In this document: in pieces, positions 1 through 64,000 of the stretch
Numbering within the stretch: the first letter of the stretch is position 1
How the letters are laid out: each line of letters starts with the position of its first letter
From: Escherichia phage phiLLS
Length of the DNA: 64,000 bases
Strand: one strand, 5' to 3'
Sequence record: NC_047822.1
Notes under the pieces: model-generated
Seen by the model: only the letters and a program-made list of their open reading frames with translations
Told to the model about the DNA's origin: nothing
The model's database searches: none
Program-made: the position numbers and the translations under genes

Positions 1-1
1 C

Positions 2-1843
2 GCCGCTGCTATTTCCGCTACAAAAGCGGGTAACAGTGCTGTTGAGGCTGGGCAACAAGCTAGTAATGCTGCTAGTAGCGCACAAAGCGCATCTACCGAC
101 GCTGGACGTGCAGAAGTGGCTGCTGGAAAAGCTGAAGGTATTATTGGTAAATCGTTACTAAAAGAAAATAATCTTTCAGATCTGTCGGATATTAATGCTT
201 CTCGTCAGACGCTCCTTATAGACTCACTTGTGCAGGATGGGGCTCATACTTTTTTATACTCGCATAATAGATTATATAGATTTGTTATGAGAGATGATGG
301 GCTTATTGTACTCCAGAAAAACATAAAGGGTGATGGTATCTCATGGGAATCTCTTCCATTATCAATTATTGCTGGTGGTACTGGAGCGGATACACTTGAA
401 GGTGCTAGATATAATTTAGGAGTTGATAGGCTGTTTCAGAATTCTGGTGAAACAGTTTTATATTCCCCAAATAAAAACAAGTATCTAACCATTCCAGATG
501 GTGGGGATCATTGGGGCGTTTATGATGCTACAACCGAGCAATGGCTACCCCTAGGTATTCAATTTGGTGGTACGGGTGCTAAGGATGCGAATGGTATTAG
601 AAATAATATAGGACTCGGGGAAAAACATGCGCCAAAGTTCCTAAGTCTTACTGTTGAAAATGAAACTGAAAATGCAACTACTGCAAACGCAGGTATATAC
701 CATTCAAAATTAAAGAATACACAAGGCGAGGATATTGGTTCTTCTCAGTCTTACTTTGAAACTCAACTTGGCGTAGGAAAGCATACTATAGGTGTATTTC
801 ATAATAACTTGTCTCACTATTATCAGTTTAATGAAAATGGTACTTTTTCAGGAGCGAAAAGTATTTCCTTAGCTCCTGGGGCTGGTATTTATGTAGACGG
901 AAATGAGCGAAATGCGTCGCAATTGTTTTCAATTATGAATCCACCAATCAACACATGGACTGGTGTAAGTCGTTACAACTGGTATGACGATTACGCTATC
1001 GCTGGTTTAATCAGAAGAGACGATACACACGTTGAATCTTTTGGAATAGAATTGTATCAAGCAGGGATACAGGCCTATATGCACAAGTTTTACCCGGACG
1101 GCAGAACGCATTCTGCCCAATACACAGGGAAGACACAACAGATGGGCTGGGACGATCCTAACTATTGGGGTAATGCTCTTGTTTGGGGTGAGATTATTGC
1201 TAACAATGACGGTGGTTGGGCACCGGGTCTTTCATGGGGAACCCAGTCCACCGGTGGCTATCCTATTCGCGCAACTTGGGGTCTTATTCCACAGGGAAAT
1301 AATGCATGGCCTTTTTGCTCGTTAAGGCTTCGTGGTGATGGTAATTTTTTCTGTAACTTCCAGTTCCAGCCAGCATCAAATGATATAACTACATGGTCAT
1401 CAAGTGGAAATTTCATTTTTCAAAAGGCCGCTAACTCTGACAGAGATTTAAAGCACGATATCATCTATACAGATGGAAAAGAAAGCTATGATCGCGTTAT
1501 GCAGTGGCTGCCTACAATGTTTAAGTACAATGGAAGCAATATCCAGCGATTTGGTTTAATAGCCCAAGACCTACTAAAAATAGACCCGGAATATGTAAAA
1601 TTAATTCCTGGCGGGGACATCTTTGCAGACGTTATAGGTGTTAATGAAGAAGGTGAAGAATATGTAGACCGTCAAATTGTTGTTGATAAAGCGGACGATA
1701 CATTAGCTCTTGATAATAACGTAATTATGGCTGATTTAGCTTGTGCATTTCGTTATCAAGCTGACAAAGTTAACAAACTTGAGCAAGAATTAACTGAACT
1801 GAAAAAACTTGTGAGCGAGCTCATTAAGCCAAATAACTCATAA
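2..1843 (+). CDS. L-shaped tail fibre protein, C-terminal part (5' end outside window); C-terminal intramolecular chaperone-like domain
   Basis: Open frame runs from window edge to stop at 1843; Gly/Ala-rich N-terminal repeats; C-terminal ...NVIMADLACAFRYQADKVNKLEQEL resembles autoproteolytic chaperone domain of phage fibres. Confidence 0.7.
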   Translation, partial: AAAISATKAGNSAVEAGQQASNAASSAQSASTDAGRAEVAAGKAEGIIGKSLLKENNLSDLSDINASRQTLLIDSLVQDGAHTFLYSHNRLYRFVMRDDGLIVLQKNIKGDGISWESLPLSIIAGGTGADTLEGARYNLGVDRLFQNSGETVLYSPNKNKYLTIPDGGDHWGVYDATTEQWLPLGIQFGGTGAKDANGIRNNIGLGEKHAPKFLSLTVENETENATTANAGIYHSKLKNTQGEDIGSSQSYFETQLGVGKHTIGVFHNNLSHYYQFNENGTFSGAKSISLAPGAGIYVDGNERNASQLFSIMNPPINTWTGVSRYNWYDDYAIAGLIRRDDTHVESFGIELYQAGIQAYMHKFYPDGRTHSAQYTGKTQQMGWDDPNYWGNALVWGEIIANNDGGWAPGLSWGTQSTGGYPIRATWGLIPQGNNAWPFCSLRLRGDGNFFCNFQFQPASNDITTWSSSGNFIFQKAANSDRDLKHDIIYTDGKESYDRVMQWLPTMFKYNGSNIQRFGLIAQDLLKIDPEYVKLIPGGDIFADVIGVNEEGEEYVDRQIVVDKADDTLALDNNVIMADLACAFRYQADKVNKLEQELTELKKLVSELIKPNNS

Positions 1844-1862
1844 TGTATACATAGTAAAAAGA

Positions 1863-1894
1863 AACCCCAGTGGACAAAATCCACTGGGGTTTTA
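1863..1894. terminator. bidirectional rho-independent terminator between convergent tail-fibre and early genes
   Basis: ccccagtgga/tccactgggg hairpin flanked by A-run upstream and T-run downstream. Confidence 0.7.
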
Positions 1895-1898
1895 CTAT

Positions 1899-2156
1899 TT
1901 ATTTACTGCCTTCTATAATACCAAGATTATAAATAATTAATAGTAATTTTAACTGCTCATTATCTGTATTAGTACAAAGCTCTACAAAACCTTCAGGATC
2001 CCAGAAAATAACGTTACCTTCTTTATCTATTTTTAATACAATCTTTTCTGGTTCAGTAGTTTTAATCTGATAAGTTGACATATTAGTATCAATACCTACC
2101 ATATTATGATGAACAAAATTACTTGCTTCCTGAGCTTCCAAATCCACCTTCTCCAC
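1899..2156 (-). CDS. hypothetical protein
   Basis: ORF; overlaps dUTPase 3' end, true start may be internal (MVGIDT...). Confidence 0.35.
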   Translation of the reverse strand: MEKVDLEAQEASNFVHHNMVGIDTNMSTYQIKTTEPEKIVLKIDKEGNVIFWDPEGFVELCTNTDNEQLKLLLIIYNLGIIEGSK

Positions 2157-2565
2157 GAATAGTCTCCTCTAGTTCGTCAACGATTTTAAAGTTATGGGTT
2201 GAATAATGTGGGAGTACCACTAGTTGACAAAGTCTCTCGAAATTCTCCAGAGTTTGCATTTCAGAACCGTAATTATAGAGGTTCATCTTAATAGTGCCAC
2301 GATAATCTGAGTCGATCACTCCTGCGGTGTTTGCAATCATCAGATGACGCTTTCCTAAAGAACTACGAGGAACCACCAAACCGAACCAACCTCGCGGAAT
2401 TTCCACCGCGACACCGGTGTCAATCATTAAGGATTTGCCTGGTGCAATAGCCCGTAAATCTGCAGCAGGGTTAGTACCAAAGAATGCTCGCAGATCCATA
2501 CCTGCGGCATCTTCAGAGCCGATCTTAGGCATACAATCTGGATGAGTTAACTTAATTTTAATCAT
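2119..2565 (-). CDS. dut: dUTP diphosphatase (dUTPase)
   Basis: 148 aa; motifs AGMDLRA, GLVVPRSS, TAGVIDSDYRG, RGEGGFGSSG typical of trimeric dUTPase. Confidence 0.9.
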   Translation of the reverse strand: MIKIKLTHPDCMPKIGSEDAAGMDLRAFFGTNPAADLRAIAPGKSLMIDTGVAVEIPRGWFGLVVPRSSLGKRHLMIANTAGVIDSDYRGTIKMNLYNYGSEMQTLENFERLCQLVVLPHYSTHNFKIVDELEETIRGEGGFGSSGSK

Positions 2566-3437
2566 TGTTCTGCAATCTCCAAAATATCTTTTGTAAACTT
2601 ATCTAATACGTCTTGACCTACAGCAGCAATAGCATCCACACAGTAGGTAGGTAAATCAACCAGAATTAGGTTTCGATAAAGCAATTCTTCCGAAGCATTT
2701 AAATTCTGTATATATTTCTGTTTTCCAGGTAGTGGAAGCTGATCAATAATATCCAGAACGTTACCAAATTCACGAATAATATTATATCCGCGTTTTGCCC
2801 CAATACCTTCAACACCCCGGATATTATCCCCTAAATCACCCATAATTGCCTTTAGAGAGATGAACTGCTCTACATCGTCAACATTATGATGCTCATACAT
2901 ATCACGAAGATGATATTCACGACGTGTTGTGAAAGAGAAGCGAGAAACTTTATCAGTTAATAAAGTATCCCAGTCGCCATCGGTAGAAATTAGCCAAACA
3001 TGATCATATAGATGCCCAATCAGCTTAACAATATAAGCTGCCATATCATCTGCTTCTACGCCACGAATAGTGAAAGTTGGGAATGTAGTTTCACACAACT
3101 CGAAAGCATCACGCAGGTACTCAAAGAACTGTTCATCCAGTGCTTTCTCTTCCTCTGTACGTTGTGAGTATTTTTCATCACGATTACCTTTATACTCTGG
3201 TAGATGTTCTAGACGAAATACAGATTTACCTTTATCGCCTAAAACAATCGTAGTTCTTGCGGAGTAGGATTTTGCCAGAGATTGAATAGTTGAAACATAA
3301 CTTGAGGCAAAGGGTTTCTTACTATTATTATGTTTGAATCGAAAACCTAAGTTAGTTCCGTCAACGATCATTAGATTACGACGAGAGGCCATTTCAGCCT
3401 CTTCCTCTTCAATAAATTTTCCCCAGGATTTGCTCAT
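2562..3437 (-). CDS. flap endonuclease / 5'-3' exonuclease (T5 D15-like)
   Basis: 291 aa; LMIVDGTNLGFRF, EADDMAAY, GDLGDNIRGVEGIGAKRG (H3TH) motifs of FEN family. Confidence 0.9.
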   Translation of the reverse strand: MSKSWGKFIEEEEAEMASRRNLMIVDGTNLGFRFKHNNSKKPFASSYVSTIQSLAKSYSARTTIVLGDKGKSVFRLEHLPEYKGNRDEKYSQRTEEEKALDEQFFEYLRDAFELCETTFPTFTIRGVEADDMAAYIVKLIGHLYDHVWLISTDGDWDTLLTDKVSRFSFTTRREYHLRDMYEHHNVDDVEQFISLKAIMGDLGDNIRGVEGIGAKRGYNIIREFGNVLDIIDQLPLPGKQKYIQNLNASEELLYRNLILVDLPTYCVDAIAAVGQDVLDKFTKDILEIAEQ

Positions 3438-3919
3438 TATTTAATTAAGTCCTCAACAGATGCATGATGTAGCCACGGCTCAAACAACCCTATTACAATT
3501 TCCATATCTTTCTTATTTAACACCATATGTGTACGACTCATTAGGTTATCCACCATTGGGTCAGAACTATCTAAAGCAATTAGCCACTGTCCTCTGTCTT
3601 TTTTGAATATTAATGCTGGTTTAGAGTTCATTTGCTCACCTTCACGCGAGCATTGCTGCCACCATTTCTCTAGAGTGGATTCACCAACATTAAATAAATT
3701 GCTTGAAATATTATCATCTTTATACCACTTAACTTCGAAGCAGTATTTACTAATATGTCCACTTTGTGGGGGAAGGTAGATATCACCCTTTAGTCCATGA
3801 CTCTGGCCAAAAGCACCAGAGCCTGGAACACGTTCCCACTCAAGACCTGTACGCTCACGTAGAATATCTCTTACCTGATATTCACCACGTTTACCTTTCT
3901 CTCTACTATCTACAGCCAT
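3437..3919 (-). CDS. putative PD-(D/E)XK-type nuclease (hypothetical)
   Basis: 160 aa; GDIY...FEVKWYK arrangement resembles D...ExK nuclease core; inference only. Confidence 0.45.
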   Translation of the reverse strand: MAVDSREKGKRGEYQVRDILRERTGLEWERVPGSGAFGQSHGLKGDIYLPPQSGHISKYCFEVKWYKDDNISSNLFNVGESTLEKWWQQCSREGEQMNSKPALIFKKDRGQWLIALDSSDPMVDNLMSRTHMVLNKKDMEIVIGLFEPWLHHASVEDLIK

Positions 3920-3922
3920 GTT

Positions 3923-5761
3923 TTATTCTAAGTAGGAAAATCCTTCTGCATCTTTTTTGACAGTAATCTTATGAGCTAATGGATGCGTATGCCCATGAGA
4001 AACAATGATAGAATTTAGACTTTCTTCCTCATTTAATAGCTCAACGAGAGTATCAAGTCCCTTCGTATCAATAAAGCTAATTACTTCATCAAGGAATAGA
4101 AGATTAATATTAACTTTACTAATAGATGTTAACAGCATCCGAATAGCTAACAGGGTTGCTAGATTAATTCGACTTTGCTGACCAGTAGAGCAGTTTTCCA
4201 TACTGGTACGGTTTCCATCATTGAAGATTACTACTTGTAATTTAGTTTCATCTAGTTCAAATCCAAGTGCGAATTTACCACCAGTCATAATAGAAAGATA
4301 TTTATTAATTAGCTCTTCAAATACTTTCACACTATGCTCTAGTTTATATCCAACCAGATTTTTCAATGCAGCAATTAGAATATCGAGATCAGCAACAGCT
4401 TCTGATACTCCATCCAGTTTGGAAGTAATCTCAGTCATTTCTGCTTCTGCTTTCTCAATCTGTTCTAGCTTTGCTTTATATTTTGCATTGGCTAATTCGA
4501 CATTTGCATTATGCTCTTTGGCAATTGCAACCTTAGAACGGCCATCAGCGATTTCCTGTTCTAATTGTCGGATTTGCACCTGTAGGATTTGCACATTGAG
4601 TTCTTCAAAAGAAGCATCACTCATTGAATTTTTGAACTCGTCTCTAGCTACCACTGCTTTATCCAAAGCATCCTTTGCTCTAGTATACGCAACGTACTCA
4701 AGTTGTTCTTTCTTCAACTGTTCTAGCTTAGCTTCAAGAGATTGCTTCTCTTTGAACAGAGGATCATATTCTACTCTAGCCATATCCATTGCTTTTTGAG
4801 CAGCAGTTGTATCCAGATGAGTACCACAAGTAGGACATTCAGTATTTGAAGCCTCTTGCTTGAACTTCTGATAACGTTTCTTAACTTCGATCGCACGTGA
4901 GGTCACAATCGTTAAGTCACGCGTAACACTTGAGATCTCTTCGTTTTGGTCAGTGGGCGCGGGCAAATTTTTGAAAGGCTCGAAAGATTGTTCGGCAACT
5001 TGTACAGCTTTGTCCAAATTACGCAATTTAGTAATATTAGCCTCTTGAGACTTGGCTAATGCCGCCTTAATTTTCGATTCAGTAAGTTCTTGTGCTAATG
5101 GCTCTTCATCAAACTCCGGTACTTCTACAGGTTCCTGCAAAGTTCCTAGATTATTTTTTCCATTAAGGATTTTCGTAATTACAGCCATTTGGCCCTGCAA
5201 ATTATTTAAGGTATTTGCTATTTCTTTACGGTCAGCCTTAATAGTTTCCGACATTTCTTTGTATTGTTCTTGATTGAACAAGTTGACAAGAAAAGCCTTA
5301 CGTGTTGCATCTGTTGCTTTTAGAAAATCTAGGTTGGAACCCACTGATTGATAAATCAGTTTGGTGAATGTTTGAAAGTCACCACCCATAATCTCTTCAA
5401 TCATCTTGTATGTTTGGGTTGCCGTATGTCCACTAATATCTTCCCCATTCTTAATCAACGTTACTTTAGCAGTTGACTTAACTACTTTATGCAGCTCATA
5501 CTCATCATCATCTTTTGAAAAGTAAGCGTGCATATCGTATTCTTTCTTAGGGGCATTCCAAGAGAACAGAGCATCTTTCTTAATACCACGTGAGTTCTTG
5601 TTATAAAATAGTTCTTCAATAACCGTAGCGATGGTGGATTTCCCTAGTCCATTGCCACCAATTAGTTGAGTAACTGGATTCTTATCGAAATGAATTACGA
5701 TGTCCTTACCATAAGACATAACGTTACTAAATTTTAGTGTCTTAATTGTAATCTTTGACAT
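3923..5761 (-). CDS. SbcC/Rad50-like recombination ATPase
   Basis: Walker A GGNGLGKST near N-terminus, long coiled-coil, CPTCG zinc hook, C-terminal LFLDEVISFID signature; start chosen at MSKITIK (track ORF extends to 5842). Confidence 0.8.
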   Translation of the reverse strand: MSKITIKTLKFSNVMSYGKDIVIHFDKNPVTQLIGGNGLGKSTIATVIEELFYNKNSRGIKKDALFSWNAPKKEYDMHAYFSKDDDEYELHKVVKSTAKVTLIKNGEDISGHTATQTYKMIEEIMGGDFQTFTKLIYQSVGSNLDFLKATDATRKAFLVNLFNQEQYKEMSETIKADRKEIANTLNNLQGQMAVITKILNGKNNLGTLQEPVEVPEFDEEPLAQELTESKIKAALAKSQEANITKLRNLDKAVQVAEQSFEPFKNLPAPTDQNEEISSVTRDLTIVTSRAIEVKKRYQKFKQEASNTECPTCGTHLDTTAAQKAMDMARVEYDPLFKEKQSLEAKLEQLKKEQLEYVAYTRAKDALDKAVVARDEFKNSMSDASFEELNVQILQVQIRQLEQEIADGRSKVAIAKEHNANVELANAKYKAKLEQIEKAEAEMTEITSKLDGVSEAVADLDILIAALKNLVGYKLEHSVKVFEELINKYLSIMTGGKFALGFELDETKLQVVIFNDGNRTSMENCSTGQQSRINLATLLAIRMLLTSISKVNINLLFLDEVISFIDTKGLDTLVELLNEEESLNSIIVSHGHTHPLAHKITVKKDAEGFSYLE

Positions 5762-6719
5762 ATTTCGCAGCTCTAGCCAAGATTCTATCAATGTCGCCTT
5801 GAGATAGCTTCTCGACTTCACGGAAGTAAAGTTCAAGTTCACCTAACATATCAAGATCAACAAGATTTAACTTAGCGTCTTTAGTGACTCGATGATTAAT
5901 CTTCTTATCTAATAAATCAGAGTCTTTGATAGACTTTAATTGAACAACGTCACCAGTAACTTCATAGACTACACGATCATAATCACTAGGTTCCATCTCT
6001 TCACCAGCTCCGATTGTTTTACGAATCAGTTGTGGTAAATCACCTAGTTCAATCCATTCTACTTTTAATGTGTCGGTATCAATGATAAAGCAACCATTTG
6101 TACCTTTTGTGCGTTCTCTATGGAACGATGTAGTTAATGGGGATCCTGGGTAGAGAAGTCTAGTAGATCCGATAGTCTGGCTATTAGTATAAGAATGTAA
6201 ATCGCCAGCAATTACAGTATCATAACAGTTGTACTTAGTTAGATCAATTTCTGGTTTTACATGTGGAGGGATTTCACCACGAACATGTGTGAAACATAGT
6301 TTTGATTCAGATGGTTTCCATTTGGATTTATGGATCTCATCATACGGAACAATATCAAATTCAGGGGAACGATATGGTTTGGTAATTACTTCCCACTTAC
6401 CACTCGTTACTTTATTAATAACTCCTGCATAGTGATATAGACATGAAATGGTTTTAGTTAGCATTTCATGATTTCCAGTAAAGATTTTACCTGGATGGTC
6501 AAGTCTTGACATGAACTGTTCAAGCAGTTCTATTTCTTCTGACGACGGATCGGCAACATCAAGTATATCACCACCAGCAATATGAAGATCACAGTTATGA
6601 TTATGGAATATATCATTTAACCGTTCTCCTAGCATCAGGAAGCGACGCTTCTGCCATTCCTTTGGAACTTTATCTTGTCCTAGTTTGATATGATGATCAG
6701 CACTAAATAATATTCTCAT
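5742..6719 (-). CDS. SbcD/Mre11-like nuclease (calcineurin-like metallophosphatase)
   Basis: MRILFSADHH, GGDILD, GNHE, GDLH motifs. Confidence 0.85.
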   Translation of the reverse strand: MRILFSADHHIKLGQDKVPKEWQKRRFLMLGERLNDIFHNHNCDLHIAGGDILDVADPSSEEIELLEQFMSRLDHPGKIFTGNHEMLTKTISCLYHYAGVINKVTSGKWEVITKPYRSPEFDIVPYDEIHKSKWKPSESKLCFTHVRGEIPPHVKPEIDLTKYNCYDTVIAGDLHSYTNSQTIGSTRLLYPGSPLTTSFHRERTKGTNGCFIIDTDTLKVEWIELGDLPQLIRKTIGAGEEMEPSDYDRVVYEVTGDVVQLKSIKDSDLLDKKINHRVTKDAKLNLVDLDMLGELELYFREVEKLSQGDIDRILARAAKYVKDYN

Positions 6720-6721
6720 TG

Positions 6722-6750
6722 GTTAAAAAGAAAGGGGCCGAAGCCCCTCT
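6722..6750 (-). terminator. rho-independent terminator
   Basis: aggggccgaagcccct hairpin with T-run on minus strand. Confidence 0.6.
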
Positions 6751-6755
6751 ATTTA

Positions 6756-7529
6756 TTAATCGTCCAGATCGCTTGCAGCTTCTGAGTCAATACCTTTCTG
6801 GGAACCTGCATTGCTATTACCAGATTTGGCATCATCATCTTTATTCTCACGACCTTCCATGAAGGCTAGAATTGCTTCTTTCTGCTCTTCATAGGTAGGA
6901 ACCGGATAGGTTTGTTCCAGAGAAGGAACTTTTTCGAACTTAATGATGTCGCCATCTTCATCACACATAGCTTCACCGATCAGATCGACATCCGCAGCAT
7001 ATTGCTTAGATTCCGCACTGTTAGGATCTTGCAGCTTAATCTGGAACTGCATAGCAGCAATCTGCTGTACATCATACTCAGTATCGAAACCTTTACCTTT
7101 TTTCTCGATAGAAATATCAATATCAAACGGAGTTGCCAGGTTCAACTGCTTCATGATAGACTGGATGCCTTTCAGAATAGTAGCCTTGACTTCCATTACT
7201 TTCAGTTTGTTATCAGAACGGTCAATAACAAAGGCGATATAGTTTTTCTTAGGTTTCAGCGGAACACGATTACCATCTTTATCCAGCTCTTTCTCGAAGA
7301 AGCCCATCTCATGAACCGGATCAGCTTTACCACGAACAAAGCTCTCTTTGTCACGGTTAAAACGGAGACATTCGAAAGGAGCTACGCTACCCTCTTTATT
7401 AGTCAGCCAATAGACATAACGTGGAAGAACACCAGAAACGATACGAACACGAGTGATACCGTTGTTGAACTTCAGGAATTCGATTTTATCGTTAGAACCG
7501 CCAGTAGTTTCGCCCCAAGACTTAGCCAT
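6756..7529 (-). CDS. hypothetical protein (T5 D11-like), acidic C-terminus
   Basis: 257 aa ORF in replication module. Confidence 0.6.
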   Translation of the reverse strand: MAKSWGETTGGSNDKIEFLKFNNGITRVRIVSGVLPRYVYWLTNKEGSVAPFECLRFNRDKESFVRGKADPVHEMGFFEKELDKDGNRVPLKPKKNYIAFVIDRSDNKLKVMEVKATILKGIQSIMKQLNLATPFDIDISIEKKGKGFDTEYDVQQIAAMQFQIKLQDPNSAESKQYAADVDLIGEAMCDEDGDIIKFEKVPSLEQTYPVPTYEEQKEAILAFMEGRENKDDDAKSGNSNAGSQKGIDSEAASDLDD

Positions 7530-7806
7530 ATTTTATTTCCTCTTTAAAGATTAATTTCGATTTGTTAATTGCGATTAGTGGGTTAGTGTCGATTACTAAA
7601 CGTGGTATCCATACTGGAACATATTGTATGTCCAAACTAGGATCGTTTGTAAACTTGTATTCGGCATAATTTCGTAGACTTAAAATTCCTAGATATTCTG
7701 CCAGTTGTCTATTAGACAATTTATTTGGATTATCAACAATAGTTGACTCATTTAAAATGAATGAGGAACCGACCAATAATTGATGAGCATCAGGCTCTGT
7801 AAGCAT
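7522..7806 (-). CDS. hypothetical protein
   Basis: 94 aa ORF downstream of promoter module. Confidence 0.4.
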   Translation of the reverse strand: MLTEPDAHQLLVGSSFILNESTIVDNPNKLSNRQLAEYLGILSLRNYAEYKFTNDPSLDIQYVPVWIPRLVIDTNPLIAINKSKLIFKEEIKYG

Positions 7807-7913
7807 TCTTTTGAATAGCTTAATAATTAGGTCGGAATTTCCTCTAGCTAGTAAGTATAGCTTTTCATAATCGAAGAATTTAATTTTTGTTTTCTCCTCG
7901 AATTTATGTATAT

Positions 7914-7943
7914 ATTATACTAGATTTCGAGAGAATTTAGCAA
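7914..7943 (-). promoter_or_regulatory. sigma70-type early promoter (conserved module), minus strand
   Basis: reverse-complement gives TTGCTA -35, ~17-18 bp spacer, TATAAT -10, ACATAAATT downstream; second copy at ~7990-8030. Confidence 0.6.
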
Positions 7944-8026
7944 CTAAAATTTTTATTTTTCTGCTTCGGACTTTCTTATCAATCCGAAACTTTCTCTCTC
8001 AAATTTATGTATATATTATACATCAT

Positions 8027-9379
8027 TTATGAGCTATTGCCAAATGCAATTTTAGCTAATTGAACTGCTTTCTCAGGAGTCATGGTAATAGTTTTCCACC
8101 CGTTATTACGATATACTGCCATACGCCCAGAAGCCTGTCTTAGTCCAGTGCCCCCTTTCATAATTAGATCTACAACAATAGGGTCGAGTTTACCTTCAAC
8201 AATACGTTGAACACGACCTGCAAGCTGTTCAATGAGAGATTCATTATTAATAAGACTTCCCATTATTAAACAAGATAGCTCATTAAGGGAAATACCTTCA
8301 GAGAAGATACTCTGAGCTGCTGCAAGTACACAAGGACCACCTTTTGCTATATCTTCTTGAATTTTTAATCGGTCATCCAAGTGGGTTGCCCCTATAATTT
8401 CATATGTTGTAACACCACGCTGTGCAAGAGCTTCTAGTACTGTTTGGATTAACTCTGTTCTATCACTTACAATGAGTACTTTATGCCCCATATTCACATA
8501 TAAATGTGCTAGGTTTATAATAGTTTCTCGATATTCAGGATGATTATACACATCGTTAGCACGTAATGCCCATGGTACGTTTTGGTTTCCTGATAACTCA
8601 ACAGGTACGGAGTACCTATGGATTGTAGGTGCAACAGTATTATTAACCGGCGGACTAAATATCTTATATCCAAAGAAATCTTTGAACATAACTTGTAGAC
8701 CGTCTTTCCGTTTTAATGTGCCGGATAGTCCAATTTTATAGCGAGCACAGGATATTTCTAGGAAGTTAGTGAAAGTTGTAGCCACACAATGGTGAACTTC
8801 ATCAACTATAACAGTACCGAATACTTTAGAAAGATTATTCGCATGTTTATTCACTGTTTGAATATTACTGACCACAATTGGTGGATCAATGTTATATTTC
8901 CCAGAACCTATTATGCCTGGTTCAAACCCAAACCATTTACGAACTTCTGCTGCCCACATCTCACGAATAGATGTATTTGTACAGATTACCAAAGTTTTCT
9001 GGCCAAATTTATATGCAAGTGCAAGGGCTAGGATAGTTTTGCCAAATCCAGGCTTACCGTTAATAATACAGGTATCATCGCATTCTTCGTATATTGGAAG
9101 TTGATCTTCTTCACGCAGCTTGAACTTAGGTTTTGGTATATCTACCGGAGCTAATGTGCGTTTATCGACTAATTCGTATTTTACTCCTTTAGCATCTAAT
9201 AAGTCCAGACGCGTAATAGGAATCCACTTAATCTCTTTAGCAACAACACCACTATTCTTATACATAATAGGGTATTTACTAGTCATTGTCTCAATGTGAT
9301 AAGTGGTTTGCTTACTACAATAATCCCAAAGTTCATCATCGGGCTTGAAATAGGCTTTATTAGATATAACAACCTTCAT
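8027..9379 (-). CDS. SF2 DNA helicase (T5 D10-like)
   Basis: 450 aa; Walker A GKPGFGKT, DEVHH box, helicase C-terminal motifs QLAGRVQR. Confidence 0.8.
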   Translation of the reverse strand: MKVVISNKAYFKPDDELWDYCSKQTTYHIETMTSKYPIMYKNSGVVAKEIKWIPITRLDLLDAKGVKYELVDKRTLAPVDIPKPKFKLREEDQLPIYEECDDTCIINGKPGFGKTILALALAYKFGQKTLVICTNTSIREMWAAEVRKWFGFEPGIIGSGKYNIDPPIVVSNIQTVNKHANNLSKVFGTVIVDEVHHCVATTFTNFLEISCARYKIGLSGTLKRKDGLQVMFKDFFGYKIFSPPVNNTVAPTIHRYSVPVELSGNQNVPWALRANDVYNHPEYRETIINLAHLYVNMGHKVLIVSDRTELIQTVLEALAQRGVTTYEIIGATHLDDRLKIQEDIAKGGPCVLAAAQSIFSEGISLNELSCLIMGSLINNESLIEQLAGRVQRIVEGKLDPIVVDLIMKGGTGLRQASGRMAVYRNNGWKTITMTPEKAVQLAKIAFGNSS

Positions 9380-9873
9380 AATTTTATTCTAAGTCTAGGA
9401 ATTTCAGGCTCCTCTTGATGGACTTGATAAATAACAGGGCTATTATTTACCAGAATATAGCTTATATAAGCTGGAACATAGGATAATACAAATGGATATG
9501 GAACTTTAGCCACATAGCATTGGTATTTTCCATTATAAATTCTAGCTGAATGCAAAACTTTAGAGGTGACAACATCATAGAACGTAGTTTTCTTCCAATT
9601 AATAAGATTTCCATCAGAATCTATAAATTGGTTACGCTTTGACCCCACTAATTGAGACAACATTGATATTCTACCCCTAATAGGATAGAGCTTGTATGGT
9701 AATTCTTTCCGTTTCTCAAATAGAATAAGCCTACGTTGAGAAAACGTGCCAGGCAACTTCCTGTTATCTAGCACATATTTATTATATCTTGTTGTAATTA
9801 CGGAATAATCACCTTCTTGCTCAATTGATACAAATGCCCGTAACGCATAGACGGGCAATTTGAAATTAAGCAC
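9376..9873 (-). CDS. hypothetical protein
   Basis: 165 aa ORF, translationally coupled between helicase and polymerase. Confidence 0.5.
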   Translation of the reverse strand: MLNFKLPVYALRAFVSIEQEGDYSVITTRYNKYVLDNRKLPGTFSQRRLILFEKRKELPYKLYPIRGRISMLSQLVGSKRNQFIDSDGNLINWKKTTFYDVVTSKVLHSARIYNGKYQCYVAKVPYPFVLSYVPAYISYILVNNSPVIYQVHQEEPEIPRLRIKL

Positions 9874-12433
9874 CGAGAATCCTTTTCACGTTATCCAGAT
9901 CTTTACATATAGCAATAAACTTATCATCCTTGTACTTGCTATGATCTGGATGCTCTTTATCCATTGCAGCTAGTTTCTTATACTCGAACTCTGCATCAAG
10001 TAATACACCCTTGACATAACGAGTATATTCATCATCATCAATACAAGCGATTGATGGATGCTGTTTCTTCATCTTACCACAGGAGTAGTCACGAGAACCT
10101 CCAGCCTCAGAATCAGAATCAATACCAATCGGACAGCCAGGGATACTGATACCACGGTCTTTCTGAATATTACGAATCAGGATTTCATTGTATTGGTCGA
10201 TCAAATCCTCACGAACAATAGCAACTACGGAGTCATGAACCAGCATAACAATCTTCATCTCTTGTTCTAGGCCAAGAGAAATGATCTCATTATCTGCATC
10301 TACCGCACCTAAAAGGAGGCTATCAGAAGAAGCAGACTGAATGATTGCGTTAAATCCAGAACGGATTTCTTCACCCTGAACACCACGGTCTTCGGAGTGG
10401 ATATTATGCAGACGACGTTTACGACCAAAGTGACTGTAGATAAATCCATGATTCTTGATCTGATCGTGGCACTTATCAATCCAACGCTTAAGCTGCGGGA
10501 ACTGACCGAAGTAAGTTTCAATGTACTCTTTAGCATCTGCAACAGTACACTCTACAAACGGTTCGCCTGTCTTAGCAGCCTGTTCCAGAAGAGCTTCGTT
10601 AACAGAATGAGCTACTTTAGCTGGGCCAGAACCATACAGAATACCAAAGGTGATTGCTTTAGCTGCTTGACGCAGAGCTGGGAATAACTTTTTAACATCA
10701 CGAGGTTCGCATTGGAGCTTAAATACCATGTGTGCGATGTTAGAGTGGAAGTCAGGGTATTTATCAGGTTCATTTCTCATGTTGATAAATACCTGTTGCA
10801 TATTTCTATCACCAGATAGAACAGCAGCATAATAAACTTCCGCAGTTGTTAAGTCCCATGCGATTACACGGTATCCAGGTGGTGCAACCACACAACCCTT
10901 GATAATAGATTCATCACGAGGTAACTGTTGCAGGTTCAGTTTACCAGAAGAACTCAGACGACCAGAAGTAGTCATGTGTTCGTGGAAGCCAGTACGAATG
11001 CAACCATCAGCATCAATGCTCAGAAGAATCTTCTCAACGTAAGTAGAGATCAGCTTAGTCAGCTTACGAATCTCCAGCAAAGTCTTAGCAATTGGATGCT
11101 GTGTAGACAATTCGTTCAGAGCTTCTGCATCTGTAGAGTCTGCTCCAGTATCCGTCAATTTACCTGTTGGAGTTAAGCCAACATAATCAAACAGAAGAAC
11201 ACGTAGCTGCTTAACAGAGTTTGGGTTAAATGCTTCGTTCTGATCTTTCTCTAGCTGAACGACTTCTGGATAAGTATACAGCTTCTCACGGGCTTTATTC
11301 AGATTATGAGTTAACTGATATTGAGCTTCTTTCAAGCGATCAATAGAAATTGGTACACCACGATCCTCAACACGCTGGAGAAATACACAACCAGGCATTA
11401 GAACATCATAATACAGACTGCAAAGTTTTTCATTCTTCTCAATTTTTGGTAAGAAGAAGTTGTGCAAACGTATGGTGGCATCGGTATCTTTTGCAGCGTA
11501 AGGCCACATAATATCAAACGGAATTAAATCATAGGTGAAATCTTCTTTCTTGATTTTATGTGCTTTGCAGTAATCCTCTTTGAACTTATCTAGTTCGAAG
11601 TCATAGTCACCCATATCGGTGTACTTCATCGCTAGAGATTTCAAGCCATGAGTACCACGACGCTCATCTAGAACATAATGCTGCAACATAGTATCATGGA
11701 GCCTGCGTTCTTTATGTGCTTTATCAAAAGTAAGTCCCAGATGGTACTTATAAAAGTGCATATCAAACTTCAAGTTGTGAAAAACAATAGTGTGGTTTTC
11801 ACTATCCAGAATTTTCTGGAGATAATATACTGCAACCTCTGTGAGACAATCAGAATCGATATACACACCCTGATACTCTTGGTGAGATATAGAAACACCA
11901 AGCAGATAACCATCTCGACAGTATAGTGCTGAGGTTTCGGAGTCGAATGCGACAGGTCCGATAACCATGTTATACACCATCTTGATATATTCTTCCGCCT
12001 CATCAGGGTCCGTAATAGGACGGTAATCACCAGCTTTTGCAACCTTCTCACGACCATTGATAATATCGTGGATATTCTCTACTGTTGCATCAAAAACTGG
12101 TTTCATTTCAGGCTTAAAGTGTAACTGGGCTGGGCTGATACTCGCAATCCAGTTAGCATATCCATTATACTCTACACGTTTACCAGTATAGTCACCAATG
12201 CCTTTCTTACCTGCGAAGTACAGGAAAGGTTCAGCACCTACTAGTATAACAAAATCATAATCATTCGGATCAAATGGGTTTTCTGGTGTTCCAATAGTAA
12301 TATGCTTTTTAAGCAAACGACCAGATAACTTCTCGTTACACATATGGAATACATCAACTTCCTCACCGTATAGCTGGAAGTGTTTATCGTAACGAGTGTT
12401 GTTTAGAGCTTTATCAACTACTGCGATTTTCAA
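9866..12433 (-). CDS. DNA polymerase, family A, with 3'-5' exonuclease domain
   Basis: 855 aa; exonuclease motifs (VAFDSETSAL, HNLKFD), polymerase motifs (RQAAKAITFGILYGSG, VHDSVV). Confidence 0.95.
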   Translation of the reverse strand: MKIAVVDKALNNTRYDKHFQLYGEEVDVFHMCNEKLSGRLLKKHITIGTPENPFDPNDYDFVILVGAEPFLYFAGKKGIGDYTGKRVEYNGYANWIASISPAQLHFKPEMKPVFDATVENIHDIINGREKVAKAGDYRPITDPDEAEEYIKMVYNMVIGPVAFDSETSALYCRDGYLLGVSISHQEYQGVYIDSDCLTEVAVYYLQKILDSENHTIVFHNLKFDMHFYKYHLGLTFDKAHKERRLHDTMLQHYVLDERRGTHGLKSLAMKYTDMGDYDFELDKFKEDYCKAHKIKKEDFTYDLIPFDIMWPYAAKDTDATIRLHNFFLPKIEKNEKLCSLYYDVLMPGCVFLQRVEDRGVPISIDRLKEAQYQLTHNLNKAREKLYTYPEVVQLEKDQNEAFNPNSVKQLRVLLFDYVGLTPTGKLTDTGADSTDAEALNELSTQHPIAKTLLEIRKLTKLISTYVEKILLSIDADGCIRTGFHEHMTTSGRLSSSGKLNLQQLPRDESIIKGCVVAPPGYRVIAWDLTTAEVYYAAVLSGDRNMQQVFINMRNEPDKYPDFHSNIAHMVFKLQCEPRDVKKLFPALRQAAKAITFGILYGSGPAKVAHSVNEALLEQAAKTGEPFVECTVADAKEYIETYFGQFPQLKRWIDKCHDQIKNHGFIYSHFGRKRRLHNIHSEDRGVQGEEIRSGFNAIIQSASSDSLLLGAVDADNEIISLGLEQEMKIVMLVHDSVVAIVREDLIDQYNEILIRNIQKDRGISIPGCPIGIDSDSEAGGSRDYSCGKMKKQHPSIACIDDDEYTRYVKGVLLDAEFEYKKLAAMDKEHPDHSKYKDDKFIAICKDLDNVKRILGA

Positions 12434-12494
12434 ATTTAATCTCCTCTTGGTAAGTAAGTATAACTTCAGTGTTTCTTCTCTAACTTACCAATAT

Positions 12495-12523
12495 ATTATA
12501 TCAAAGTATTAGGATAATAGCAA
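12495..12523 (-). promoter_or_regulatory. sigma70-type early promoter (conserved module), minus strand
   Basis: rc TTGCTA-17-TATAAT. Confidence 0.55.
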
Positions 12524-12526
12524 ATA

Positions 12527-12856
12527 CTATTTATATGTGTGTAGTAGTTTAAGCATTTCGTTGCGCTGCTTTTCTACTGCCTTAAGTTCTTCATCTATGC
12601 GCAAGAAAGCTCTGAGTACTTTCATAGATTGCTCAGTATTTTCTACAACAGCCCAATCATACGTTAGATATACCTCTTGACCAGTATCTTTTACTATAAA
12701 GTAAATATATGATGCTGGTAATTTAGAGTCTCCAAATAGATGGAAATCCTTTCGTTTATTAAGGGATTCTAGTACCGTAAACCGTTCTAACTCCACTCTT
12801 TCATGTGTTGTACTGTCGTATACTGGAACATCCTCATAAATATATACATATTCCAT
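12527..12856 (-). CDS. hypothetical protein
   Basis: 109 aa ORF. Confidence 0.5.
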   Translation of the reverse strand: MEYVYIYEDVPVYDSTTHERVELERFTVLESLNKRKDFHLFGDSKLPASYIYFIVKDTGQEVYLTYDWAVVENTEQSMKVLRAFLRIDEELKAVEKQRNEMLKLLHTYK

Positions 12857-12884
12857 AGTGACTCCTCAGTTATTTATGAAAATA

Positions 12885-13775
12885 TTATACCAAATCTTTA
12901 AGCGATTCAGCAACTAAAATTTCAATACGTTTTGCTAACATATCAATTTCATCTTTGTTTAAATCACCCGGATCTTTACCTTCTGGCAGAAGAAAGTTAG
13001 CAACTACAGGTGTTAAACGCGTTTTTGTACGAATTAACTTGGCCAATGCTTGTGCAGCCTTATTACCAGAAGCATCATTATCTAGTAAGATAACAACAAC
13101 TTTAACACCAGCAATAATATAAGGACTGAACTTATCTGCAATGTTATCCGAGGTAAACTGATGTGTACCAAAGCAGCAAGAAGCATAGTCTATACCATTA
13201 TCCTCTAGGTTCAGCATATCAAAGATACCTTCAACTAGAATAAGAACTGGAGTATTATATCGTACAGGGAAAATCGGTGGTGAAACTTGTTTTGGTTTTA
13301 CTAAGTATTTAGGAGGGGCAGAACTGTTTATAGAACGACCCAAAAATAGGATATTGCGTCCAACAGCATCTGTGATTGGGAATACAATTCTGCCTTCCCA
13401 GTCTGCTTGGTGTTGGAAAGCAAAATATTTCTTCAAGGTCTTAGAACTTATACCTCGGAAATCACCTTCGAAAAGGTAAGCAGATTCAGGAATTGCAAGA
13501 TTCGTTGATCCATTCCTAATCTCTGAAATCTTTTTGCGTACTTGCGATAGCCTTGGGGACTGTCGGTACTGAGTCTCATTAAAATAATGGTAAATGCTCG
13601 GTATACCTTTACCGAAGCCACAACTCAAGCAGTGCATAATACCTGTTTCAGGATCAATACGCAAACTTGGATGTTTATCGTCATGATCTGGATTGAGACA
13701 ACAGATGAGGATGTCCCCACCTGTGTCTTTATATTCAATGCCTTTCAGATCAAGTAGTTCTGTTATTCTACTCAT
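12885..13775 (-). CDS. DNA primase (zinc ribbon + TOPRIM)
   Basis: 296 aa; CHC2-type zinc ribbon CCLNPDHDDKHPS...CLSCG; TOPRIM LVEGIFD. Confidence 0.8.
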   Translation of the reverse strand: MSRITELLDLKGIEYKDTGGDILICCLNPDHDDKHPSLRIDPETGIMHCLSCGFGKGIPSIYHYFNETQYRQSPRLSQVRKKISEIRNGSTNLAIPESAYLFEGDFRGISSKTLKKYFAFQHQADWEGRIVFPITDAVGRNILFLGRSINSSAPPKYLVKPKQVSPPIFPVRYNTPVLILVEGIFDMLNLEDNGIDYASCCFGTHQFTSDNIADKFSPYIIAGVKVVVILLDNDASGNKAAQALAKLIRTKTRLTPVVANFLLPEGKDPGDLNKDEIDMLAKRIEILVAESLKDLV

Positions 13776-15244
13776 ATATCGCTGGCCTGTTCACCTGTTG
13801 AATTTTCAGTTTTGTCTTTCTTAGCACGTTTAGGTTGAGCCGGCTTATCCTTCTCAATAGGGATAACGAACTCAGCTTCCATTTGAGATATATCTTCCAT
13901 TGCTAGGTTGGTAGTGTTATCCATCCGCAGGGTTTCCCAGTTCATTTTAGGCATAAACTTCACACTATCAGAAGAACGAGTCTTAACGAAGTCAAACATA
14001 ATAGCACCTTGACCATTATCAGCTTTTGCAGCATTAAGATTAGCAGCCATGTCTGCGGAATCAAGAATACCCTTTGACATACGTGTTCTACCATCTTGAT
14101 CGATCTGGTAAGGAGCTACACCAGCCACGTTATGTTTCTGGCAGATAGATTTGAAAGACGAGCTAACAACCATCTGTTCTTTCCAGTCATACATATCAAT
14201 GGTTTTAGAGTCTGGAAGTCGGGTTTGGTTAATATAGTCCAGTAAAGCTACTGTAACTTTATCACCATATCTAGCAACTAATTTATTTAATTCTACGTCA
14301 ACTGTTGTAATGGACAGTTCAGGGTCATAAACGATAATCATAGGAGTATGTAGTTCATATCCCTCTATTAGCTTACTCTCCATATCGTAGAAATCACTCA
14401 TCTTAGCCATTGTGTACTGTTTAACGAAGTTGTCGAAAAGCTCTTCACCACCATTAAACATCCTAGCTCTAGTTCTGGCTAATCTCAACAGAGCTGCACC
14501 TTCTAGAGTATTATTACGCATTGCTAATGCTGATACACCAGCTAACATGGCTAGATTACGTCTAAATACTTCATGTTCTTTCATCTCAATTGAGAAGTAT
14601 GGAGCAATATCTCCATTCAAATATTGCTGAACCTGTATGTTTGAACAGATAATGGATTTACCAGTACCACGCCAACCACCAAGCAGTAACGTTTCTGTGC
14701 GAGCTAAACCAATTTGAGCGTCAAACTCATTACAAATACCAAGAGCGATTAGGTTCAGTTTGGTATCTTCTTCTCTCTGGAAAATACGCATATTATCTGC
14801 GTTGAATACTTTTCCAGTATTCGTTACTTTCTCTTCTAATTTTAAGTGAAGGGAGGCAACTCGGTTGAGAATTTCTCCCTGATCCAGCATTGTTAAATCT
14901 TGAAGCACGTCTGTTTCTAGAAGCTTCAGGAATAAATCCTGTGTATATTCGGCTTCTAGGACTTCAAGTGCCTGTTCCATGCTCACTTCTGGAATTTGAG
15001 TGTTAGCTAAGACGACTAGAGCTTGAGAAAGGCGGGCGTTCCTATTAGCTTCAAGCATAAGTGCGTCAATGGACGGCATTGTGTTATATTTTTTATAATA
15101 ATTCTGGACGGCTTGGTAAATTGAGGAGAAAGCGTCATTAAAATGATCTTTATGCAGTTTTGAGAATGTTTCCAATGCTATTTGCTTCTGTTCGGAAGCT
15201 AGAAGCATCTTCAACACTACAGCTTGCACGTTAAACAAGGTCAT
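13772..15244 (-). CDS. replicative DNA helicase (DnaB-like)
   Basis: Walker A GGWRGTGKS; start chosen at MTLFN with AAGGAG SD (track ORF extends to 15295 into hairpin). Confidence 0.75.
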   Translation of the reverse strand: MTLFNVQAVVLKMLLASEQKQIALETFSKLHKDHFNDAFSSIYQAVQNYYKKYNTMPSIDALMLEANRNARLSQALVVLANTQIPEVSMEQALEVLEAEYTQDLFLKLLETDVLQDLTMLDQGEILNRVASLHLKLEEKVTNTGKVFNADNMRIFQREEDTKLNLIALGICNEFDAQIGLARTETLLLGGWRGTGKSIICSNIQVQQYLNGDIAPYFSIEMKEHEVFRRNLAMLAGVSALAMRNNTLEGAALLRLARTRARMFNGGEELFDNFVKQYTMAKMSDFYDMESKLIEGYELHTPMIIVYDPELSITTVDVELNKLVARYGDKVTVALLDYINQTRLPDSKTIDMYDWKEQMVVSSSFKSICQKHNVAGVAPYQIDQDGRTRMSKGILDSADMAANLNAAKADNGQGAIMFDFVKTRSSDSVKFMPKMNWETLRMDNTTNLAMEDISQMEAEFVIPIEKDKPAQPKRAKKDKTENSTGEQASDI

Positions 15245-15286
15245 TCTCCTTTGCACGCTTTCGTGCCTTCTAAATGCAAAAAGGGG

Positions 15287-15326
15287 AAGGAGCATAGCCC
15301 CCTCCCCTTAGGTTTAATTTACCAGA
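15287..15326 (-). terminator. rho-independent terminator (minus strand)
   Basis: GC-rich hairpin ggggaggggg...ccttcccc followed by T-run on minus strand. Confidence 0.5.
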
Positions 15327-16094
15327 TTATTCAGCAGCCGCAGCTTTTGCATCCAGTTTAGCACGCTTAGCGGCACCATCATAGTCCTTAGCAACCAGAC
15401 CACGACGAGACAGCATAGATTTAACACCGCGCTCAGACTTACCAGTTTTCTCAGCGATCTCAGCAACAGTCATGTTAACCAGATCCAGACCTTCTAACAG
15501 ATCTTCACGAGTTTTAGCACTTGAGGTTTCCTGTACCGGCATAGCGGCGATACGACCTTCACGAAGCAAGCTCAGAGCTTTACCACGAATCTGCTTGATA
15601 TTGCGACCGAAGTGAGCAGCGATAGCTTCAATAGTAGCACCAGCAACAACCTGATTAACAAAATCAGTTTCTTCATCCGGAGTGAAGGAACGAACAGCAG
15701 CAGCTTTTTCGGTTGGTTTAACAGAAGCGGTCATTTCCAGACTCAGAATCTTACCCTGTACCTGCTTAGCACCGAACTGACCACCAGCTACAGCAGCAGC
15801 AATTTCAGCATAGGTATACTGACCAGCATGAGCGTTCAGGAAATCAACCAGTTCAGCTTCCTGCTCAGGAGTCCACGGGGATTTCTGTACTTCGTTAGCT
15901 TTTTGTACTTCAAAACCTTCTTTACGCAGTTTAGAGCCAACAGAGCGAGCAGTAACATCTTTACCAGTTTCAGCAGCCAGTTCAGCAGCGATAGCAGCTA
16001 CTTGTTCTTGAGAGATTACAGCAACACCCAGAGCAGTGGCTTTTGCTTTCAGAGACTCGGTTACACCTTCTACGTTCCAGTTCAGTTTAGACAT
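15327..16094 (-). CDS. Ala-rich putative DNA-binding protein (T5 D5-like)
   Basis: 255 aa ORF with internally repeated helical segments. Confidence 0.5.
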   Translation of the reverse strand: MSKLNWNVEGVTESLKAKATALGVAVISQEQVAAIAAELAAETGKDVTARSVGSKLRKEGFEVQKANEVQKSPWTPEQEAELVDFLNAHAGQYTYAEIAAAVAGGQFGAKQVQGKILSLEMTASVKPTEKAAAVRSFTPDEETDFVNQVVAGATIEAIAAHFGRNIKQIRGKALSLLREGRIAAMPVQETSSAKTREDLLEGLDLVNMTVAEIAEKTGKSERGVKSMLSRRGLVAKDYDGAAKRAKLDAKAAAAE

Positions 16095-16869
16095 TATTAT
16101 TTTTCTCCAATAGTTCTTTAATCGACAGGATTTCTATCCCATTCGTTTCGGCTTTCTTATAAGATGAGGAAGAACATTTTGATTCATCCTCACAGATTAG
16201 GTATTTGACGTCTTTGGTAACGGATTTCTTAACCGTATACCCTAGACTTTCTAAATAGTTTGTTGCATCCGTTCTATTTGCAAAATCTTGCAAAGATCCG
16301 GTAATACACACCGCGATTCCATTTGGCTGGGCAACTAATTCATCCGTAATGATAATATTAGCTTTAGTGCCCTTAATACCAGTTGAAAATTTCCACGGTA
16401 GTTCGATAACATCCTTGCCTTGTGGGGAATTTAGCCAGGCTTTATAATTTTCTCCAGCCTTGCCGTCAGCCTTCACATCGTGGAAGCTAGTGCAATTTTG
16501 GGATAATTTCTTTGCTGCAACCTCTCCAATTAGAGGGATTCCTAAAGAACCGAGAACTGAACCAAAGTCAATGTCTCCGCGAACTTTAGTATTTAATTCG
16601 CTAATTAACTTAGCGGCAACCTTGCTACCCACGGCTCTAACCAAATCTTCTTCGGTTAGGTAAAATAGTTCTGAAATCTTCGTCAGCTCCAGCTTCTCAA
16701 TAGTTTTTGGACCAAAGCCCTTTAACTTCATTTTTGAACAGAAGTTCTCAATTAACTTGCTTGATTGCGCTGGACAATTGGACTTATTACGACAGAATAA
16801 TTGTCCGTTGACAAGATCTAGCTTAGAACCACAAGAGGGACATTGTGTTGGAATTTCGATTTTCATCAA
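16087..16869 (-). CDS. NAD-dependent DNA ligase, C-terminal part (Zn-finger/HhH/BRCT-like)
   Basis: 260 aa; CPSCGSKL...C Zn finger, HhH-like GFGPKTIEKL. Confidence 0.75.
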   Translation of the reverse strand: MMKIEIPTQCPSCGSKLDLVNGQLFCRNKSNCPAQSSKLIENFCSKMKLKGFGPKTIEKLELTKISELFYLTEEDLVRAVGSKVAAKLISELNTKVRGDIDFGSVLGSLGIPLIGEVAAKKLSQNCTSFHDVKADGKAGENYKAWLNSPQGKDVIELPWKFSTGIKGTKANIIITDELVAQPNGIAVCITGSLQDFANRTDATNYLESLGYTVKKSVTKDVKYLICEDESKCSSSSYKKAETNGIEILSIKELLEKNNNV

Positions 16870-16896
16870 ATTTCTTCCTTATCAATTTATATAAAT

Positions 16897-16925
16897 ATTA
16901 TAGCAAGTATTTAAGCATTTAGCAA
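16897..16925 (-). promoter_or_regulatory. sigma70-type early promoter between the two ligase ORFs (minus strand)
   Basis: rc TTGCTA-17-TATAAT with ATAAATTGA downstream. Confidence 0.55.
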
Positions 16926-17068
16926 CTACAATTTTAACTAACTTTGCTTACCCTCGCCATAACTTTCTATCCCTCAACTGAATGATAATAGTATATACCT
17001 AAGCGGCGAAAATGTCAATAACCACTTTATAATTCCGATATGGTAGATGGGTAGCAAGGGGTTATGTA

Positions 17069-18040
17069 TTAATCGTATACTCGCTCTACTATGCACGGGA
17101 TTACACCACCAGCACGAATCACTCGAATCTGGCAACCGATCTCTAGATCGAGAGAGTTAATATAATCAACGTTATTAAGAGTCGCTTTAACAATTGTAGC
17201 ATCATCAATAATTACCGGTTCGAAATAACCAACTGGAGTTACTTTACCAGAAGCCCCTACCTGCCATTCAACTCTAGTAAGAGTTGTAATCTCGCCTTCT
17301 TCATCCTCTTTAATAGCGAATGCTCCACGAGGGAATTTATTAGTCCAGCCTTCCCGGAAGAATTTGTTGTTGTCATTAATACGAACAACTTTACCGTCCG
17401 TCGGAATCCATTTAAAGAAGGAACGCACATTAACAACTGTTAAGAAATCTTCATTCTCTAGCCAAAGCATATCTTTTAAGTACGATTCTGTAATACCCAC
17501 AGATTCAGCAGAACACTGGATACCGTATGCAACGAAGATTAAACCACCTTCCCCGATACGTTGTACGAAATCATCGCTATCTTTGAGGTTAATAGCACCT
17601 GAGGCAAAGTTACGTTTATTTTCTACTTCTTTTGTAATTAGAACTTCACCAGTGATTTGAGTAGGTACTTTTTGGGAAATCTTTTTAGGGATATTCAGCA
17701 GTCTTACGTTGCTTGTGACATCATTCCCTAGAATACCATTACCACGAGTTAGTGCTTGAACAAATTCGCCATTAATATATAATAGAGAAATCGCACAACC
17801 ATCTAACTTGTCAGTTTCTACCTGACCTAATGGGTTAAATGGGGGTTTATCTCCACGATTATAATAAACTTTCTGTAAAGAATACATACGGTACAGATGT
17901 GGAATATCACCCTTAGGCCCGATCTCTTCTTCTAACGGAAATCTTTTAATCAGACGATCATATTCTTCATCAGAGATTAAAGACATTCCCTGGTAATATG
18001 CTTCTTGGCAACGTTTAATAAATTCTTTTACATTGGTCAT
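17069..18040 (-). CDS. NAD-dependent DNA ligase, N-terminal adenylation part
   Basis: 323 aa; KxDG adenylation motif (TDKLDGCAISL), N-terminal NAD-binding Ia-like region. Confidence 0.8.
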   Translation of the reverse strand: MTNVKEFIKRCQEAYYQGMSLISDEEYDRLIKRFPLEEEIGPKGDIPHLYRMYSLQKVYYNRGDKPPFNPLGQVETDKLDGCAISLLYINGEFVQALTRGNGILGNDVTSNVRLLNIPKKISQKVPTQITGEVLITKEVENKRNFASGAINLKDSDDFVQRIGEGGLIFVAYGIQCSAESVGITESYLKDMLWLENEDFLTVVNVRSFFKWIPTDGKVVRINDNNKFFREGWTNKFPRGAFAIKEDEEGEITTLTRVEWQVGASGKVTPVGYFEPVIIDDATIVKATLNNVDYINSLDLEIGCQIRVIRAGGVIPCIVERVYD

Positions 18041-18313
18041 TTATTCTGCCTCATAGTACGTGGGTTGTCTGGTAGATCCGTGCCACGTATAATTTTTGCA
18101 AAGATGCAAATATGTAGTTTTTACTAGCCTATCCGATAATGGAGAGTATATTTCAGCTATTAATACTTCTTTTTCGTAATAAAGTGAAATCAGTTTATAC
18201 CCAATTCTAGTTTTAGTATACTTTTCCCCATTAATCTTTTCCTCCCACATGAGTATGAGGGGCTGTCCGATATATGGAAAAGGTTTAAGTGTACTTATGT
18301 TTATCTTTTTCAC
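18041..18313 (-). CDS. hypothetical protein
   Basis: 90 aa ORF abutting ligase. Confidence 0.45.
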   Translation of the reverse strand: MKKINISTLKPFPYIGQPLILMWEEKINGEKYTKTRIGYKLISLYYEKEVLIAEIYSPLSDRLVKTTYLHLCKNYTWHGSTRQPTYYEAE

Positions 18314-18343
18314 TTTGCAACCCTCTCATTAATTTATATAAAT

Positions 18344-18372
18344 ATTATATAACAAAACTGAGTTGAAAGCAA
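18344..18372 (-). promoter_or_regulatory. sigma70-type early promoter (minus strand)
   Basis: rc TTGCTT-17-TATAAT. Confidence 0.55.
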
Positions 18373-18399
18373 ATACATTTATAAAGAAAAAGCCAAGAA

Positions 18400-18708
18400 C
18401 TAGGCATTCTTGGCTTTGAGTTCTTCAGCTCGTTTCTGTACTTCATGTAAAACCTCAGATTCACTAAGAATCTGTGTAAACGCGTAGAAAAGCTGTGATG
18501 TTGTTTCTAGGGTGTAAGGAAAAGAGAAGCCAGATTTCGTTGGAAACCATTCATCATTAATATCAAGAAGCCAGTAACGAATACCCATGTATAGATTCCC
18601 ACGAAATTCAGATACTGTTAATCTTACTTGTTCTCCCTCCTTCTCCCAAAGTATGATGGACTGGTCATCAACGTGTCCTTCATAGTTTTGATTTACCTGT
18701 TCGCTCAT
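18400..18708 (-). CDS. hypothetical protein
   Basis: 102 aa ORF. Confidence 0.5.
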   Translation of the reverse strand: MSEQVNQNYEGHVDDQSIILWEKEGEQVRLTVSEFRGNLYMGIRYWLLDINDEWFPTKSGFSFPYTLETTSQLFYAFTQILSESEVLHEVQKRAEELKAKNA

Positions 18709-18727
18709 TTACATATCCCAAATACAC

Positions 18728-18752
18728 AAAAAGCCCCATATAGGGGCTAATT
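18728..18752 (-). terminator. rho-independent terminator (minus strand)
   Basis: agcccctatatggggct hairpin plus T-run on minus strand. Confidence 0.55.
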
Positions 18753-18758
18753 GGTTTC

Positions 18759-19055
18759 TTATCGGCCTACTGGAGAAGCACGATCTAACTCTGATTGGAG
18801 GCTAGTCACACGACGGACTTTCTCAACAGGAATAAAACGGAAGCTATCATTAGTACGAGAGAAGACAAGGATCTCATCATCTTTCGCTTTACGAATACGT
18901 TCACGTTTAATACGCTCAGCCAGATATTTATCTTGGGCTGGATCAAATTCCATCGTACCCTGAAGGTACGTGGTTCCTTTCTGACGAAGTTTCTCGTAAT
19001 GAAGATAAAACTCACCAAATTTTTCACATTGTGCGATAATTTCAGCTTTGGTCAT
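18759..19055 (-). CDS. hypothetical protein
   Basis: 98 aa ORF. Confidence 0.5.
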   Translation of the reverse strand: MTKAEIIAQCEKFGEFYLHYEKLRQKGTTYLQGTMEFDPAQDKYLAERIKRERIRKAKDDEILVFSRTNDSFRFIPVEKVRRVTSLQSELDRASPVGR

Positions 19056-19091
19056 AACTGTGTTCCTTTTGTTGGTGGATTTATCTAAATA

Positions 19092-19502
19092 TTACTTAGT
19101 AATAGCTCGGATTGCTTCTGCCAGATGAGCAGCCGCTTTACCGGTCAGTTTGTCGATAATTGCATCATCCAGAAAATCTGGTGCTAAGCCAGCGTCAGAG
19201 AATGCTGCGCGAAGGTCGGCATGGGCTTGAGCTTTGGAGGTACGAGAACCACCGGAAGCTTTTTCTCCAGTAGATGCGCTAGATTTAGAAGTAGAACCAG
19301 CAGCTTTCTTAATATACAAACCTGCTTTAGTCAGCTTCATACGAAAACCGTTCGGAGTTACACCATTTTCCTGGGCAATTTCGCTAACAATTTCCATGCT
19401 AACACCCGGACGTTCATCCTCTGGGAATTGCTCCATACGAGCAACGTATTCGGAAGACATTTTTTCGAACAGTTCATCAGTCCACTGAGTTGGAGTAGTC
19501 AT
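19092..19502 (-). CDS. hypothetical protein
   Basis: 136 aa ORF. Confidence 0.5.
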   Translation of the reverse strand: MTTPTQWTDELFEKMSSEYVARMEQFPEDERPGVSMEIVSEIAQENGVTPNGFRMKLTKAGLYIKKAAGSTSKSSASTGEKASGGSRTSKAQAHADLRAAFSDAGLAPDFLDDAIIDKLTGKAAAHLAEAIRAITK

Positions 19503-19549
19503 ATTTTATATTTCCTTAATTAAGAATTAAACAGAATAGTTCTTTCAAA

Positions 19550-19578
19550 CTATGAGAATATTATATCAAGAATTGTAG
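19550..19578 (-). promoter_or_regulatory. sigma70-type early promoter (minus strand)
   Basis: rc TTGCTT-17-TATAAT. Confidence 0.5.
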
Positions 19579-19605
19579 GATTAAGCAACTGAAATTTTTA
19601 AGTAG

Positions 19606-19881
19606 TTACTCCACCAGGCCAACAGCGAGCATATCCTCGATGCTGGCAACCTCCCAATCATCTGCAATAGCTTCGCATACTGTTAATGAAACAACCTCGC
19701 TATATGGATAGTTACCGGCTACCCAGGTATGCTGAGTAGCTATATCCGAGTCAGCATCTAAAGTTAGTAACACTAAGCCGTTATTATCGTTATCCCAGCT
19801 TCTACGATATAGTGTTTTTACTTCCCCATCTTTAAGTAAATCAGTTAGTCTACTCACGGCGTTTTCCTTTTTCTTTATCAA
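19606..19881 (-). CDS. hypothetical protein
   Basis: 91 aa ORF. Confidence 0.45.
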   Translation of the reverse strand: MIKKKENAVSRLTDLLKDGEVKTLYRRSWDNDNNGLVLLTLDADSDIATQHTWVAGNYPYSEVVSLTVCEAIADDWEVASIEDMLAVGLVE

Positions 19882-20575
19882 GTTTCAAGGCGGCCTTAAC
19901 AGCTTCGTTAATCAACGTAATGACTTCTTCCCGAGTCCACTTATACCCTAGAGATTTTACATCAACCCCTAGCTTTTCCAGATGTTTAACAGAAGCCAAC
20001 TCATAATTCATATAATGAACGTTCTGTTGTTTGCCTTCTGATAGAAGCCATACACGGTAACAACCAACAGGGTTATCCATTGCTTTTTTGATTTCACCGA
20101 TACACTGGTATCCAGGAACCCAAACAAGCTCACCTACCTCAAATTCTTCTGCTACAGCATCATCAGGAATAATTGGTGGATTCAATGGATCTACAATATC
20201 GTTCAAACGAAGCAGAGCACCATAGCGTTCCAGAACAGATTTAACCATTGCTACAGAGCGGTAATTACGATCGGCAATTTCTTCAAAAGAATCACCAGAT
20301 AAATACTGTTCAATAACGTTGGCCAACTCAATACCTTCAATGAGTGTACCACGTTTCTTTTTCTTCATCTCGGCAACTTGAACCTGGCGGTCTTGCCACT
20401 CTTCAATCATCCTTTCCATAGTTGGATTGGATGATACGCCGAGCATTTCACAAGCTGCTTTCTTAGTACCACCGTTCTCCAGATGCTCTATAACTTTTTT
20501 AAAGACTTCATCCGGGATTTCATGGATATGTTTCTTTCTGCGAGAACCGGCCATATTTAAACTCCTCTCTCTCAA
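19850..20575 (-). CDS. hypothetical protein with putative N-terminal HTH
   Basis: 241 aa; GGTKKAACEMLGVSSNPTMERM resembles HTH. Confidence 0.5.
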   Translation of the reverse strand: MRERSLNMAGSRRKKHIHEIPDEVFKKVIEHLENGGTKKAACEMLGVSSNPTMERMIEEWQDRQVQVAEMKKKKRGTLIEGIELANVIEQYLSGDSFEEIADRNYRSVAMVKSVLERYGALLRLNDIVDPLNPPIIPDDAVAEEFEVGELVWVPGYQCIGEIKKAMDNPVGCYRVWLLSEGKQQNVHYMNYELASVKHLEKLGVDVKSLGYKWTREEVITLINEAVKAALKLDKEKGKRRE

Positions 20576-20577
20576 AT

Positions 20578-20606
20578 TTATGAATCTATTATACAGAAAT
20601 TTTTTG
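20578..20606 (-). promoter_or_regulatory. sigma70-type early promoter (minus strand)
   Basis: rc TTGCAT-17-TATAAT. Confidence 0.5.
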
Positions 20607-20624
20607 AACTATGCAAATAAATTT

Positions 20625-20867
20625 TTACGATTCCTTGAGCAAAGAAGCAAGTTCAGCATAGACTTTATCTAACTCAAAGCCGATGCGAAGAGACACGTTT
20701 GTTTTCCGTTGTTTAAGTAACCACTCGGATATGTTAGGGATGCCAGCTAATCTGTGTGGTACCACCCTACATAGCTTTTCCGAAGTGTCGTAAACAGGAA
20801 TTTTACGTTCTTTTACTGGAAACTTCCTTGTTTCCCATTTTTTATTCTTCACTGTCATTTCTAGCAC
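20625..20867 (-). CDS. hypothetical protein
   Basis: 80 aa ORF. Confidence 0.4.
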   Translation of the reverse strand: MLEMTVKNKKWETRKFPVKERKIPVYDTSEKLCRVVPHRLAGIPNISEWLLKQRKTNVSLRIGFELDKVYAELASLLKES

Positions 20868-23709
20868 CTAACTCTGACATTGCTTCATCATGCATATGTT
20901 TTTCCTCGTCAGTCATGAACTTATAAGGAATTGGCATACACTCGATTTTACAATAGGTTCTATACCAGTCTACAATATTTTCAGTGTTCATATCCTTACC
21001 AATACCCATCATACCAAGATACATTCTAGCATATTTTGGGTTAGCACTCTGACCTGTTTTAAGGAAGAAGTCTTTCTTCTTACCTTTCAGAGCCTCTATG
21101 AATGGTTTAATGGTCACATTTGAACACTTCTTAATATCTTCCCAGAACATCTCGTGCATCTTATGGAAGAATGCAGCTCGATCATTTGGTTTATCTTTGA
21201 TATATTGTTCGACATGCTCAACTGTTACATCTTTAATAGACTCAAGATGATAATAGCGAACAAGAAGTAGTTTAGCCTCATACGCATCCGCATGACGTGG
21301 AGCACAATAATCCGGAGTTGAATGTAGAATAGCTTTAATTCGCTCTTCTGTGTACTCTTTACCAGCACCTTCAATAGTTCCCCAGCTTTCGCTGAAAATA
21401 TCAATAGTTGCACCCTGATCAAGCAAGTAATAACGTAAAGTACTAGTATAGTTCCTAGATTCTAGCTCCCTGCGACGTGCGTATAATTGCTGTGCTAACT
21501 CCAGCCAACCTTCATCAATATTATATTGTTCAGAACCTGCGGAGAACCCACTAGTGGATTTATCAATAAAATAATAGATGTTCTGAGCACCACGGTCGCG
21601 CCTGATTGCTTGGAAACGCATGTTTGGCGCCTGGTTTGAGGTTCTAGTAATAACGAATACGTTATCAAAATAGTTGAAGTCAACGCCACTCGTTACGGAT
21701 GGGCTACATAATAAGCAATCAATTTGTTGATCAATTAGCTCATTAGTTGTATAATCCAGAATACGTCGAATATCCACATCTGAGGTAGAGTTTGAATGGA
21801 TTTCCTTAACTAACGCACCCGTATTACGACGCAGTGCCATACCCTTCTCATTCAGCTCATCAGGACCACAATCAGATACTAGAATAGATTTCTCACCCAT
21901 CTCTAGAGAAGTCTGAAGTGCAACCCAAATACTGGATTCATCAGGGAACTCATAAGCATGAGCTTTTGACAGCATCTTACGATGATGATTATAAAATGCG
22001 ACCGGTTTATCAAACTCAATCAAAGAACCATATGCTTCAATTGTTTCTGCACTAATATCACCATCAGATAATATAATGATTTTTGCAGTTGCAAGAATAT
22101 CCCGAAGAACCTGAATACACTCGCGACGTTGCTTAACAACCGGGGCGAATAATAGGTCATTCATTACAGCATCACATTCATCGATAAAGATTGCATCAAT
22201 TTGACCAATAAAACTCTTGAATTTATGCAAAGAGTGAATAGTTGTGGACATACGGTCAATAGCACCGCGCTTAAAATTAAGCATATCTACAGACTTATCA
22301 TATTGCCCTGCACTAAATTTCTTAGCATTTGAAGACACTAGTGCCCTAGTATTGGTAATTGCTAAGAAATTACCTTTAATAACTCCTGAATCCAGCCAAC
22401 GAACAACAGCCGTTGTTTTACCTGTACCTAGACTTGCTTTTACAAAAGTCATATAACCTTCTGGTGGCACAGTATTTAATTTCAAGAAGTTATCAGTTTC
22501 TAGAGAATTAGTTTCTAGCTTTTTAAGTGGAATACCTTTTAAAACATCTGGTATATCACGTTTAGAATTATTAACAAACGCTTTCAGAGCCTGCTTACGA
22601 CCGTTGTTAAAGTAGTCTTGAATATTACGACTATTATCTTTAGTTGCAATATACTCTGATAAGGCTGGGCGGATTTCTTTTTCTAGCCATGCAAAATCAA
22701 CACCATCCTCTAAAGCCCTGTGATAGAGTTTAGGAATAATACGTAGATACACTCCATCCTCAGCTTCTTCTAGTTCGCTGATAGTTTCTTCTACTTTATC
22801 AGAGGCAGCTTTTTTACCCTTAATTTGGTCGAGTAAAGAGTAGAACTCTTCTTTAAACTCACCTCTAGTTGTTTCATAGTCAACCAGATTATTGGGTAAA
22901 TTTACTTTTGAGCCTTTAACAAATACCAGACGTGAAGCACCCTCCGCTTTAAACGGATCTACTATACCATCAGTGAATAAAGGATCTGCAAAGTAATGGA
23001 GCTGTACGGAAGAGTAATAAGCTAAGTCGGCAATATCAAAGCCATACTTTTGTCTACTACTTTCGTTGATAGATGTAAATAAGAATTTGATTTGACCCTG
23101 AGTTACTTTAACATTAGATTCTAGTATTAAGTGCATTCGGATACCTGGTTTTAACCCAGCCGAAGACGATGCATGAGCGATAAACCCTGCATCAAGAGGA
23201 AACATATCCTCACTAATACTATTTAACATCCTAATAATATGTCGAGCCATGCCAACAAGATCAAACTTGTTACAACCACCTGTATCTACAATACCATCCA
23301 CGTCCATTGCAATTATATGACTTGGGTTAGATACATTAAAGTTGCCCTTCTTACGTCGCACATTATTTTTAGGTGCAAGACATCGACCTCGTACCGCAAC
23401 GATATGAGGGTCAGACGTTAAACGTCTCATAAGAGGGAGCATTTCTACTAGGGTTTGAGGATCAACTTCATCAATTACATCAAACTTGAAGGGCATTGAA
23501 GCTGGTTTACCTTCAGGATGCTTTGAGGAAAATCTTTTAGCAAAAAGATAATCTTCTGCTTTAACTTCTCGCCAATTGCCTGTGGCTAAATCGCGATGAA
23601 ATCCTGCATGACCTTGTAGGATTGAAAACACAACAATACTCCTGTGTTGGAAATGAAATAAGTTTTCTTTAGGACTATTCAGAAAGAATAGAACAACTGT
23701 TACTGTCAA
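20842..23709 (-). CDS. replication origin-binding-type helicase (SF2 family)
   Basis: 955 aa; Walker A SLGTGKTTAV, DECD box (FIDECDAVM); start uncertain. Confidence 0.7.
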   Translation of the reverse strand: MTVTVVLFFLNSPKENLFHFQHRSIVVFSILQGHAGFHRDLATGNWREVKAEDYLFAKRFSSKHPEGKPASMPFKFDVIDEVDPQTLVEMLPLMRRLTSDPHIVAVRGRCLAPKNNVRRKKGNFNVSNPSHIIAMDVDGIVDTGGCNKFDLVGMARHIIRMLNSISEDMFPLDAGFIAHASSSAGLKPGIRMHLILESNVKVTQGQIKFLFTSINESSRQKYGFDIADLAYYSSVQLHYFADPLFTDGIVDPFKAEGASRLVFVKGSKVNLPNNLVDYETTRGEFKEEFYSLLDQIKGKKAASDKVEETISELEEAEDGVYLRIIPKLYHRALEDGVDFAWLEKEIRPALSEYIATKDNSRNIQDYFNNGRKQALKAFVNNSKRDIPDVLKGIPLKKLETNSLETDNFLKLNTVPPEGYMTFVKASLGTGKTTAVVRWLDSGVIKGNFLAITNTRALVSSNAKKFSAGQYDKSVDMLNFKRGAIDRMSTTIHSLHKFKSFIGQIDAIFIDECDAVMNDLLFAPVVKQRRECIQVLRDILATAKIIILSDGDISAETIEAYGSLIEFDKPVAFYNHHRKMLSKAHAYEFPDESSIWVALQTSLEMGEKSILVSDCGPDELNEKGMALRRNTGALVKEIHSNSTSDVDIRRILDYTTNELIDQQIDCLLCSPSVTSGVDFNYFDNVFVITRTSNQAPNMRFQAIRRDRGAQNIYYFIDKSTSGFSAGSEQYNIDEGWLELAQQLYARRRELESRNYTSTLRYYLLDQGATIDIFSESWGTIEGAGKEYTEERIKAILHSTPDYCAPRHADAYEAKLLLVRYYHLESIKDVTVEHVEQYIKDKPNDRAAFFHKMHEMFWEDIKKCSNVTIKPFIEALKGKKKDFFLKTGQSANPKYARMYLGMMGIGKDMNTENIVDWYRTYCKIECMPIPYKFMTDEEKHMHDEAMSELGARNDSEE

Positions 23710-24130
23710 TTTCTCAACAAATTAATCGCAAATACTGAAGGGGGGTGGCAACTTCCCCTTTCACGCTACACTGCCGCTTCACTATACCGCACAAATCCTT
23801 GAGGATGGCCGCTAAGCCAGATTTGCTCACCTAATGCTTCATGTACTAGCTCATACTAGATGTAGTATACCTTACGTCATCACTTCTCAGAGTTTTTCAC
23901 TCTTCCCGTCTCACTTCACAACCACCTCACACTAGGTTGCTTCGAGGCCTTACCAGGGTTCCTACGGGATGTAGATCGCTAAGTATTCTATTAACTATTT
24001 GTTTAAAAACTAACACGTAACAGTTAAAACAACCCTTAATGGGGCAGCCTAACTGTTCCGTATCGCGGATTGTAAACAAGAAAAATTAGCAAAATCAATT
24101 TTTACTAATGTCTCTCGATTCAATATAAAT

Positions 24131-24159
24131 ATTATATCAAGATTTTGGGCATCATGCAA
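24131..24159 (-). promoter_or_regulatory. sigma70-type early promoter (minus strand)
   Basis: rc TTGCAT-17-TATAAT. Confidence 0.5.
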
Positions 24160-24250
24160 GTAAAATTTTCCGGATGGTGCTAACATTGGTCTTGGGTACG
24201 GATAAAACCGAGCCAAAATGACTCGGTAATCAGAGTTCAGCTAATAAAAA

Positions 24251-24643
24251 TCATTCATCATTTAATCCCGGAACATAGATCCCAACACGGCTTAATTGTT
24301 CTTTAGCTTCTGCGAGAATATCTGGAGTGTACTCCCAAATATCATCTTCCACCTGTAAAAGATGGGGCGAACAACCATCATCCGGCACACGACATATGGC
24401 CAACCCACGTGGATGGAATATAGAGAAGTTTAGGGCAACAATCAAGCCCATAACAGACAATTCATTCCAATCCAATTCCCATTCCCCGGCATATCCAGAC
24501 AGGAAAACGCCAATGCAGGGGTCATCTATTTGCTGCTCCGGAAAAGTGAAGGAGGCTTGCCTTACCCCCAACCAACGTTGTAGCAGTTTTTCCGCACGTT
24601 TCACCAAACTAGGGTCAATATGTCGCCAAAATACTCGTTCCAT
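24251..24643 (-). CDS. hypothetical protein, paralog of adjacent ORF
   Basis: 130 aa; shares CIG(V/L)...W.ELD.MGL(I/V)(V/F)ALN...IPGL(N/T) blocks with 24653-25081. Confidence 0.55.
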   Translation of the reverse strand: MERVFWRHIDPSLVKRAEKLLQRWLGVRQASFTFPEQQIDDPCIGVFLSGYAGEWELDWNELSVMGLIVALNFSIFHPRGLAICRVPDDGCSPHLLQVEDDIWEYTPDILAEAKEQLSRVGIYVPGLNDE

Positions 24644-24652
24644 TCTGCCTCC

Positions 24653-25081
24653 TTAAGCAGTTAAACCTGGGATGATATACCCGAAACGTCGAAGTTTCTG
24701 AATCCCCTCATTTACTTCTTCCGGTGAGTAAGACCAACCATAACGTTCATTAACCTGAAAACCAGGAGATTCACTAGTCTTATAGTTAACAACGAGGCGA
24801 TGCTTAGCAGGCATAAACAGCTTATAGTTTAACGCAAAAACTAAGCCCATTTCATCTAGCTCTTTCCATCCCACAATCTCTTCAAGACCATCCTCTACCT
24901 GCACAATTAAACCAATACATGGGGCCTCATCAATATCATCTTTAAAAGCAAAGGAGATTTCGTTATTCTCACACCATATTTTCAAAAAGTTAATAGCCTC
25001 ATTATACAGGCTAGCCGGGAGAGTACGCCAAAAGTTAACCAAAATTGGGTTAGCTTCTTTAGAGAATACATTATTGAACAT
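24653..25081 (-). CDS. hypothetical protein, paralog of adjacent ORF
   Basis: 142 aa; tandem duplicate of 24251-24643. Confidence 0.55.
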   Translation of the reverse strand: MFNNVFSKEANPILVNFWRTLPASLYNEAINFLKIWCENNEISFAFKDDIDEAPCIGLIVQVEDGLEEIVGWKELDEMGLVFALNYKLFMPAKHRLVVNYKTSESPGFQVNERYGWSYSPEEVNEGIQKLRRFGYIIPGLTA

Positions 25082-25083
25082 AC

Positions 25084-25590
25084 TTACACCTTAAATTGTT
25101 GTAAGGATTTACACATTTCAAGATCTGGGCTAAATTCTAGCATATAGCTAACAGCCATTAAATCTTGAAGATTTATTCCAGTTCTACCATTGACTATAAC
25201 CGTTGGATACTGGTACATCATAGCACCAGCGTCATCCAGTACACACCAATGTTTGAGCTTATGCTTTTCAACGAAGCGAAGAACAGAATTACCCCTAGAT
25301 AGCCCACCACCAGTAAAATCCGTTGTACCAAGAAAACGATCGATAAGACCCAATCCGGTCATAATCTGAACGTTCTCCATCTCATTCCTGACAGAGAACC
25401 ATGAGGATACCCCAACAATCATTATCGGAGAAGGACGAATAAAGTCCTGAAAAGCCTTGAGAAGCGGTTTGAAAACCCAGTCACTTCCAAAGAAAATCTT
25501 TTCATCATCAGGTGCATGATGGTGGGAGATGCTCGAATTGAGCACCCCATCAATGTCTAGAAAAATAATTGGAGTATTACTTATTTCCAT
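25084..25590 (-). CDS. HAD-superfamily phosphatase (putative deoxyribonucleotidase)
   Basis: 168 aa; N-terminal FLDIDGVL matches HAD motif I (DxDGxL). Confidence 0.65.
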   Translation of the reverse strand: MEISNTPIIFLDIDGVLNSSISHHHAPDDEKIFFGSDWVFKPLLKAFQDFIRPSPIMIVGVSSWFSVRNEMENVQIMTGLGLIDRFLGTTDFTGGGLSRGNSVLRFVEKHKLKHWCVLDDAGAMMYQYPTVIVNGRTGINLQDLMAVSYMLEFSPDLEMCKSLQQFKV

Positions 25591-25759
25591 TTTTGTTCCT
25601 TTCTAAGAACGTATCATACTCAGCCGTATCAACATATATGACACCATAGTCATCGGATTTATAGTCCATTTCCCACAGTTCACAGCGATAGCACCAACTA
25701 CCGTCCGCCCATACAAATATATCATCAGAGTGTGTATACACAGATTTAATTATGGACAT
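25577..25759 (-). CDS. hypothetical protein
   Basis: 60 aa ORF overlapping neighbours by a few nt (translational coupling). Confidence 0.35.
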   Translation of the reverse strand: MSIIKSVYTHSDDIFVWADGSWCYRCELWEMDYKSDDYGVIYVDTAEYDTFLERNKNGNK

Positions 25760-26574
25760 ATTTGTTTCCCCGGCATATAAGGTCTACCCTCTAGATGAGC
25801 TTCTACACGAGCAATAAAATCAGGGTCACTGAAAGCATCTACCGCACCTTTACTCCAGTAAGGGATACCGCGTTCTTCCAGCTGGTACATCTCACTACGA
25901 GTCATACCTTGATAGCCCGGTTCCGCCGCTAGGGCACTATCATAGTAGTTAACAACCATAAGTTTCGCAGCAGTCAAATTAAGAACAGGAAATAATTCCC
26001 AGTAGAAATTAATTACTTGGTTAGAGCAACCAACCACAATGATCATATCTTGACTGGTAATACCATCAAAAACATTGTACATTTCTGCATATGCAGGAGC
26101 ATGCTCTCCAAAGAAGATTACATTAGGTTTAACCCATTTATAATCATCTGGATCAATAGAATTATATCCTACATCAATAATCCGTTTATTGCTACTATTG
26201 TAGCTATCAGCTACAACAACCTCTTTTAAATATCCGTGAATGTGCAGAATATCACTATGTGGAACGCCAGCACGCTCAATAAGGTCATCAACGTTGGTAG
26301 TCAAGTTTACTACTTGACCGGGGTATTGTTTATACCATTCACCAATACGCAAATGCGCAAGATTGGGTTCAACAGTTTTTAGCTCTTCACGACGCTTGTT
26401 GTAAAACATATGGGTTTTATGATAAAAATTACCACGAAAGGCATGAATATTACATACTTCTTCTAGATCATAATCATCCCACAATGCTTTACCACTAGCA
26501 GTATCAGTACGAAAAGCTCGTACACCACTTTCAACACTCAAACCTGCACCGCTAATAATAATTAATCTACGCAC
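25750..26574 (-). CDS. Sir2-like (sirtuin family) protein
   Basis: 274 aa; ISGAGLSVESGVRAFR matches Sir2 GAGIS..SGI..FR NAD-binding motif. Confidence 0.7.
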   Translation of the reverse strand: MRRLIIISGAGLSVESGVRAFRTDTASGKALWDDYDLEEVCNIHAFRGNFYHKTHMFYNKRREELKTVEPNLAHLRIGEWYKQYPGQVVNLTTNVDDLIERAGVPHSDILHIHGYLKEVVVADSYNSSNKRIIDVGYNSIDPDDYKWVKPNVIFFGEHAPAYAEMYNVFDGITSQDMIIVVGCSNQVINFYWELFPVLNLTAAKLMVVNYYDSALAAEPGYQGMTRSEMYQLEERGIPYWSKGAVDAFSDPDFIARVEAHLEGRPYMPGKQICP

Positions 26575-26768
26575 TATACGATTCCTCGCTTAAATCCTTC
26601 GATAATATCTCGGAGTAAAATTGCTTCCTCCGGGCGTACCTTTTCTTGCTTAATAAGCATATCTAATCTAGCAATACAAGTAGCTATACCAGCATTATAA
26701 CCATAGTTCCATTGCTCAATAAGCATATTTTCTGGATTACTTTTTGGATTCTGATTCAAGAAGTCCAT
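26574..26768 (-). CDS. hypothetical protein
   Basis: 64 aa ORF. Confidence 0.35.
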   Translation of the reverse strand: MDFLNQNPKSNPENMLIEQWNYGYNAGIATCIARLDMLIKQEKVRPEEAILLRDIIEGFKRGIV

Positions 26769-26940
26769 AAAGTTTTTCCTCTAGTTCCATAACACGATTT
26801 TCATAAGAAGCACGCAACTTTTCAATTGCCAGCGCACGCACTGTAACCTCATTAGAATTAATAGCTAATTGGGCCAGGTCTTCTGTTTCCATACGTCCGT
26901 TGTAAATTAAGCGATATTTAAGATGTTTTACGTTTTTCAT
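26737..26940 (-). CDS. hypothetical protein
   Basis: 67 aa ORF. Confidence 0.35.
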   Translation of the reverse strand: MKNVKHLKYRLIYNGRMETEDLAQLAINSNEVTVRALAIEKLRASYENRVMELEEKLYGLLESESKK

Positions 26941-27311
26941 TCTTTTAGCTCCGTTCCAATATCCTCATAGAAGTAGTCGTAGTAAACCTGCTTAATATGA
27001 TGTTTAATAACAGAAGAGAAATCCTCTGTGCCATTAAGGGTAACATTAAACACTTGTAAGTGGTTCCAATATACAAATTCTAGAGTCTCTTTTAAGTCTT
27101 CAGGTTCTTCATATATAGGATTATAGACAGTAATATCTAGTTCTTGCTCTACGAAGTCACCTAGTAATGCAGGATACCCAATACCCCCTAGTAATGAGTA
27201 ATCACCTGTAGCAGCAAAAATAGCTTCCTGAACAGTATCTACTCCTAAGTGATAATGTCCTAACTTAGATACAACAATAAATGGTTTTAGGTCCATATAC
27301 CCTCCTCTCAA
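26937..27311 (-). CDS. hypothetical protein
   Basis: 124 aa ORF downstream of promoter. Confidence 0.45.
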   Translation of the reverse strand: MRGGYMDLKPFIVVSKLGHYHLGVDTVQEAIFAATGDYSLLGGIGYPALLGDFVEQELDITVYNPIYEEPEDLKETLEFVYWNHLQVFNVTLNGTEDFSSVIKHHIKQVYYDYFYEDIGTELKE

Positions 27312-27323
27312 ATTTATAAATCA

Positions 27324-27352
27324 ATTATACATAAATTTTAGCTCGAAAGCAA
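27324..27352 (-). promoter_or_regulatory. sigma70-type early promoter (minus strand)
   Basis: rc TTGCTT-17-TATAAT. Confidence 0.55.
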
Positions 27353-27394
27353 ATAAAATAAAAGCCAGGTCGACTAGCAACCCGGCTGATTAGC

Positions 27395-29269
27395 TTATTT
27401 AGCTCGAATATCCTGATGTTTCACCCTGCCCATAACCTCGTGCTGTTTGCCGGGGTTAAATGGACGAGCGCCCGGATTTCCAAGATACCCACAAACTCGA
27501 CGAGTTACTTCAAGAGTTTCGGGGTCATGATTACCACAGATAGGGCACTTAAATCCATCTTCGGATGCTATTGTTTCACCTAAGAATCCACATTTACCAC
27601 AGGAATCCACTGGGGTATTAATACCGAAGTAATGAACCTTACTAGCAGCATAATTAATAACCCATTCCAGTGCATCTGGGAATCGTTTCATATCCGGTAG
27701 TTCTACATAGGAAATGCACCCACCAGAAGCAATCGGAGTAAAGTTAGATTCATAATCAAATTTGACGTTAGGAGCAACTTTACGTTCCACATCAAGGTGA
27801 TGCGAGTTAGTGTAGTATCCTTTAGACAGAATATCTTCATGCTCTGGGAAATATTCACGGTCTAAACGGCAAAACCTATCACATAGGGACTCTGATGGTG
27901 TAGCATACAGGCTATAACCTAACTTAGTCTCTTCCTTCTTCTGATCGACTCTATCTCGCATGTACTGCAATACACGCTGAACAAACTTGATGCAGGTCTC
28001 TGACATTGTGTCTACATCTTTGCCAAACATGAACTGTAGCATTTCATGGCAACCAATATACCCTAGAGATACAGAAGCACGGTTATAGAAATGATCGAAT
28101 ACATATTCATCAGGCTCCAAGCGTAACCCAAAGGCTCCTGACATATAGAGGATGGGTGCAGCTTTAGCTTGGATGTACTTTAAGCGATCAACTCTCCACT
28201 CCAATGCTTTTAACGCTGTATCCACACGTAGCTCAAGCAAATCAAAGAATAGATCAATATTTCCTTCAGCTTCGATAGCAATTCTAGGCAAGTTTACAGA
28301 AACAACACCTAAGTTATTACGGCCAGCAGTTTCACCATCTTCTGCAGCAGCTAGGAATGAACGGCAGCCCATAGAAACTTTATAGTCTCCAGTAACTTCT
28401 ACAACTTTGTCATAGCTGATATAATCTGGATACATACGTTCAGCAGTACATTTCATAGCTAACTTCTTGATGTCATAATTAACATCTCCTGGTTTCATAT
28501 TTACGCCATCGCGAAGTACAAATACCAGTTTCGGGAAGATAGCTGTACGTTTATTGATACCTAAACCATCCATGCGTACTTTCAGTATTGCTTTCTGTAC
28601 TAGACGTGCTTCCCAGGAAGTTCCTAGACCAAAACCAAAGGTAATAAATGGACTCTGACCATTAGAGTTGAACATGGTATTGATTTCATATTCTAAACCC
28701 TGACAAGCGTCATAGACTTCTTTTTCAGTCATCTCCGTAGCCATTACTGATGCTTTGGCTTCATCCTTAGTCCAACGTTTTGCAAACGCATGATTTTTGT
28801 CATAGGATTTACGAACATAAGGGGCTAATACTTCATCAAGGCGATCTACAGAAGTACCACCATACTGATGGGAGCTAACCTGAGTGATAATCTGAGCAGT
28901 AATAGCCGCCGCAGTAGTGATAGAGTTTGGAGTGCTAATTTCAGCATTACCAACCTTCATACCATTCTTCAACATATCTTCCAGAGCTACCAGACAACAG
29001 TTAGTCATGCCTAATGCAGCATAATCAGCATCATGGAAATGAATATCCCCAATCATATGAGCATTTCGAATCTGAATTGGCATTTCTTCTAGAATCAGAT
29101 ACTTACTCAATTCACCTGCAAGCATATCCCTTTGTGTAGGGAAACGTTCTGAGGGTTTATTGGCATTATTAAACAGCAGCTCTTCATCTGCTGACCCTTC
29201 GATAATCTCTTTGCAGTTTCTAATTAACGCCTGCATTTCTTTATATTTTAGTTCTTCATTACGATTCAT
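27395..29269 (-). CDS. nrdD: anaerobic ribonucleoside-triphosphate reductase (class III RNR)
   Basis: 624 aa; C-terminal glycyl-radical motif RVCGYLG and Zn-ribbon CGKCGF...CPICG. Confidence 0.9.
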   Translation of the reverse strand: MNRNEELKYKEMQALIRNCKEIIEGSADEELLFNNANKPSERFPTQRDMLAGELSKYLILEEMPIQIRNAHMIGDIHFHDADYAALGMTNCCLVALEDMLKNGMKVGNAEISTPNSITTAAAITAQIITQVSSHQYGGTSVDRLDEVLAPYVRKSYDKNHAFAKRWTKDEAKASVMATEMTEKEVYDACQGLEYEINTMFNSNGQSPFITFGFGLGTSWEARLVQKAILKVRMDGLGINKRTAIFPKLVFVLRDGVNMKPGDVNYDIKKLAMKCTAERMYPDYISYDKVVEVTGDYKVSMGCRSFLAAAEDGETAGRNNLGVVSVNLPRIAIEAEGNIDLFFDLLELRVDTALKALEWRVDRLKYIQAKAAPILYMSGAFGLRLEPDEYVFDHFYNRASVSLGYIGCHEMLQFMFGKDVDTMSETCIKFVQRVLQYMRDRVDQKKEETKLGYSLYATPSESLCDRFCRLDREYFPEHEDILSKGYYTNSHHLDVERKVAPNVKFDYESNFTPIASGGCISYVELPDMKRFPDALEWVINYAASKVHYFGINTPVDSCGKCGFLGETIASEDGFKCPICGNHDPETLEVTRRVCGYLGNPGARPFNPGKQHEVMGRVKHQDIRAK

Positions 29270-29462
29270 TACACCCTCCTTCTCTAACTAAGACTACTAT
29301 TATAACTCATTCGAGGGCGGATGTCAATATAATTTTTCTCTTAGATATTGTATTTTGATCTGTGCTAAGAAAATTGATCAGAATGTCAAAATTTTATTGA
29401 CACCACCATAACTTTTGTATAAGATATATACATAACTTAAAAAATTTGACAAGGAAATAAAA

Positions 29463-29954
29463 ATGAACACTGAAATAACACAAGACCTACTAAGAACCTA
29501 CTTTGACTATAAAGATGGAGAATTGTTTTACAAACCAACCTATAAAACCCCTGCGGGAAGAATATCCAAAAAAGCAGGTAAATCTGCCAGACTAACTCCG
29601 TGTAACGGGTACTATCGTATAAATGTACCAAGAATAGGTGTACAGAAAGAACATAGGATGATTTTCCTATATCATGAAGGATACCTACCAGAAGTAGTAG
29701 ATCATATTGATAGGGATAAAGAAAATAATAGGATAGAGAACCTTAGGGCATCTAATCTTCAGGACAACGCTATTAATCGCTCCATAAGTAAGAGTAATAC
29801 CTCTGGTATTGTGGGTGTCCATTATGATGAATCGTATGGTAAGTGGGTTGTAACGTATAGGGGTAAGTACTTTGGAAGATTTGATACCAAAGAAGAAGCT
29901 GCCGAAGTTAATGCTAATGTTCGTGCCCTTGATCAAACCCGTATAAATAGTTGA
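29463..29954 (+). CDS. HNH homing endonuclease with AP2-like DNA-binding domain
   Basis: 163 aa; VDHIDRDKENNRIENLRASN HNH motif; paralog of 33690, 37181, 54193 ORFs. Confidence 0.8.
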   Translation: MNTEITQDLLRTYFDYKDGELFYKPTYKTPAGRISKKAGKSARLTPCNGYYRINVPRIGVQKEHRMIFLYHEGYLPEVVDHIDRDKENNRIENLRASNLQDNAINRSISKSNTSGIVGVHYDESYGKWVVTYRGKYFGRFDTKEEAAEVNANVRALDQTRINS

Positions 29955-30037
29955 GTATCTAATATCACACATCTCACGTTAAAAGCAAGCAAATTTTTTA
30001 TTTAAATGCAATATCATAGGCTTATTTAAAATTGTAG

Positions 30038-30066
30038 TTGCTTTTTACTGTATATATTGGTATAAT
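30038..30066 (+). promoter_or_regulatory. sigma70-type early promoter
   Basis: TTGCTT-17-TATAAT. Confidence 0.55.
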
Positions 30067-30139
30067 ATATTTGTAAGTTGATAAACAAGATCTTTTTGTT
30101 GATCCTCTGTTAGCGAAGTACACTATAGGAGTGTTATTT

Positions 30140-30892
30140 ATGGGAAAAGCACGTCAAAAAAGAGAGAACCGCAATGGTTCAAGAAAGCGTGGCAACAAAT
30201 ATGAGAATAACGTAATTCAGGCTGATTTTTCTAATGATTACGCTAACCCAGTTGCTAAATCCCTAGTAGGTAAAAACCGCGAGCAAAAATCATATATCAA
30301 TATGATCAAGAACAACACAGTGACTGTGGGTATCGGTGAGCCAGGTACTGGTAAAACCTTTATCCCGTCCGTTCTTGCAGCTCAGGAACTAGTAGACATT
30401 CACTCAGATATTGAGCAAGTGATTCTCGTACGTCCTAATGAACCTCTAGGTAAGTCTCTTGGTATGCTTCCTGGTGATCTAGCGGAAAAGCTAGAGCCTT
30501 GGTTGGAGCCAATAGCTGATGGTATGAAATGGGCCATCGGCGATCATGCATATAAGGGATATGTCGAACGTCAGAAAATTAAATTTTTGGCTATCGAACA
30601 TGCTCGTGGCAGAACTTTCAACAACTCCTATGTAATTGTCGATGAAGCTCAGAATATTTCCGTTGAGGCAATGATTTGTCTCCTAACTCGTGTAGGACAA
30701 GACTGCCGTTTAATTATCTGCGGAGATATAGCTCAGAAAGACATTAAAGGTGACTCAGGTCTAGCACTCCTTATGGAAGTCTATGGGAAATACGAAAATG
30801 CCCCATTCTCAATGATCGAATTGATTGATAACGTTCGTTCTGTTGAGTCTAAAGCATTCTATGACATTTTTAAAGACATGGGGAAGGTGTAA
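30140..30892 (+). CDS. phoH: PhoH-like ATPase
   Basis: Walker A GEPGTGKT, Walker B VIVDEAQN; AGGAG SD before ATG at 30140. Confidence 0.85.
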   Translation: MGKARQKRENRNGSRKRGNKYENNVIQADFSNDYANPVAKSLVGKNREQKSYINMIKNNTVTVGIGEPGTGKTFIPSVLAAQELVDIHSDIEQVILVRPNEPLGKSLGMLPGDLAEKLEPWLEPIADGMKWAIGDHAYKGYVERQKIKFLAIEHARGRTFNNSYVIVDEAQNISVEAMICLLTRVGQDCRLIICGDIAQKDIKGDSGLALLMEVYGKYENAPFSMIELIDNVRSVESKAFYDIFKDMGKV

Positions 30893-30893
30893 T

Positions 30894-31115
30894 ATGGGAA
30901 ACGTAGTTCATCTGAGCCGTAAAACTAAAATACATCGTACTTCACTGAGTGCTGCTAATATGATTACACGTAAGGAAGGGGAAGAAAGTCCTAAGACAAC
31001 CCTAGCGTGGAAAATTGTAACCTCAAATCCAAATAAACCATTCAATTATAACGAGCTGAGCACCTCCATAGATATTTTATTAAAAGAAGTAGCTAGAGCT
31101 AAAGTAATTGAATAA
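30894..31115 (+). CDS. hypothetical protein
   Basis: 73 aa; start MGNVVHL with AAGGTG SD. Confidence 0.45.
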   Translation: MGNVVHLSRKTKIHRTSLSAANMITRKEGEESPKTTLAWKIVTSNPNKPFNYNELSTSIDILLKEVARAKVIE

Positions 31116-31257
31116 GCTAAAAAGCTAGACTGGTAATATATAGGGCCTGGGTATGAAAATACTCGGGCCTTTTCTATCAGAAAATTTTATTTGCCTAATG
31201 ACCGATAATAAAATAGAATATTCCTTAAATCCTGATAACTATAAAAAGGAAAGCCAA

Positions 31258-33588
31258 ATGAGCCATCGCATTGAAAAAGTAATTAAACGTGACGGTACTG
31301 TAGAAGACTTTGCTCCTGAAAAACTCAATGGTTGGGCAGAGTATGGTTGCAAAACAGTTGATGTAAGTTGGTCAGCCATTACTATGGCTGCTCAAAAAAC
31401 TCTGCCTAAAGGGGTTGTAGATTCCGATACTCTGATGGATGCATTAATTAAAGCTGCTGAAAGTCTTATCAAAGATAATCCAGCATACGATGTGCCAGCA
31501 AAGGAATTACGTCTTGCGCAAATGCGTAAACGCCTTTATGATTCTTTCGAACCACCCTCTCTACGCTTCTTCCATGACCATATGGTTAGCGTAGGTGCAT
31601 GGGAAGATATGAGTGCATGGATTACCGATGAGCAATTTGAAGCTCTGAATCAGGTTATAGACCACGATCGTGACCGTCTTTTTACTAGTGGTGGGCTGAA
31701 ACAGTTCTTTGATAAGTATTCCCGTCGTAACATAGCCACTGGTGAAATTTACGAAACCCCGCAGTTTGCCTACATGGGTATGGCAATGGCGATGTTATCT
31801 CAACCTAACTGGACAATTCTAGATGCAATCGACCTCTACAACGCAATGTCACTCCACAAAATCAACGTTCCTACGCCGCCACTGGTTGGTCTGCGCTCTA
31901 GTGACCGTGGATTTGCTAGTTGTTGCCTCGTGGATTCCACTGACACGTTGGATTCAATCGACACCGCCGAGCACATCGTCTTCAAAATGGTCGCAGCCAG
32001 AGCGGGAATCGGGTATCATCTTGAAAGCAGATCAATTGCTGATCCGGTGCGAAATGGGGCATTCCCGCATTCCGGAAAACTGCCATATTATCGACACATT
32101 GACCGCTCAGTAAAGGCCAATACTCAGCAAACTCGTGGTGGTTCTGCTACAGTGTCTTATCCATACTTCGACCCTGAAATCATTCAATTGATGCAGGTTA
32201 AGCAACAACGTGCTACAGATGAGAATAAAATCGATAAGATGGATTATTCTCTGAGCTTCAACAATCTTTTACTAAAACGTTATCTTAAAAACGAAGATAT
32301 TACGCTAATGTCATACTTCTATGCTCCAGAAGTTCATGAAGCGTTTTATAGTGATGACGAGGCTAAATTTGAAGAAATCTACGTGGCAGCGGAGAAACGT
32401 GTGGCATCTCTTACAAAGATCGACCACGAAGGAAAAACAGTTCCTGCAGCTCCTAAAGTCTCTGCAAAAGAAATCCTAGATACTTGGCTACGTATCCGAA
32501 TGGAAACAGGACGTATGTATGCTCATCACATCGGGGAATCTAATCGTCACGGTAACTTCCTTGATCCAATCCGTATGACAAACCTTTGTGTTGAAATTAC
32601 TCAGCCTACGCGCCCGTTCCATCATATCACAGAACTGTATAAGACAAAAGAGCAGCTTGATCAAATGAAGCCGGAGGATATTGGTGAAGTATCTCTGTGT
32701 AACTTAGGTGGTGTTGTACTGGGGCGCATGGAATCTCTGGCTGAGTGGGAAAAAACTTGCTACATCCTCCTGAAATTCGTTGATACAATTATTGAAATTC
32801 AGGATTATCCGTTCCCAACTATGGAATATACGGCTAAGAAACGTCGTAATGTTGGTATTGGCCTAATGAACGCAGCAGGTGCAATGGCAGCAGAAGGTCT
32901 GGCTTATGAAGGTATTGAAGCCCGTAACTGGATTCACCGTGAGGCTGAAAAACTGTCCTACTTCCTGCATAAAGCCTCTGTACGCCTAGCTAAAGAACAG
33001 GGTGCATGTGAGTGGTTTGATCGTACTAAACCATCTAAAGGAATTCTGGTAATCGACACGTACAAGAAAACTGTTGATGAACTGGTATCCGTAGGTCTAG
33101 AAATGGATTGGGAGTCTCTGCGTGCAGATATTCTGAAATACGGTATGCGTAACTCTGTTCTGACTGCTCAGATGCCAGGAGAAAGTTCTTCTGTTCTGTT
33201 AGGTGTTACTAATTCTATTGAACCGCCTCGTAAGATTGTATCTATCAAGGGTAGTGCAGTGAATAAAGTAATTGCAATTGCTCCGGGTGCAACCGATTGG
33301 GAAACGTTAATGAGCTATAAACTGGCTTATGATGTAGATCGTATCGAGTGGATCAAATGGGTAGCAACTATGCAGAAATTCTTCAGTCAGTCTATCAGTA
33401 CGAATATGTACTATGACTACACCAAGTTTGAGAATGAAATCATTCCTGGCCCAGTAGTAGTTCGTGATTTCATGACTGCTGTTAAGTATGGGTGGAAGAC
33501 TTTCTACTACGCAAACTTCAACACCGCAAATGGTGGGGGTGCTGGAGAAGAAGCAGCCGGTTGTGCATCCGGTGGTTGTACTATTTAA
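31258..33588 (+). CDS. nrdA: ribonucleoside-diphosphate reductase large subunit (class I RNR alpha)
   Basis: N-terminal ATP-cone (IKRDGTVEDF), catalytic core motifs, C-terminal Cys pair; start MSHRIEK with SD. Confidence 0.9.
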   Translation: MSHRIEKVIKRDGTVEDFAPEKLNGWAEYGCKTVDVSWSAITMAAQKTLPKGVVDSDTLMDALIKAAESLIKDNPAYDVPAKELRLAQMRKRLYDSFEPPSLRFFHDHMVSVGAWEDMSAWITDEQFEALNQVIDHDRDRLFTSGGLKQFFDKYSRRNIATGEIYETPQFAYMGMAMAMLSQPNWTILDAIDLYNAMSLHKINVPTPPLVGLRSSDRGFASCCLVDSTDTLDSIDTAEHIVFKMVAARAGIGYHLESRSIADPVRNGAFPHSGKLPYYRHIDRSVKANTQQTRGGSATVSYPYFDPEIIQLMQVKQQRATDENKIDKMDYSLSFNNLLLKRYLKNEDITLMSYFYAPEVHEAFYSDDEAKFEEIYVAAEKRVASLTKIDHEGKTVPAAPKVSAKEILDTWLRIRMETGRMYAHHIGESNRHGNFLDPIRMTNLCVEITQPTRPFHHITELYKTKEQLDQMKPEDIGEVSLCNLGGVVLGRMESLAEWEKTCYILLKFVDTIIEIQDYPFPTMEYTAKKRRNVGIGLMNAAGAMAAEGLAYEGIEARNWIHREAEKLSYFLHKASVRLAKEQGACEWFDRTKPSKGILVIDTYKKTVDELVSVGLEMDWESLRADILKYGMRNSVLTAQMPGESSSVLLGVTNSIEPPRKIVSIKGSAVNKVIAIAPGATDWETLMSYKLAYDVDRIEWIKWVATMQKFFSQSISTNMYYDYTKFENEIIPGPVVVRDFMTAVKYGWKTFYYANFNTANGGGAGEEAAGCASGGCTI

Positions 33589-33620
33589 TAAAAACAAGGA
33601 GATCTTCGGGTCTCCTTTTT
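33589..33620 (+). terminator. rho-independent terminator
   Basis: ggagatcttcgggtctcc hairpin + TTTTTC. Confidence 0.65.
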
Positions 33621-33634
33621 CTTTGAAATTTTAC

Positions 33635-33663
33635 TTGCTAATCGCTATCAGATTTGCTATAAT
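33635..33663 (+). promoter_or_regulatory. sigma70-type early promoter
   Basis: TTGCTA-17-TATAAT. Confidence 0.55.
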
Positions 33664-33689
33664 ATCTTCATTAATTAGGGAGATATAAT

Positions 33690-34190
33690 TTGATTACGCA
33701 AGAAGAATTAAAACTTTTATTGGATTATGGCCCAATAAAAGGAATCTTTATATGGAAAGAACGAAATCCAGATAAAGGTGGATTTAACAAACAATTCGCA
33801 GGAAAAGTAGCAGGAACATATGATGATCTTGGCTACCTACGAATTAAGATTAACGGTGTGCAATATTTAGCGCATAGATTGGCCTTCCTTTTCGTAAAAG
33901 GATATATGCCAGAATTAGTAGACCATAAAGACCGTAATCCTAGTAATCTAGCTTGGGACAACCTTAGAGAAGCTACCAATTCTCAAAATATAATGAACTC
34001 AGCTGCTAGATCAGATAATAAACTAGGACTAAAGAACATAAGAATCAAGGGAAACTCATATCAGGTACGAATAGGCAAGAATGGCAAATCGTACACCAAG
34101 ACTATGAAATCTCTTGAAGAAGCCATAGAATGGCGGGATACTAAACTAGCTGAACTACACCAAGAATTTGCTAACAATGGAGAAGATTAA
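33690..34190 (+). CDS. HNH homing endonuclease (AP2-like domain), free-standing between nrdA and nrdB
   Basis: 166 aa; VDHKDRNPSNLAWDNLREAT HNH motif; TTG start with GGGAG SD. Confidence 0.8.
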   Translation: MITQEELKLLLDYGPIKGIFIWKERNPDKGGFNKQFAGKVAGTYDDLGYLRIKINGVQYLAHRLAFLFVKGYMPELVDHKDRNPSNLAWDNLREATNSQNIMNSAARSDNKLGLKNIRIKGNSYQVRIGKNGKSYTKTMKSLEEAIEWRDTKLAELHQEFANNGED

Positions 34191-35335
34191 TGACGACTTT
34201 ACTTAACCTAGCGTGGGATCATACTAATCCTGAACTTTTCTTAGGTGACTCCCTGGGTATTGCTGACTATGTACGAGTAGCCCACCCTGAGTTAGAACGT
34301 CTAGCACTGCTACAGCGTTCCCAATTCTGGACTGAGACAGAAATTAGTCTAGAGAGCGACAAAAAACAATGGCCTAATCTCCAACGAGAAATTCAGGAAA
34401 TTACACTCCTGAACTTAGCATGGCAGACTCAAACTGATTCCTTTATCAGTCGTGCCCCTGAAGCAGCTATTATGCCGCTTGTAAGTCGTCCAGAATTGGA
34501 AGGTATGCTCAAACAGTGGAGCTATTTTGAAGACCTGCATAGTCGTGCTTATAGCAATATTATTCGTAATGTTCTGACTGATCCAGCAGAATTTATTGAT
34601 TCTGTAACCAAAAACCAAGAAGCATTCGCACGAATCGCTGATTCTGTTGAACTATTCGATGAACTGTACCAGTTAGGTCAGTATTTCATCGCAGTACGCG
34701 ATCATCGTGGCGACAATACATATCCAGAAACTGAGTTCCCTGAAGTTAAACGTGAAACTCAGGCTAAACTATTAGACGCTTACTTTGCTATCTATGGTCT
34801 GGAAGCAATGCAGTTTTACGCATCCTTTGCATGTACCTTTGCACTAGCAGAGAACGATATTCTGCAAGGTATTGCTAAAAATCTGCAATTAATCGCTAAA
34901 GATGAGGCTCTGCATACTCAGATGTCCAAAGCAATCATCCAGATTATGTTCCAGCAGTTTGACAAAGACCTGGTGGATGAAGCCGTGGCTAAAGCACCAG
35001 CACAGCTCCTGAAAACTCTGAAAACTGAAATTGAATGGGGTCATTTCATTTTCAAAGGTCGTAGTCTGATTGGCTTGAATGCAGAACTTCTAGAAGAATA
35101 TTTGTACTTTGTGGGGCGTAATGCATTTATGCACATCGGTGTAGAATGGCCTAGTCATTTACCAGTAATCACCAAAAATCCTATTCCGTGGATCATGAAC
35201 TGGTTGGATACTACTTCTCTACAGCCTGCTCCACAAGAAATCCAGATTGGTGCAGCCTACCGTGTAGGTCAGGTAACTGAGACCTCTACTGATACTCTGA
35301 AAGATCTGGGCAATGAATTTGGAGATTTCTTATGA
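34190..35335 (+). CDS. nrdB: ribonucleoside-diphosphate reductase small subunit (class I RNR beta)
   Basis: 381 aa; di-iron ligand helices (EDLHSRAYS, EALHTQ). Confidence 0.9.
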   Translation: MTTLLNLAWDHTNPELFLGDSLGIADYVRVAHPELERLALLQRSQFWTETEISLESDKKQWPNLQREIQEITLLNLAWQTQTDSFISRAPEAAIMPLVSRPELEGMLKQWSYFEDLHSRAYSNIIRNVLTDPAEFIDSVTKNQEAFARIADSVELFDELYQLGQYFIAVRDHRGDNTYPETEFPEVKRETQAKLLDAYFAIYGLEAMQFYASFACTFALAENDILQGIAKNLQLIAKDEALHTQMSKAIIQIMFQQFDKDLVDEAVAKAPAQLLKTLKTEIEWGHFIFKGRSLIGLNAELLEEYLYFVGRNAFMHIGVEWPSHLPVITKNPIPWIMNWLDTTSLQPAPQEIQIGAAYRVGQVTETSTDTLKDLGNEFGDFL

Positions 35336-35865
35336 TTACAGCAATGTATGCAGTTGGGCCGAATGGGGAGTTCGGCCTCCGCGGTAAACTTCCATGGGGT
35401 TCCTTCAAAGAAGAACTAGATGCTTTCTATTCTCAACTGGACGTGTTGAATCCAGATAACATCATCATTGGTGCGGGTACTTATTTAGCTCTTCCATACG
35501 CCGTTAGAGAACGTATGATTGGAGCTTCTGACCTATTTATTCGTGCTGATCGTCCACTGCCAGATGATATTACACATGATATTTACACCCCAATTTCTAA
35601 GATTGGGGATGCTTTACCTACTTTTCTGAAAGATCAGCAGACAGTAGTTCTAGGTGGGGCTAACCTTCTTCTAGAAATGTATATTCATGGACATATTGAA
35701 AGTGCTTTTGTATCCACAATCTTTAGTGATCAAAAACTAGAGGCAGATGTACATCTGGATAATACGATTCTAGATTACAACTATGAATCTACTCGTTTAG
35801 TTTACGCAACTGGCGCAAACAGTGATAACAGCCTGCGATTTGTACAGGAATTGGTTACTTATTAA
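35332..35865 (+). CDS. folA: dihydrofolate reductase
   Basis: 177 aa; N-terminal MITAMYAVGPNGEFGLRGKLPW DHFR signature. Confidence 0.85.
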   Translation: MITAMYAVGPNGEFGLRGKLPWGSFKEELDAFYSQLDVLNPDNIIIGAGTYLALPYAVRERMIGASDLFIRADRPLPDDITHDIYTPISKIGDALPTFLKDQQTVVLGGANLLLEMYIHGHIESAFVSTIFSDQKLEADVHLDNTILDYNYESTRLVYATGANSDNSLRFVQELVTY

Positions 35866-36704
35866 TGCAACAATACTTAAAAATTTTGACAGATGTAATT
35901 TTACTAGGTGAACCACGTAACGATCGTACAGGGACAGGCACAGTTTCAATTTTTGATTCCTATGCTAAGTTCGATCTACGTGAAGGGTTCCCGGCTGTAA
36001 CTACTAAACGCCTGGCCTGGAAATCAGTAGTAGGAGAACTCTTATGGTTCTTGTCTGGTTCCACAAATCTCCATGATCTACGTGTATTCACCTTTGGTCG
36101 TGACGAAGGACAGTGGACCATCTGGACTCCAAATTATGAAGACCAAGCTATAAGTATGGGGTATGATAAGGGTAATCTAGGACCAGTATATGGTAAACAA
36201 TGGCGCAACTTTGGTGGACGAGATCAGATCCTAGAACTCATTGAGGGTCTCAAGAATAATCCACATGGTCGTAGACACCTAGTATCTGCATGGAACGTAG
36301 CTGAACTTGATAAAATGGCATTACCACCCTGTCACTACGGCTTCCAGTGCTATGTAAGTAACGATGGATACCTAGATCTTAAATGGACACAACGTTCTGT
36401 AGATTGTTTCCTCGGTTTACCTTTCAATATTGCTAGTTATGCTTTATTAACGCATATATTAGCAAAACTGACAGGATTAAAACCTCGTTATCTTATCTTT
36501 AGTGGCGGTGATACTCATATCTATAATGACCACATGGAACAGGTAGAAGAACAGGTAAAACGTAAACCTCGTGCTTTACCTACTCTAGTAATGCCAGAGT
36601 TTGTAGATCTTTACGATTTATTAGAAAATAATACGGCAGCTTGGTCCTTCCAGCTTGAAGGATATGATCCGCATCCGGCTCTTAAAGCTAAAATGTCCTC
36701 TTAA
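35865..36704 (+). CDS. thyA: thymidylate synthase
   Basis: 279 aa; RRHLVSAWNV...ALPPCHYGFQCYV active-site motif. Confidence 0.9.
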   Translation: MQQYLKILTDVILLGEPRNDRTGTGTVSIFDSYAKFDLREGFPAVTTKRLAWKSVVGELLWFLSGSTNLHDLRVFTFGRDEGQWTIWTPNYEDQAISMGYDKGNLGPVYGKQWRNFGGRDQILELIEGLKNNPHGRRHLVSAWNVAELDKMALPPCHYGFQCYVSNDGYLDLKWTQRSVDCFLGLPFNIASYALLTHILAKLTGLKPRYLIFSGGDTHIYNDHMEQVEEQVKRKPRALPTLVMPEFVDLYDLLENNTAAWSFQLEGYDPHPALKAKMSS

Positions 36705-36706
36705 CT

Positions 36707-36735
36707 TAAATAGCCCTTCGGGGCTATTATATTTG
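36707..36735 (+). terminator. rho-independent terminator
   Basis: tagcccttcggggcta hairpin + T-rich tail. Confidence 0.6.
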
Positions 36736-36743
36736 AAATTGTA

Positions 36744-36773
36744 TTTGCTTATTAAGTACAATTTCAAATATAA
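36744..36773 (+). promoter_or_regulatory. sigma70-type early promoter
   Basis: TTGCTT-18-TATAAT. Confidence 0.55.
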
Positions 36774-36804
36774 TATACTCAATAAGTACAAAAAGGATAA
36801 TAAA

Positions 36805-37188
36805 ATGAGTAAAGAAATTGAATTAGAACAAGCCCTTCTGAGTTACTCCAATTACTTGCAGAGTGATAAAGAAACTATTACTAAGGAACAGGTATTATTA
36901 ATACTAGACTCTATCACTTCTAAATTCAGGACTTTAGAAGACTACTACTCTGTAGGCAATGGAGATGAGAAGGTAGAGTTACGTCTAAATCTTCTAGAAG
37001 ATATGGGTTGGGACGAGGAAGATCAATTAGGATATTTAGGTATATCTACAGAAATTCTAGAAAATACAGAGCATGAAAATATACTTGAAGTAAAGAGCAA
37101 AAGTGCTATTCGATATAATACTTATGGTACAGGTATTACAGGAATAAAAGCATTACTTAGTATAGACATAGGATGGTTAGATGAGTAA
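36805..37188 (+). CDS. hypothetical protein
   Basis: 127 aa from MSKEIELE with AAGGA SD. Confidence 0.5.
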   Translation: MSKEIELEQALLSYSNYLQSDKETITKEQVLLILDSITSKFRTLEDYYSVGNGDEKVELRLNLLEDMGWDEEDQLGYLGISTEILENTEHENILEVKSKSAIRYNTYGTGITGIKALLSIDIGWLDE

Positions 37189-37729
37189 AAAGTTACCTAG
37201 CCAAGAAAGATTAAAAGAAATACTAATCTATGACCCAGATACTGGTATATTTACTAATAAGGTAAGTCGTGGTAGGGGAGGAAAAGCAGGTTCGCTAGCT
37301 GGATACCTAAGAAAAGACGGCTATATAACTATTAAGATAGATAAAATAGATTATTTAGCGCATAGGTTAGCCTTTCTATACATGACAGGATCAATACCTG
37401 ATTTAATAGACCACAAAAATAGAATTAGGTCAGATAATAGGTGGATAAATCTAAGAGAAGCTACAAGCCAGTCTAATAACAGAAATTGTACCGCATCGAG
37501 TAAATCTGGATATCTAGGTGTACACTGGAACAAACAACTACAGAAATGGCAAGTACAGGTGATTGATAATAATGGTAAAAATATTTACGGGGGTGTTTTT
37601 GACTACTTAGACCTAGAAAGTGCGGTCATAAAGGCTAATGAACTAAGAAAAACACTTCATGGTAACGAAGCAGTTATAGAAGATTTCTATACCAACTATT
37701 ACCCACCAATAGAGGAACTTAATAAGTGA
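37181..37729 (+). CDS. HNH homing endonuclease (AP2-like domain)
   Basis: 182 aa; IDHKNRIRSDNRWINLREAT HNH motif. Confidence 0.8.
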   Translation: MSKKLPSQERLKEILIYDPDTGIFTNKVSRGRGGKAGSLAGYLRKDGYITIKIDKIDYLAHRLAFLYMTGSIPDLIDHKNRIRSDNRWINLREATSQSNNRNCTASSKSGYLGVHWNKQLQKWQVQVIDNNGKNIYGGVFDYLDLESAVIKANELRKTLHGNEAVIEDFYTNYYPPIEELNK

Positions 37730-38202
37730 GCGTTTTCCACATTTACACAGATGGTGCTTGTAAGTCTAACCCAGGTCCAGGTGCTTGGGGTTTTATTGTC
37801 TATGATGATAACGACGATCGTTTAGGTTCTAAATCTGGATATAGTCCTAAAACTACAAATAATGAGATGGAACTCACGGCTATTGTAGAGGCTCTACGTT
37901 GGTCAGTTAAAAAAGATAATAGACCAATTGTTATCTATACTGACTCTGCTTATTGCAAAAATGGCATGGAAAGTTGGATGTTTTCTTGGCAAAGGAAAGG
38001 CTGGAAGAAAGCAGATGGTGAAGTTCCTCTTAATCTAGAACTTTGGCAGGAAGCATTTAAATTAACACAGCAGTATATCAACTTTCATAATACTAACCCT
38101 ACCTTTATTAAGGTTAAAGGACATTCTGGTATTAGTGGTAATGAAGCTGTAGACGCCTTATGTAACACAGTTATTACTGAAGCTGAAATGGCTGAGATGT
38201 AA
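37726..38202 (+). CDS. rnhA: ribonuclease H
   Basis: 158 aa; IYTDGACKSNPGPGAWG and YTDSAY, GHSG motifs. Confidence 0.85.
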   Translation: MSVFHIYTDGACKSNPGPGAWGFIVYDDNDDRLGSKSGYSPKTTNNEMELTAIVEALRWSVKKDNRPIVIYTDSAYCKNGMESWMFSWQRKGWKKADGEVPLNLELWQEAFKLTQQYINFHNTNPTFIKVKGHSGISGNEAVDALCNTVITEAEMAEM

Positions 38203-38222
38203 TAAATAAATTAAAAATTCTC

Positions 38223-38251
38223 TTGCTTAAATCTCTCTAATTTAGTATAAT
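38223..38251 (+). promoter_or_regulatory. sigma70-type early promoter
   Basis: TTGCTT-17-TATAAT. Confidence 0.55.
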
Positions 38252-38278
38252 ATTTGTATTGAAAGTGAGGAGGGCTTT

Positions 38279-38557
38279 ATGCGGATTTATAACTCAAATT
38301 CATTAGGATTTAAACCATTGAGAAAACGTGCACAATCACCTCGTCAAATAAGAAAGGCTAATATTGGTGAGCCAGAAACACGTCTTCCACCTCCTCCAGA
38401 ACAACGTTTAGTTTATCTGGATGAAGAGTTAGCTGAACGCGAAAGAAAAGCTCAAGAAGAGATTGAGCGTAAGAAAATGTGTACTGCTCCAGCGTATAAT
38501 AAAGGAGCGTATCAATATGTTTCCGATGCAGAACAAGCCAAGATGGTTGGTAGATAA
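38279..38557 (+). CDS. hypothetical protein
   Basis: 92 aa ORF with GAGGAGGG SD. Confidence 0.5.
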   Translation: MRIYNSNSLGFKPLRKRAQSPRQIRKANIGEPETRLPPPPEQRLVYLDEELAERERKAQEEIERKKMCTAPAYNKGAYQYVSDAEQAKMVGR

Positions 38558-38573
38558 TTTTTAAAAAATTCAT

Positions 38574-38602
38574 TTGCTAAACGCTTCAAATTCTCGTATA
38601 AT
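38574..38602 (+). promoter_or_regulatory. sigma70-type early promoter (canonical copy of repeated module)
   Basis: AAAAATTCATTTGCTA -35, 17 bp, TATAAT, then CATAAATTGA. Confidence 0.65.
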
Positions 38603-38640
38603 ATACTTCATAAATTGATAAACAAAAAGGAAAATAAATA

Positions 38641-39156
38641 ATGGCTAAGCAGAAAAACGCAAAAACTCAAGCAGCTACTACAGTTAAAACTTTCCCTCAG
38701 ACTGAGGCTAACCGCAAAGCTCGTCTGGAACGCCACCTGCGCAAGCACCCTACTGATGCTCAAGCTGCACAGGCACTGAATCGTCCGGCTCCGATTCGTC
38801 AAAAGCCGAAGGCTAAGAACGCAACTCGTTCTGTAGCCCGCCTTGTGACCTATGTACAGGGTTACGGTCACAAATCTGTTCCAGTAGCACTGAGTTTCAA
38901 TGCTGGAGCAGAATTGTTCCCTCGTAATGGCATGGCCATGAAAGATTACGAGAAAGCAGTTAACCAGAAACGCAAACCAACGGCAGATGTATTGCGTGAT
39001 ACTCGTGGACAGTTTGGTTCTGTTAAGCCAAATATCTTTGGCGTAGAGTATAGTAAAGATAATGTTCGTGCTCTGTGTTACGGTGTAGGCATTAAGTTCA
39101 CGGGTGATTCTGCTCGTAAATCTGCTAAACCAGCTCGTAAACGTAAAGCGAAGTAA
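38641..39156 (+). CDS. hypothetical basic protein (possible nucleic-acid binding)
   Basis: 171 aa, Lys/Arg-rich termini. Confidence 0.5.
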   Translation: MAKQKNAKTQAATTVKTFPQTEANRKARLERHLRKHPTDAQAAQALNRPAPIRQKPKAKNATRSVARLVTYVQGYGHKSVPVALSFNAGAELFPRNGMAMKDYEKAVNQKRKPTADVLRDTRGQFGSVKPNIFGVEYSKDNVRALCYGVGIKFTGDSARKSAKPARKRKAK

Positions 39157-39219
39157 TAGATAAATAGGGGCTTCTGCCCCTAGAATCTACTAATTCTCTA
39201 ACTAATCAAGGATATTTTT

Positions 39220-39435
39220 ATGTTCTCTAAGAAACCACGTTCTGTTACTGAAATCGTTGCTTCCTTTACCATCATCACTGATGAGCTTCAAGCTCGTATT
39301 GAGGCTGATCAAAAAATTGCTGCGGATATTCAGAAACAGCAGGAAGAACTCGCTTTAAAGTTGGCTGAAACCAACAAGAGTGAAAAATCTGCCCAAACTA
39401 TTATGGAAAATATCCTTAAACTGCTGGGCAAGTGA
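39220..39435 (+). CDS. hypothetical protein
   Basis: 71 aa ORF. Confidence 0.45.
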   Translation: MFSKKPRSVTEIVASFTIITDELQARIEADQKIAADIQKQQEELALKLAETNKSEKSAQTIMENILKLLGK

Positions 39436-39566
39436 TTTAAATCAGGGGGCGAAAGCCACTCTTATTTGGAGAAACTATGCGTAATTTTGTAGCAAAGAAT
39501 GATTTTAACCGTGCTAGCACCCATAAGTCAGCTAGGGATTATACATGACTTTCTAGTCATGAGGTA

Positions 39567-39713
39567 ATGGATGCCTGTTATGAAGAGCTGGAAGGTAGCT
39601 GGAATGAATGGCCCGACTTCTCTATGGAAGAGAACTGGGATGTCAGTGAGGATATGCTTCCTGGTTTTAAAGACCCCAAGAAGTGGGAGTCTATTAAAGA
39701 GACAGCTCTTTAA
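39567..39713 (+). CDS. hypothetical small acidic Trp-rich protein
   Basis: 48 aa ORF (MDACYEELEGSWNEW...), GAGG SD; below track size cutoff. Confidence 0.3.
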   Translation: MDACYEELEGSWNEWPDFSMEENWDVSEDMLPGFKDPKKWESIKETAL

Positions 39714-39741
39714 TAGTTTTCTACACAATAAAGGATAAGTT

Positions 39742-40443
39742 ATGAAAGTAAAACCATTTGGTATGCTAGATATTGAATCTCTAGGAACTCCAGGAGATTG
39801 TGGTACTACTCATATCGCAATGCCTTCTTTCGCTTTTGTGGCTATGCATGGGATTGACAAAGACCCTGACTTAGTATTTGTTACTTTGGATGTGCAGGAT
39901 CAGCTTAATTCTGGTGCCAAAGTTACAGCATCTACTCTAGCATTCTGGATGGATCAAGCTAAAAATAGCCCCTCTGCTATTCACATAATGGAAGCTATGA
40001 AGGAACGTAATCCAAAACTGATTGCCTTCCAAAATGGTAAACATCACTGTACTAATAAGCTCGGCTCTAACTATGCTGCCTTCTCTATGGCTCAAAATAT
40101 TATGGAGTTGGCTCTAGGCGAAAATGCTTTGTATTATGGCAATGGCCCAGAGTTTGATATGACTATCTACTCTGCAAACACGTTCCATGCTGGAACCAAT
40201 GAAGAGGTAGTTCCGTGGAAATTCTGGAATTTGGGTAATGTTCGATCTCTTCGTAATCTCTGGATGCAAGCTGGATACAGTTATAAGGCTCTAGAGACCG
40301 AAGCTATTAGCTGGGCAATAGCTAAAATGGAGAAGATGGACACCATTCGTTATGGGATCTATCCGGTTAAGCACGACCCAGCATTCGATGCACTAGTTGA
40401 GGGCTATTGTGTTGCAGCTATGATCGAAAAAATGAAAATTTGA
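39742..40443 (+). CDS. putative DEDDh-type 3'-5' exonuclease
   Basis: 233 aa; MLDIESLG (Exo I DxE-like) and YPVKHDPAFDA (Exo III H-x4-D-like). Confidence 0.5.
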   Translation: MKVKPFGMLDIESLGTPGDCGTTHIAMPSFAFVAMHGIDKDPDLVFVTLDVQDQLNSGAKVTASTLAFWMDQAKNSPSAIHIMEAMKERNPKLIAFQNGKHHCTNKLGSNYAAFSMAQNIMELALGENALYYGNGPEFDMTIYSANTFHAGTNEEVVPWKFWNLGNVRSLRNLWMQAGYSYKALETEAISWAIAKMEKMDTIRYGIYPVKHDPAFDALVEGYCVAAMIEKMKI

Positions 40444-40444
40444 T

Positions 40445-40473
40445 TTGCTTCCGGCTTCAAAATTCTGTATAAT
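40445..40473 (+). promoter_or_regulatory. sigma70-type early promoter
   Basis: TTGCTT-17-TATAAT. Confidence 0.55.
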
Positions 40474-40513
40474 ATATTCATAAATTTGAGAAAACAATAA
40501 AAGGAAAACAAAT

Positions 40514-40696
40514 ATGCCAGTATCTAAAAATGTTCGTAAAAATGGTAAGAAAGCTACTCGTAATCTGGGTATCCGTCGTATGGCTGAACGTCAATCAGGT
40601 GTCCAGAAAATCTTTGATCTGCTAAATCGTGCTAATCCTAAAATTGATAACAGTAACGATACTGTTCTACGCACTCTGCTGGCAATTGGTCTGTAA
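40514..40696 (+). CDS. hypothetical small basic protein
   Basis: 60 aa ORF. Confidence 0.4.
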   Translation: MPVSKNVRKNGKKATRNLGIRRMAERQSGVQKIFDLLNRANPKIDNSNDTVLRTLLAIGL

Positions 40697-40749
40697 TAGA
40701 CCAACTTTAAACAAATTCAAATCTCAAACTTCATATAAGGAAGCAAATA

Positions 40750-41388
40750 ATGACTACTCGTATTTCTAAAACTCGCGCTCTAGCAACTATCAAATCTCTG
40801 GAAGCTAAAATCCGTAAAGCTACTGAACAGCAGCTTCTGATCGCTGTTGGTGAAGGTAAGGATAAAAACCAGGTTGTAGTTGGCGCTGCAATCGAAGTAG
40901 CTGATCTGTCTACTCGTATTAAGACTGATTTCCAGTCTCTGCTGGATATGATGTCCCAGCGTGATTGTATCAAAGCTGCTCTGATTAAAAGCAATGCGGA
41001 AACAATCGTTGAGATTGGCTCTCGTAAGATGACTGTTGCGGAAGCAATTGAAGCTAAGCGTTCTATGGAACTTAAAGCCCAATTGCTGGCTAACATGCGT
41101 AAGCAGTTCCATGCCGCTACGGTTAAGTTTAATACGCAGAAAGCACAGTTTGATGCTAAATATGAGCGTTTGCAGGATAGCATGGCTACCCGCGATAAGA
41201 AAACTTCCGAAGATGAAGTTAAAATGCAGCTCAACCTGCTGGAACTCAAGAATACTCCATTCTTGATTGATCCGCTGGAACTGGAAAAGCTGATTAAGCA
41301 GCATGACGAGGAATACCAGGACTTTGCAACAAATGTTGACTTTGTTCTGTCCGAGTCTAACGCCTCTACCTTCATTGAAGTAGAGTAA
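40750..41388 (+). CDS. hypothetical protein
   Basis: 212 aa ORF; antisense ORFs 40731-41430 rejected. Confidence 0.55.
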   Translation: MTTRISKTRALATIKSLEAKIRKATEQQLLIAVGEGKDKNQVVVGAAIEVADLSTRIKTDFQSLLDMMSQRDCIKAALIKSNAETIVEIGSRKMTVAEAIEAKRSMELKAQLLANMRKQFHAATVKFNTQKAQFDAKYERLQDSMATRDKKTSEDEVKMQLNLLELKNTPFLIDPLELEKLIKQHDEEYQDFATNVDFVLSESNASTFIEVE

Positions 41389-41771
41389 TAATTTAAAAGC
41401 TAGTAAATCGGTAGACGAAAGCCCAAGCATCTTACCTCGCAGCAGCGGTTGAAATACGAGGTTAAATAAGACCGCTGACCATACTATAAAATATAATCTA
41501 TTGGAGATTATGTTTATTACACCAGCCTTTTAAGCTGACACGTAAGAACAAAGCGTCGTTGATATTACCGACACAACTTCAAAGATCAACATTTAAGTAT
41601 GAAAGCTGAAAAGTTTAAAGAACTCAAACTTCTAAACTTCTAAAGCTAAAAGATGCAAAGTATTCGTTGATGATTCAAACCCTAGATCAAAGGTACATGG
41701 CTCATAAGATATGGCCTGTGGCGCCTCTAGGCTGTTTATCGGTTTACTAGTTTCACAATTTAAAAATGTAT

Positions 41772-41800
41772 TTGCTAATTTACTAAGTTATCTGTATAAT
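41772..41800 (+). promoter_or_regulatory. sigma70-type early promoter
   Basis: TTGCTA-17-TATAAT. Confidence 0.55.
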
Positions 41801-41830
41801 ATATTTTTAAATTGATGAAACGAGGCTATT

Positions 41831-42148
41831 ATGACTTTTCATATTTTGATTGATGATGTGCGTAATCTTCACGGAATGGACATTATCATTCGAACCCCAG
41901 AAGCCGCTGTCGAGTTTCTGAATAAAACTGATACCACAGGCCACTTCGTTTATATGGATAATGACTTGGCTGTAGATGGTATGGAAGGTTATCAAATTCT
42001 TCGTTTACTCTTAGAATTTGGGCAGAGACCAAAGAAAGTGGTACTAGTAACCTCGAACCCAGTAGCTAAGCAACATATGCGTAATGATTTGCTTGACTTA
42101 GGGTACAAAGAAAGCCCCAATCGTGTTGAATATGATTGGCAGGAGTAA
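41831..42148 (+). CDS. stand-alone CheY-like receiver (REC) domain protein
   Basis: 105 aa; ILIDDV acidic pocket, FVYMDNDL (phospho-acceptor Asp region), VVLVTS (conserved Thr/Ser), downstream Lys; alignable to CheY by eye. Confidence 0.5.
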   Translation: MTFHILIDDVRNLHGMDIIIRTPEAAVEFLNKTDTTGHFVYMDNDLAVDGMEGYQILRLLLEFGQRPKKVVLVTSNPVAKQHMRNDLLDLGYKESPNRVEYDWQE

Positions 42149-42603
42149 AAAGAATGAAGGCAGCTTTGCTTTTAGTAGCTGCCCTTACCTTCAGCTTTAG
42201 TAGTCAGGCATCGCACGATGCAAAAGAAATAGATTGCATTGCTAAAAATATCTATTTCGAAAGTCGTGGTGAGGGCATAAAGGGAATGACGGCGATTGCA
42301 CACGTTACTAAAAACCGTGTAAACTCCGGTAAATTCCCAGATTCCTACTGTAAAGTAGTATATCAGTCTAACCAGTTCTCTTGGGTATCTAAGAGACCAA
42401 AAGTTGATAAAACTGATGAGGCTTGGCAAACCGCTAAGAATTTAGCTAGAGTGATATACTACGTTGATTTACCACAAGATCCTACACATGGAGCACTATA
42501 CTTCCATAGTGGTAAAGATAAACCTTACTGGACAAAGAAGTTTAAGAAAACAACTAAGATTAAGGGACATACGTTTTATAAACCTGTTGTCACTAAAACT
42601 TAA
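42136..42603 (+). CDS. secreted SleB-like cell-wall hydrolase
   Basis: 155 aa; N-terminal signal peptide; NIYFESRGEG...AHVTKNRV...YCKVVYQSNQFSW. Confidence 0.65.
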   Translation: MAGVKRMKAALLLVAALTFSFSSQASHDAKEIDCIAKNIYFESRGEGIKGMTAIAHVTKNRVNSGKFPDSYCKVVYQSNQFSWVSKRPKVDKTDEAWQTAKNLARVIYYVDLPQDPTHGALYFHSGKDKPYWTKKFKKTTKIKGHTFYKPVVTKT

Positions 42604-42611
42604 AAATTTAC

Positions 42612-42640
42612 TTGCTTAAATACTTAAATTTCCGTATAAT
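42612..42640 (+). promoter_or_regulatory. sigma70-type early promoter
   Basis: TTGCTT-17-TATAAT. Confidence 0.55.
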
Positions 42641-42671
42641 ACTTCCATAAATTAATGAGAGGAAGCGAAAT

Positions 42672-42842
42672 ATGAAATCAGTTGTAATTATTGGTGTTAA
42701 CACTCGCGGTATTCGTACTACGAAAATTGTTAAAACTTCTAACGTTGCTGAGATCACTACGAACCCTAAAAAGTTTGATTTCGCCAAAGTCTCAGCAGTT
42801 ATGACAGAACAATCTTTTAACCAAGCGTTAGGAATGAAATAA
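42672..42842 (+). CDS. hypothetical small protein
   Basis: 56 aa ORF, TAATG overlap with next gene. Confidence 0.4.
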   Translation: MKSVVIIGVNTRGIRTTKIVKTSNVAEITTNPKKFDFAKVSAVMTEQSFNQALGMK

Positions 42843-43285
42843 TGGAAGAGAATATTTTAGATGTTTTGCGTAGAGCTTTGCAGGATTCTAAGTTTAATGG
42901 TTCTGATAAAGAAGTCGCTAAAAGCTATCAGACCATAATCGGGGATCTTCAGCGTATTGATAAAGATTTCATCACTTCTGAACAATTTGTGTCTTATCTC
43001 AAAGCTCAACTAAAAAGCATTAACCAGATGAAAGCTAAACTTCATGGTCAAGATCTTGATAGTTATAGCTTGCAGTCCGCTCAGTATGAATACATTCTAA
43101 ATAAGTGGTTGCAGGAGTATCTGCCTCCTCAGTTATCTGATACTGAGATTCGTAAATACTTTGCAGAATTAGTTAAGCTAAACCCTGGAATTACAAAAGG
43201 TATGCTGATGAAAGCGATTAAGGAAGAATTTCCTGGGCGTTACGATGGTGGTACTGCTGCTCAGATTGCTGGCGAATTTAATTAA
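42842..43285 (+). CDS. GatB/YqeY-domain-like protein
   Basis: 147 aa; resemblance to YqeY/GatB C-terminal domain by eye. Confidence 0.4.
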   Translation: MEENILDVLRRALQDSKFNGSDKEVAKSYQTIIGDLQRIDKDFITSEQFVSYLKAQLKSINQMKAKLHGQDLDSYSLQSAQYEYILNKWLQEYLPPQLSDTEIRKYFAELVKLNPGITKGMLMKAIKEEFPGRYDGGTAAQIAGEFN

Positions 43286-43293
43286 AAATTTAT

Positions 43294-43322
43294 TTGCTAA
43301 ATGCTTATAAATTCTGTATAAT
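43294..43322 (+). promoter_or_regulatory. sigma70-type early promoter preceding ORF-free region
   Basis: TTGCTA-17-TATAAT. Confidence 0.55.
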
Positions 43323-43339
43323 ATATTCATAAATTAGAG

Positions 43340-44135
43340 AACAGCGAGCCGATTACGCTGAACTTGTCTTAATGTAAGATGCGTCGAGCACTAAGATTCG
43401 TTGAATAGAGTCGGTGGGTTAGTTGTAAAACTAGTACACAGGGGGCGGCAATCCCGGTTAGTGGCTAGAACGTGTAAAATGAGGCGTCTGAAACCTCTCC
43501 CCTAAACTCTTCTCTAATTTATAAATAGTGGGGTGTGGAAATCACTTATGTAGTAACACTGCCGTCCTAGTATAATTGGTATTATCAAGCCGTAACCGGT
43601 GGAAGATGTAGGTTCGAATCCTACGGTCGGTAAGAACTGGATAACTGATGCTTTTAACGTAAAAGCTTCCGAGGTTAGTTGCGCACTGCCTAAACCACGC
43701 GGTAGTTGGTTCCAGACTAACCAACCAGTCTGCTGAATAGTTTTATTACGATTTAACTATGTCCAGGCTAAAGAAGAACTTTAGAAGGTATTCTAGGATA
43801 GTGAAGTTCTTTCTCCATATCGGAGTAGTTTTTCAAGCTATCCACAAAGTGGGAAATGCTGACATGAGAGATGTCACTAATGGTGCACAATAGCACAGGT
43901 AATTCGCGATAACTCCTGTTGAGTAGCAGCAAAAGGCGGGAAGTCATGACCCCAAGCCTAACCGAGTCCTCAATATACCGCAGGACATAACCACTAAGTC
44001 ACCCTGACTTAAACTGGAAAATAATAGACGTTACTGTATTTTGTCTTGAAATACTTAATGAGTGAGACTTATGACTCTCCCGGTATCGTCTGTATTTTTA
44101 AGAGTTTTTTACGAGAGTTCTTAAAAATACTTAAA
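43340..44135 (+). ncRNA. candidate non-coding RNA region (promoter-driven, ORF-free, tRNA-like fragments)
   Basis: ~800 bp with no ORF above ~26 codons; internal T-arm-like GTAGGTTCGAATCCTAC at 43608-43624; several hairpins. Confidence 0.3.
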
Positions 44136-44207
44136 CGGGGTGTAGTCTAAGGGAGAGGCAGGAGTCTTCTAAATTCCTTTATGCAGGTTCGAATCCTGTC
44201 ACCTCGG
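44136..44207 (+). tRNA. tRNA-Arg (anticodon TCT)
   Basis: 7-bp acceptor, D/anticodon/T arms fold; TTCGAAT T-loop; CCA encoded. Confidence 0.8.
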
Positions 44208-44244
44208 CCAATTTTATTAACTGTAACTAAAACAAAGGAAATAT

Positions 44245-45192
44245 ATGTTTGCTACTAAAAATATGAAAGAACTGACTTCTGAGCAGAAAGTAATTCGTAC
44301 TATTAAACGTTGGGGTATTGGTGCTGTAGTTGGTTTAGCAGGTTTAGTCCTAGCTTTTAATTCATATACTATTGTTTCTGATGGTACGGTTAAAACCCAA
44401 ACATTCCTGGGTAAAGTAGACCCTAATCCTGTATTACCTGGTTTTCATCTTGTAAACCCATTTGCATCTTTCGATACTTTTAGTACAAAAGACATTGCTG
44501 TAAAATTAGATAAACTTCAGGTTCCTAGTCAGGATAAGTTTAAATCCACTGTTGACCTGACTGTTATGTTGCAGTTTGATGGTTCTAAGGCACCAATTAA
44601 CCGTATTAACGCAGGTACTCAGGACCAGGCGCTAGACAAGTATGTAACTGAAAAATTACTGTCTACTATTCGTGAGTTTGGTAAATCTGTACCTAAAGCA
44701 CAAGATTTATTTGATGCTAAAATTCAGGCTCAATTGCAAACTGCAATTCAACAGGAAGTTGAAGAGTATGCACGCCCATATGGTTACACAGTTAAGCAGG
44801 TGTTTCTTCAGGATATTACTTTGCCACCAGTAATTATGGAGCAAGTACAAAATACAAAAGTTCGTGAAGAACAAGTTAATGCGGCTAAAGCTGAATTGGC
44901 TCGTGTTGAACAAGAAGCACAGCAGAAAGTCAAACAAGCTGAAGCAGATCGTGAAGCACGTAACAACCAAGCTATCGCTAATGAACGTGACGCCGATGCT
45001 AAGCTGTATGCAGCTAAGAAAGAAGCTGAAGCTAACGCCGCATTGCAACGTACCATTACTCCTGAGATGATTCGTTGGAAGCAATTGGAAGTCGAAATGA
45101 TTCGTGCTCAGAAATATCAAGGTGGTGTACCTCAGACTGTGGTAGGTACTGGCTACGATGGTCAAATGATCATGGATATGCGTAATAAATAA
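44245..45192 (+). CDS. SPFH/band-7 (HflC/prohibitin-like) membrane protein
   Basis: 315 aa; N-terminal TM helix, SPFH-like core, long Ala/Gln/Glu-rich coiled coil. Confidence 0.7.
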   Translation: MFATKNMKELTSEQKVIRTIKRWGIGAVVGLAGLVLAFNSYTIVSDGTVKTQTFLGKVDPNPVLPGFHLVNPFASFDTFSTKDIAVKLDKLQVPSQDKFKSTVDLTVMLQFDGSKAPINRINAGTQDQALDKYVTEKLLSTIREFGKSVPKAQDLFDAKIQAQLQTAIQQEVEEYARPYGYTVKQVFLQDITLPPVIMEQVQNTKVREEQVNAAKAELARVEQEAQQKVKQAEADREARNNQAIANERDADAKLYAAKKEAEANAALQRTITPEMIRWKQLEVEMIRAQKYQGGVPQTVVGTGYDGQMIMDMRNK

Positions 45193-45214
45193 TATCCGCA
45201 CGTAACATCTGAAG

Positions 45215-45252
45215 TAAGCCCTGCGTTCCCTGGAGAGCGCAGGGCTTTTCTG
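45215..45252 (+). terminator. rho-independent terminator
   Basis: agccctgcg...cgcagggct hairpin + TTTTCT. Confidence 0.7.
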
Positions 45253-45269
45253 TACTTAAGATAAAAGAA

Positions 45270-45302
45270 AAGCCCCTAAGTCTTTCTACTAGGGGCTTTA
45301 TT
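45270..45302. terminator. bidirectional terminator hairpin
   Basis: agcccctag...ctaggggct hairpin flanked by A-run and T-rich tail. Confidence 0.6.
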
Positions 45303-45516
45303 GTTTGGTTTCTTAGAACCATATACTCTTGTTACAGCAACCACCCATACGGGAGGCCAATCTTGACTGAAAATCTACTCTAGGGGGCAGGATAAGAGTA
45401 GGCTTAAAGGCAAAGGGATTGAACGCCGGTATTTGTGTAAACATTGCTGGAGAGCAACAACGTGCTACAGGCATTGGGCAGCACGAAACAGATTTTCTGC
45501 AACACATAATTTCTCC

Positions 45517-45933
45517 TTAGGAGTTATTACCACCATTTTGAGCTTTTGCAACTTGGCTTTGGCAGAAGCTATTAAACTTACCCATAAGTGATACAAGCTG
45601 TTTCCCATCCTCTGTCTTTGCGAAGTCTTCGAAAAGGGCTAGTACTGCCTGTCCTTCCGCAGAAACCTGCGGTTGTTGGGTTTGTTGCTGAACTTGCTGC
45701 TGAGCCACCTGTTGCTGCATTTGTTGAGGCATTTGCGACTGCCCGCTCATTTGCTGCATCATTTGCATAGGACTCACACTTCCAGGGTTTTGCTGGAGTT
45801 GTTGCTGCATCTGTTGCGCTTCTGCTAAACGCTGTTGCAATTGTTGTAAGTAGGGGTTATCCAGACCCGGAATGGGCTGCTGGGAGCCCCTACTTTGATT
45901 AAGTCCGTTATTTACAAAACCATATTTACTCAT
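45517..45933 (-). CDS. Gln-rich low-complexity protein (hypothetical)
   Basis: 138 aa; poly-Q/QQM repeats; co-oriented with 45955-46947. Confidence 0.55.
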   Translation of the reverse strand: MSKYGFVNNGLNQSRGSQQPIPGLDNPYLQQLQQRLAEAQQMQQQLQQNPGSVSPMQMMQQMSGQSQMPQQMQQQVAQQQVQQQTQQPQVSAEGQAVLALFEDFAKTEDGKQLVSLMGKFNSFCQSQVAKAQNGGNNS

Positions 45934-45954
45934 AATGGGCTCCTCCCCCTAATA

Positions 45955-46947
45955 TTAAGCCGGCAGTTTAGCCTGCAGACCAGCCAGAGTCTGAGTGATA
46001 GCACCAAGACTTACAGCGATTTGATTAATTACCTGACCGTTAGCACCGTTACCCGCAGCGATTGCTTCACGTAGGCGACATGCATCTAACTCATCCTGAA
46101 TACGAGCAGTAGTTACACCAGCGATAGCAGTCTGAAGTTCACAGCAACATTCAGCGATCTGACGTTCCAGAGAGTTCTGGTTAGCACACATCTGAGCCTG
46201 AACAGCGGCAAACTGGTTATTAGTTTGTAAAGTCTGCTGGAAAGCGATCTGTGCAGAATCAAACTTATCTTGTGCACGAGCTATCTGATTAGCTGCGAAA
46301 GATTGATCAATCTGGCGAGAAAGATCGAACTGACCCTGAATAACGTTGCGAGTTTCCTGACAGATCTGATTAGACAGATTAGCACCTGTACCATAGATCG
46401 TAGTTAGTACAGACTGAGTATCACGGCTCTGGTTTTGGGATGTCTGGCTAAACCCATTGTTAACTGCGCTTAAAACAGCTCCAGTACCCTGGTTAGCTTC
46501 TGTACGAGTAGTGTTAATAGCTGCTAGAATACTAGCGGTATCTTGGTTCTGAAGTACTGCATCAACTGCGGTACCATCACCAACTACACCACGTCCACCG
46601 AATCCACCGAAACCACCGAATCCGCCTGTTAATAGAGCACCGATTAGGATAGCTCCGAATAGTCCCATACCTTCACCACCGAAAGCACCTGCGTTTGCTG
46701 GGTAACCACCCAGTAGGCCAGGGAAGCCACTAGTAAATACGTTTACTGGTTCTTGCATTTTATGTTTTCCATATTTATGACAATGTTCATCGTCATCTTC
46801 TTCATCATCGTGTTCACGATGTTTTTCTTCGTAGGCTCTGACCTTCTCCCACTTTTTCTTATCTGATTCCTCGTGACGGTGCAGTTCTGCTGCAACGCTA
46901 GCGACGGTCTCAGGACTCTTAGCTACTTCTTCTGTCATTTTTGACAC
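45955..46947 (-). CDS. Gly-rich / Gln-Asn-Ala-rich hypothetical protein with His/acidic N-terminus
   Basis: 330 aa; strong SD (AGGAGGTG); GGFGGFGGFGG hydrophobic Gly segment; C-terminal half predicted helical. Confidence 0.6.
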   Translation of the reverse strand: MSKMTEEVAKSPETVASVAAELHRHEESDKKKWEKVRAYEEKHREHDDEEDDDEHCHKYGKHKMQEPVNVFTSGFPGLLGGYPANAGAFGGEGMGLFGAILIGALLTGGFGGFGGFGGRGVVGDGTAVDAVLQNQDTASILAAINTTRTEANQGTGAVLSAVNNGFSQTSQNQSRDTQSVLTTIYGTGANLSNQICQETRNVIQGQFDLSRQIDQSFAANQIARAQDKFDSAQIAFQQTLQTNNQFAAVQAQMCANQNSLERQIAECCCELQTAIAGVTTARIQDELDACRLREAIAAGNGANGQVINQIAVSLGAITQTLAGLQAKLPA

Positions 46948-47145
46948 CTCCTAGTATATAGAAAATGTGTGTCTCTTTGATCACTCATCCATAACATATA
47001 CTTTACACTACCCCAGCGAAAATGTCAAGGGGTCTTTAAAAATTGCCCCTGAATTTTTAGTGGGGTCACAAATTTTGGTCCTCACCACTTATCTGCTATC
47101 CTTAAGTGCCCTATGATTTTCCTCTAAAAAGTTAAAAAAATTTGA

Positions 47146-47174
47146 TTGCTTGAATGCTAAATTCTCTGTATAAT
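47146..47174 (+). promoter_or_regulatory. sigma70-type early promoter
   Basis: TTGCTT-17-TATAAT. Confidence 0.55.
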
Positions 47175-47204
47175 ATATCTATAAATTTGAAAGAGGAACC
47201 AAAT

Positions 47205-47723
47205 ATGAATGTTGATGAGCTAACACAGCACCTCTTATCTAGAGGATTTGATACAGATAAATATCATTGCTGGTTAAGTCCGGAAGGATGGCTAACAGTC
47301 CCGTTGTATGACTTCTCTGGGATGTTGAGGGGCTATCAAACTTATAATCCTTCTGCTCCAAAAGGTCATGGTAAGTGCCCCTTTGAAGCTAAATACTTTA
47401 CTTATTCTACTACCCAGTGTGTATGGGGACTAGAAACTCTCAATGGAGATGAAAAAGTAGTATTGATTGCTGAATCTGTATTTAAGGCAGTTGCGTTACA
47501 TAATGCTGGTTATCCAGCCCTAGCAATGTTGGGTTCTTCTCCAGGAAAAGCGTTATTAAAGCAACTGAAATTACTACCTTTTAAATTGGTAGCTGTCGGA
47601 GATAATGATCCTGCGGGTGAAAAATTTGCTAGAAAATTAAACGGCTTTGTTTCTCCCGTAGATGTGGATGAGATGTCTACCGAAAACTTGAAAAATTTTC
47701 TTGCTATGAAGCTAAATTTCTAA
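47205..47723 (+). CDS. TOPRIM-domain protein (hypothetical)
   Basis: 172 aa; VVLIAESVFKAV ... AVGDNDPAGEKFARKL resembles TOPRIM E...DxD core. Confidence 0.5.
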   Translation: MNVDELTQHLLSRGFDTDKYHCWLSPEGWLTVPLYDFSGMLRGYQTYNPSAPKGHGKCPFEAKYFTYSTTQCVWGLETLNGDEKVVLIAESVFKAVALHNAGYPALAMLGSSPGKALLKQLKLLPFKLVAVGDNDPAGEKFARKLNGFVSPVDVDEMSTENLKNFLAMKLNF

Positions 47724-47729
47724 TATAAT
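47700..47729 (+). promoter_or_regulatory. sigma70-type promoter overlapping 3' end of preceding ORF
   Basis: TTGCTA-18-TATAAT. Confidence 0.45.
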
Positions 47730-47744
47730 ATATCTTATAAATTC

Positions 47745-47830
47745 GGAAGAATAGCATAACGGTATTGCAGCAGATTGCTAATCTGTCGGTTTGAAATATA
47801 GCCTTGTGGGTTCGATTCCCGCTTCTTCCG
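47745..47830 (+). tRNA. tRNA-Ser (anticodon GCT), class II
   Basis: perfect acceptor ggaagaa/ttcttcc, long variable arm, TTCGATT T-loop, CCA encoded. Confidence 0.8.
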
Positions 47831-47839
47831 CCAAATTCT

Positions 47840-47914
47840 GGTTCTCAAGCTCATATGGTATGAGCACCCGGCTCATAACCGGAAGGTACGTAGGTTCGAA
47901 TCCTCGGGGAGCCA
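47840..47914 (+). tRNA. tRNA with CAT anticodon (Met/fMet/Ile2)
   Basis: acceptor and D stems pair; anticodon loop CTCATAA; CCA encoded; T-stem imperfect. Confidence 0.65.
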
Positions 47915-47936
47915 CCAAATTAAATAGAGGTCACAA

Positions 47937-48125
47937 ATGGATCTATATATAGTTTATGTTGTGTTTATCCAAGATAGAGAATACCCGGATGAATATAAAA
48001 AAGGGTATAGGTTGGCCAGAGCTACCTCTGAAGCCCAAGCTATGGATAAAGTGGCAGATTATATGATTACGGTAGAAAACATACACTATATCGACTACCT
48101 TGAAGCCTCAAAAGTAATTGACTAA
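47937..48125 (+). CDS. hypothetical protein
   Basis: 62 aa ORF. Confidence 0.4.
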   Translation: MDLYIVYVVFIQDREYPDEYKKGYRLARATSEAQAMDKVADYMITVENIHYIDYLEASKVID

Positions 48126-48131
48126 ACTACA

Positions 48132-48205
48132 CGGGGGTGTAATCGAATTGGCATAGGTACTGGACTTAAAATTCAGGTTTTGTGGGTTCGAATCCCACCA
48201 CCCCT
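48132..48205 (+). tRNA. tRNA with TAA anticodon (Leu-decoding) but short variable arm
   Basis: perfect T-arm GTGGG/CCCAC, anticodon stem CTGGA/TTCAG, loop CTTAAAA; CCA encoded. Confidence 0.6.
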
Positions 48206-48384
48206 ACCAAACTAAGGAAATAAGATGTATAGACATCCACCTCCGCCAACACGTCGTTCTAGAGAAGTTATCCTCATGGAATTGACTAAAAACTTCAAGG
48301 CAACTCTTGAAGATAGAGATCTAGGTACAGATGAAGACGTTGATTTCATTTGTAAACTATTAAAAATGAAGCTGGAGAAACATC

Positions 48385-48591
48385 ATGGCTAACCGTGAAA
48401 TTACTATGCAACGAATCATGACTAAAGGCATGATAGCCGAGGCAGGTATTGAACAAGAAGTAAAAGGCTATTACGAACAGATTAAGACTATTATAGACTC
48501 TGCTAAAAACACCGGAGAAAAAGAGCATGGTGCGGCAATTATGGCTATAACTCTTATTAGTCTAGACTTGGCCGAAGAATCTGGAGTTTAG
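48385..48591 (+). CDS. hypothetical protein
   Basis: 68 aa ORF. Confidence 0.4.
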   Translation: MANREITMQRIMTKGMIAEAGIEQEVKGYYEQIKTIIDSAKNTGEKEHGAAIMAITLISLDLAEESGV

Positions 48592-48621
48592 CTCCTCCAA
48601 ACAGAATTTTTAAAAATGTAC

Positions 48622-48651
48622 TTGCCTTTTGCTTTAAATTTCTGATATAAT
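48622..48651 (+). promoter_or_regulatory. sigma70-type early promoter
   Basis: TTGCCT-18-TATAAT. Confidence 0.5.
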
Positions 48652-48681
48652 AGTTATATAAATTGATGGAGGAGTTAACGA

Positions 48682-48957
48682 ATGCAAAATCGTGTTGTAG
48701 CAACTGGTATTGAAAGTGCAATCTGTAAATCCTGGGAAGGCTGGGAAGGTGAGATTGAATGGCTTTATTTCTATGATGTAGAACTTCTACCGGAAGTTAA
48801 AGCTAAATGTATTGAAGCTGGCATGGCTCCAGATGCAAAAGCTGATATTGATATTTTAATGTCTGAACTTAAAGGTCGTGTAGTTACCGTTAGTAATGAG
48901 GGCGAAGAAGTTTTCGAACTTCCGTTCTCCTTAACTGTCACTCCTAAGTTCGACTAA
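48682..48957 (+). CDS. hypothetical protein
   Basis: 91 aa ORF with GGAGG SD. Confidence 0.5.
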   Translation: MQNRVVATGIESAICKSWEGWEGEIEWLYFYDVELLPEVKAKCIEAGMAPDAKADIDILMSELKGRVVTVSNEGEEVFELPFSLTVTPKFD

Positions 48958-48993
48958 CTAATACAGCACTGAGCAAGTTCTTTAAAATTTGAC

Positions 48994-49022
48994 TTGCTCA
49001 GTGCTATAAAACTTGATATAAT
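48994..49022 (+). promoter_or_regulatory. sigma70-type promoter overlapping a 15-bp inverted repeat
   Basis: TTGCTC-17-TATAAT; IR cagcactgagcaagt / acttgctcagtgctat spans the -35. Confidence 0.5.
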
Positions 49023-49156
49023 AGTTATCTAATTTGGAAAGTTCTTTTTAAGGTAGTTCCTACTTTAGTAGAGTAAATTTTTGGCAGATGGCCCCCACCA
49101 TTTTACCGATAACTCCTAGTCAGTGCGGCAACACTGGCTACCTTAAAGAGAATTTT

Positions 49157-49241
49157 GGGCGTTTATTCCGTAAGTGGTAGCGGAGGGGATTGTAAATCCC
49201 TGGTCATTGCGACTCGAGTGGTTCGACTCCATTAACGCCCA
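49157..49241 (+). tRNA. tRNA-Tyr (anticodon GTA), class II
   Basis: perfect acceptor gggcgtt/aacgccc; anticodon loop TTGTAAA; CCA encoded. Confidence 0.8.
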
Positions 49242-49251
49242 CCAATTTAAT

Positions 49252-49323
49252 GCACCTATCGTCTAGCGGTTAGGACACCACTCTTTCACAGTGGGAACAC
49301 GAGTTCGACCCTCGTTGGGTGTG
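49252..49323 (+). tRNA. tRNA-Glu (anticodon TTC)
   Basis: perfect T and anticodon stems; loop CTTTCAC; CCA encoded. Confidence 0.8.
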
Positions 49324-49335
49324 CCAATTAATAAT

Positions 49336-49403
49336 TGGGGTACGCATAGGTTGCAAATGGGCCTCCAAAACCCATGAAAAGGTTTCGAATACCTTTACCC
49401 CTG
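49336..49403 (+). tRNA. tRNA-like element (possible pseudo-tRNA; 9-nt anticodon-like loop)
   Basis: T-arm AAGGT/ACCTT with TTCGAAT loop and CCA, but 5' acceptor mismatch and no consistent cloverleaf. Confidence 0.3.
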
Positions 49404-49412
49404 CCAAAATTT

Positions 49413-49484
49413 GCACCTTTAGCTGAGATGGATTAGCGCTTGCCTGAAGAGCTTGAGAGGTTCGTTCGATTCGAACAGGGTGCA
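49413..49484 (+). tRNA. tRNA-Phe (anticodon GAA)
   Basis: acceptor, D and T arms pair; anticodon loop CTGAAGA; CCA encoded; two U-U mismatches in anticodon stem. Confidence 0.65.
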
Positions 49485-49504
49485 CCAATTTGAAGGAGCT
49501 GCTG

Positions 49505-49777
49505 ATGCATACTGAAAACTTCTTTATTTACTGCGCGGATAAGTCGCTGAAACGTAGAATTAACAAAGTCTATCATTATCGTGTTAGTCAACAGCCTTAT
49601 GTATATGCTTTTGACGGTGATCACATTCCACTAGAACAATTATCTTGTGATTACATGATATTGAAGAACTTTGACGAGACAAAGATCTCAAGCGTTCATA
49701 ATCGACAGAATCCATTAACGTGGAAATATAAGAAGAAAAAGAAAGGCATCAAATTCTTAAAAAATGTAGTTGCTTAG
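49505..49777 (+). CDS. hypothetical protein
   Basis: 90 aa ORF between tRNA genes. Confidence 0.45.
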   Translation: MHTENFFIYCADKSLKRRINKVYHYRVSQQPYVYAFDGDHIPLEQLSCDYMILKNFDETKISSVHNRQNPLTWKYKKKKKGIKFLKNVVA

Positions 49778-49798
49778 TTTCCAAAAGTTCTGTATAAT
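49770..49798 (+). promoter_or_regulatory. sigma70-type early promoter
   Basis: TTGCTT-17-TATAAT. Confidence 0.5.
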
Positions 49799-49846
49799 AA
49801 TTACATAAATTGAACTGGAGAAGCAACATGACAGAATAAGATAAAC

Positions 49847-49919
49847 CGACCGTTGGCTGAATGGCTTAGGCGAAGGATTGCAAATCCTTTTTATGTGAGT
49901 TCAAATCTCATGCGGTCGT
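49847..49919 (+). tRNA. tRNA-Cys (anticodon GCA)
   Basis: acceptor cgaccgt/gcggtcg, perfect anticodon stem AAGGA/TCCTT; CCA encoded. Confidence 0.8.
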
Positions 49920-49943
49920 CCAAATTACTAAAGGAAAGAAGTA

Positions 49944-50462
49944 GTGCATACAAAAGTTTTTGATAGTTTGGTAAAGAAAGGCATTGTTACTAATAAGCCT
50001 TTCTGTATAACCGCAGAACTAATCCAAAGATTTATGGAAGAATATATAAATCTTTCAGGAACTAATGGTAATACCAAAAAGAATACAAATACTATGTATT
50101 CGAGAAAACTTGCCGCACTTTCCTTTATAAAGTTTAAGCAGGAAAATAAACTTCCTATTTCTGAAGGTTTTGTATACTGTATTAGTAATCCTGCATGGAA
50201 AAATCAGTATAAAATAGGTATGAGTCAAAATCCAAAAGAGAGATTAGCTCAATATCAGACCTATTCCCCCTATAGGGATTATAAATTAGAGCATTGGTCG
50301 TTTTGGTTTGACAAACGAAAAGGTGAAAAACTAATTCACCAGTATTTCAAAGATTTAAAAGAACATGAGTGGTTTAGTATAAATTCTAGGGATCTTAGTA
50401 AATATCTAGAACGTATTAACTCTAGTTCTGACTTATATGGTTCCTTAGCTCTAATTGGTTAG
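49944..50462 (+). CDS. T5orf172-domain (GIY-YIG-like) protein
   Basis: 172 aa; GFVYCISNPAWKNQYKIGMS...EHEWF pattern; GTG start with AAGGAAAG SD; 3' end overlaps next tRNA. Confidence 0.55.
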   Translation: MHTKVFDSLVKKGIVTNKPFCITAELIQRFMEEYINLSGTNGNTKKNTNTMYSRKLAALSFIKFKQENKLPISEGFVYCISNPAWKNQYKIGMSQNPKERLAQYQTYSPYRDYKLEHWSFWFDKRKGEKLIHQYFKDLKEHEWFSINSRDLSKYLERINSSSDLYGSLALIG

Positions 50463-50513
50463 AGCGGCATCTTGTTAAGTTGAGGGTTGCTGGTTCGAAT
50501 CCAGCAGGAACCG
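50439..50513 (+). tRNA. tRNA-Asn (anticodon GTT)
   Basis: perfect acceptor ggttcct/aggaacc, D and T stems; loop TTGTTAA; CCA encoded. Confidence 0.7.
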
Positions 50514-50618
50514 CCAAATTCTGTGTAGAGTTAAGTAAACCGGTAGCCAACCAGCTATCATTGCTGACATCGAATTCAGCCACAGATACCATTTTCATTA
50601 ATAACTGAGGAAATAAGC

Positions 50619-50804
50619 ATGTCCAAGAATGTAATTGCGCAGCTAGAAGTTCATCGTGATAGCACTATCAACAATATTGAAGTTGAAAAGAAATACATCG
50701 AAGAACTTAAACACGATATACTAATAAGTCTCAATCGTCTTAATGTACGAAAAGAGTTTCTTAAAGAACTTAATGCAGCTATTGAAAAACTCAAAGCTGA
50801 GTAA
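50619..50804 (+). CDS. hypothetical protein
   Basis: 61 aa ORF with GAGGAAA SD. Confidence 0.45.
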   Translation: MSKNVIAQLEVHRDSTINNIEVEKKYIEELKHDILISLNRLNVRKEFLKELNAAIEKLKAE

Positions 50805-50813
50805 ATGAATTAT

Positions 50814-50887
50814 GCGACCGGGGCTGGCTTGGTAATGGTACTCCCCTGTCACGGGAGGGAATGTGGGTTCAAATCCCATCGGTCGCG
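50814..50887 (+). tRNA. tRNA-Asp (anticodon GTC)
   Basis: perfect acceptor gcgaccg/cggtcgc and anticodon stem; CCA encoded. Confidence 0.8.
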
Positions 50888-50915
50888 CCAAATTAATTTA
50901 GTATGAGAATATACT

Positions 50916-51263
50916 ATGCGTAATGCCAAAGAAGAGCTGTTACTTGCCTTAAAAAATACTAATTCTGAAGTTAAATGTATTAAAATAGAATTCGGGTATT
51001 ATGGGGATAAAAAAGTTTGGGTATTGCCTTTAGGTTACACAGAAGAAGATATTGAGGATTTTCTTAATAACCTAGACTTTAAATATGACTCTGGGTACGG
51101 TGGACAATTACTTTATGGTAATGTATGGTTTGCCGATGGAACTTGGCTAGAACGTGGAGAATATGATGGTGCTGAGTGGTGGGAATACAAAGCCACACCA
51201 GCAATTCCAGAGGAATGCCGAACAATTAATGGTGAAGTAGATAATACTTTACGGTTAAACTAA
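50916..51263 (+). CDS. hypothetical protein
   Basis: 115 aa ORF. Confidence 0.5.
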   Translation: MRNAKEELLLALKNTNSEVKCIKIEFGYYGDKKVWVLPLGYTEEDIEDFLNNLDFKYDSGYGGQLLYGNVWFADGTWLERGEYDGAEWWEYKATPAIPEECRTINGEVDNTLRLN

Positions 51264-51385
51264 TAAAATTTCAGTGCAGAACACGGAGCTAGCAATTCGG
51301 AAGTGCTGACTCATGATAAGCTGCCTATGTACTTGCGAAGCGGTCGTGTCCAAGACTCGGACTCTTGCACTGAAAACAATCAAAC

Positions 51386-51506
51386 ATTCTAGCGTGGTTG
51401 ATGGGGAAACCAGCTTGGCTAGGGCAGAAGCTCGTTCGATTCGAGTGAAAGAATGGTTCTCGTAAGTCCGCACAAGTGATAACAGGTTCGAGTCCTGTCT
51501 AGAATG
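51386..51506 (+). ncRNA. tRNA-like structured RNA (~120 nt) with perfect 7-bp acceptor-type closing helix and T-arm
   Basis: attctag (51386-92) pairs with ctagaat (51499-505); T-arm ACAGG-TTCGAGT-CCTGT; internal hairpins; no CCA. Confidence 0.35.
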
Positions 51507-51692
51507 ACATATTCTGGAGATTCTATGGATTATGAAGAGTTAGATAAATTAGCTGATACATTATCAGAACTATCTGATAATGTAGTAATAAAAGATTCTA
51601 GGATAGACAGTTTTATTGCTGATTATCGTAATGGTATTATCTCTAGGCAAGAACTAGTAGATAAAACTTATCAATATTTAAAGGGAAAGTAA
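51504..51692 (+). CDS. hypothetical protein
   Basis: 62 aa ORF. Confidence 0.4.
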   Translation: MTYSGDSMDYEELDKLADTLSELSDNVVIKDSRIDSFIADYRNGIISRQELVDKTYQYLKGK

Positions 51693-51712
51693 ACGAAAGT
51701 TTACTTATTATG

Positions 51713-51810
51713 TAGGTTCCGATAGATCGGCGGGTCTATTCTGGCATTTAAGAGAAGTCTCGCAAACTTCTTTGTCAGCCGTGGGGTTGGTAGCCTCCAG
51801 GTGGCCTACA
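51713..51810 (+). ncRNA. tRNA-like element (~98 nt) without canonical T-loop
   Basis: terminal helix gtaggtt/ggcctac; internal anticodon-like hairpin AGAAGT-CTCGCAA-ACTTCT. Confidence 0.3.
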
Positions 51811-51837
51811 CAATAAGTAAATTTATTAAAAATTCAT

Positions 51838-51866
51838 TTGCTATTCTGCTTTATTATCTGTATAAT
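51838..51866 (+). promoter_or_regulatory. sigma70-type early promoter
   Basis: AAAAATTCATTTGCTA-17-TATAAT. Confidence 0.6.
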
Positions 51867-51899
51867 ATATTTTATAAAGTGAAGAGAAGGAAAGCAAAA

Positions 51900-52058
51900 T
51901 GAAACACAAGATAGCTCAAGTTTTTATGGCATTATGGTGTATGCCAATAGCTATAACAGCATTTAATCTAGATACTTTTACTATAGAAGAAAAATGTATC
52001 GGATTAGTTAGCGGTTTTAGTATGCTGGGCTTATCTTTGCTGTGGTTAAAGAAATAAT
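51900..52058 (+). CDS. hypothetical small membrane protein
   Basis: 52 aa ORF (MKHKIAQVFMALWCMPIAITAF...) with AAGGAAAG SD; below track cutoff. Confidence 0.4.
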
Positions 52059-52061
52059 ATT

Positions 52062-52136
52062 CTCCGTGTAGCTCAGTTTGGCCAGAGCGTTTCGTTTGGG
52101 GCGATAGGGTCGGGGGTTCAAATCCTCCCACGGAGA
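52062..52136 (+). tRNA. tRNA-Pro (anticodon TGG)
   Basis: perfect acceptor ctccgtg/cacggag, D stem GCTC/GAGC, T-loop TTCAAAT; CCA encoded. Confidence 0.75.
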
Positions 52137-52145
52137 CCAAACAAT

Positions 52146-52220
52146 TGCGGGTTAGATCTCTGGTAGAGATCGCTAGTCTCATAAGCTAGAAAGAGGTAGG
52201 TTCGATTCCTGCACCCGCTT
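52146..52220 (+). tRNA. tRNA with CAT anticodon (Met/fMet/Ile2); 1:72 mismatch
   Basis: anticodon stem CTAGT/GCTAG, loop CTCATAA; CCA encoded. Confidence 0.7.
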
Positions 52221-52243
52221 CCATTTTAATAGAGGATTTCGAA

Positions 52244-52411
52244 ATGAAAGTATTTCGATTAGTAGTAAGTGACAAACGTTTAGGTAATAATACCTCAAGA
52301 TCCTTACTTGCACATTATGGAAAAGATGAAAAAGAAGTAATGGCGGAGTTTGGGATTAATCATTCTTACTTAAAAGTCCATTCTATTAAAGAAGTATACA
52401 ATGGTTACTAA
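52244..52411 (+). CDS. hypothetical small protein
   Basis: 55 aa ORF with AGAGGA SD between tRNA genes. Confidence 0.4.
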   Translation: MKVFRLVVSDKRLGNNTSRSLLAHYGKDEKEVMAEFGINHSYLKVHSIKEVYNGY

Positions 52412-52412
52412 T

Positions 52413-52488
52413 AGATCGCTAGCTCAATAGGTTTAGTAGCATCCGACTTTTAATCGGAAGGTTCTGGGTTCGAGTCCCAGGCGATCTA
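52413..52488 (+). tRNA. tRNA-Lys (anticodon TTT)
   Basis: perfect acceptor, anticodon stem TCCGA/TCGGA, T-arm CTGGG/CCCAG; CCA encoded. Confidence 0.85.
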
Positions 52489-52509
52489 CCAATTTCAAGA
52501 AAAACGCAG

Positions 52510-52538
52510 TTGCTTGATGCTTAATTTCTTGTTATAAT
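52510..52538 (+). promoter_or_regulatory. sigma70-type early promoter preceding ORF-free region
   Basis: TTGCTT-17-TATAAT. Confidence 0.55.
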
Positions 52539-52559
52539 ATTTATATAAATTGATGCGAA

Positions 52560-52870
52560 AATAGCTGCCTAGATACCAGGTGTATGACGTCTACACTAGC
52601 AGAGCTACCGAAAAAGAGATCCTCAGGATAAACGTCGTAGCAAAATTAGTCTGGTATCCATCAATTTAGTTCACTAAGGTATTAGCTCGACCTAGGACTG
52701 GCTGCCAAAAAGCACGATCCCTACGATTCGGGAGAAGTTCTAGATTAGTCCACTAGATTCAGCGGCAACTGAATAGTGTATTGGGTTTGCGAGATGACGC
52801 AGTTCCTTCCGCTCGAAGCGAAGGTGCTGTAGTTACGCCGAGCTAATAGCCTTAGTAAACTAAAGAATTT
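52560..52870 (+). ncRNA. candidate structured non-coding RNA (~310 nt, ORF-free, downstream of promoter)
   Basis: long imperfect hairpin 52562-52608; further hairpins near 52800-52825; no ORF, no canonical tRNA fold. Confidence 0.3.
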
Positions 52871-52871
52871 G

Positions 52872-52947
52872 GGGGAATGGGTCTGCATGGAGTGGACACC
52901 TCGCTTGCACCGAGGACATCAGAACGGTTCGATTCCGTTATTCTCCA
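52872..52947 (+). tRNA. tRNA-Ala (anticodon TGC)
   Basis: perfect anticodon stem CCTCG/CGAGG, loop CTTGCAC, T-arm AACGG/CCGTT; 3' end CAA rather than CCA. Confidence 0.65.
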
Positions 52948-52955
52948 CAAAATAC

Positions 52956-53029
52956 GCGTGATTGATGGAATTGGCATACATACCGTCCTTAGAAGTCGGG
53001 TTTTGAGGGTTCGAATCCCTTGTCACGCA
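52956..53029 (+). tRNA. tRNA with TAG anticodon (Leu-decoding) but short variable arm
   Basis: acceptor gcgtgat/gtcacgc, T-arm GAGGG/CCCTT; loop CTTAGAA; CCA encoded. Confidence 0.55.
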
Positions 53030-53144
53030 CCAAATTTGATGGTCAGAGTAAATTAAACCTACTATCTCGGTTGAGCTGTTTTAATGGGTTCGAATCCCAG
53101 CGGGGCGTAACTGCCTGGTGTGATAGAGGCATCATCTTATTATT

Positions 53145-53232
53145 GGAAGAGCAAATCGAATTGGCGACGAAAACCGCTTGGAAAGTGGCTGACTGGTAAA
53201 ACGGCTTGAGAGTTCAAATCTCTCCTCTTCCG
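53145..53232 (+). tRNA. tRNA-Ser (anticodon GGA), class II
   Basis: perfect acceptor ggaagag/ctcttcc, T-arm GAGAG/CTCTC, long variable region; CCA encoded; anticodon assignment tentative. Confidence 0.65.
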
Positions 53233-53247
53233 CCAAACAATTTATAT

Positions 53248-53339
53248 GGTAGGTCAATCCAACGGCTGGCGCTGGACTCCGACTTGAAATCGGTTGATCG
53301 TAGTGATACGGTGTAAGGGTTCGATCCCCTTACCTACCT
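53248..53339 (+). tRNA. tRNA-Ser (anticodon TGA), class II
   Basis: perfect acceptor ggtaggt/acctacc, T-arm AAGGG/CCCTT, loop CTTGAAA; CCA encoded. Confidence 0.7.
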
Positions 53340-53342
53340 CCA

Positions 53343-53478
53343 AATCTTGGAATATGCCGGAATTGGTAGACGGGACTGCCGAATAGGTTTACTAGGAACA
53401 TCCACTCCTAGAAATATACCTTAAAAGCGGTTGAGTTAAATGGTCTAACTCATGAAGGTTCAAATCCTTCTATTCCTT
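53343..53478 (+). ncRNA. tRNA-like element / possible pseudo-tRNA with insertion
   Basis: canonical T-arm GAAGG-TTCAAAT-CCTTC and acceptor-like 3' strand; upstream D-loop consensus AATTGGTAGAC; no consistent cloverleaf. Confidence 0.3.
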
Positions 53479-53707
53479 GATACATCAATGGCTCAAAGTG
53501 TAACGGTGCTATTTGATGCACTTGGAAAGACTTTCCCGACATGCGTTCGGGGGTAAGCTTCTGAGGCTAGAATAGAAGAGTTTCTGGGAGCCGCCACAAT
53601 CGAAAATTCGTACTCGTCTTGAGCTGCGTGCAATAGGAGATAACTTGATTAGTATTCTAGAACATGCTAATTGAGGATGGTTTCGCTAACCCTGCGAGTT
53701 TTCAATT

Positions 53708-53781
53708 GTGGCTATATCATAATTGGTTAATGATCCTGATTGTGAATCAGGCCTATGTGGATTCGAATTCCACTAGCCACC
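53708..53781 (+). tRNA. tRNA-His (anticodon GTG)
   Basis: perfect acceptor gtggcta/tagccac, anticodon stem CCTGA/TCAGG; CCA encoded. Confidence 0.8.
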
Positions 53782-53809
53782 CCAAATTAATTTAAATAGG
53801 AAATAAAAT

Positions 53810-54004
53810 ATGGCTGATTTCTGCAAACAATGCTCCATTGATATGTGGGGCAGAGATACTGGTGACTTAGCTGGTCTGATTACAGAAGCCGAAGTCAAAG
53901 AAGGTTATGGTGCAGTTGTGGTTTGCGAAGGATGCGGAGTCATTCGAGTAGACCATAAAGGTAAGCGCCTTGAAGAACCTGAGCCAGTTACTCTATTTCC
54001 ATAG
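53810..54004 (+). CDS. hypothetical Cys-rich small protein (zinc-ribbon-like)
   Basis: 64 aa; CKQC...CEGC pairs. Confidence 0.45.
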   Translation: MADFCKQCSIDMWGRDTGDLAGLITEAEVKEGYGAVVVCEGCGVIRVDHKGKRLEEPEPVTLFP

Positions 54005-54017
54005 AGTAAAGAATTAT

Positions 54018-54090
54018 TGGGATGTAGATCAATTGGCAGATCGTCGGCCTCTGACTCCGAAGGTTCCACGTTCGATCCGTGGCATCCCAG
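54018..54090 (+). tRNA. tRNA-Gln (anticodon CTG)
   Basis: perfect acceptor tgggatg/catccca, T-arm CCACG/CGTGG; CCA encoded. Confidence 0.75.
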
Positions 54091-54099
54091 CCAAATTAT

Positions 54100-54172
54100 T
54101 GGAGAGTAGTGTAACGGTTAGCACAACGGCCTTTGACTCCGTTAATGGTAGGTTCGATTCCTCCTTCTCCAG
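54100..54172 (+). tRNA. tRNA-Gln (anticodon TTG)
   Basis: acceptor tggagag/ttctcca, loop CTTTGAC; CCA encoded. Confidence 0.7.
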
Positions 54173-54192
54173 CCAACTTAAAAGGTAAAAAT

Positions 54193-54753
54193 GTGAAGGT
54201 AATACCGGAATTTCCATTATATAGTATATCTGAGGATGGTAAAGTTTGGTCAACTTATTCTAATAAGTTTTTATCCTCTTATATTAACAATGATGGGTAT
54301 CCCTGTTATAAATTACATAAGAAGGGGGTTCAGTATACTCAACTAATACATAGATTATTAGCTAGAGTATACAAAGATCTGCCTTCTCTGGATTCTGACC
54401 TAGAGGTAGATCACAAAGATACTAATATTCTTAACTATGCACTAGAGAATATACAAGTTCTCAGTAAAGAGGATCACAGAAAGAAAACCTTACTAGATAA
54501 TGGGTATACTGCGTATAACAAGGTATGTCCAACTTGCTCAGGATACAAAGATCCCGGAGCTATTCAGTGTAAGGGATGTTCTTCGCTATCCCAAGTAAAG
54601 AATAAAGATGTTACTGCTGAGCAAATAGAATACTGGGTGTCCAAGTATTCATGGGTTAGAGCAGCCAAAGAATTTGGATACTCAGATAATGGACTTCGTA
54701 AAAGGTATAAATCCCTTACTGGTAAAGATCCAAAAACAATAAAACGCGGTTAG
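54193..54753 (+). CDS. HNH homing endonuclease inserted in tRNA cluster
   Basis: HNH motif EVDHKDTNILNYALENIQVL and C-terminal Zn-finger-like CPTCSG...CKGC; probable GTG start at 54193 after tRNA-Gln. Confidence 0.7.
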   Translation: MKVIPEFPLYSISEDGKVWSTYSNKFLSSYINNDGYPCYKLHKKGVQYTQLIHRLLARVYKDLPSLDSDLEVDHKDTNILNYALENIQVLSKEDHRKKTLLDNGYTAYNKVCPTCSGYKDPGAIQCKGCSSLSQVKNKDVTAEQIEYWVSKYSWVRAAKEFGYSDNGLRKRYKSLTGKDPKTIKRG

Positions 54754-54814
54754 CCTCATGGTGGGGACTCAGCCTTCCAAGCTGATGGAGAGGGTTCGAT
54801 TCCCTCTAGCCGCT
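54746..54814 (+). tRNA. tRNA-Gly (anticodon TCC), compact
   Basis: acceptor gcggtta/tagccgc, perfect anticodon stem TCAGC/GCTGA, T-arm GAGGG/CCCTC; CCA encoded; overlaps stop of HNH ORF. Confidence 0.65.
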
Positions 54815-54833
54815 CCAACTTTAAGGAAACACT

Positions 54834-55085
54834 ATGCACGTTTTTGAGTTTCGTAATAAAAGTACTGATAAGCGAGTTATCATTATTGGAGAAACATATC
54901 GAGCATATGAACAAACTGACGGCTCTGTTATCTTGAATGATGAGAAAGGAGGTTTTAGCTTTTATCCAGAAGAACCTTATGAAGAGTTTCGAAAACAATT
55001 TAACCTAGACTGGAGAAAGCATTTAAACACTGTTGCTCCATCTGTAGTATTGCCAACTACCAGTACTGTACCCTCTAATGGCTGA
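54834..55085 (+). CDS. hypothetical protein
   Basis: 83 aa ORF. Confidence 0.45.
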   Translation: MHVFEFRNKSTDKRVIIIGETYRAYEQTDGSVILNDEKGGFSFYPEEPYEEFRKQFNLDWRKHLNTVAPSVVLPTTSTVPSNG

Positions 55086-55242
55086 CAACCTAAAAGTAAA
55101 GATTGATAAACAAAAGAAACGTGTAGAAGTAGAGATTGGCGAAGAACGTGTTGCCTTTACTTTCGAGTTTCTTCAGCAGTTGGCAATGACAGTAATGTCA
55201 GATAAATCCCCTGTATTTGAAAAAGAAATCCCGTTGAAATAA
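55078..55242 (+). CDS. hypothetical small protein
   Basis: 54 aa ORF (MADNLKVKIDKQ...); below track cutoff. Confidence 0.35.
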   Translation: MADNLKVKIDKQKKRVEVEIGEERVAFTFEFLQQLAMTVMSDKSPVFEKEIPLK

Positions 55243-55252
55243 CGGGATTATC

Positions 55253-55324
55253 GCTCCTAAAGCATTGCTGGCGATGCAGTTGCCTTGTAAGCATCTGAAC
55301 CGGGTTCGATTCCTGGTGGGAGCA
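55253..55324 (+). tRNA. tRNA-Thr (anticodon TGT)
   Basis: acceptor gctccta/tgggagc, D stem GCAT/ATGC, loop CTTGTAA; CCA encoded. Confidence 0.75.
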
Positions 55325-55342
55325 CCAAATTTAAAAATTCAT

Positions 55343-55371
55343 TTGCTTTCTCCCTTATTTATTGCTATAAT
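55343..55371 (+). promoter_or_regulatory. sigma70-type early promoter
   Basis: AAAAATTCATTTGCTT-17-TATAAT. Confidence 0.6.
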
Positions 55372-55401
55372 ATTTATATAAATTAATGAGAGGGAAACCA
55401 A

Positions 55402-55692
55402 ATGAAACGTTATCTTTCTGTAATATTCCAAACTGGTGGCCAAAGATACACCTATGAATTTCCATCCTCTTGGAAAATCAAAGAGGGTGATCAAGTAGTA
55501 GTGCTAACACCGCGTGAAGGATATAAAGTAGTAACGGTTAAACAAGTATTTCCAAAAGATCATGAACCAGCTAAAGGCATCCGCTATAAGATGATTCATG
55601 GTGTGGTTCGTCAAGTACCACGAACTGAGGTAGAAGTAGATAAGACTGGAGAAACTAAATTCCATTATACTTCTTACTTAGACAGTGTGTGA
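55402..55692 (+). CDS. hypothetical protein
   Basis: 96 aa ORF with GAGGGAAA SD. Confidence 0.5.
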   Translation: MKRYLSVIFQTGGQRYTYEFPSSWKIKEGDQVVVLTPREGYKVVTVKQVFPKDHEPAKGIRYKMIHGVVRQVPRTEVEVDKTGETKFHYTSYLDSV

Positions 55693-55707
55693 TGTAAATA
55701 TTTTAAT

Positions 55708-55781
55708 GCTTCGGTAGCTTAGCGATCTAAAGCACTCGGCCGATAACCGAGAGATCGGGGGTTTAAATCCCTCCCGGAGTA
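55708..55781 (+). tRNA. tRNA-Ile (anticodon GAT) with non-canonical C33 and TTTAAAT T-loop
   Basis: perfect D stem GCTT/AAGC and anticodon stem CTCGG/CCGAG; CCA encoded. Confidence 0.65.
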
Positions 55782-55870
55782 CCAAATTTAGGAATTAAGA
55801 CTATGCGTCCAGGAAAGTTTAAAAAAGCTAATTGGTCTAAAGAGTATAAAGAATACTTACTTAGTCTAGT

Positions 55871-55943
55871 AAAACATAACAGTTAGTTGGCAGAGTGGTT
55901 ATGCACCTCCTTCATACGGAGCGACTACAGTGGTTCAAATCCA
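55871..55943 (+). tRNA. tRNA with CAT anticodon (third CAT tRNA; Met/fMet/Ile2)
   Basis: perfect acceptor agttagt/actaact and T-arm AGTGG/CCACT; loop TTCATAC; CCA encoded. Confidence 0.7.
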
Positions 55944-55993
55944 CTACTAACTACCATTAAAATAGCTAGAGATAGCTAAATTTAGGAGCAGCT

Positions 55994-56188
55994 ATGTTAA
56001 CAATTAAAATAATGTCAGCCAAGAATGGGGAGCAGATTCATACAGGCAAAAGTGTAAGCTTTAATCCTAGAAATAAAAGATTAGCTATAGTTGGAGTAGA
56101 CCAAGCCATCTTTTTAAAAGAAGATGAAGTAGCATATGTTATGAACCAAACTGGTAAGACAGTTTCCGTATACTATGGAAAAGTATAA
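55994..56188 (+). CDS. hypothetical protein
   Basis: 64 aa ORF with AGGAG SD. Confidence 0.45.
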   Translation: MLTIKIMSAKNGEQIHTGKSVSFNPRNKRLAIVGVDQAIFLKEDEVAYVMNQTGKTVSVYYGKV

Positions 56189-56230
56189 AGAATAAAGAGC
56201 TGAGCCAAATTCTAACATCGGGGAGATCTA

Positions 56231-56599
56231 ATGAAAGCATATCAAAACCTTAAATCTGGCGTAATTAATATTGTTCATAATAATCAGATCATTCAGCTAT
56301 ACTCCGACAATGGTGAACTTAAACAGAAAGTTCTAGTTGAAGATCTAGAAGGTATTACACCACAATTCGATCCTGAATCCTTCCGTGAAGTTAAGGTGGA
56401 AGTCGCCCCTCAAATCGAAGGTGGTCAGCACCTAAATGTCAATGTATTAAGCCGTGATCAGCTTTTGGATGCACAGAAACATCCTGAAAAGTACCCTCAA
56501 TTAACTATCCGTGTTTCAGGGTACGCTGTACGTTTTAATGCACTGACTCGTGAACAGCAGAACGACGTTATTAGTCGTACATTTACTCAGGCGATGTAA
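56231..56599 (+). CDS. grcA: autonomous glycyl-radical cofactor (GrcA/YfiD-like)
   Basis: 122 aa; C-terminal [19 protein letters not shown] glycyl-radical signature. Confidence 0.75.
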
Positions 56600-56680
56600 T
56601 GGGGTTTGGATACGATTTCTCCGAATTACGTGAGGTAGTCGAGCAAATTCCATTTATCTCCCAAGTTTTAGGAGAAATGT

Positions 56681-56995
56681 GTGGATCGAGCATTAAGACG
56701 CCATCACCGGCAACGTGTGAAGAACAACCGCAAGAAGTATTGGACAGTATTTCCACATGAAGAAAGCCCTAAGCGGTTAGGTATTATCACTACTACTCCT
56801 TGCATCTGTTCTTGTTGGATGTGCGGGAACCCTCGCAAATATTATAAGAATAGTAAAGCAGGCATGAAAATTTCGGAGATTAGGAAAATGGAAGCAATGA
56901 TTATGGGCATCTCAAATGATGAATTTGATGGCTTTGTAGGATTCGGAGAAGGAATTAGCTCAGGCTGTTTCGAAGATGAACGCCCCGATCTGTAA
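56681..56995 (+). CDS. hypothetical Cys-rich basic protein
   Basis: 104 aa; CICSCWMCGN cluster; GTG start with AGGAG SD. Confidence 0.45.
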   Translation: MDRALRRHHRQRVKNNRKKYWTVFPHEESPKRLGIITTTPCICSCWMCGNPRKYYKNSKAGMKISEIRKMEAMIMGISNDEFDGFVGFGEGISSGCFEDERPDL

Positions 56996-57004
56996 TTAAT
57001 AACA

Positions 57005-57040
57005 AACCCCAGCTATTGAATAAGTAGTCTGGGGTTTTTC
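57005..57040 (+). terminator. rho-independent terminator
   Basis: accccag...ctggggt hairpin + TTTTTCT. Confidence 0.7.
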
Positions 57041-57116
57041 TGTATAAAGGTACATAATATATGTATAACAAAATTCATCCACATTAGGTTAATTTAAAAG
57101 ACTTAATGGAGGTAAT

Positions 57117-57464
57117 ATGAGCCGTACTTATCGTAAACAATCTGGTGATCAGTGGTGGAAGTCTAAAGAACAATTCTCTCAAGAATATTCTTTCATCAAA
57201 GAAAATGGCTACTGGATTCGTGTTATTTATGCTAAATCCTGGGATGATGTAGAACAGGAAATGAAGGAAGCAACCATTCGTAATGAGAAAAAGGATGGTT
57301 ATAACTGGAATTCTATTAGTAAGAATGTTAAGTGGCATTCTAATAAAATGGTTCGTCAAGGGAATCGTCAAGAACTCCACCGCGTGATGAAAGATCCAGA
57401 AAATTATGATTATAATCGCGATCATGACATGCGTAAGCGTGGATTATGGTGGTGCTATGACTAA
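57117..57464 (+). CDS. hypothetical protein
   Basis: 115 aa ORF with GGAGG SD. Confidence 0.5.
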   Translation: MSRTYRKQSGDQWWKSKEQFSQEYSFIKENGYWIRVIYAKSWDDVEQEMKEATIRNEKKDGYNWNSISKNVKWHSNKMVRQGNRQELHRVMKDPENYDYNRDHDMRKRGLWWCYD

Positions 57465-57481
57465 ATTCTGAAATAATTCAT

Positions 57482-57510
57482 TTGCTAAACCTCTCTTTTC
57501 TTGCTATAAT
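57482..57510 (+). promoter_or_regulatory. sigma70-type early promoter
   Basis: ATTCATTTGCTA-17-TATAAT. Confidence 0.6.
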
Positions 57511-57540
57511 ATATTTATAAATTGATGAGAGAGGTTTGAA

Positions 57541-57822
57541 ATGAAAACTCGTCTAGACTGTGCTGTTCATGTTCTTGAACATGATGTTGTGGGAACCTGT
57601 ATGTCTTATCACGAAGCAGGTCGTTTAATTAAAGAACGTGTGGCAGATGTGTGCGGATTGAAGATTACTGCTGAGGAAGCTGATGATCTTTTAGGTCAAG
57701 CACTAGAGAAAACCGAAATGTTTCTCTGCGATTCTTGTTCTTGGTGGTGTGAAGCTCACGAACGTTCTTTCAACGATTATGATGTATGTCGTGATTGTAG
57801 TGGGGAGGATGAAGATGAATAA
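57541..57822 (+). CDS. hypothetical Cys-rich acidic protein
   Basis: 93 aa; CDSCSWWC and CRDCSG pairs. Confidence 0.5.
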   Translation: MKTRLDCAVHVLEHDVVGTCMSYHEAGRLIKERVADVCGLKITAEEADDLLGQALEKTEMFLCDSCSWWCEAHERSFNDYDVCRDCSGEDEDE

Positions 57823-58114
57823 GTTTATTATTGCACTGATGATCTCCACAGTTAGTTTCGGTTCTCTGGCATCTACCAAAGTTTCTATGAAAAATGGTAA
57901 TGTTAAAGTCCAACAGAACGGCATTATTACCGAGTATGGTAAAGTTCGTGATGTTAAGGAACGTAATGGTAAAGTAGAAATATATACTAATAAAAACTTC
58001 TCTACTCCAGCCGTTACTATTAGCAAACGCGGTGAAATAACCACTCAACGTACTAATAGCTCCAGTTCTTTTACTTGTCGTTATGATTGCGGCTTTGAAG
58101 GTGAAGATGAATAA
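57815..58114 (+). CDS. hypothetical secreted protein (signal peptide)
   Basis: MNKFIIALMISTVSFGSLAST N-terminus; ATG overlaps upstream stop (ATGAATAA). Confidence 0.5.
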   Translation: MNKFIIALMISTVSFGSLASTKVSMKNGNVKVQQNGIITEYGKVRDVKERNGKVEIYTNKNFSTPAVTISKRGEITTQRTNSSSSFTCRYDCGFEGEDE

Positions 58115-58502
58115 TTTAGACCCTAGAATTAAATTTGCAATTACAGAAATCCAAGATCAAATTGATGAGGATTTCACTGTTTGGTCAAGATCTGGTAATG
58201 GAGAATATTGCCAGCTTTATAGCATGAAAATGGGTATCTCAATTGATCTTAATATCAACTCTGAAGGTAGAGTGGAAGCCCAACCCATGTTCAGTGTTCC
58301 AGGCTTCTCTGGATTTGTTGCAGGTATAAAATTGTGTCTACCAAATAACCATCTTCATCGAGTTATTTGTCAGCTAGAGACTATTAAGCATTTCTTGCCA
58401 GAAGGTAACATTAATGACTACTATCATGAAGTTGTAGCAGCTCATATGATGAAAGAATGCAAACGTCGGAGAGAAGAGCGTGAAAAAGCTAAACATCAAT
58501 AG
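58107..58502 (+). CDS. hypothetical protein
   Basis: 131 aa from MNNLDP; coupled to upstream gene. Confidence 0.5.
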   Translation: MNNLDPRIKFAITEIQDQIDEDFTVWSRSGNGEYCQLYSMKMGISIDLNINSEGRVEAQPMFSVPGFSGFVAGIKLCLPNNHLHRVICQLETIKHFLPEGNINDYYHEVVAAHMMKECKRRREEREKAKHQ

Positions 58503-58776
58503 CACAGTGCAGATTCCAGCAACTAAGGATATTTTAACATTCCTACGTAGTGAGAATACCCAGTTTTGGCATGACTATATTCAGGAAAATAAAAATAATC
58601 CAGACATAGTTGCTTTTGCCAAAAAACGTATTGGGGAATATAAAGATCCAGAGATTAAAGATGGCATGATTACTATGCAATTGTGGGTAGCCATGAATAC
58701 GTTTGGACCTACTATGAGTCTAGGAGTTACTCCACTGTTTACTAATATTCTAATTAATGAAAAGGATCTAAAATGA
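58480..58776 (+). CDS. hypothetical protein
   Basis: 98 aa ORF. Confidence 0.45.
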   Translation: MKKLNINSTVQIPATKDILTFLRSENTQFWHDYIQENKNNPDIVAFAKKRIGEYKDPEIKDGMITMQLWVAMNTFGPTMSLGVTPLFTNILINEKDLK

Positions 58777-59057
58777 TTATCTCTCCCTTTGCTCTTTGGT
58801 TCGTCATTGGATCTATAGTAGCTATTTACAGCTTGGTTGATGATCTGTATATTTCTAAGAATAAAGATGTAATATTATACGTTATACATAAAACTCGACC
58901 GTTAGATATACCTCCTCTTGATGATAAAACATTACTGAGATGTGCTAGATCTATGATATTTATTGTGGATATTCTTCTAGGCCCAACATCTGTGTTTTTC
59001 TTTTATAGAAAGACTCGTAATATGAAAAAATTTAAAGCTGAAATGCAGAATACCTAA
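58773..59057 (+). CDS. hypothetical membrane protein
   Basis: 94 aa; two hydrophobic segments. Confidence 0.45.
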   Translation: MIISPFALWFVIGSIVAIYSLVDDLYISKNKDVILYVIHKTRPLDIPPLDDKTLLRCARSMIFIVDILLGPTSVFFFYRKTRNMKKFKAEMQNT

Positions 59058-59167
59058 AGAACTCGCGTAGGACCGAGTTGCGTCACCTGCAACTGTTACG
59101 GATAAGGGAGTCGTGCCCCTTAGTGCGGTAAGTGGTGAGGTGGCTGCTAGCCCTAACTGGAGATAAT

Positions 59168-59512
59168 ATGACTATATTACTAATTCTTGTTACAACTTGG
59201 TTTTTAATCGGTGCTGGATACGCGATAGCTATTATTAGACATTTGGATGAACATTCTGCTGAATGGTTTGTTAAGTATCTACGTATTGATGGTCAAGAAC
59301 AGAAGTTTAAAGACGAAAAGCAGAAAAAAGCAGTAAATAATATGACAGCCAAAGAATGCTTGTTCTACATGCGTATTGTAGGGTTCTTTGGACTATTAGT
59401 TGCTGGCCCAATTGGTTCTACCATTGCTCCGTATAAGGAAACAGTTGCTGACATCAAATTGTGGAGAAATGCAGGGGTACTGCACAAAGCTAGAAAAACT
59501 AATATTACATAA
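59168..59512 (+). CDS. hypothetical membrane protein
   Basis: 114 aa from MTILLILVTTWFLIGAGY with GGAG SD. Confidence 0.5.
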   Translation: MTILLILVTTWFLIGAGYAIAIIRHLDEHSAEWFVKYLRIDGQEQKFKDEKQKKAVNNMTAKECLFYMRIVGFFGLLVAGPIGSTIAPYKETVADIKLWRNAGVLHKARKTNIT

Positions 59513-59554
59513 GATTGACACTAAGTCAGCTTACTAGCAAAAGCAAATAATGAC

Positions 59555-59592
59555 AAAGCCCAGCCTGCACTTTTGCGACTGGGCTATTTTTA
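59555..59592 (+). terminator. rho-independent terminator
   Basis: agcccag...ctgggct hairpin + TTTTTAT. Confidence 0.6.
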
Positions 59593-59606
59593 TAATAAAA
59601 TTTTAG

Positions 59607-59635
59607 TTGCTTAGATGCCCAAACTTTTGTATAAT
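59607..59635 (+). promoter_or_regulatory. sigma70-type early promoter
   Basis: TTGCTT-17-TATAAT. Confidence 0.55.
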
Positions 59636-59666
59636 ATGTTTATAGATTGAGGCAAGAGGATTAAAT

Positions 59667-60365
59667 ATGAGGATTATTTCTAAGTTCGCCGATGTGTATG
59701 ATTTGCAGAACAGTTTGTTTGACCCAGATCGTGTGTGGGAACGTAAAACTGAGGAGTTACTGGTTAAAGTAACCGATGATGCAGAAAAGAACATTGTGCA
59801 TACTCGCCAGGTATTTCGTGATGGTTCGCTATCTTTCCATGGTGATTTCGAATATTTTGTAAACCCACTATTTGTTGCAGGTGAAGTTTACTGGTTACAC
59901 GAGCTGTACTGCTGGCATCCAGCATTTAGCTTCAAAACGTTCAACCTCGACACTATGTTCGATAAAATGGAAGAGATGGGATTGCATGCTCGCTCTTACT
60001 TAATGGATAAAAGTCGTGGGGATGTTCGTGAAACAATGCGTGATCTGCTAGTTGAAGCAAAACCTAAAGCAGAACGTATCTTATCCGAACTGCGTGTACC
60101 GATTGCATATGTGAAAGGTATTAAAAAGAATGATAACGATGATGTTCGTAACTTCGTAATTCAGACTAACATTCGTTTCCATCAGTCAGGTATTCCGTGG
60201 CAGGAAATTGAAAGTAACTTATACCGTTTACACCAAGTTCTCGAACAGTATATCTTTGGTGTACTAGGAACTGGTGAGCCTGATATGATTAAAGTATCAG
60301 ATAAAGACAGGTTAGCAGCGCATGGATTTGATACAAAAACTTCTTTCAGGAATATGGCAAGGTAA
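59667..60365 (+). CDS. hypothetical protein
   Basis: 232 aa ORF with AGAGGA SD. Confidence 0.55.
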   Translation: MRIISKFADVYDLQNSLFDPDRVWERKTEELLVKVTDDAEKNIVHTRQVFRDGSLSFHGDFEYFVNPLFVAGEVYWLHELYCWHPAFSFKTFNLDTMFDKMEEMGLHARSYLMDKSRGDVRETMRDLLVEAKPKAERILSELRVPIAYVKGIKKNDNDDVRNFVIQTNIRFHQSGIPWQEIESNLYRLHQVLEQYIFGVLGTGEPDMIKVSDKDRLAAHGFDTKTSFRNMAR

Positions 60366-60771
60366 GTGGTATATCCTGGGAGCAGGTCTAGCGATAGGCA
60401 TCGGGTTCGGTGCTTATCACTTAGTAAATAAAGTGGAGACTTTGGCGGGAGATCTTGCGGTAGCTACTAAAAAGATTTCTTCTCTAGAGACTTCCCTTAA
60501 CAAGGTGAAAGCTGAAAGCGAACTTCGTGAGACTAGAATGAATCAGTATTTCACAATGAATAATATTTCGCAAGCAGATCTAGACAAAAAGATTAAGCAG
60601 CTAGATAAAGCTCTTAGTCGTCAAGATGTTATCGCTGCAAAGCCTGGATTGGTAACATTAATTGCTAAAAAGCAGAATAAAGAATTCGAGGAAAGATTAG
60701 CGTGTTTAACTGGAAACTTGGAGTACTGCTCGCAGCCACAATCACAATCGCAGGCTGTGCAGAAGAAATAA
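60322..60771 (+). CDS. putative i-spanin (Rz-like): N-terminal TM helix + coiled coil
   Basis: 149 aa; GKWYILGAGLAIGIGFGAY TM segment then helical periplasmic region; overlapped at 3' end by lipoprotein ORF. Confidence 0.5.
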   Translation: MDLIQKLLSGIWQGKWYILGAGLAIGIGFGAYHLVNKVETLAGDLAVATKKISSLETSLNKVKAESELRETRMNQYFTMNNISQADLDKKIKQLDKALSRQDVIAAKPGLVTLIAKKQNKEFEERLACLTGNLEYCSQPQSQSQAVQKK

Positions 60772-61055
60772 AACCAGAGCCATCTCATGAGTTAAAGCAA
60801 GCTCATGTAGACTGGCCTAAAGGACTTCAACCTTGTAGCTTTGACTTTAAGTTTGAAAAGAAATTAGCTACAAATGGAGAAGATGGCGTAGTAGTTGTTG
60901 TACCGTATAAAGATTGGAATGCAAAAGCAAAATGTGAGGAAGCAGTTTACTCTTACATTTCACGACTGACTGGTATGGTTTGCTTCTATCGCCAAGATTT
61001 ACAAGAAAAACGTTGCTTAGTTTACTATCCACCAATTAACAATAGGAAAGATTAA
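60702..61055 (+). CDS. putative o-spanin (Rz1-like outer-membrane lipoprotein)
   Basis: 117 aa; signal peptide with lipobox ITIAGC; starts inside 3' end of preceding ORF in another frame. Confidence 0.5.
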   Translation: MFNWKLGVLLAATITIAGCAEEIKPEPSHELKQAHVDWPKGLQPCSFDFKFEKKLATNGEDGVVVVVPYKDWNAKAKCEEAVYSYISRLTGMVCFYRQDLQEKRCLVYYPPINNRKD

Positions 61056-61807
61056 TGTCAGTATTAGTCGGTTTACATGGTGAAGCTGGTTCGGGAAAAG
61101 ATACCGTTGCAAAATTAATTATCGATTGGTGTAATGACACGTATCCAACGTGTTTATCCCGTCGTTATAGTTTTGCTAAGCCCGTTTATGAACTTGCATC
61201 CGTAATCCTCGGTGTAACTCCAGAGTTTTTAGGAGAGCGCAGGGGAAAAGAGATTGACCAATGGTTTACGGTCACACAATCTCAACTGGAGCGAGCCAGA
61301 GATGTGTGGTTTAAGTACGGTATCGATAAGTTTGAAGACTTCTCGTACGTTTGGCCTATTTTTGAGGAAAAATATCTTAATCCTCAACAACTTATCTCAG
61401 AGAATAAAGAAGACGGACTTTATAGTTTATTTATTTCTCCGAGAAAAATGTTACAGCTCGTAGGGACAGAGCTAGGAAGGCAGCTGGTGCATGAACGCAT
61501 TTGGCTCATAATTCTGGAGCAATCCATCGCTAAAGACGACCCAGATGTCGCCGTAATAACAGATGTTAGATTCCCCAATGAAGGAGAGTTACTCAGAGAA
61601 ACAAACCATTTAGATATGGATTCTTTGATAGTAAATGTAGTACCCGCTGAGCAGAAGTTCACTATTAAATCAGATCATCCATCTGAAAGTGGTATTCCTG
61701 CAAAATATATTACTCACGAATTAGTTAATAAATTCGATGGTATCAATAACCTTAAACTAGAAGTTTATAACTTCTGTGACTTAGAGCTAGAACCACTAGT
61801 TGGATAA
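61055..61807 (+). CDS. deoxynucleoside monophosphate kinase
   Basis: 250 aa; P-loop GLHGEAGSGKDT. Confidence 0.7.
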   Translation: MSVLVGLHGEAGSGKDTVAKLIIDWCNDTYPTCLSRRYSFAKPVYELASVILGVTPEFLGERRGKEIDQWFTVTQSQLERARDVWFKYGIDKFEDFSYVWPIFEEKYLNPQQLISENKEDGLYSLFISPRKMLQLVGTELGRQLVHERIWLIILEQSIAKDDPDVAVITDVRFPNEGELLRETNHLDMDSLIVNVVPAEQKFTIKSDHPSESGIPAKYITHELVNKFDGINNLKLEVYNFCDLELEPLVG

Positions 61808-61819
61808 TCAAGGATCGCT

Positions 61820-62416
61820 ATGGCTAATAAAAAAGAAAAGACTAATCTGTTTCACTCCATTCGCCAATCTAACGAGTATACCTTCTTCTTTGATGAAGAA
61901 TTAGGCCCGCCGGATGAATACCGTGATTTATCAATGGTACTTATGCAGGCAAATGAGGACGACGAAATTAATCTGATGATTAATGGTCCGGGTGGTTATG
62001 TTGATACTGCTGCACAGTTATCTAACTTAATTGCTAATTGCCGTGGAACAGTTATAGGACACCTGATTGGTCCTAGTGCTTCTGCTTACTGCACAATTTT
62101 CCTATCCTGTCATGGATGGGTAGTACATCCACATGCTACGCTAATGGGACACACGTTCTCTGGCGGATTCTGTGAGAAGGGTCAAGAAATTAAGAAAGCC
62201 TATGAATCTTACAACAAGTTCGTAGAAGATATGATGCTAGATGTCTACTATCCGTTCTTCTCAATAGACGAAATCGACGAGATGGTAAAAGACAACAAAA
62301 ATATCTATCTAGATAGCAAAGAAATCCATAAGCGTATTGAAATCTTGGCAAAATATCGATCTGAGCAATATAATAAAGCCCAGTTACCTCAATTTGAGGA
62401 GCACAGTGGAGAGTAA
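61820..62416 (+). CDS. ClpP-like serine protease
   Basis: 198 aa; ClpP-family fold by eye (GPGGYVDTA, GPSASAY Ser region, HPHAT His region). Confidence 0.6.
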   Translation: MANKKEKTNLFHSIRQSNEYTFFFDEELGPPDEYRDLSMVLMQANEDDEINLMINGPGGYVDTAAQLSNLIANCRGTVIGHLIGPSASAYCTIFLSCHGWVVHPHATLMGHTFSGGFCEKGQEIKKAYESYNKFVEDMMLDVYYPFFSIDEIDEMVKDNKNIYLDSKEIHKRIEILAKYRSEQYNKAQLPQFEEHSGE

Positions 62417-62423
62417 GTAGTTT

Positions 62424-62458
62424 TAAGCCAGGGTTTAACGACCCTGGCTTTTCTTTTA
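62424..62458 (+). terminator. rho-independent terminator
   Basis: aagccaggg...ccctggctt hairpin + TTTCTTTT. Confidence 0.7.
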
Positions 62459-62518
62459 TCTAAAATTCTTCTTGACAACGACAAAATTTTATGCTCCAGA
62501 AGTGATCTTTAAAAACAC

Positions 62519-62549
62519 ATTGTAATTTTCCTCCAAAATTAGTATAATG
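62519..62549 (+). promoter_or_regulatory. sigma70-type promoter upstream of lysis genes
   Basis: TATAAT at 62544 with TTGTAA-like -35; additional TTGACA at 62472. Confidence 0.4.
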
Positions 62550-62572
62550 GTACTGGTTAGAGGAGGTTACAA

Positions 62573-63229
62573 TTGGAAAAGTTCTTACAATTATTAACGG
62601 TACTGCTCCAAGAAGCGAAAGATCCAGCATCGCTTCTTAAACGTCTGCTAACTATCTTAGTTGCTGTCATTATTTTCTTATTTGTTAGTAATACTAGCGA
62701 GGTGATGTCATTCTTAAAGACTTTCTCCACGTCTGCGGTCCTACAGGATGTTCAAACTCAAAGGATAGATAACTTTCCTAATGTAGCTAGAGAAAAGAGC
62801 ATGGTACTCTTTTCTCAAACGGGTGCGGATGCTGTTTTTGTCGTCAAGTATAAACCCGATGCCATTAATGATTATTCTAACATTATTGCATGGGAAAGCA
62901 ATGCGCAATTAGATAGGGCTGACTTGGCCGATAAAGCGGTAAATAAAACGTCTGAGCTATATAGACGTCACTTGGAAGGCTTTAACTACGCATCGGATTT
63001 AAGTGTAAAAGTAAATAAATACATGGGGTTAAATATACCTGCGTTTAAGAACGTTACTTTTAATTACATATACACTTGTCCATATTTCAATCTAAACAAT
63101 ATCTATGCTGGATATATTGGTATTGCTTGGAAAGATAATCCTGTAGATGCAGCCGATTCTGAGAAATTTAACGAGTATTTAACAAAGCTCTGTTCCCCAC
63201 AACAGAGATCTTTAGGTAGATCAATATGA
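62573..63229 (+). CDS. putative holin
   Basis: 218 aa; N-terminal TM helix; immediately upstream of and overlapping endolysin; TTG start with AGGAGG SD. Confidence 0.6.
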   Translation: MEKFLQLLTVLLQEAKDPASLLKRLLTILVAVIIFLFVSNTSEVMSFLKTFSTSAVLQDVQTQRIDNFPNVAREKSMVLFSQTGADAVFVVKYKPDAINDYSNIIAWESNAQLDRADLADKAVNKTSELYRRHLEGFNYASDLSVKVNKYMGLNIPAFKNVTFNYIYTCPYFNLNNIYAGYIGIAWKDNPVDAADSEKFNEYLTKLCSPQQRSLGRSI

Positions 63230-63639
63230 GTTTTAAATTTGGTAAAAATAGCGAAAAACAATTAGCTACCGTTAAGCCAGAGCTACAAAAAGTAGCTCGT
63301 AGAGCTTTAGAATTATCTCCATATGATTTCACGATCGTACAGGGTATTCGTACAGTAGCACAAAGTGCCCAGAATATTGCTAATGGTACTTCATTTTTAA
63401 AAGATCCTAGTAAAAGCAAGCATATTACTGGTGATGCTCTTGATTTTGCTCCATACATTAATGGCAAAATTGATTGGAATGACTTAGAAGCATTTTGGGC
63501 AGTTAAAAAGGCTTTTGAACAAGCGGGTAAAGAACTAGGCATTAAACTTCGTTTTGGTGCTGATTGGAATGCTTCGGGAGACTATCACGATGAAATAAAA
63601 CGTGGTACCTATGATGGCGGTCATGTCGAACTAGTTTAA
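63226..63639 (+). CDS. endolysin, L-alanyl-D-glutamate peptidase-type
   Basis: 137 aa; Zn-ligand pattern (H...D...H) typical of T5-type endolysin. Confidence 0.8.
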   Translation: MSFKFGKNSEKQLATVKPELQKVARRALELSPYDFTIVQGIRTVAQSAQNIANGTSFLKDPSKSKHITGDALDFAPYINGKIDWNDLEAFWAVKKAFEQAGKELGIKLRFGADWNASGDYHDEIKRGTYDGGHVELV

Positions 63640-63658
63640 TTAATAACTGAGGCGGGAA

Positions 63659-63684
63659 TATTCCCGCCTTTTTAGGCAAAGGGG
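63659..63684 (+). terminator. rho-independent terminator
   Basis: ggcgggaatattcccgcc hairpin + TTTTT. Confidence 0.75.
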
Positions 63685-63716
63685 GCTTTAATAATTTTTA
63701 AAGATAGGAGAAAGCC

Positions 63717-64000
63717 ATGTTTGCAGAACTATTCACTATGATGCTGCTAGGTATCTGGAAAATAAGTCTAGTAGTATTCGTTTTAATGATAGTCTTTACT
63801 ATCATTGCATTAACTACCCGAAATAGCTTATTAATAAAGGTTATTCACGGACTAGAGTATATAATTATGGGTTCATTCGGCGTTTGTAAATGCAATTGCC
63901 ATAGAGATACGAAATATTGTTGGTTATGGATGGAACTAGAGAATCCTATATCCATAGCTTTGGCTGTTTCATTCGGCATGATTCTTATGGCCCTTACTCT
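63717..64000 (+). CDS. hypothetical membrane protein (3' end outside window)
   Basis: open frame from ATG 63717 to window end; hydrophobic N-terminus; AGGAG SD. Confidence 0.45.
   Translation, partial: MFAELFTMMLLGIWKISLVVFVLMIVFTIIALTTRNSLLIKVIHGLEYIIMGSFGVCKCNCHRDTKYCWLWMELENPISIALAVSFGMILMALT

What the first reader, a model, noticed from the sequence alone, without database searches (positions are those of the whole stretch)
45313..47000. Terminator-flanked minus-strand cassette of Gly-rich and Gln-rich low-complexity proteins inside a plus-strand early region
Two co-oriented minus-strand genes sit in an otherwise plus-strand block. 45955-46947 encodes a 330-aa protein with a His/acidic N-terminus, a hydrophobic GGFGGFGGFGG segment and a Q/N/A-rich helical C-terminal half. 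45517-45933 encodes a 138-aa poly-Q protein. The cassette has its own strong SD (AGGAGGTG) and is bounded by hairpin terminators at 45215-45302. This composition is highly atypical for phage early proteins and resembles no enzyme family I can recognise; it looks like an independently transcribed accessory module, possibly membrane-acting or host-interfering.
Basis: partly seen in the sequence, partly recalled or inferred. Interest (0 to 1): 0.65.

Follow-up and report, generated by a model that had tools for sequence, protein, structure and literature searches.

The report
Mobile three-gene phage accessory cassette
This is the already annotated but uncharacterised T5.077-078-079 operon of a T5-like phage: a dispensable, self-contained three-gene cassette that also occurs in unrelated phages, and whose main product is probably a membrane-anchored helical rod with an invariant triple-cysteine motif from a large phage protein family of unknown function.

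Summary
The window is a T5-like phage (98.7% to SP15). The region is the orthologue of T5 genes T5.077, T5.078 and T5.079, which GenBank already annotates with promoter P12 and a bidirectional terminator.

There are three genes, not two. A 64-aa protein with four Cys-Cys doublets (45313-45507) completes the operon.

The cassette is non-essential:
- The viable T5 st0 deletion strain lacks it.
- About half of T5-like genomes have lost it through at least two different clean deletions.

The same three genes (one copy with a degenerate third gene) also sit in a lambdoid, an N4-like and a Pseudomonas RSP-like phage. Each time they are opposed to their neighbours, and two of the three copies show their own terminator. 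So this is a mobile, moron-like module.

The large protein belongs to a big uncharacterised phage family (at least 1,389 clusters, many in crAss-like phages). The family is defined by a Gly-rich hydrophobic segment, a long helical rod and a near-invariant CCC motif. No Pfam, PDB, defence-library or fold match is significant.

My best guess is a membrane-anchored, Cys-stapled rod acting at the host envelope, for superinfection exclusion or counter-defence. This function is inferred, not shown.

T5 has its own holin, endolysin and spanins. The published GenBank label "cAMP-dependent kinase" for the Q-rich protein is spurious.

The parts
47000..47028 (-). Sigma-70 promoter of the cassette (T5 'P12' / 'putative early promoter T5P21'): TTGACA, 17 nt, TAAAGT, followed by ATATG, which is close to the ATATT discriminator described for T5 early promoters
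   Evidence: 10/12 match; annotated in T5 and BF23; discriminator rule from PMC7472727; 46945-47045 is 97-100% identical across T5, BF23, Stitch and SP15
46945..46952 (-). Shine-Dalgarno sequence AGGAGGTG of P1, 8 nt before the ATG at 46938
   Evidence: Sequence read
45955..46938 (-). P1, orthologue of T5.077 (327 aa from the ATG; 330 aa if read from the GTG at 46947). Order of features: N-terminal helix, acidic/His-rich linker, Gly-rich hydrophobic segment, about 190-residue helical rod with a CCC motif, conserved C-terminal tip
   Evidence: (phrog_8119, E=4e-203); dN/dS 0.14-0.16
46594..46728 (-). Gly-rich hydrophobic region of P1 (residues 74-118). It includes the putative transmembrane core GMGLFGAILIGALLTGGF and GGFGGFGGFGG
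   Evidence: Kyte-Doolittle 1.72 over 19 residues; G112 and G117 conserved in at least 90% of family members; family median hydropathy 1.48; coordinates
46141..46149 (-). CCC motif (Cys267-269), the hallmark of the family
   Evidence: C268 and C269 invariant and C267 at least 90% conserved in 41 diverse members; CCC present in 97% of 291 members
45958..46041 (-). Conserved C-terminal tip NGQVINQIAVSLGAITQTLAGLQAKLPA
   Evidence: Nearly identical from T5-likes to the lambdoid, N4-like and RSP-like copies
45517..45933 (-). P2, orthologue of T5.078 (138 aa). It has a Q-rich middle and a conserved C-terminal segment EGQAVLALFEDFAKTEDGKQLVSLMGKFNSFCQS, and no hydrophobic segment
   Evidence: (phrog_7894, E=4e-79)
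45313..45507 (-). P3, orthologue of T5.079 (64 aa). It starts with MCC, has four CC doublets, is Pro/Phe-rich, and has no hydrophobic segment or signal peptide
   Evidence: positional homologues in L037, L038, L039 and L042; 97-100% protein identity in T5, BF23, Stitch and JLBYU40
45261..45299 (-). Intrinsic terminator of the cassette (GC-rich hairpin followed by UUUUCUUUU on the minus strand)
   Evidence: -16.9 kcal/mol, z=-3.1; annotated in T5 and BF23 as bidirectional terminator ter1
45216..45252 (+). Convergent terminator of the SPFH gene (hairpin followed by UUUUCUGU on the plus strand). It contains the T5 major-nick consensus AGCGC at 45236-45240
   Evidence: (-27.8 kcal/mol, z=-5.3)

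Best explanation
SHOWN
- 45313-47028(-) is a self-contained three-gene operon: promoter, P1, P2, P3, terminator. It is orthologous to T5.077-078-079.
- It is under purifying selection, is dispensable for lytic growth, and is repeatedly deleted in T5-like phages.
- P1 and P2 homologues also occur in lambdoid, N4-like and RSP-like phages, each time opposed to the flanking genes. A P3-like ORF follows in the lambdoid and RSP-like copies, and a start-less remnant in the N4-like copy. This is a mobile, moron-like accessory cassette.
- P1 belongs to a very large uncharacterised phage protein family. The family core has a short N-terminal motif, a Gly-rich hydrophobic segment, a long alpha-helical region with amphipathic periodicity, and a near-invariant CCC.

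INFERRED
- P1 is a single-pass inner-membrane protein. Its N-terminal extension (a confident helix plus an acidic/His-rich linker) sits in the cytoplasm.
- Its helical rod is about 190 residues, roughly 23-29 nm, comparable to the width of the periplasm. It projects outside the membrane, oligomerises as a coiled coil and is stapled through the CCC ring (interchain disulfides).
- P2 and P3 lack export signals. They co-occur only with P1 versions that carry the N-terminal extension, so they probably bind that cytoplasmic part.
- The cassette is expressed early from a sigma-70 promoter.

MOST LIKELY ROLE (my commitment, low certainty)
A conditionally useful host-envelope function of the infected or lysogenic cell. 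The rod would obstruct or occupy the envelope route used by competing phages, that is, superinfection exclusion. It is not a role in replication, virion structure or lysis.
For: - Operon anatomy.
- Purifying selection.
- Dispensability: the T5 st0 genome lacks T5p067-078, which includes the cassette. There are clean natural deletions of two kinds, 45255-47161 in EH7 and 45345-47093 in S114 with a P3 remnant. Only 214 of 445 matching records carry the whole region.
- Mobility: homologous cassettes in L042 (between the Q antiterminator and the lysis genes of a lambdoid phage), L043 (N4-like, with vRNAP) and L039 (Mu-like portal, RSP-like). All are opposed to their neighbours. Own terminator hairpins were seen in L042 and L043.
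- Family breadth and CCC.
- Structure: AF2 with 106 sequences gives helix 15-48 at pLDDT about 95 and one continuous helix 176-327 at pLDDT 72-87. Hydrophobic periodicity of 3.6 residues has z=5.
- Hydrophobic segment: Kyte-Doolittle 1.72.
- Partner pattern: the N-terminal extension occurs together with P2, with a P3-like ORF or remnant downstream, in 6 of 6 cassette contexts. It occurs in 0 of 7 short-type contexts.
- Hosts: all cultured hosts of family members are diderm.
- Not in virions: absent from the BF23 virion mass-spectrometry list.
- Not needed for lysis: T5 has its own holin, endolysin and Rz-like spanins.
Against: - No experiment or homology links any of the three proteins to exclusion or to any other function.
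- Topology is ambiguous. The hydrophobic segment is Gly-rich and only moderately hydrophobic across the family (median 1.48; only 40% of members reach 1.6). Flanking Lys/Arg counts are low and slightly higher on the C-terminal side (0.56 against 0.25), which would favour the opposite orientation.
- P2 and P3 are cytoplasmic by default, so the rod could be cytoplasmic too.
- In crAss-like phages, eiAU, phiWae15 and a myovirus, family members are co-directional with late, tail or lysis genes rather than being morons. This suggests a different core role for the family.
- The AF2 model is a monomer with pTM 0.27. The oligomeric state is a guess.
Confidence: 0.35

Rival explanations
1. Counter-defence module. 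The cassette is part of the T5 'anti-defence island' and neutralises a host immune system, possibly a membrane-acting abortive-infection effector.
For: - The immediate neighbour 47154-47723 is Rad/ORF75, which inhibits retrons. The region also holds tRNA-Tyr and other retron-evasion determinants.
- In the N4-like phage L043, the cassette lies about 2.7 kb from a Sequestin gene, an anti-defence signal sponge.
- Its presence/absence pattern and mobility are typical of anti-defence genes.
- The preprint notes that T5n, but not T5j, lost plating efficiency on AVAST 2, with no determinant assigned.
Against: - T5n and SP15m, which carry deletions of about 8 kb, lost infectivity only on retrons among 33 defence systems. 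That defect was rescued by fragments F6 and F8, not by a cassette fragment. I could not confirm that those deletions include the cassette.
- No PADLOC or Pfam hit.
- A 327-aa membrane rod with low-complexity partners is unlike known small soluble inhibitors.
- The only support is the identity of neighbouring genes.
Confidence: 0.25
2. Lysis-related envelope device. P1 is an inner-membrane-anchored, periplasm-spanning rod that helps disrupt or fuse the envelope (spanin-like, or class-I-fusion-like with a GLFGAI 'fusion peptide'), or that tunes lysis timing.
For: - The predicted rod length of 23-29 nm is about the width of the periplasm.
- GLFGAI resembles the start of the influenza HA2 fusion peptide (recalled from memory, not tested).
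- crAss-like homologues sit 1-2 kb from the holin and endolysin. Many end in Gly/aromatic tails (FWG, FWN) that could reach the outer membrane.
- crAss-like copies are annotated 'spike protein/glycoprotein'.
- The profile gives marginal hits to coronavirus spike HR1 and to trimeric autotransporter coiled coils.
Against: - T5 already has a holin, an endolysin and Rz-like spanins (T5.040, T5.041, T5.044, T5.045).
- The cassette is 17 kb away from those genes, under an early-type promoter, and is dispensable.
- There is no lipoprotein partner. P2 and P3 have no lipobox or signal peptide, and no lipobox ORF is embedded in P1.
- The PDB and Foldseek matches are all non-significant: E at least 0.05 for the PDB profile search, 2.5 for Foldseek against the PDB and 0.4 for Foldseek against BFVD.
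Confidence: 0.12
3. Cytoplasmic self-assembling scaffold. P1 rods (Gly/Phe-rich head plus helical rod plus Cys), the Q-rich P2 and the CC-doublet P3 would form a filament, condensate or metal-bridged assembly in the cytoplasm. This would be analogous to keratin with its high-sulphur associated proteins, or to FG/Q-rich condensates.
For: - P2 and P3 lack export signals.
- Composition: a GLFG/GGFGG segment, Q/N-rich helices, the CCC motif, the CC doublets in P3 (CCRK, CCPMP, CCSP), and His-rich inserts in some P1 N-termini.
- The flanking-charge bias slightly favours the C-terminus being inside the cell.
- Foldseek lists vimentin and Vipp1/PspA among its non-significant top hits.
Against: - All the resemblance is compositional. 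No IF consensus motifs were seen (by eye only) and there is no significant structural match.
- Disulfide cross-linking would not occur in the reducing cytoplasm.
- The hydrophobic core passes the usual transmembrane threshold in the T5-type protein.
Confidence: 0.1
4. Virion component (head fibre, spike or ejection protein), as the crAss-like annotations 'spike protein/glycoprotein' and 'outer capsid protein/viral fiber' suggest.
For: - Annotations in crAss-like records.
- Position next to tail-fibre, portal or capsid genes in eiAU, L007, L003, L010 and cr116_1.
- Gly-rich hydrophobic segments occur in ejection proteins (general knowledge, not tested).
Against: - T5 st0, which lacks the cassette, makes normal infectious virions (plus established use of that strain).
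- The protein is not among the BF23 virion proteins found by mass spectrometry.
- The promoter is of the early type.
- None of the crAss001 virion proteins I looked up in the structural atlas paper matches the family. Only gp21 and gp29 were checked, and the head fibre gp29 is 118 aa with a beta-sandwich.
Confidence: 0.03

Closest known systems
T5.077, T5.078 and T5.079 of phage T5 (NC_005859); 'ORF 326aa / 138aa / 64aa' of BF23; PHROGs 8119 and 7894
   Same: Orthologues with the same order, the same promoter (P12) and the same bidirectional terminator, next to the 32.6% nick. P1 is 80-89% identical, P2 95% and P3 100%.
   Different: Nothing of substance. All are annotated 'hypothetical'. AY587007 splits P1 into ORF072 and ORF073 and mislabels P2 as a kinase.
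Phage morons and accessory cassettes (for example lambda bor, opposed to the late operon; Stx-phage cargo between Q and the lysis genes)
   Same: An autonomous promoter and terminator, orientation opposite to the flanking operon, presence/absence polymorphism, occurrence in unrelated phage backbones, and the Q-to-lysis insertion site in the lambdoid copy.
   Different: The encoded proteins are unrelated to any known moron product. The cassette also occurs in strictly virulent phages (T5-like, N4-like), where it is expressed as an early gene.
Spanins (lambda Rz/Rz1, T4 PseT.3/PseT.2, T1 gp11)
   Same: A predicted membrane anchor plus a long helical, Cys-containing periplasmic-length rod. Spanins also use intermolecular disulfides.
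   Different: No outer-membrane lipoprotein partner and no link to the lysis cassette. T5 has separate Rz-like spanins. P1 is two to three times longer than i-spanins.
crAss-like phage genes annotated 'spike protein/glycoprotein' or 'outer capsid protein/viral fiber' (phrog_16490; for example cr116_1 gp022)
   Same: The same protein family: a Gly-rich hydrophobic N-terminal segment, an N/Q-rich helical region and the CCC motif. L010 matches phrog_8119 at E=6e-8, and the profile searches link the two groups.
   Different: The crAss-type proteins lack the N-terminal extension and have no P2 or P3 partners. They carry Gly/aromatic/Cys-rich C-terminal tails and are co-directional with late genes. 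Their annotation rests on remote coiled-coil similarity, not on data.
Extracellular disulfide-stapled coiled coils (COMP, matrilin, fibrinogen disulfide rings); hair keratin with high-sulphur keratin-associated proteins
   Same: Only by analogy: clustered Cys inside a long helical rod, a Gly/Phe-rich head, and a small partner with CC-x-P motifs.
   Different: No sequence or structural homology. This comparison is recalled from general knowledge and was not tested.

Membership tests
T5.077 family (phrog_8119) and the wider CCC-rod family (phrog_16490, phrog_9288) | Full-length profile match | tested here: met
   phrog_8119 E=4.2e-203 over residues 4-330. A profile of the family finds 631 representatives at E<=1e-3 and at least 1,389 clusters at E<=1e-5.
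T5.077 family (phrog_8119) and the wider CCC-rod family (phrog_16490, phrog_9288) | Gly-rich hydrophobic segment followed by a helical region with a CCC motif | tested here: met
   C268 and C269 invariant; C267, G112 and G117 at least 90% conserved. CCC present in 97% of 291 members.
Phage moron / autonomous accessory cassette | Own promoter and terminator, opposed to the flanking transcription units | tested here: met
   The same arrangement is seen in L037, L038, L039, L042 and L043.
Phage moron / autonomous accessory cassette | Dispensable and variably present among close relatives; present in unrelated phage backbones | tested here: met
   The T5 st0 deletion; two kinds of natural deletion; 214 of 445 records carry the whole region; lambdoid, N4-like and RSP-like contexts.
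Two-component spanin (Rz/Rz1 type) | i-spanin: N-terminal transmembrane domain with a periplasmic coiled-coil domain | tested here: inconclusive
   One hydrophobic segment (Kyte-Doolittle 1.72) and a long helix are predicted. However, the segment follows a 90-aa N-terminal domain, and the topology is untested.
Two-component spanin (Rz/Rz1 type) | A cognate outer-membrane lipoprotein (lipobox plus signal peptide) embedded in, overlapping or adjacent to the i-spanin gene | tested here: not met
   P2 and P3 have no hydrophobic signal or lipobox (maximum Kyte-Doolittle 0.45 and 0.85). The embedded minus-strand ORFs have no lipobox.
Two-component spanin (Rz/Rz1 type) | Part of the lysis cassette and the phage's only spanin | tested here: not met
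   T5 encodes holin T5.041, endolysin T5.040 and Rz-like spanins T5.044 and T5.045 elsewhere in the genome.
Holin | A small membrane protein next to the endolysin gene, expressed late | tested here: not met
   P1 is 327 aa, has an early-type promoter and is not adjacent to the endolysin.
Class I viral fusion / 'spike glycoprotein' (the annotation of crAss-like homologues) | Significant sequence or structural similarity to a fusion-protein core (HR1/HR2) | tested here: not met
   Best profile hits in the PDB have E=0.054-2.3 (SadA fragment, MHV E2, spike HR1). Foldseek against the PDB has no hit with E<2.5.
cAMP-dependent protein kinase catalytic subunit (the GenBank label of P2, 'kapc') | Protein kinase catalytic domain | tested here: not met
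   No Pkinase or other significant Pfam or NCBIfam hit. The protein is 138 aa and 27.5% Gln.
Anti-defence proteins | Demonstrated inhibition of a defence system, or homology to a known inhibitor | not testable with these tools
   Only the neighbourhood points this way: Rad is adjacent and Sequestin is near the N4-like copy. There is no homology.
Superinfection-exclusion proteins | Expression blocks adsorption or DNA entry of incoming phage | not testable with these tools
   Inference from the predicted envelope location, the moron-like architecture and the early or autonomous expression.
Virion structural protein | Detected in purified virions, or required for particle formation | tested here: not met
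   Not in the BF23 virion mass-spectrometry table. T5 st0, which lacks the gene, is a viable strain.

The most novel reading that the evidence does not exclude
P1 would be the T5-type representative of a large, unrecognised class of phage envelope proteins: inner-membrane-anchored, CCC-stapled coiled-coil rods long enough to bridge the periplasm.

In crAss-like and other phages, where the rod carries a Gly/aromatic C-terminal tail and sits near the lysis genes, it could be a new single-chain device for disrupting the outer membrane, a 'reverse-topology' spanin.

In T5-like, N4-like and lambdoid phages, a tail-less version with two cytoplasmic Cys/Gln-rich partners would have become a mobile cassette with a different role, such as exclusion or counter-defence.
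Probability: 0.12. Interest if true: 0.8.

Novelty: new variant of a known kind. Interest (0 to 1): 0.48.

Why it matters
- The cassette sits in the dispensable tRNA-rich 'anti-defence island' of T5-like phages. That region is under active study, and not all of its phenotypes have been assigned to genes.
- It is a compact three-gene unit that phages of four unrelated architectures have acquired, which argues for a portable, host-directed function.
- Its main protein links T5, an easily manipulated model phage, to a family of more than a thousand uncharacterised proteins. These include a widely conserved gene of crAss-like phages, the most abundant viruses of the human gut.
- Working out the function in T5 would therefore annotate a large block of phage 'dark matter'.
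- On a practical level, the report corrects propagated misannotations: 'cAMP-dependent protein kinase' for P2, and a split ORF for P1 in AY587007. It also casts doubt on 'spike glycoprotein' for the crAss-like homologues, a label for which I found no significant support.

Tried and rejected
- **Pfam, NCBIfam and PADLOC scans of P1-P3:** nothing significant.
- **PDB profile search with the family alignment:** only marginal coiled-coil hits, E at least 0.05.
- **AlphaFold2, run twice:** extended helices, pTM 0.21 and 0.27.
- **Foldseek against the PDB and BFVD:** no hit with E<0.4.
- **Rfam scan of 43000-48500:** only tRNAs; no structured RNA in the cassette.
- **Spanin hypothesis:** rejected. 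There is no lipoprotein partner, and T5 has its own spanins.
- **crAss001 head fibre gp29 as a homologue:** rejected. It is 118 aa with a beta-sandwich.
- **P3 as a split-off equivalent of the Gly/aromatic/Cys-rich C-terminal tails of crAss-type members (both end in ...SIW-x):** the P3 profile against 297 family proteins gave no hit better than E=0.3. Not supported.
- **Prophage and host survey in representative bacterial genomes:**
  - The NSFN-type alignment found nothing.
  - The crAss-type alignment found only MAG contigs, whose host assignment is unreliable. One contig apparently uses a recoded stop codon.
- **Search of complete E. coli genomes for the lambdoid copy:** no match.
- **Literature searches for T5.077, T5.078 and T5.079:** no paper found.
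- **Bas33 RNA-seq and proteomics supplement:** could not be mined for the orthologue.
- **The statement in PMC10644984 that BF23 lacks ORF071-075:** this conflicts with the older BF23 tRNA-region record, which contains the cassette. I did not resolve the conflict and did not use it as evidence.
- **A 20-codon uORF (46997-46935) overlapping the P1 start:** considered, but its ATG lies at or before the expected transcription start. Left as unverified.
Full report
**What the window is**

The 2.1 kb around the finding is 98.7% identical to Escherichia phage SP15, and at least 80% identical to 415 T5-like (Demerecviridae) records. The window carries 21 tRNA genes, all on the plus strand. In SP15 every annotated gene within ±4 kb is on the plus strand, apart from the two cassette genes annotated there and one 43-codon ORF.

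**Checking the observation**

The ORFs, the composition and the Shine-Dalgarno sequence are as described. Three corrections apply.

- The GTG at 46947 lies inside the SD (AGGAGGTG, 46952-45). The ATG at 46938 is the start used in the T5, BF23 and SP15 annotations, giving 327 aa.
- There is a third gene at 45313-45507(-). It encodes 64 aa with eight Cys arranged as four CC doublets, and it has its own SD.
- The two hairpins at 45216-45299 both lie downstream of the cassette.
  - One is its own intrinsic terminator: on the minus strand, a stem followed by UUUUCUUUU.
  - The other is the terminator of the convergent SPFH gene.
  - Upstream there is a sigma-70 promoter: TTGACA, 17 nt, TAAAGT, at 47028-47000.

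**It is already annotated**

- NC_005859 (T5) lists T5.077 (321 aa), T5.078 (138 aa) and T5.079 (64 aa). It also lists 'promoter P12' and an 'efficient bidirectional rho-independent transcription terminator', followed by a major DNA nick.
- BF23 has 'ORF 326aa/138aa/64aa', P12 and ter1.
- AY587007 calls the promoter 'putative early promoter T5P21', splits P1 into ORF072 and ORF073, and labels P2 'cAMP-dependent protein kinase catalytic subunit'. That label has spread to other genomes and is baseless: no kinase domain is detected.
- The sequence after the -10 element (ATATG) is close to the ATATT discriminator reported for T5 early promoters (PMC7472727).
- No paper mentions T5.077, T5.078 or T5.079.

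**The genes are real**

| Comparison with T5, BF23 and Stitch | P1 | P2 | P3 |
|---|---|---|---|
| dN/dS | 0.14-0.16 | 0.11-0.31 | not meaningful (97-100% protein identity) |
| dS | 0.46-0.63 | 0.09-0.14 | 0.02-0.05 |

MCC-/MCGCC-initiated, CC-doublet, Pro/Phe-rich ORFs of 60-69 codons follow the P1 and P2 homologues in four divergent copies. A fifth copy, the N4-like one, has only a start-less remnant.

**It is dispensable and repeatedly lost**

- The sequenced T5 st0 deletion strain, a viable laboratory strain, lacks T5p067-T5p078. The missing stretch is 8.5 kb and includes Rad, the cassette and the SPFH gene.
- Among 445 records matching 44245-47723, only 214 cover at least 80% of it.
- EH7-type genomes join 45254 directly to 47162. 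S114-type genomes join 45344 to 47094 and keep a scrambled remnant of P3. These are therefore independent deletions of an ancestral cassette.
- Nat Commun 2024 (PMC11555353) and its preprint describe deletions of about 8 kb in this 'tRNA-rich region / anti-defence island' in T5n and SP15m. The only phenotypes were retron sensitivity, which mapped to tRNA-Tyr and ORF75 (Rad). Rad is the gene immediately upstream of the cassette promoter on the other strand (47154-47723).

**It is mobile**

The cassette recurs, always opposed to its neighbours:

| Locus | Phage type | Context |
|---|---|---|
| L037, L038 | Distant T5-like (P1 about 44% identical) | Opposed to flanking genes |
| L039 | 62-kb Pseudomonas RSP-like | Next to terminase and a Mu-like portal |
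| L042 | Lambdoid | Between NinG/Q-antiterminator and holin-lysozyme-Rz, the classic moron site |
| L043 | N4-like | Near vRNAP and a Sequestin anti-defence sponge gene |

- L042 and L043 each have their own terminator hairpin.
- L042 and L043 also have a divergent small Zn-ribbon ORF just upstream.

**The protein family**

- P1 matches phrog_8119 and P2 matches phrog_7894, both of unknown function. P3 matches no PHROG.
- A profile of P1 relatives finds 631 representatives at 50% identity with E<=1e-3.
- A broader profile finds at least 1,389 clusters at 90% identity. Many lie on contigs of 90-105 kb, the size of crAss-like genomes.
- Family members are typically 250-330 aa. They share:
  - a short N-terminal motif (xVFxFP or PVNVFT);
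  - a Gly-rich hydrophobic segment;
  - an N/Q/A-rich helical region;
  - a CCC motif, invariant or nearly so in 41 diverse sequences and present in 97% of 291 members;
  - often, a Gly/Tyr/Trp (and sometimes Cys)-rich tail ending in FWG, FWN or IWS.
- In crAss-like records the homologues are annotated 'spike protein/glycoprotein' or 'outer capsid protein/viral fiber'. I found no significant similarity to support this.
- In these phages, and in eiAU, phiWae15 and a myovirus, the gene is co-directional with tail, lysis or capsid genes. It is followed by unrelated small genes.
- All cultured hosts are diderm: Enterobacteria, Pseudomonas, Edwardsiella, Aeromonas and Bacteroides.
- Met64 of T5-type P1 aligns with the start Met of the short members. 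The 63-residue N-terminal extension therefore belongs to the cassette type. It co-occurs with P2 (plus a P3-like ORF or remnant) in 6 of 6 cassette contexts and in 0 of 7 short-type contexts.

**Structure**

With 106 aligned sequences, AlphaFold2 gives:
- a confident helix at residues 15-48 (pLDDT about 95);
- a disordered acidic/His-rich and Gly-rich stretch;
- helices at 137-169 and 176-327 (pLDDT 72-87).

This amounts to a rod of about 23-29 nm. Large hydrophobic residues recur every 3.6 residues (z=5). The hydrophobic core scores Kyte-Doolittle 1.72 in T5-type P1, but the family median is only 1.48. Flanking charges are too few to fix the orientation.

**Interpretation**

The genetics are solid: this is an autonomous, mobile, dispensable three-gene cassette. 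The biochemistry is inferred.

- I favour a single-pass membrane protein with an extracytoplasmic rod that oligomerises and is stapled by the CCC cluster.
- P2 and P3 would bind its cytoplasmic N-terminal extension.
- The most probable role is an envelope-level host-interaction function: superinfection exclusion first, counter-defence second.

Lysis and virion roles are unlikely for the T5 cassette:
- T5 has its own holin, endolysin and spanins.
- T5 st0 is viable without the cassette.
- BF23 virion mass spectrometry lacks the protein.

These roles remain open for the crAss-type relatives.

**Novelty and interest**

As an observation it is already in GenBank. As biology it is an uncharacterised variant of a known kind of element, a phage moron or accessory cassette. 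Its large protein belongs to a very large phage family with no known function. Interest is moderate. The system is easy to test in T5, lies in a region under active study, and would annotate a conserved crAss-like gene. However, nothing here demonstrates an unusual mechanism.

Noticed in passing
47154-47723 (+): This 189-aa TOPRIM protein is the orthologue of SP15 ORF75 / T5 ORF071, 'Rad', the retron anti-defence protein. Many GenBank records still call it 'DNA primase'.
   Followed up: partly
44245-45192 (+): An SPFH/band-7 membrane protein (Pfam E=2e-17), convergent with the cassette and sharing its terminator region. It is widely annotated as 'lipoprotein'. It was deleted together with the cassette in T5 st0.
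   Followed up: partly
45236-45240 (+): The consensus of the T5 major single-strand nick (32.6% site, Pu-GCGC) lies inside the SPFH-side terminator hairpin. The cassette's 3' boundary therefore coincides with a programmed nick.
   Followed up: partly
45345-45845: P3 and most of P2 are 96-100% identical at the nucleotide level to T5, BF23 and even the Epseptimavirus Stitch. In contrast, the middle of P1 is 65-90% identical and the flanks are 74-97%. dS is 0.02-0.14 here against 0.46-0.63 in P1. This points either to a recent recombinational sweep of this half of the cassette or to a constraint at the nucleotide level. Other T5-likes have P2 at only about 75% identity, which favours mosaicism.
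   Followed up: partly
47840-47914 (+) and 43561-43632 (+): Rfam tRNA hits (40.3 and 35.5 bits) that ARAGORN did not report. The first corresponds to the tRNA-Met/Ile2(CAU) annotated in SP15 and T5. The second lies in the 'RNAX' region, where AY587007 annotates a tRNA pseudogene.
   Followed up: no
L042 3719-3919 (-) and L043 3759-3911 (-): In the lambdoid and N4-like copies, a conserved small Zn-ribbon ORF of 51-67 aa (MDRRYCPxCGTLxHKCxxCGxWFTK...) is transcribed divergently just upstream of P1. T5-likes lack it. They do share the 11-mer ATGTTATGGAT at the equivalent spot, but in the opposite orientation.
   Followed up: partly
46759-46827 (-) and homologues P0003, P0008, P0013: The acidic/His-rich linker of P1 is expanded in some T5-likes into runs such as HHYHHHHHEHYEE. 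This suggests metal binding in the N-terminal extension.
   Followed up: no
46935-46997 (-): A 20-codon ORF (MLWMSDQRDTHFLYTRRCQK) in the leader ends in ATGA, overlapping the P1 start codon. Its ATG lies at or just upstream of the expected transcription start, so it may not be translated. The leader region (46945-47045) is 97-100% conserved.
   Followed up: no
L029 (Faecalibacillus MAG contig, 154 kb) 6001-6831: The family member here is interrupted by an in-frame stop, and the neighbouring ORFs are short. This suggests a stop-codon-recoded phage genome binned into a Firmicutes MAG. L003-L005 likewise did not translate to the query under table 11.
   Followed up: no
PMC10644984 versus NC_042564 (L014): The BF23 genome paper states that BF23 lacks T5 ORF071-075, which covers Rad through the SPFH gene. 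The older BF23 tRNA-region record contains all of these genes, and the paper says its assembly aligns perfectly with that record. This is an unresolved inconsistency.
   Followed up: partly

What the first reader, a model, noticed from the sequence alone, without database searches (positions are those of the whole stretch)
47745..55943. Large tRNA cluster with three CAT-anticodon tRNAs and atypical members
About 24 tRNA genes on the plus strand are interspersed with small ORFs, an HNH endonuclease and promoters. Three carry CAT anticodons, consistent with elongator Met, initiator and lysidine-Ile2 species. Two tRNAs with Leu-type anticodons (TAA at 48132-48205, TAG at 52956-53029) appear to have short variable arms, which is unusual for tRNA-Leu. 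The tRNA at 55708-55781 has C33 and a TTTAAAT T-loop. I found no Val or Trp tRNA by eye. Anticodons were assigned manually and need software confirmation.
Basis: seen in the sequence. Interest (0 to 1): 0.45.

Follow-up and report, generated by a model that had tools for sequence, protein, structure and literature searches.

The report
T5-type phage tRNA gene cluster
This is the well-known tRNA-rich region of a T5-like coliphage, and its one under-described feature is two leucine tRNAs that lack the long extra arm every bacterial leucine tRNA is supposed to have.

Summary
Software and comparison with the curated phage T5 record give 24 plus-strand tRNA genes in 47745-55956, plus tRNA-Arg at 44136.

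**Known features**
- The window is a mosaic T5-like phage (Tequintavirus), about 96% identical to database relatives.
- Almost every element is already named in the T5 reference: the three CAU tRNAs (Ile2, fMet, Met), nine early promoters, HNH homing endonucleases and eight stable RNAs.

- A tRNA-Trp(CCA) is present at 49336-49406. It is atypical, and ARAGORN and Rfam's gathering threshold both miss it.
- tRNA-Val really is absent.
- C33 in tRNA-Ile(GAU) is a rare allele, exact in 5 of 238 phage records. The odd T loop is a family trait with a compensating D-loop change.

**The two Leu-anticodon tRNAs**
- Both are real class I tRNAs with a 5-nt variable loop.
- They keep the E. coli LeuRS identity features checked: A73, A14, A15-U48, G18G19 and a class-II-style D arm.
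- T5 itself has a long-arm Leu(UAG) in the same slot.
- The short-arm design recurs in hundreds of phage records and in phage or array-borne tRNA clusters across phyla, where Ser and Tyr keep their long arms.
- CUA, read by one of them, is 7.5-fold enriched in the phage.
- I found no paper describing this family.

Overall the finding is ordinary and already known, with one modestly interesting detail.

The parts
43505..44135 (+). Homologue of T5 'RNAX' stable RNA, directly upstream of tRNA-Arg. It contains the degenerate tRNA-like Rfam hit at 43561-43632.
   Evidence: BLAST to the T5 rnaX feature, 91-98% identity. Rfam tRNA 35.5 bits.
44136..44210 (+). tRNA-Arg(TCT)
   Evidence: ARAGORN. Rfam 49.3 bits. 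100% identical to T5 tRNAR.
47154..47723 (+). Toprim-domain ORF, annotated 'DNA primase' in relatives. It is preceded by promoter P15a (47125-47198).
   Evidence: Pfam Toprim_2. T5 annotation. Promoter mapping.
47745..47833 (+). tRNA-Ser(GCT), long variable arm, G73
   Evidence: 98.9% identical to T5 tRNAS3.
47840..47917 (+). tRNA with CAT anticodon, equal to T5 tRNAI2 (lysidine-type Ile2). It has a weak T stem and A8.
   Evidence: Rfam 40.3 bits. ARAGORN only at ps90. 97.4% identical to T5 tRNAI2(CAU).
48133..48209 (+). Class I (short-arm) tRNA-Leu(TAA). It has a 3-bp D stem, D loop GAATTGGCATA, variable loop GTTTT, A73 and an encoded CCA.
   Evidence: (57.4 bits). Identical copies in about 290 phage records. 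T5 has the HNH gene hegA in this region and no Leu(TAA).
49157..49244 (+). tRNA-Tyr(GTA), long arm. This allele differs from T5's (85% identity).
49252..49326 (+). tRNA-Glu(TTC)
49336..49406 (+). Atypical tRNA-Trp(CCA). It has a U1-U72 mismatch, a reduced D arm (3 bp with a 5-nt loop), C31-A39, U53-A61 and G73.
   Evidence: 98.6% identical to T5 tRNAW(CCA). The MFE fold is a cloverleaf. Rfam gives 23.1 bits, below the 29-bit gathering score. Missed by ARAGORN.
49413..49487 (+). tRNA-Phe(GAA)
49847..49922 (+). tRNA-Cys(GCA)
49944..50462 (+). T5orf172/MUG113 (GIY-YIG-like) ORF. Its 3' end overlaps the start of tRNA-Asn.
   Evidence: Pfam MUG113 5.6e-16 and T5orf172 2.6e-12.
50439..50516 (+). tRNA-Asn(GTT)
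50519..50591 (+). Homologue of T5 'RNA3' (putative tRNA-like RNA)
   Evidence: 100% identical to T5 rna3.
50814..50890 (+). tRNA-Asp(GTC)
51385..51812 (+). Homologues of T5 stable RNAs RNA2 (51385-51509, tRNA-like) and RNAIV (51710-51812). An ORF of at least 40 aa (51504-51692) lies between them.
   Evidence: 96% and 99% identity to the T5 features. ORF.
52062..52139 (+). tRNA-Pro(TGG)
52146..52223 (+). tRNA with CAT anticodon, equal to T5 initiator tRNAfM. It has an unpaired U1-U72 and A11:U24, but no GGG:CCC in the anticodon stem.
   Evidence: 100% identical to T5 tRNAfM(CAU).
52413..52491 (+). tRNA-Lys(TTT). This allele differs from T5's. It is not followed by tRNA-Val as in T5.
   Evidence: (60.9 bits).
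52680..52851 (+). Homologue of T5 stable RNA 'RNA2H', downstream of promoter P13b (52500-52555)
   Evidence: 98.3% identity.
52872..52948 (+). tRNA-Ala(TGC) with G3:U70 and an unusually large D loop. The CCA is not fully encoded.
   Evidence: ARAGORN. Rfam 36.3 bits.
52956..53032 (+). Class I (short-arm) tRNA-Leu(TAG). It has a 3-bp D stem, D loop GAATTGGCATA, variable loop GTTTT, A73, A37 and an encoded CCA.
   Evidence: (47.5 bits). T5 has an 85-nt long-arm Leu(UAG) in the same slot after tRNA-Ala.
53145..53235 (+). tRNA-Ser(GGA), long arm, G73, irregular D arm
   Evidence: ARAGORN ps90. Cloverleaf-like MFE. Same architecture as T5 tRNAS2(GGA), with a compensatory D-stem change. Not found by Rfam.
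53248..53342 (+). tRNA-Ser(TGA), long arm, U73
   Evidence: Rfam tRNA-Sec model 38.3 bits, with the TGA anticodon aligned. MFE cloverleaf. T5 tRNAS1(UGA) occupies the same slot.
53346..53706 (+). Homologues of T5 stable RNAs RNA1 (tRNA-like, 53346-53489), RNAI (53490-53596) and RNAIII (53602-53706)
   Evidence: 95-100% identity to the T5 features.
53708..53784 (+). tRNA-His(GTG)
54018..54093 (+). tRNA-Gln(CTG)
54100..54175 (+). tRNA-Gln(TTG)
54193..54753 (+). HNH homing-endonuclease ORF inserted between tRNA-Gln(TTG) and tRNA-Gly. Its end overlaps the first 8 nt of tRNA-Gly.
   Evidence: Pfam HNH_3 and NUMOD4 hits at E = 7.5e-05 and 9.3e-04, each just below its Pfam cut-off. 100/184 residues identical to T5 hegD. 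The relative mar004NP2 has Gln and Gly adjacent.
54746..54817 (+). tRNA-Gly(TCC), U73, irregular D arm
   Evidence: (39.6 bits).
55253..55327 (+). tRNA-Thr(TGT)
55708..55784 (+). tRNA-Ile(GAT) with C33 (a rare allele), T loop TTTAAAT and D loop AGCGATCTA
   Evidence: (59.9 bits).
55881..55956 (+). tRNA with CAT anticodon, equal to T5 elongator tRNAM
   Evidence: 100% identical to T5 tRNAM(CAU).

Best explanation
The region is the tRNA-rich early region of a T5-like phage (Demerecviridae, Tequintavirus).

**Layout.** Strong T5-type early promoters drive short operons. These operons mix 25 tRNA genes, most with an encoded CCA, with small ORFs, homing endonucleases and several stable RNAs of unknown function.

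**Function of the tRNAs.** They are charged by host synthetases and do two things.
- They top up decoding of codons that the AT-rich phage uses far more than E. coli does: CUA, AUA, AGA, GGA, CCA and UUA.
- As shown experimentally for T5-group tRNA-Tyr and tRNA-Lys, they replace host tRNAs destroyed by tRNA-targeting defence systems.

**The two short-arm tRNAs.** These are most likely genuine leucine acceptors, which is an inference. Bacterial LeuRS reads A73 and the D-loop/T-loop elbow (A14, A15-U48, G18G19). [quoted passage not shown] A tRNA-Leu can therefore lose its arm and remain a substrate, whereas tRNA-Ser and tRNA-Tyr cannot. These two genes belong to a widespread phage-borne family of arm-less tRNA-Leu. 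That family replaced the long-arm Leu(UAG) allele of T5 by cassette exchange.

**Other points.**
- C33 in tRNA-Ile is a rare point allele.
- The cryptic Trp is the T5 tRNAW.
- Val has been lost.
For: **Identity of the region (shown).**
- The region is 95-97% identical over 85-90% of its length to many Tequintavirus genomes.
- Every T5-annotated tRNA, stable RNA and promoter maps in the same order, except V, L1 and hegA/C/D.

**Function of the region (from the literature).**
- The roughly 8-kb tRNA-rich region is dispensable.
- Its tRNA-Tyr rescues T5-like phages from retron-Eco7.
- That paper also cites the report that a T5 tRNA-Lys variant evades PARIS (PMC11555353; PMC11464382 is listed).
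- T5 record notes say many of these tRNAs work as amber suppressors once the anticodon is changed.

**Codon fit.** Rates per 1000 codons in 58 phage ORFs against a 49-kb E. coli sample:
- CUA 19.2 against 2.6, the largest ratio at 7.5-fold
- AUA 2.8-fold
- AGA 2.6-fold
- GGA 2.6-fold
- CCA 2.0-fold
- UUA 1.9-fold

**Leu identity of the short-arm tRNAs.**
- Both have A73, U8, A14, A15, U48, G18G19 and a T loop UUCGAAU.
- Both have a 3-bp D stem closing an 11-nt loop, GAAUUGGCAUA. E. coli has (G/A)AAU(U/C)GGUAGA.
- These features match the E. coli LeuRS identity set, which excludes the anticodon and the long arm. Arm-less tRNA-Leu variants stay chargeable (PMC9976931; PMC6614811 introduction).

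**Evidence for a real, evolving family.**
- Homologues occur in 453 and 567 phage records, including Felixounavirus, Vequintavirinae, Schitoviridae and Vibrio/Aeromonas phages.
- A D-loop/anticodon/T-loop pattern hit at least 120 IMG/VR contigs and at least 120 bacterial genome or MAG contigs. ARAGORN called 216 of the 247 matches as 74-78-nt tRNA-Leu.
- In 131 unique sequences, A73, U8, G13 and U48 are invariant although they lay outside the search pattern. Stems show on average 4.3 Watson-Crick or wobble pair types per position.
- In those arrays Ser is 167 long to 2 short and Tyr is 80 long to 2 short. Leu genes not selected by the pattern are 131 short to 69 long.

**Allelic replacement.** T5 has an 85-nt long-arm Leu(UAG) at the same slot. 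The T5-type allele is in 54 records and the short-arm allele in about 160.
Against: - No aminoacylation or expression data exist for these two tRNAs in anything I could read.
- E. coli LeuRS failed to charge the only studied bacterial class I tRNA-Leu, S. coelicolor CAA (PMC6614811). Acceptance of an arm-less tRNA is therefore not automatic.
- tRNA-Leu(UAG) here has A37 where E. coli leuW has G37.
- The covariation set was filtered on ARAGORN-perfect cloverleaves, so its 100% pairing is partly circular.
- The codon comparison uses a 49-kb E. coli sample rich in ribosomal genes, not the whole genome.
- The defence-evasion role is demonstrated for Tyr and Lys only.
Confidence: 0.85

Rival explanations
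1. The short-arm tRNAs with UAA and UAG anticodons are charged with an amino acid other than leucine. The phage would then recode or mistranslate UUR and CUN codons.
For: - The hallmark long arm of bacterial tRNA-Leu is missing.
- Some GenBank pipelines label the identical gene 'tRNA-OTHER'.
- E. coli LeuRS does not charge the S. coelicolor class I tRNA-Leu.
Against: - A73 is invariant in 131/131 family members, and the Leu-specific D arm and the A15-U48 pair are kept.
- There is no G3:U70, no long arm for SerRS, and no other synthetase uses UAA or UAG anticodons as identity elements (established identity rules, PMC9976931).
- CUA and UUA make up 47% of Leu codons in this phage.
- Close relatives decode the same genes without these tRNAs. 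T5 has a long-arm Leu(UAG) and no Leu(UAA). Deletion mutants lacking the whole tRNA region are viable (PMC11555353).
Confidence: 0.04
2. The arm-less design is an adaptation for escaping host nucleases or other factors that recognise class II tRNAs through the long variable arm. It is not a neutral loss.
For: - Phage tRNAs are known to evade tRNA-targeting defences. The T5-group cases are tRNA-Tyr against retron-Eco7 and tRNA-Lys against PARIS.
- Eukaryotic antiviral Schlafen nucleases selectively cut type II tRNAs (titles and abstracts).
- The short-arm allele outnumbers the long-arm allele in T5-like phages, about 160 records to 54.
- The anticodon loop also differs from the host's: CUUAGAA against UUUAGGU.
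Against: - Nothing I read reports a bacterial defence that targets tRNA-Leu or class II tRNAs through the arm.
- Ser and Tyr in the same arrays keep their arms. This is explained more simply by synthetase requirements.
- This reading is compatible with the best explanation rather than exclusive of it.
Confidence: 0.15
3. The atypical members (Trp at 49336, the CAT tRNA at 47840, Ser-GGA, the short-arm Leu genes) are decaying pseudogenes or tRNA-like stable RNAs with no role in decoding.
For: - Trp scores 23.1 bits, below Rfam's threshold, and has 1:72 and 31:39 mismatches and a truncated D arm.
- 47840 has only 3 good T-stem pairs and A8.
- The region also carries several tRNA-like stable RNAs of unknown function.
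- T5 notes say the Trp and Ser-GGA derivatives do not act as amber suppressors.
Against: - The Trp sequence is 95-100% conserved in 116 phage records.
- The window's copy restores a G4-C69 pair relative to T5.
- Failure to suppress is expected for tRNAs whose synthetase reads the anticodon, as TrpRS does.
- T5's I2 is reported to work as a suppressor.
- The short-arm Leu genes score 47-57 bits and show extensive compensatory change across phage families.
Confidence: 0.1

Closest known systems
Phage T5 tRNA gene region (NC_005859 / AY543070 / AY734508, curated annotation)
   Same: - Same gene order and the same nine early promoters.
- 97-100% identical: tRNAs R, S3, I2, W, F, C, N, D, fM, H, I1 and M. 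tRNA T is 96% identical.
- 95-100% identical: stable RNAs rna3, rna2, rnaIV, rna2H, rna1, rnaI and rnaIII. rnaX is 91-98% identical.
- HNH homing endonucleases lie among the tRNA genes.
   Different: - The window lacks tRNA-Val.
- It carries different alleles of Tyr, Glu, Pro, Lys, Ala, Ser-GGA, Ser-TGA, Gln and Gly.
- It has a class I Leu(UAG) where T5 has a class II one.
- It has an extra class I Leu(UAA) where T5 has hegA.
- Its HNH gene sits at a different site, between Gln and Gly.
E. coli class II tRNA-Leu (leuZ, leuW, leuX, leuU, leuQPV)
   Same: Shared features are A73, U8, a 3-bp D stem, an 11-nt D loop RAAUYGGYAKA with A14, A15 and G18G19, a U at the last variable position, a T loop UUCRART and the anticodons UAA/UAG.
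   Different: - The variable region is 5 nt instead of 13-15 nt, so there is no extra stem-loop.
- The D loop ends in AUA rather than AGA.
- Leu(UAG) has C32, A37 and A38 where leuW has U32, G37 and U38.
- There is no blastn match in 5,426 complete E. coli genomes.
Streptomyces coelicolor class I tRNA-Leu(CAA) (PMC6614811)
   Same: It is a bacterial-system tRNA-Leu with a short variable loop that coexists with class II tRNA-Leu and a single LeuRS.
   Different: - It is chromosomal rather than phage-borne.
- Its charging depends on features of the Streptomyces LeuRS, and E. coli LeuRS does not charge it.
- In that system deleting G18/G19 is tolerated. In the phage family the Leu-type D loop is invariant.
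Minimal arm-less E. coli tRNA-Leu constructs (Larkin et al. 2002, as summarised in PMC9976931)
   Same: They show that E. coli LeuRS charges tRNA-Leu lacking the long variable arm, provided A73 and the D-loop/T-loop tertiary contacts are intact. This is the same logic proposed here.
   Different: They are engineered molecules, not natural genes. The original paper was not readable here.
Phage and bacterial tRNA arrays (for example PMC4758250; mycobacterial array units, PMC12803027)
   Same: They are dense clusters of 10-25 tRNA genes on mobile DNA with a proposed anti-defence role. The short-arm Leu family sits in such arrays.
   Different: Those papers do not mention the class I nature of the array Leu tRNAs.

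Membership tests
T5-like (Tequintavirus) tRNA-rich region | Nucleotide similarity and synteny with T5-group genomes across the region | tested here: met
   95-97% identity over 85-90% of 9.5-14 kb. 606-623 matching phage records, mostly Salmonella and Escherichia Demerecviridae.
T5-like (Tequintavirus) tRNA-rich region | Same ordered set of tRNA genes, stable RNAs and early promoters as the curated T5 record | tested here: met
   13 T5 tRNAs map at 96-100% identity in the same order, and others are present as divergent alleles. 8 stable RNAs and 9 promoters also map.
tRNA (Rfam RF00005 / cloverleaf) | Score at or above the 29-bit gathering threshold with a full-length model match | tested here: met
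   21 of the 25 listed tRNA genes pass (20, plus Ala at 36.3 bits). Tyr and Ser-TGA match the related tRNA-Sec model below its threshold. Trp scores 23.1 bits. Ser-GGA is not found.
Bacterial class II tRNA-Leu | Long variable arm (extra stem-loop of more than 10 nt) | tested here: not met
   The variable loop is GTTTT (5 nt) in both genes. E. coli Leu genes have 13-15 nt.
Bacterial class II tRNA-Leu | LeuRS identity set: A73, A14, A15-U48, G18G19 in a Leu-type D loop, and intact G18-U55, G19-C56 and U54-A58 partners | tested here: met
   All are present in both genes. A73, U48 and G13 are invariant in 131 family members. The identity set is taken from PMC9976931 and PMC6614811.
Bacterial class II tRNA-Leu | Leucylation by the host LeuRS | not testable with these tools
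   This needs an in vitro charging assay or an in vivo suppressor assay.
Class I (type I) tRNA-Leu, as in mitochondria and S. coelicolor | Leu anticodon, a 4-5-nt variable loop and A73 | tested here: met
Bacterial initiator tRNA-fMet (gene at 52146) | Unpaired 1:72, G2-C71, C3-G70, G4-C69 and R11:Y24 | tested here: met
   U1-U72 is unpaired. The acceptor is TGCGGGT/ACCCGCT, and A11:U24 is present. Determinants are from PMC9976931. The discriminator is U, not A.
Bacterial initiator tRNA-fMet (gene at 52146) | Three consecutive G-C pairs (29-31:39-41) in the anticodon stem (from general knowledge) | tested here: not met
   The anticodon stem is CTAGT/GCTAG. The T5 curators nevertheless annotate the identical gene as initiator tRNA.
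Lysidine-type tRNA-Ile2 (gene at 47840) | CAU anticodon plus IleRS determinants (A73, U12-A23, C29-G41, A37, C4-G69) | tested here: inconclusive
   CAU, A73, U12-A23, C29-G41 and A37A38 are present. Position 4:69 is U-A, not C-G. Lysidine formation cannot be tested. T5 annotates this gene as tRNAI2.
HNH homing endonuclease (ORF 54193-54753) | HNH nuclease motif together with a NUMOD-type DNA-binding module, in a free-standing gene between conserved genes | tested here: met
   HNH_3 (E 7.5e-5; 22.7 bits, just under the 24.8-bit cut-off) and NUMOD4 (19.8 bits, cut-off 23.4). 54% identity to T5 hegD. The ORF is absent from the same site in mar004NP2.

The most novel reading that the evidence does not exclude
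Arm-less (class I) tRNA-Leu may be a large, coherent family that has never been formally described.

- It is carried by phage and mobile tRNA arrays across many bacterial phyla.
- Leu is the one class II tRNA that loses its arm, because bacterial LeuRS ignores the arm.
- The T5-group genes at 48133 and 52956 are its coliphage representatives.
- They offer a natural substrate for testing arm-independent leucylation by E. coli LeuRS.
- A further, more speculative possibility is that losing the arm also shields these tRNAs from host factors that recognise class II tRNAs.
Probability: 0.35. Interest if true: 0.55.

Novelty: already known. Interest (0 to 1): 0.33.

Why it matters
As a tRNA cluster this adds nothing new. 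It is one more mosaic version of the T5 tRNA region, whose role in codon supply and in defeating tRNA-cleaving defences is already established.

The useful by-products are practical.

- **Detection gaps.** Standard tRNA finders miss up to four of the 25 genes here (Ile2, Trp, Ser-GGA, Ser-TGA), so automated phage annotations under-count tRNAs.
- **A textbook exception.** The rule that bacterial-system tRNA-Leu is always class II is broken routinely by phage-borne genes. These genes keep the LeuRS identity set apart from the arm.
- **An experimental opening.** If the short-arm tRNAs are shown to be leucylated, they would be natural minimal substrates for studying LeuRS recognition. They would also make convenient compact orthogonal scaffolds.

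Tried and rejected
- **Sequence-only origin test.** I aligned the two Leu tRNAs globally against E. coli, T5 and the window's other tRNAs to infer their origin. Identities of 65-76% did not separate Leu from Ser, His or Arg. I used structure-segmented comparison instead.
- **Promoter scans.** A hand-written promoter consensus gave 0 matches because the spacing was wrong. The generic sigma-70 scan was not enriched over shuffles, 30 found against 34 expected. Mapping the T5-annotated promoters by BLAST settled the question.
- **Single-sequence folding.** MFE folding of the two Leu tRNAs and Ile-GAT does not return a cloverleaf. This is common for tRNAs, so I did not count it as evidence against them.
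- **53350-53480.** I considered this a disrupted class II tRNA-Leu. It is the T5 'RNA1' tRNA-like stable RNA.
- **43561-43632.** I considered this Rfam hit (35.5 bits) an extra tRNA. It lies inside T5 'RNAX', has a poor anticodon stem and no CCA, so I did not count it.
- **Literature.** Seven searches found no description of phage class I tRNA-Leu. Two searches failed on term length. Larkin et al. 2002 could not be read.
- **Host genomes.** The short-arm Leu(UAG) has no blastn match in 5,426 complete E. coli genomes.
- **tRNAscan-SE.** Its isotype models were not available.

Full report
**1. What is there**

ARAGORN at default settings tRNA genes in the window, all on the plus strand. Twenty lie between 47745 and 55956, and tRNA-Arg(TCT) lies at 44136-44210.

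Other evidence adds four genes.
- Rfam's tRNA model also gives 21 hits at gathering score. These add a CAT-anticodon tRNA at 47840-47914 (40.3 bits). They also add a degenerate tRNA-like element at 43561-43632, which I did not count.
- A permissive Rfam scan adds Ala (36.3 bits) and the long-arm genes at 49157 and 53248 through the tRNA-Sec model.
- ARAGORN at a lowered threshold adds Ser(GGA) at 53145-53235 and Ser(TGA).
- An atypical Trp(CCA) at 49336-49406 comes from comparison with T5 (see section 5).

With these, the interval holds 24 tRNA genes.

**2. Where it comes from**

The region is 95-97% identical over 85-90% of its length to many Tequintavirus genomes from Salmonella and Escherichia. 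No record is identical, so this is a mosaic member of the T5 group.

The hand-curated T5 reference names almost everything. BLAST of each T5 feature against the window maps them in the same order.
- **tRNAs:** R, S3, I2, W, F, C, N, D, fM, H, T, I1 and M at 96-100% identity.
- **Stable RNAs:** rnaX, rna3, rna2, rnaIV, rna2H, rna1, rnaI and rnaIII.
- **Promoters:** P16-17, P15a, P15b, P15c, P14a, P14b, P13a, P13b and P11.

The ORFs among the tRNAs are these.
- A Toprim protein at 47154-47723.
- A T5orf172/MUG113 protein at 49944-50462.
- An HNH_3/NUMOD4 endonuclease at 54193-54753. It is 54% identical to T5 hegD. It is inserted between Gln(TTG) and Gly(TCC), which are adjacent in phage mar004NP2.

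**3. The three CAT tRNAs**

T5 annotates the identical or near-identical genes as tRNAI2(CAU), initiator tRNAfM(CAU) and elongator tRNAM(CAU).
- **52146:** it has an unpaired U1-U72, G2-C71, C3-G70, G4-C69 and A11:U24. These are the formyltransferase determinants listed in PMC9976931. It lacks the three G-C pairs in the anticodon stem that I recall as an initiator hallmark.
- **47840:** it has A73, U12-A23, C29-G41 and A37A38, which are Ile determinants. Position 4:69 is U-A, and the T stem is weak.

**4. tRNA-Ile(GAT) at 55708**

C33 and the TTTAAAT T loop are both real.

T5 and S131 have U33 in an otherwise identical tRNA. The exact C33 allele occurs in 5 of 238 matching records, which represent three independent phages. 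It is therefore a rare but genuine allele.

The T loop UUUAAAU and the D loop AGCGAUCUA are shared with T5. Read as G18-A19, the D loop pairs A19 with U56. This looks like a compensated replacement of the usual G19-C56 elbow pair, which is an inference. The T5 record notes that this tRNA works as an amber suppressor after an anticodon change.

**5. Val and Trp**

Val is absent. T5 has tRNA-Val(UAC) immediately after tRNA-Lys. The window goes straight from Lys to promoter P13b.

Trp is present but atypical.
- 49336-49406 is 98.6% identical to T5 tRNAW(CCA), and it is conserved at 95-100% in 116 records.
- Its MFE fold is a cloverleaf.
- It has a U1-U72 mismatch, a 3-bp D stem with a 5-nt loop, and C31-A39.
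- It scores only 23.1 bits on Rfam.
- ARAGORN and most GenBank annotations miss it.

**6. The short-arm Leu tRNAs**

Both genes score well, at 57.4 and 47.5 bits. ARAGORN and Infernal align the anticodons TAA and TAG identically. Each has a 5-nt variable loop, GTTTT.

I fetched the five E. coli K-12 tRNA-Leu species and segmented all sequences by structure.
- The phage genes keep U8.
- They keep a 3-bp D stem and an 11-nt D loop, GAAUUGGCAUA. E. coli has (G/A)AAU(U/C)GGUAGA.
- They keep U at the last variable position, the partner of A15.
- They keep a standard T loop and A73.

This is the E. coli LeuRS identity set as reviewed in PMC9976931 and PMC6614811. The set comprises A73, A14, A15-U48, G18G19, A20a and the elbow pairs. 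It excludes the anticodon and the long arm. Arm-less constructs remain chargeable.

T5 itself has an 85-nt long-arm Leu(UAG) in the same slot after tRNA-Ala, and it has no Leu(UAA). Among phage records the T5-type long-arm allele is in 54 and the window's short-arm allele in about 160.

**7. How widespread the design is**

Homologues occur in these groups.
- Felixounavirus
- Vequintavirinae
- Schitoviridae
- Vibrio Demerecviridae
- An Aeromonas phage

I searched for a pattern that fixes only part of the D loop, YTTAR in the anticodon loop, TTCRA in the T loop and class I spacing.
- It hit at least 120 IMG/VR contigs and at least 120 bacterial genome or MAG contigs. Both scans were capped.
- ARAGORN of the 247 matches as 74-78-nt tRNA-Leu.
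- Most lie in dense arrays of 10 or more tRNAs.
- Among 131 unique sequences with the dominant cloverleaf, A73, U8, G13 and U48 are invariant although unconstrained by the pattern. Stem positions show on average 4.3 pair types. The 100% pairing figure is partly circular, because ARAGORN selected those sequences.
- In the same loci Ser is long in 167 of 169 genes and Tyr in 80 of 82. Leu genes not selected by the pattern are short in 131 of 200.

Loss of the arm is therefore specific to Leu. The simplest reading is that LeuRS tolerates the loss, whereas SerRS and bacterial TyrRS use the long arm. The point about SerRS and TyrRS comes from my own knowledge of those systems, and the reading itself is an inference.

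The short-arm Leu(UAG) has no match in 5,426 complete E. coli genomes.

**8. Function**

*Codon usage.* I compared 58 phage ORFs in the window with a 49-kb E. coli sample.
- CUA is used at 19.2 per 1000 codons in the phage against 2.6 in E. coli. This is the largest ratio among codons matched by the phage tRNAs, at 7.5-fold.
- AUA (2.8-fold), AGA (2.6), GGA (2.6), CCA (2.0) and UUA (1.9) follow.

The tRNA set therefore fits codon supplementation.

*Defence evasion.* Published work shows three things (PMC11555353; PMC11464382).
- The T5-group tRNA-rich region is dispensable.
- Its tRNA-Tyr defeats retron-Eco7.
- A T5 tRNA-Lys variant defeats PARIS.

*Recoding.* This rival is very unlikely. T5 and region-deletion mutants translate the same codons without these tRNAs.

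**9. Novelty**

The cluster, its gene content and the CAT assignments are already known. The short-arm Leu genes are present and labelled tRNA-Leu, or occasionally tRNA-OTHER, in hundreds of records.

I found no paper that describes them as class I or discusses the family. I made seven searches of about 8 million open-access papers. A 2019 paper treats class I tRNA-Leu in a bacterium as exceptional. The older T5 literature from subscription journals is not in the library, so prior description cannot be excluded.

**10. Verdict**

The cluster is an ordinary, known phage feature, with one modestly interesting and testable detail.

Noticed in passing
43505-44135, 50519-50591, 51385-51509, 51710-51812, 52680-52851, 53346-53706: Eight non-coding stretches match T5 'stable RNAs with unknown functions': RNAX, RNA3, RNA2, RNAIV, RNA2H, RNA1, RNAI and RNAIII. 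Several are tRNA-like. RNA1 begins with a class-II-Leu-like D arm (GCCGGAATTGGTAGACGGG) and ends with a T arm and acceptor strand. RNAX contains a 35.5-bit Rfam tRNA hit.
   Followed up: partly
52872-53032; L006:63-223: The Ala(TGC) and short-arm Leu(TAG) pair forms a cassette. Similar sequences in the same order occur in a Vequintavirinae phage (Cronobacter phage EspYZU14), followed there by Val(TAC). This suggests exchange of tRNA cassettes between unrelated phage families.
   Followed up: partly
54193-54817: The HNH ORF is inserted between tRNA-Gln(TTG) and tRNA-Gly(TCC), and its last codons overlap the first 8 nt of tRNA-Gly. The Gly gene shares its acceptor and T arm with T5 tRNAG1 but has a different D arm and anticodon stem.
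   Followed up: partly
52956-53032: The phage Leu(UAG) anticodon loop is CUUAGAA (C32, A37, A38), whereas E. coli leuW has UUUAGGU with G37. A37 is the majority state in the family (102 of 131). The consequences for m1G37-dependent reading-frame maintenance were not examined.
   Followed up: no
53248-53342: tRNA-Ser(TGA) has discriminator U73, as does T5 tRNAS1, rather than the G73 seen in the other two Ser tRNAs of the window.
   Followed up: no
L139, L168, L171, L172, L175, L205, L229, L233, L241, L250: Many tRNA arrays in bacterial genome or MAG contigs (mostly Gammaproteobacteria and Burkholderiales) carry an ARAGORN call 'Ile(tat)' of 91-96 nt. This is a long-arm-sized tRNA with a UAU anticodon, which is odd for tRNA-Ile.
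   Followed up: no
L142, L158, L231, L244: Some arrays that carry short-arm Leu also carry tRNAs with CTA (amber) or TCA (opal) anticodons of normal size. They may be suppressor tRNAs of stop-codon-recoding phages.
   Followed up: no
L189 (Candidatus Nardonella chromosome), L217 (Candidatus Uabimicrobium amorphum chromosome): Short-arm Leu genes also occur in cellular chromosomes. There is a 76-nt Leu(tag) in a 200-kb endosymbiont genome. A planctomycete chromosome has a cluster of five 74-nt Leu genes (tag, caa, taa, aag, taa) interleaved with long-arm Tyr genes.
   Followed up: no
56231-56599: A small ORF with a glycine-radical domain (GrcA-like spare part for pyruvate formate-lyase) lies just downstream of the tRNA region, as in T5 relatives.
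   Followed up: no
47840-47917 vs L018:5588-5665: The window's Ile2-type tRNA differs from T5's by a compensatory pair in the anticodon stem: G31-C39 in the window and A31-U39 in T5. This supports selection on the fold despite the tRNA's weak T stem.
   Followed up: partly
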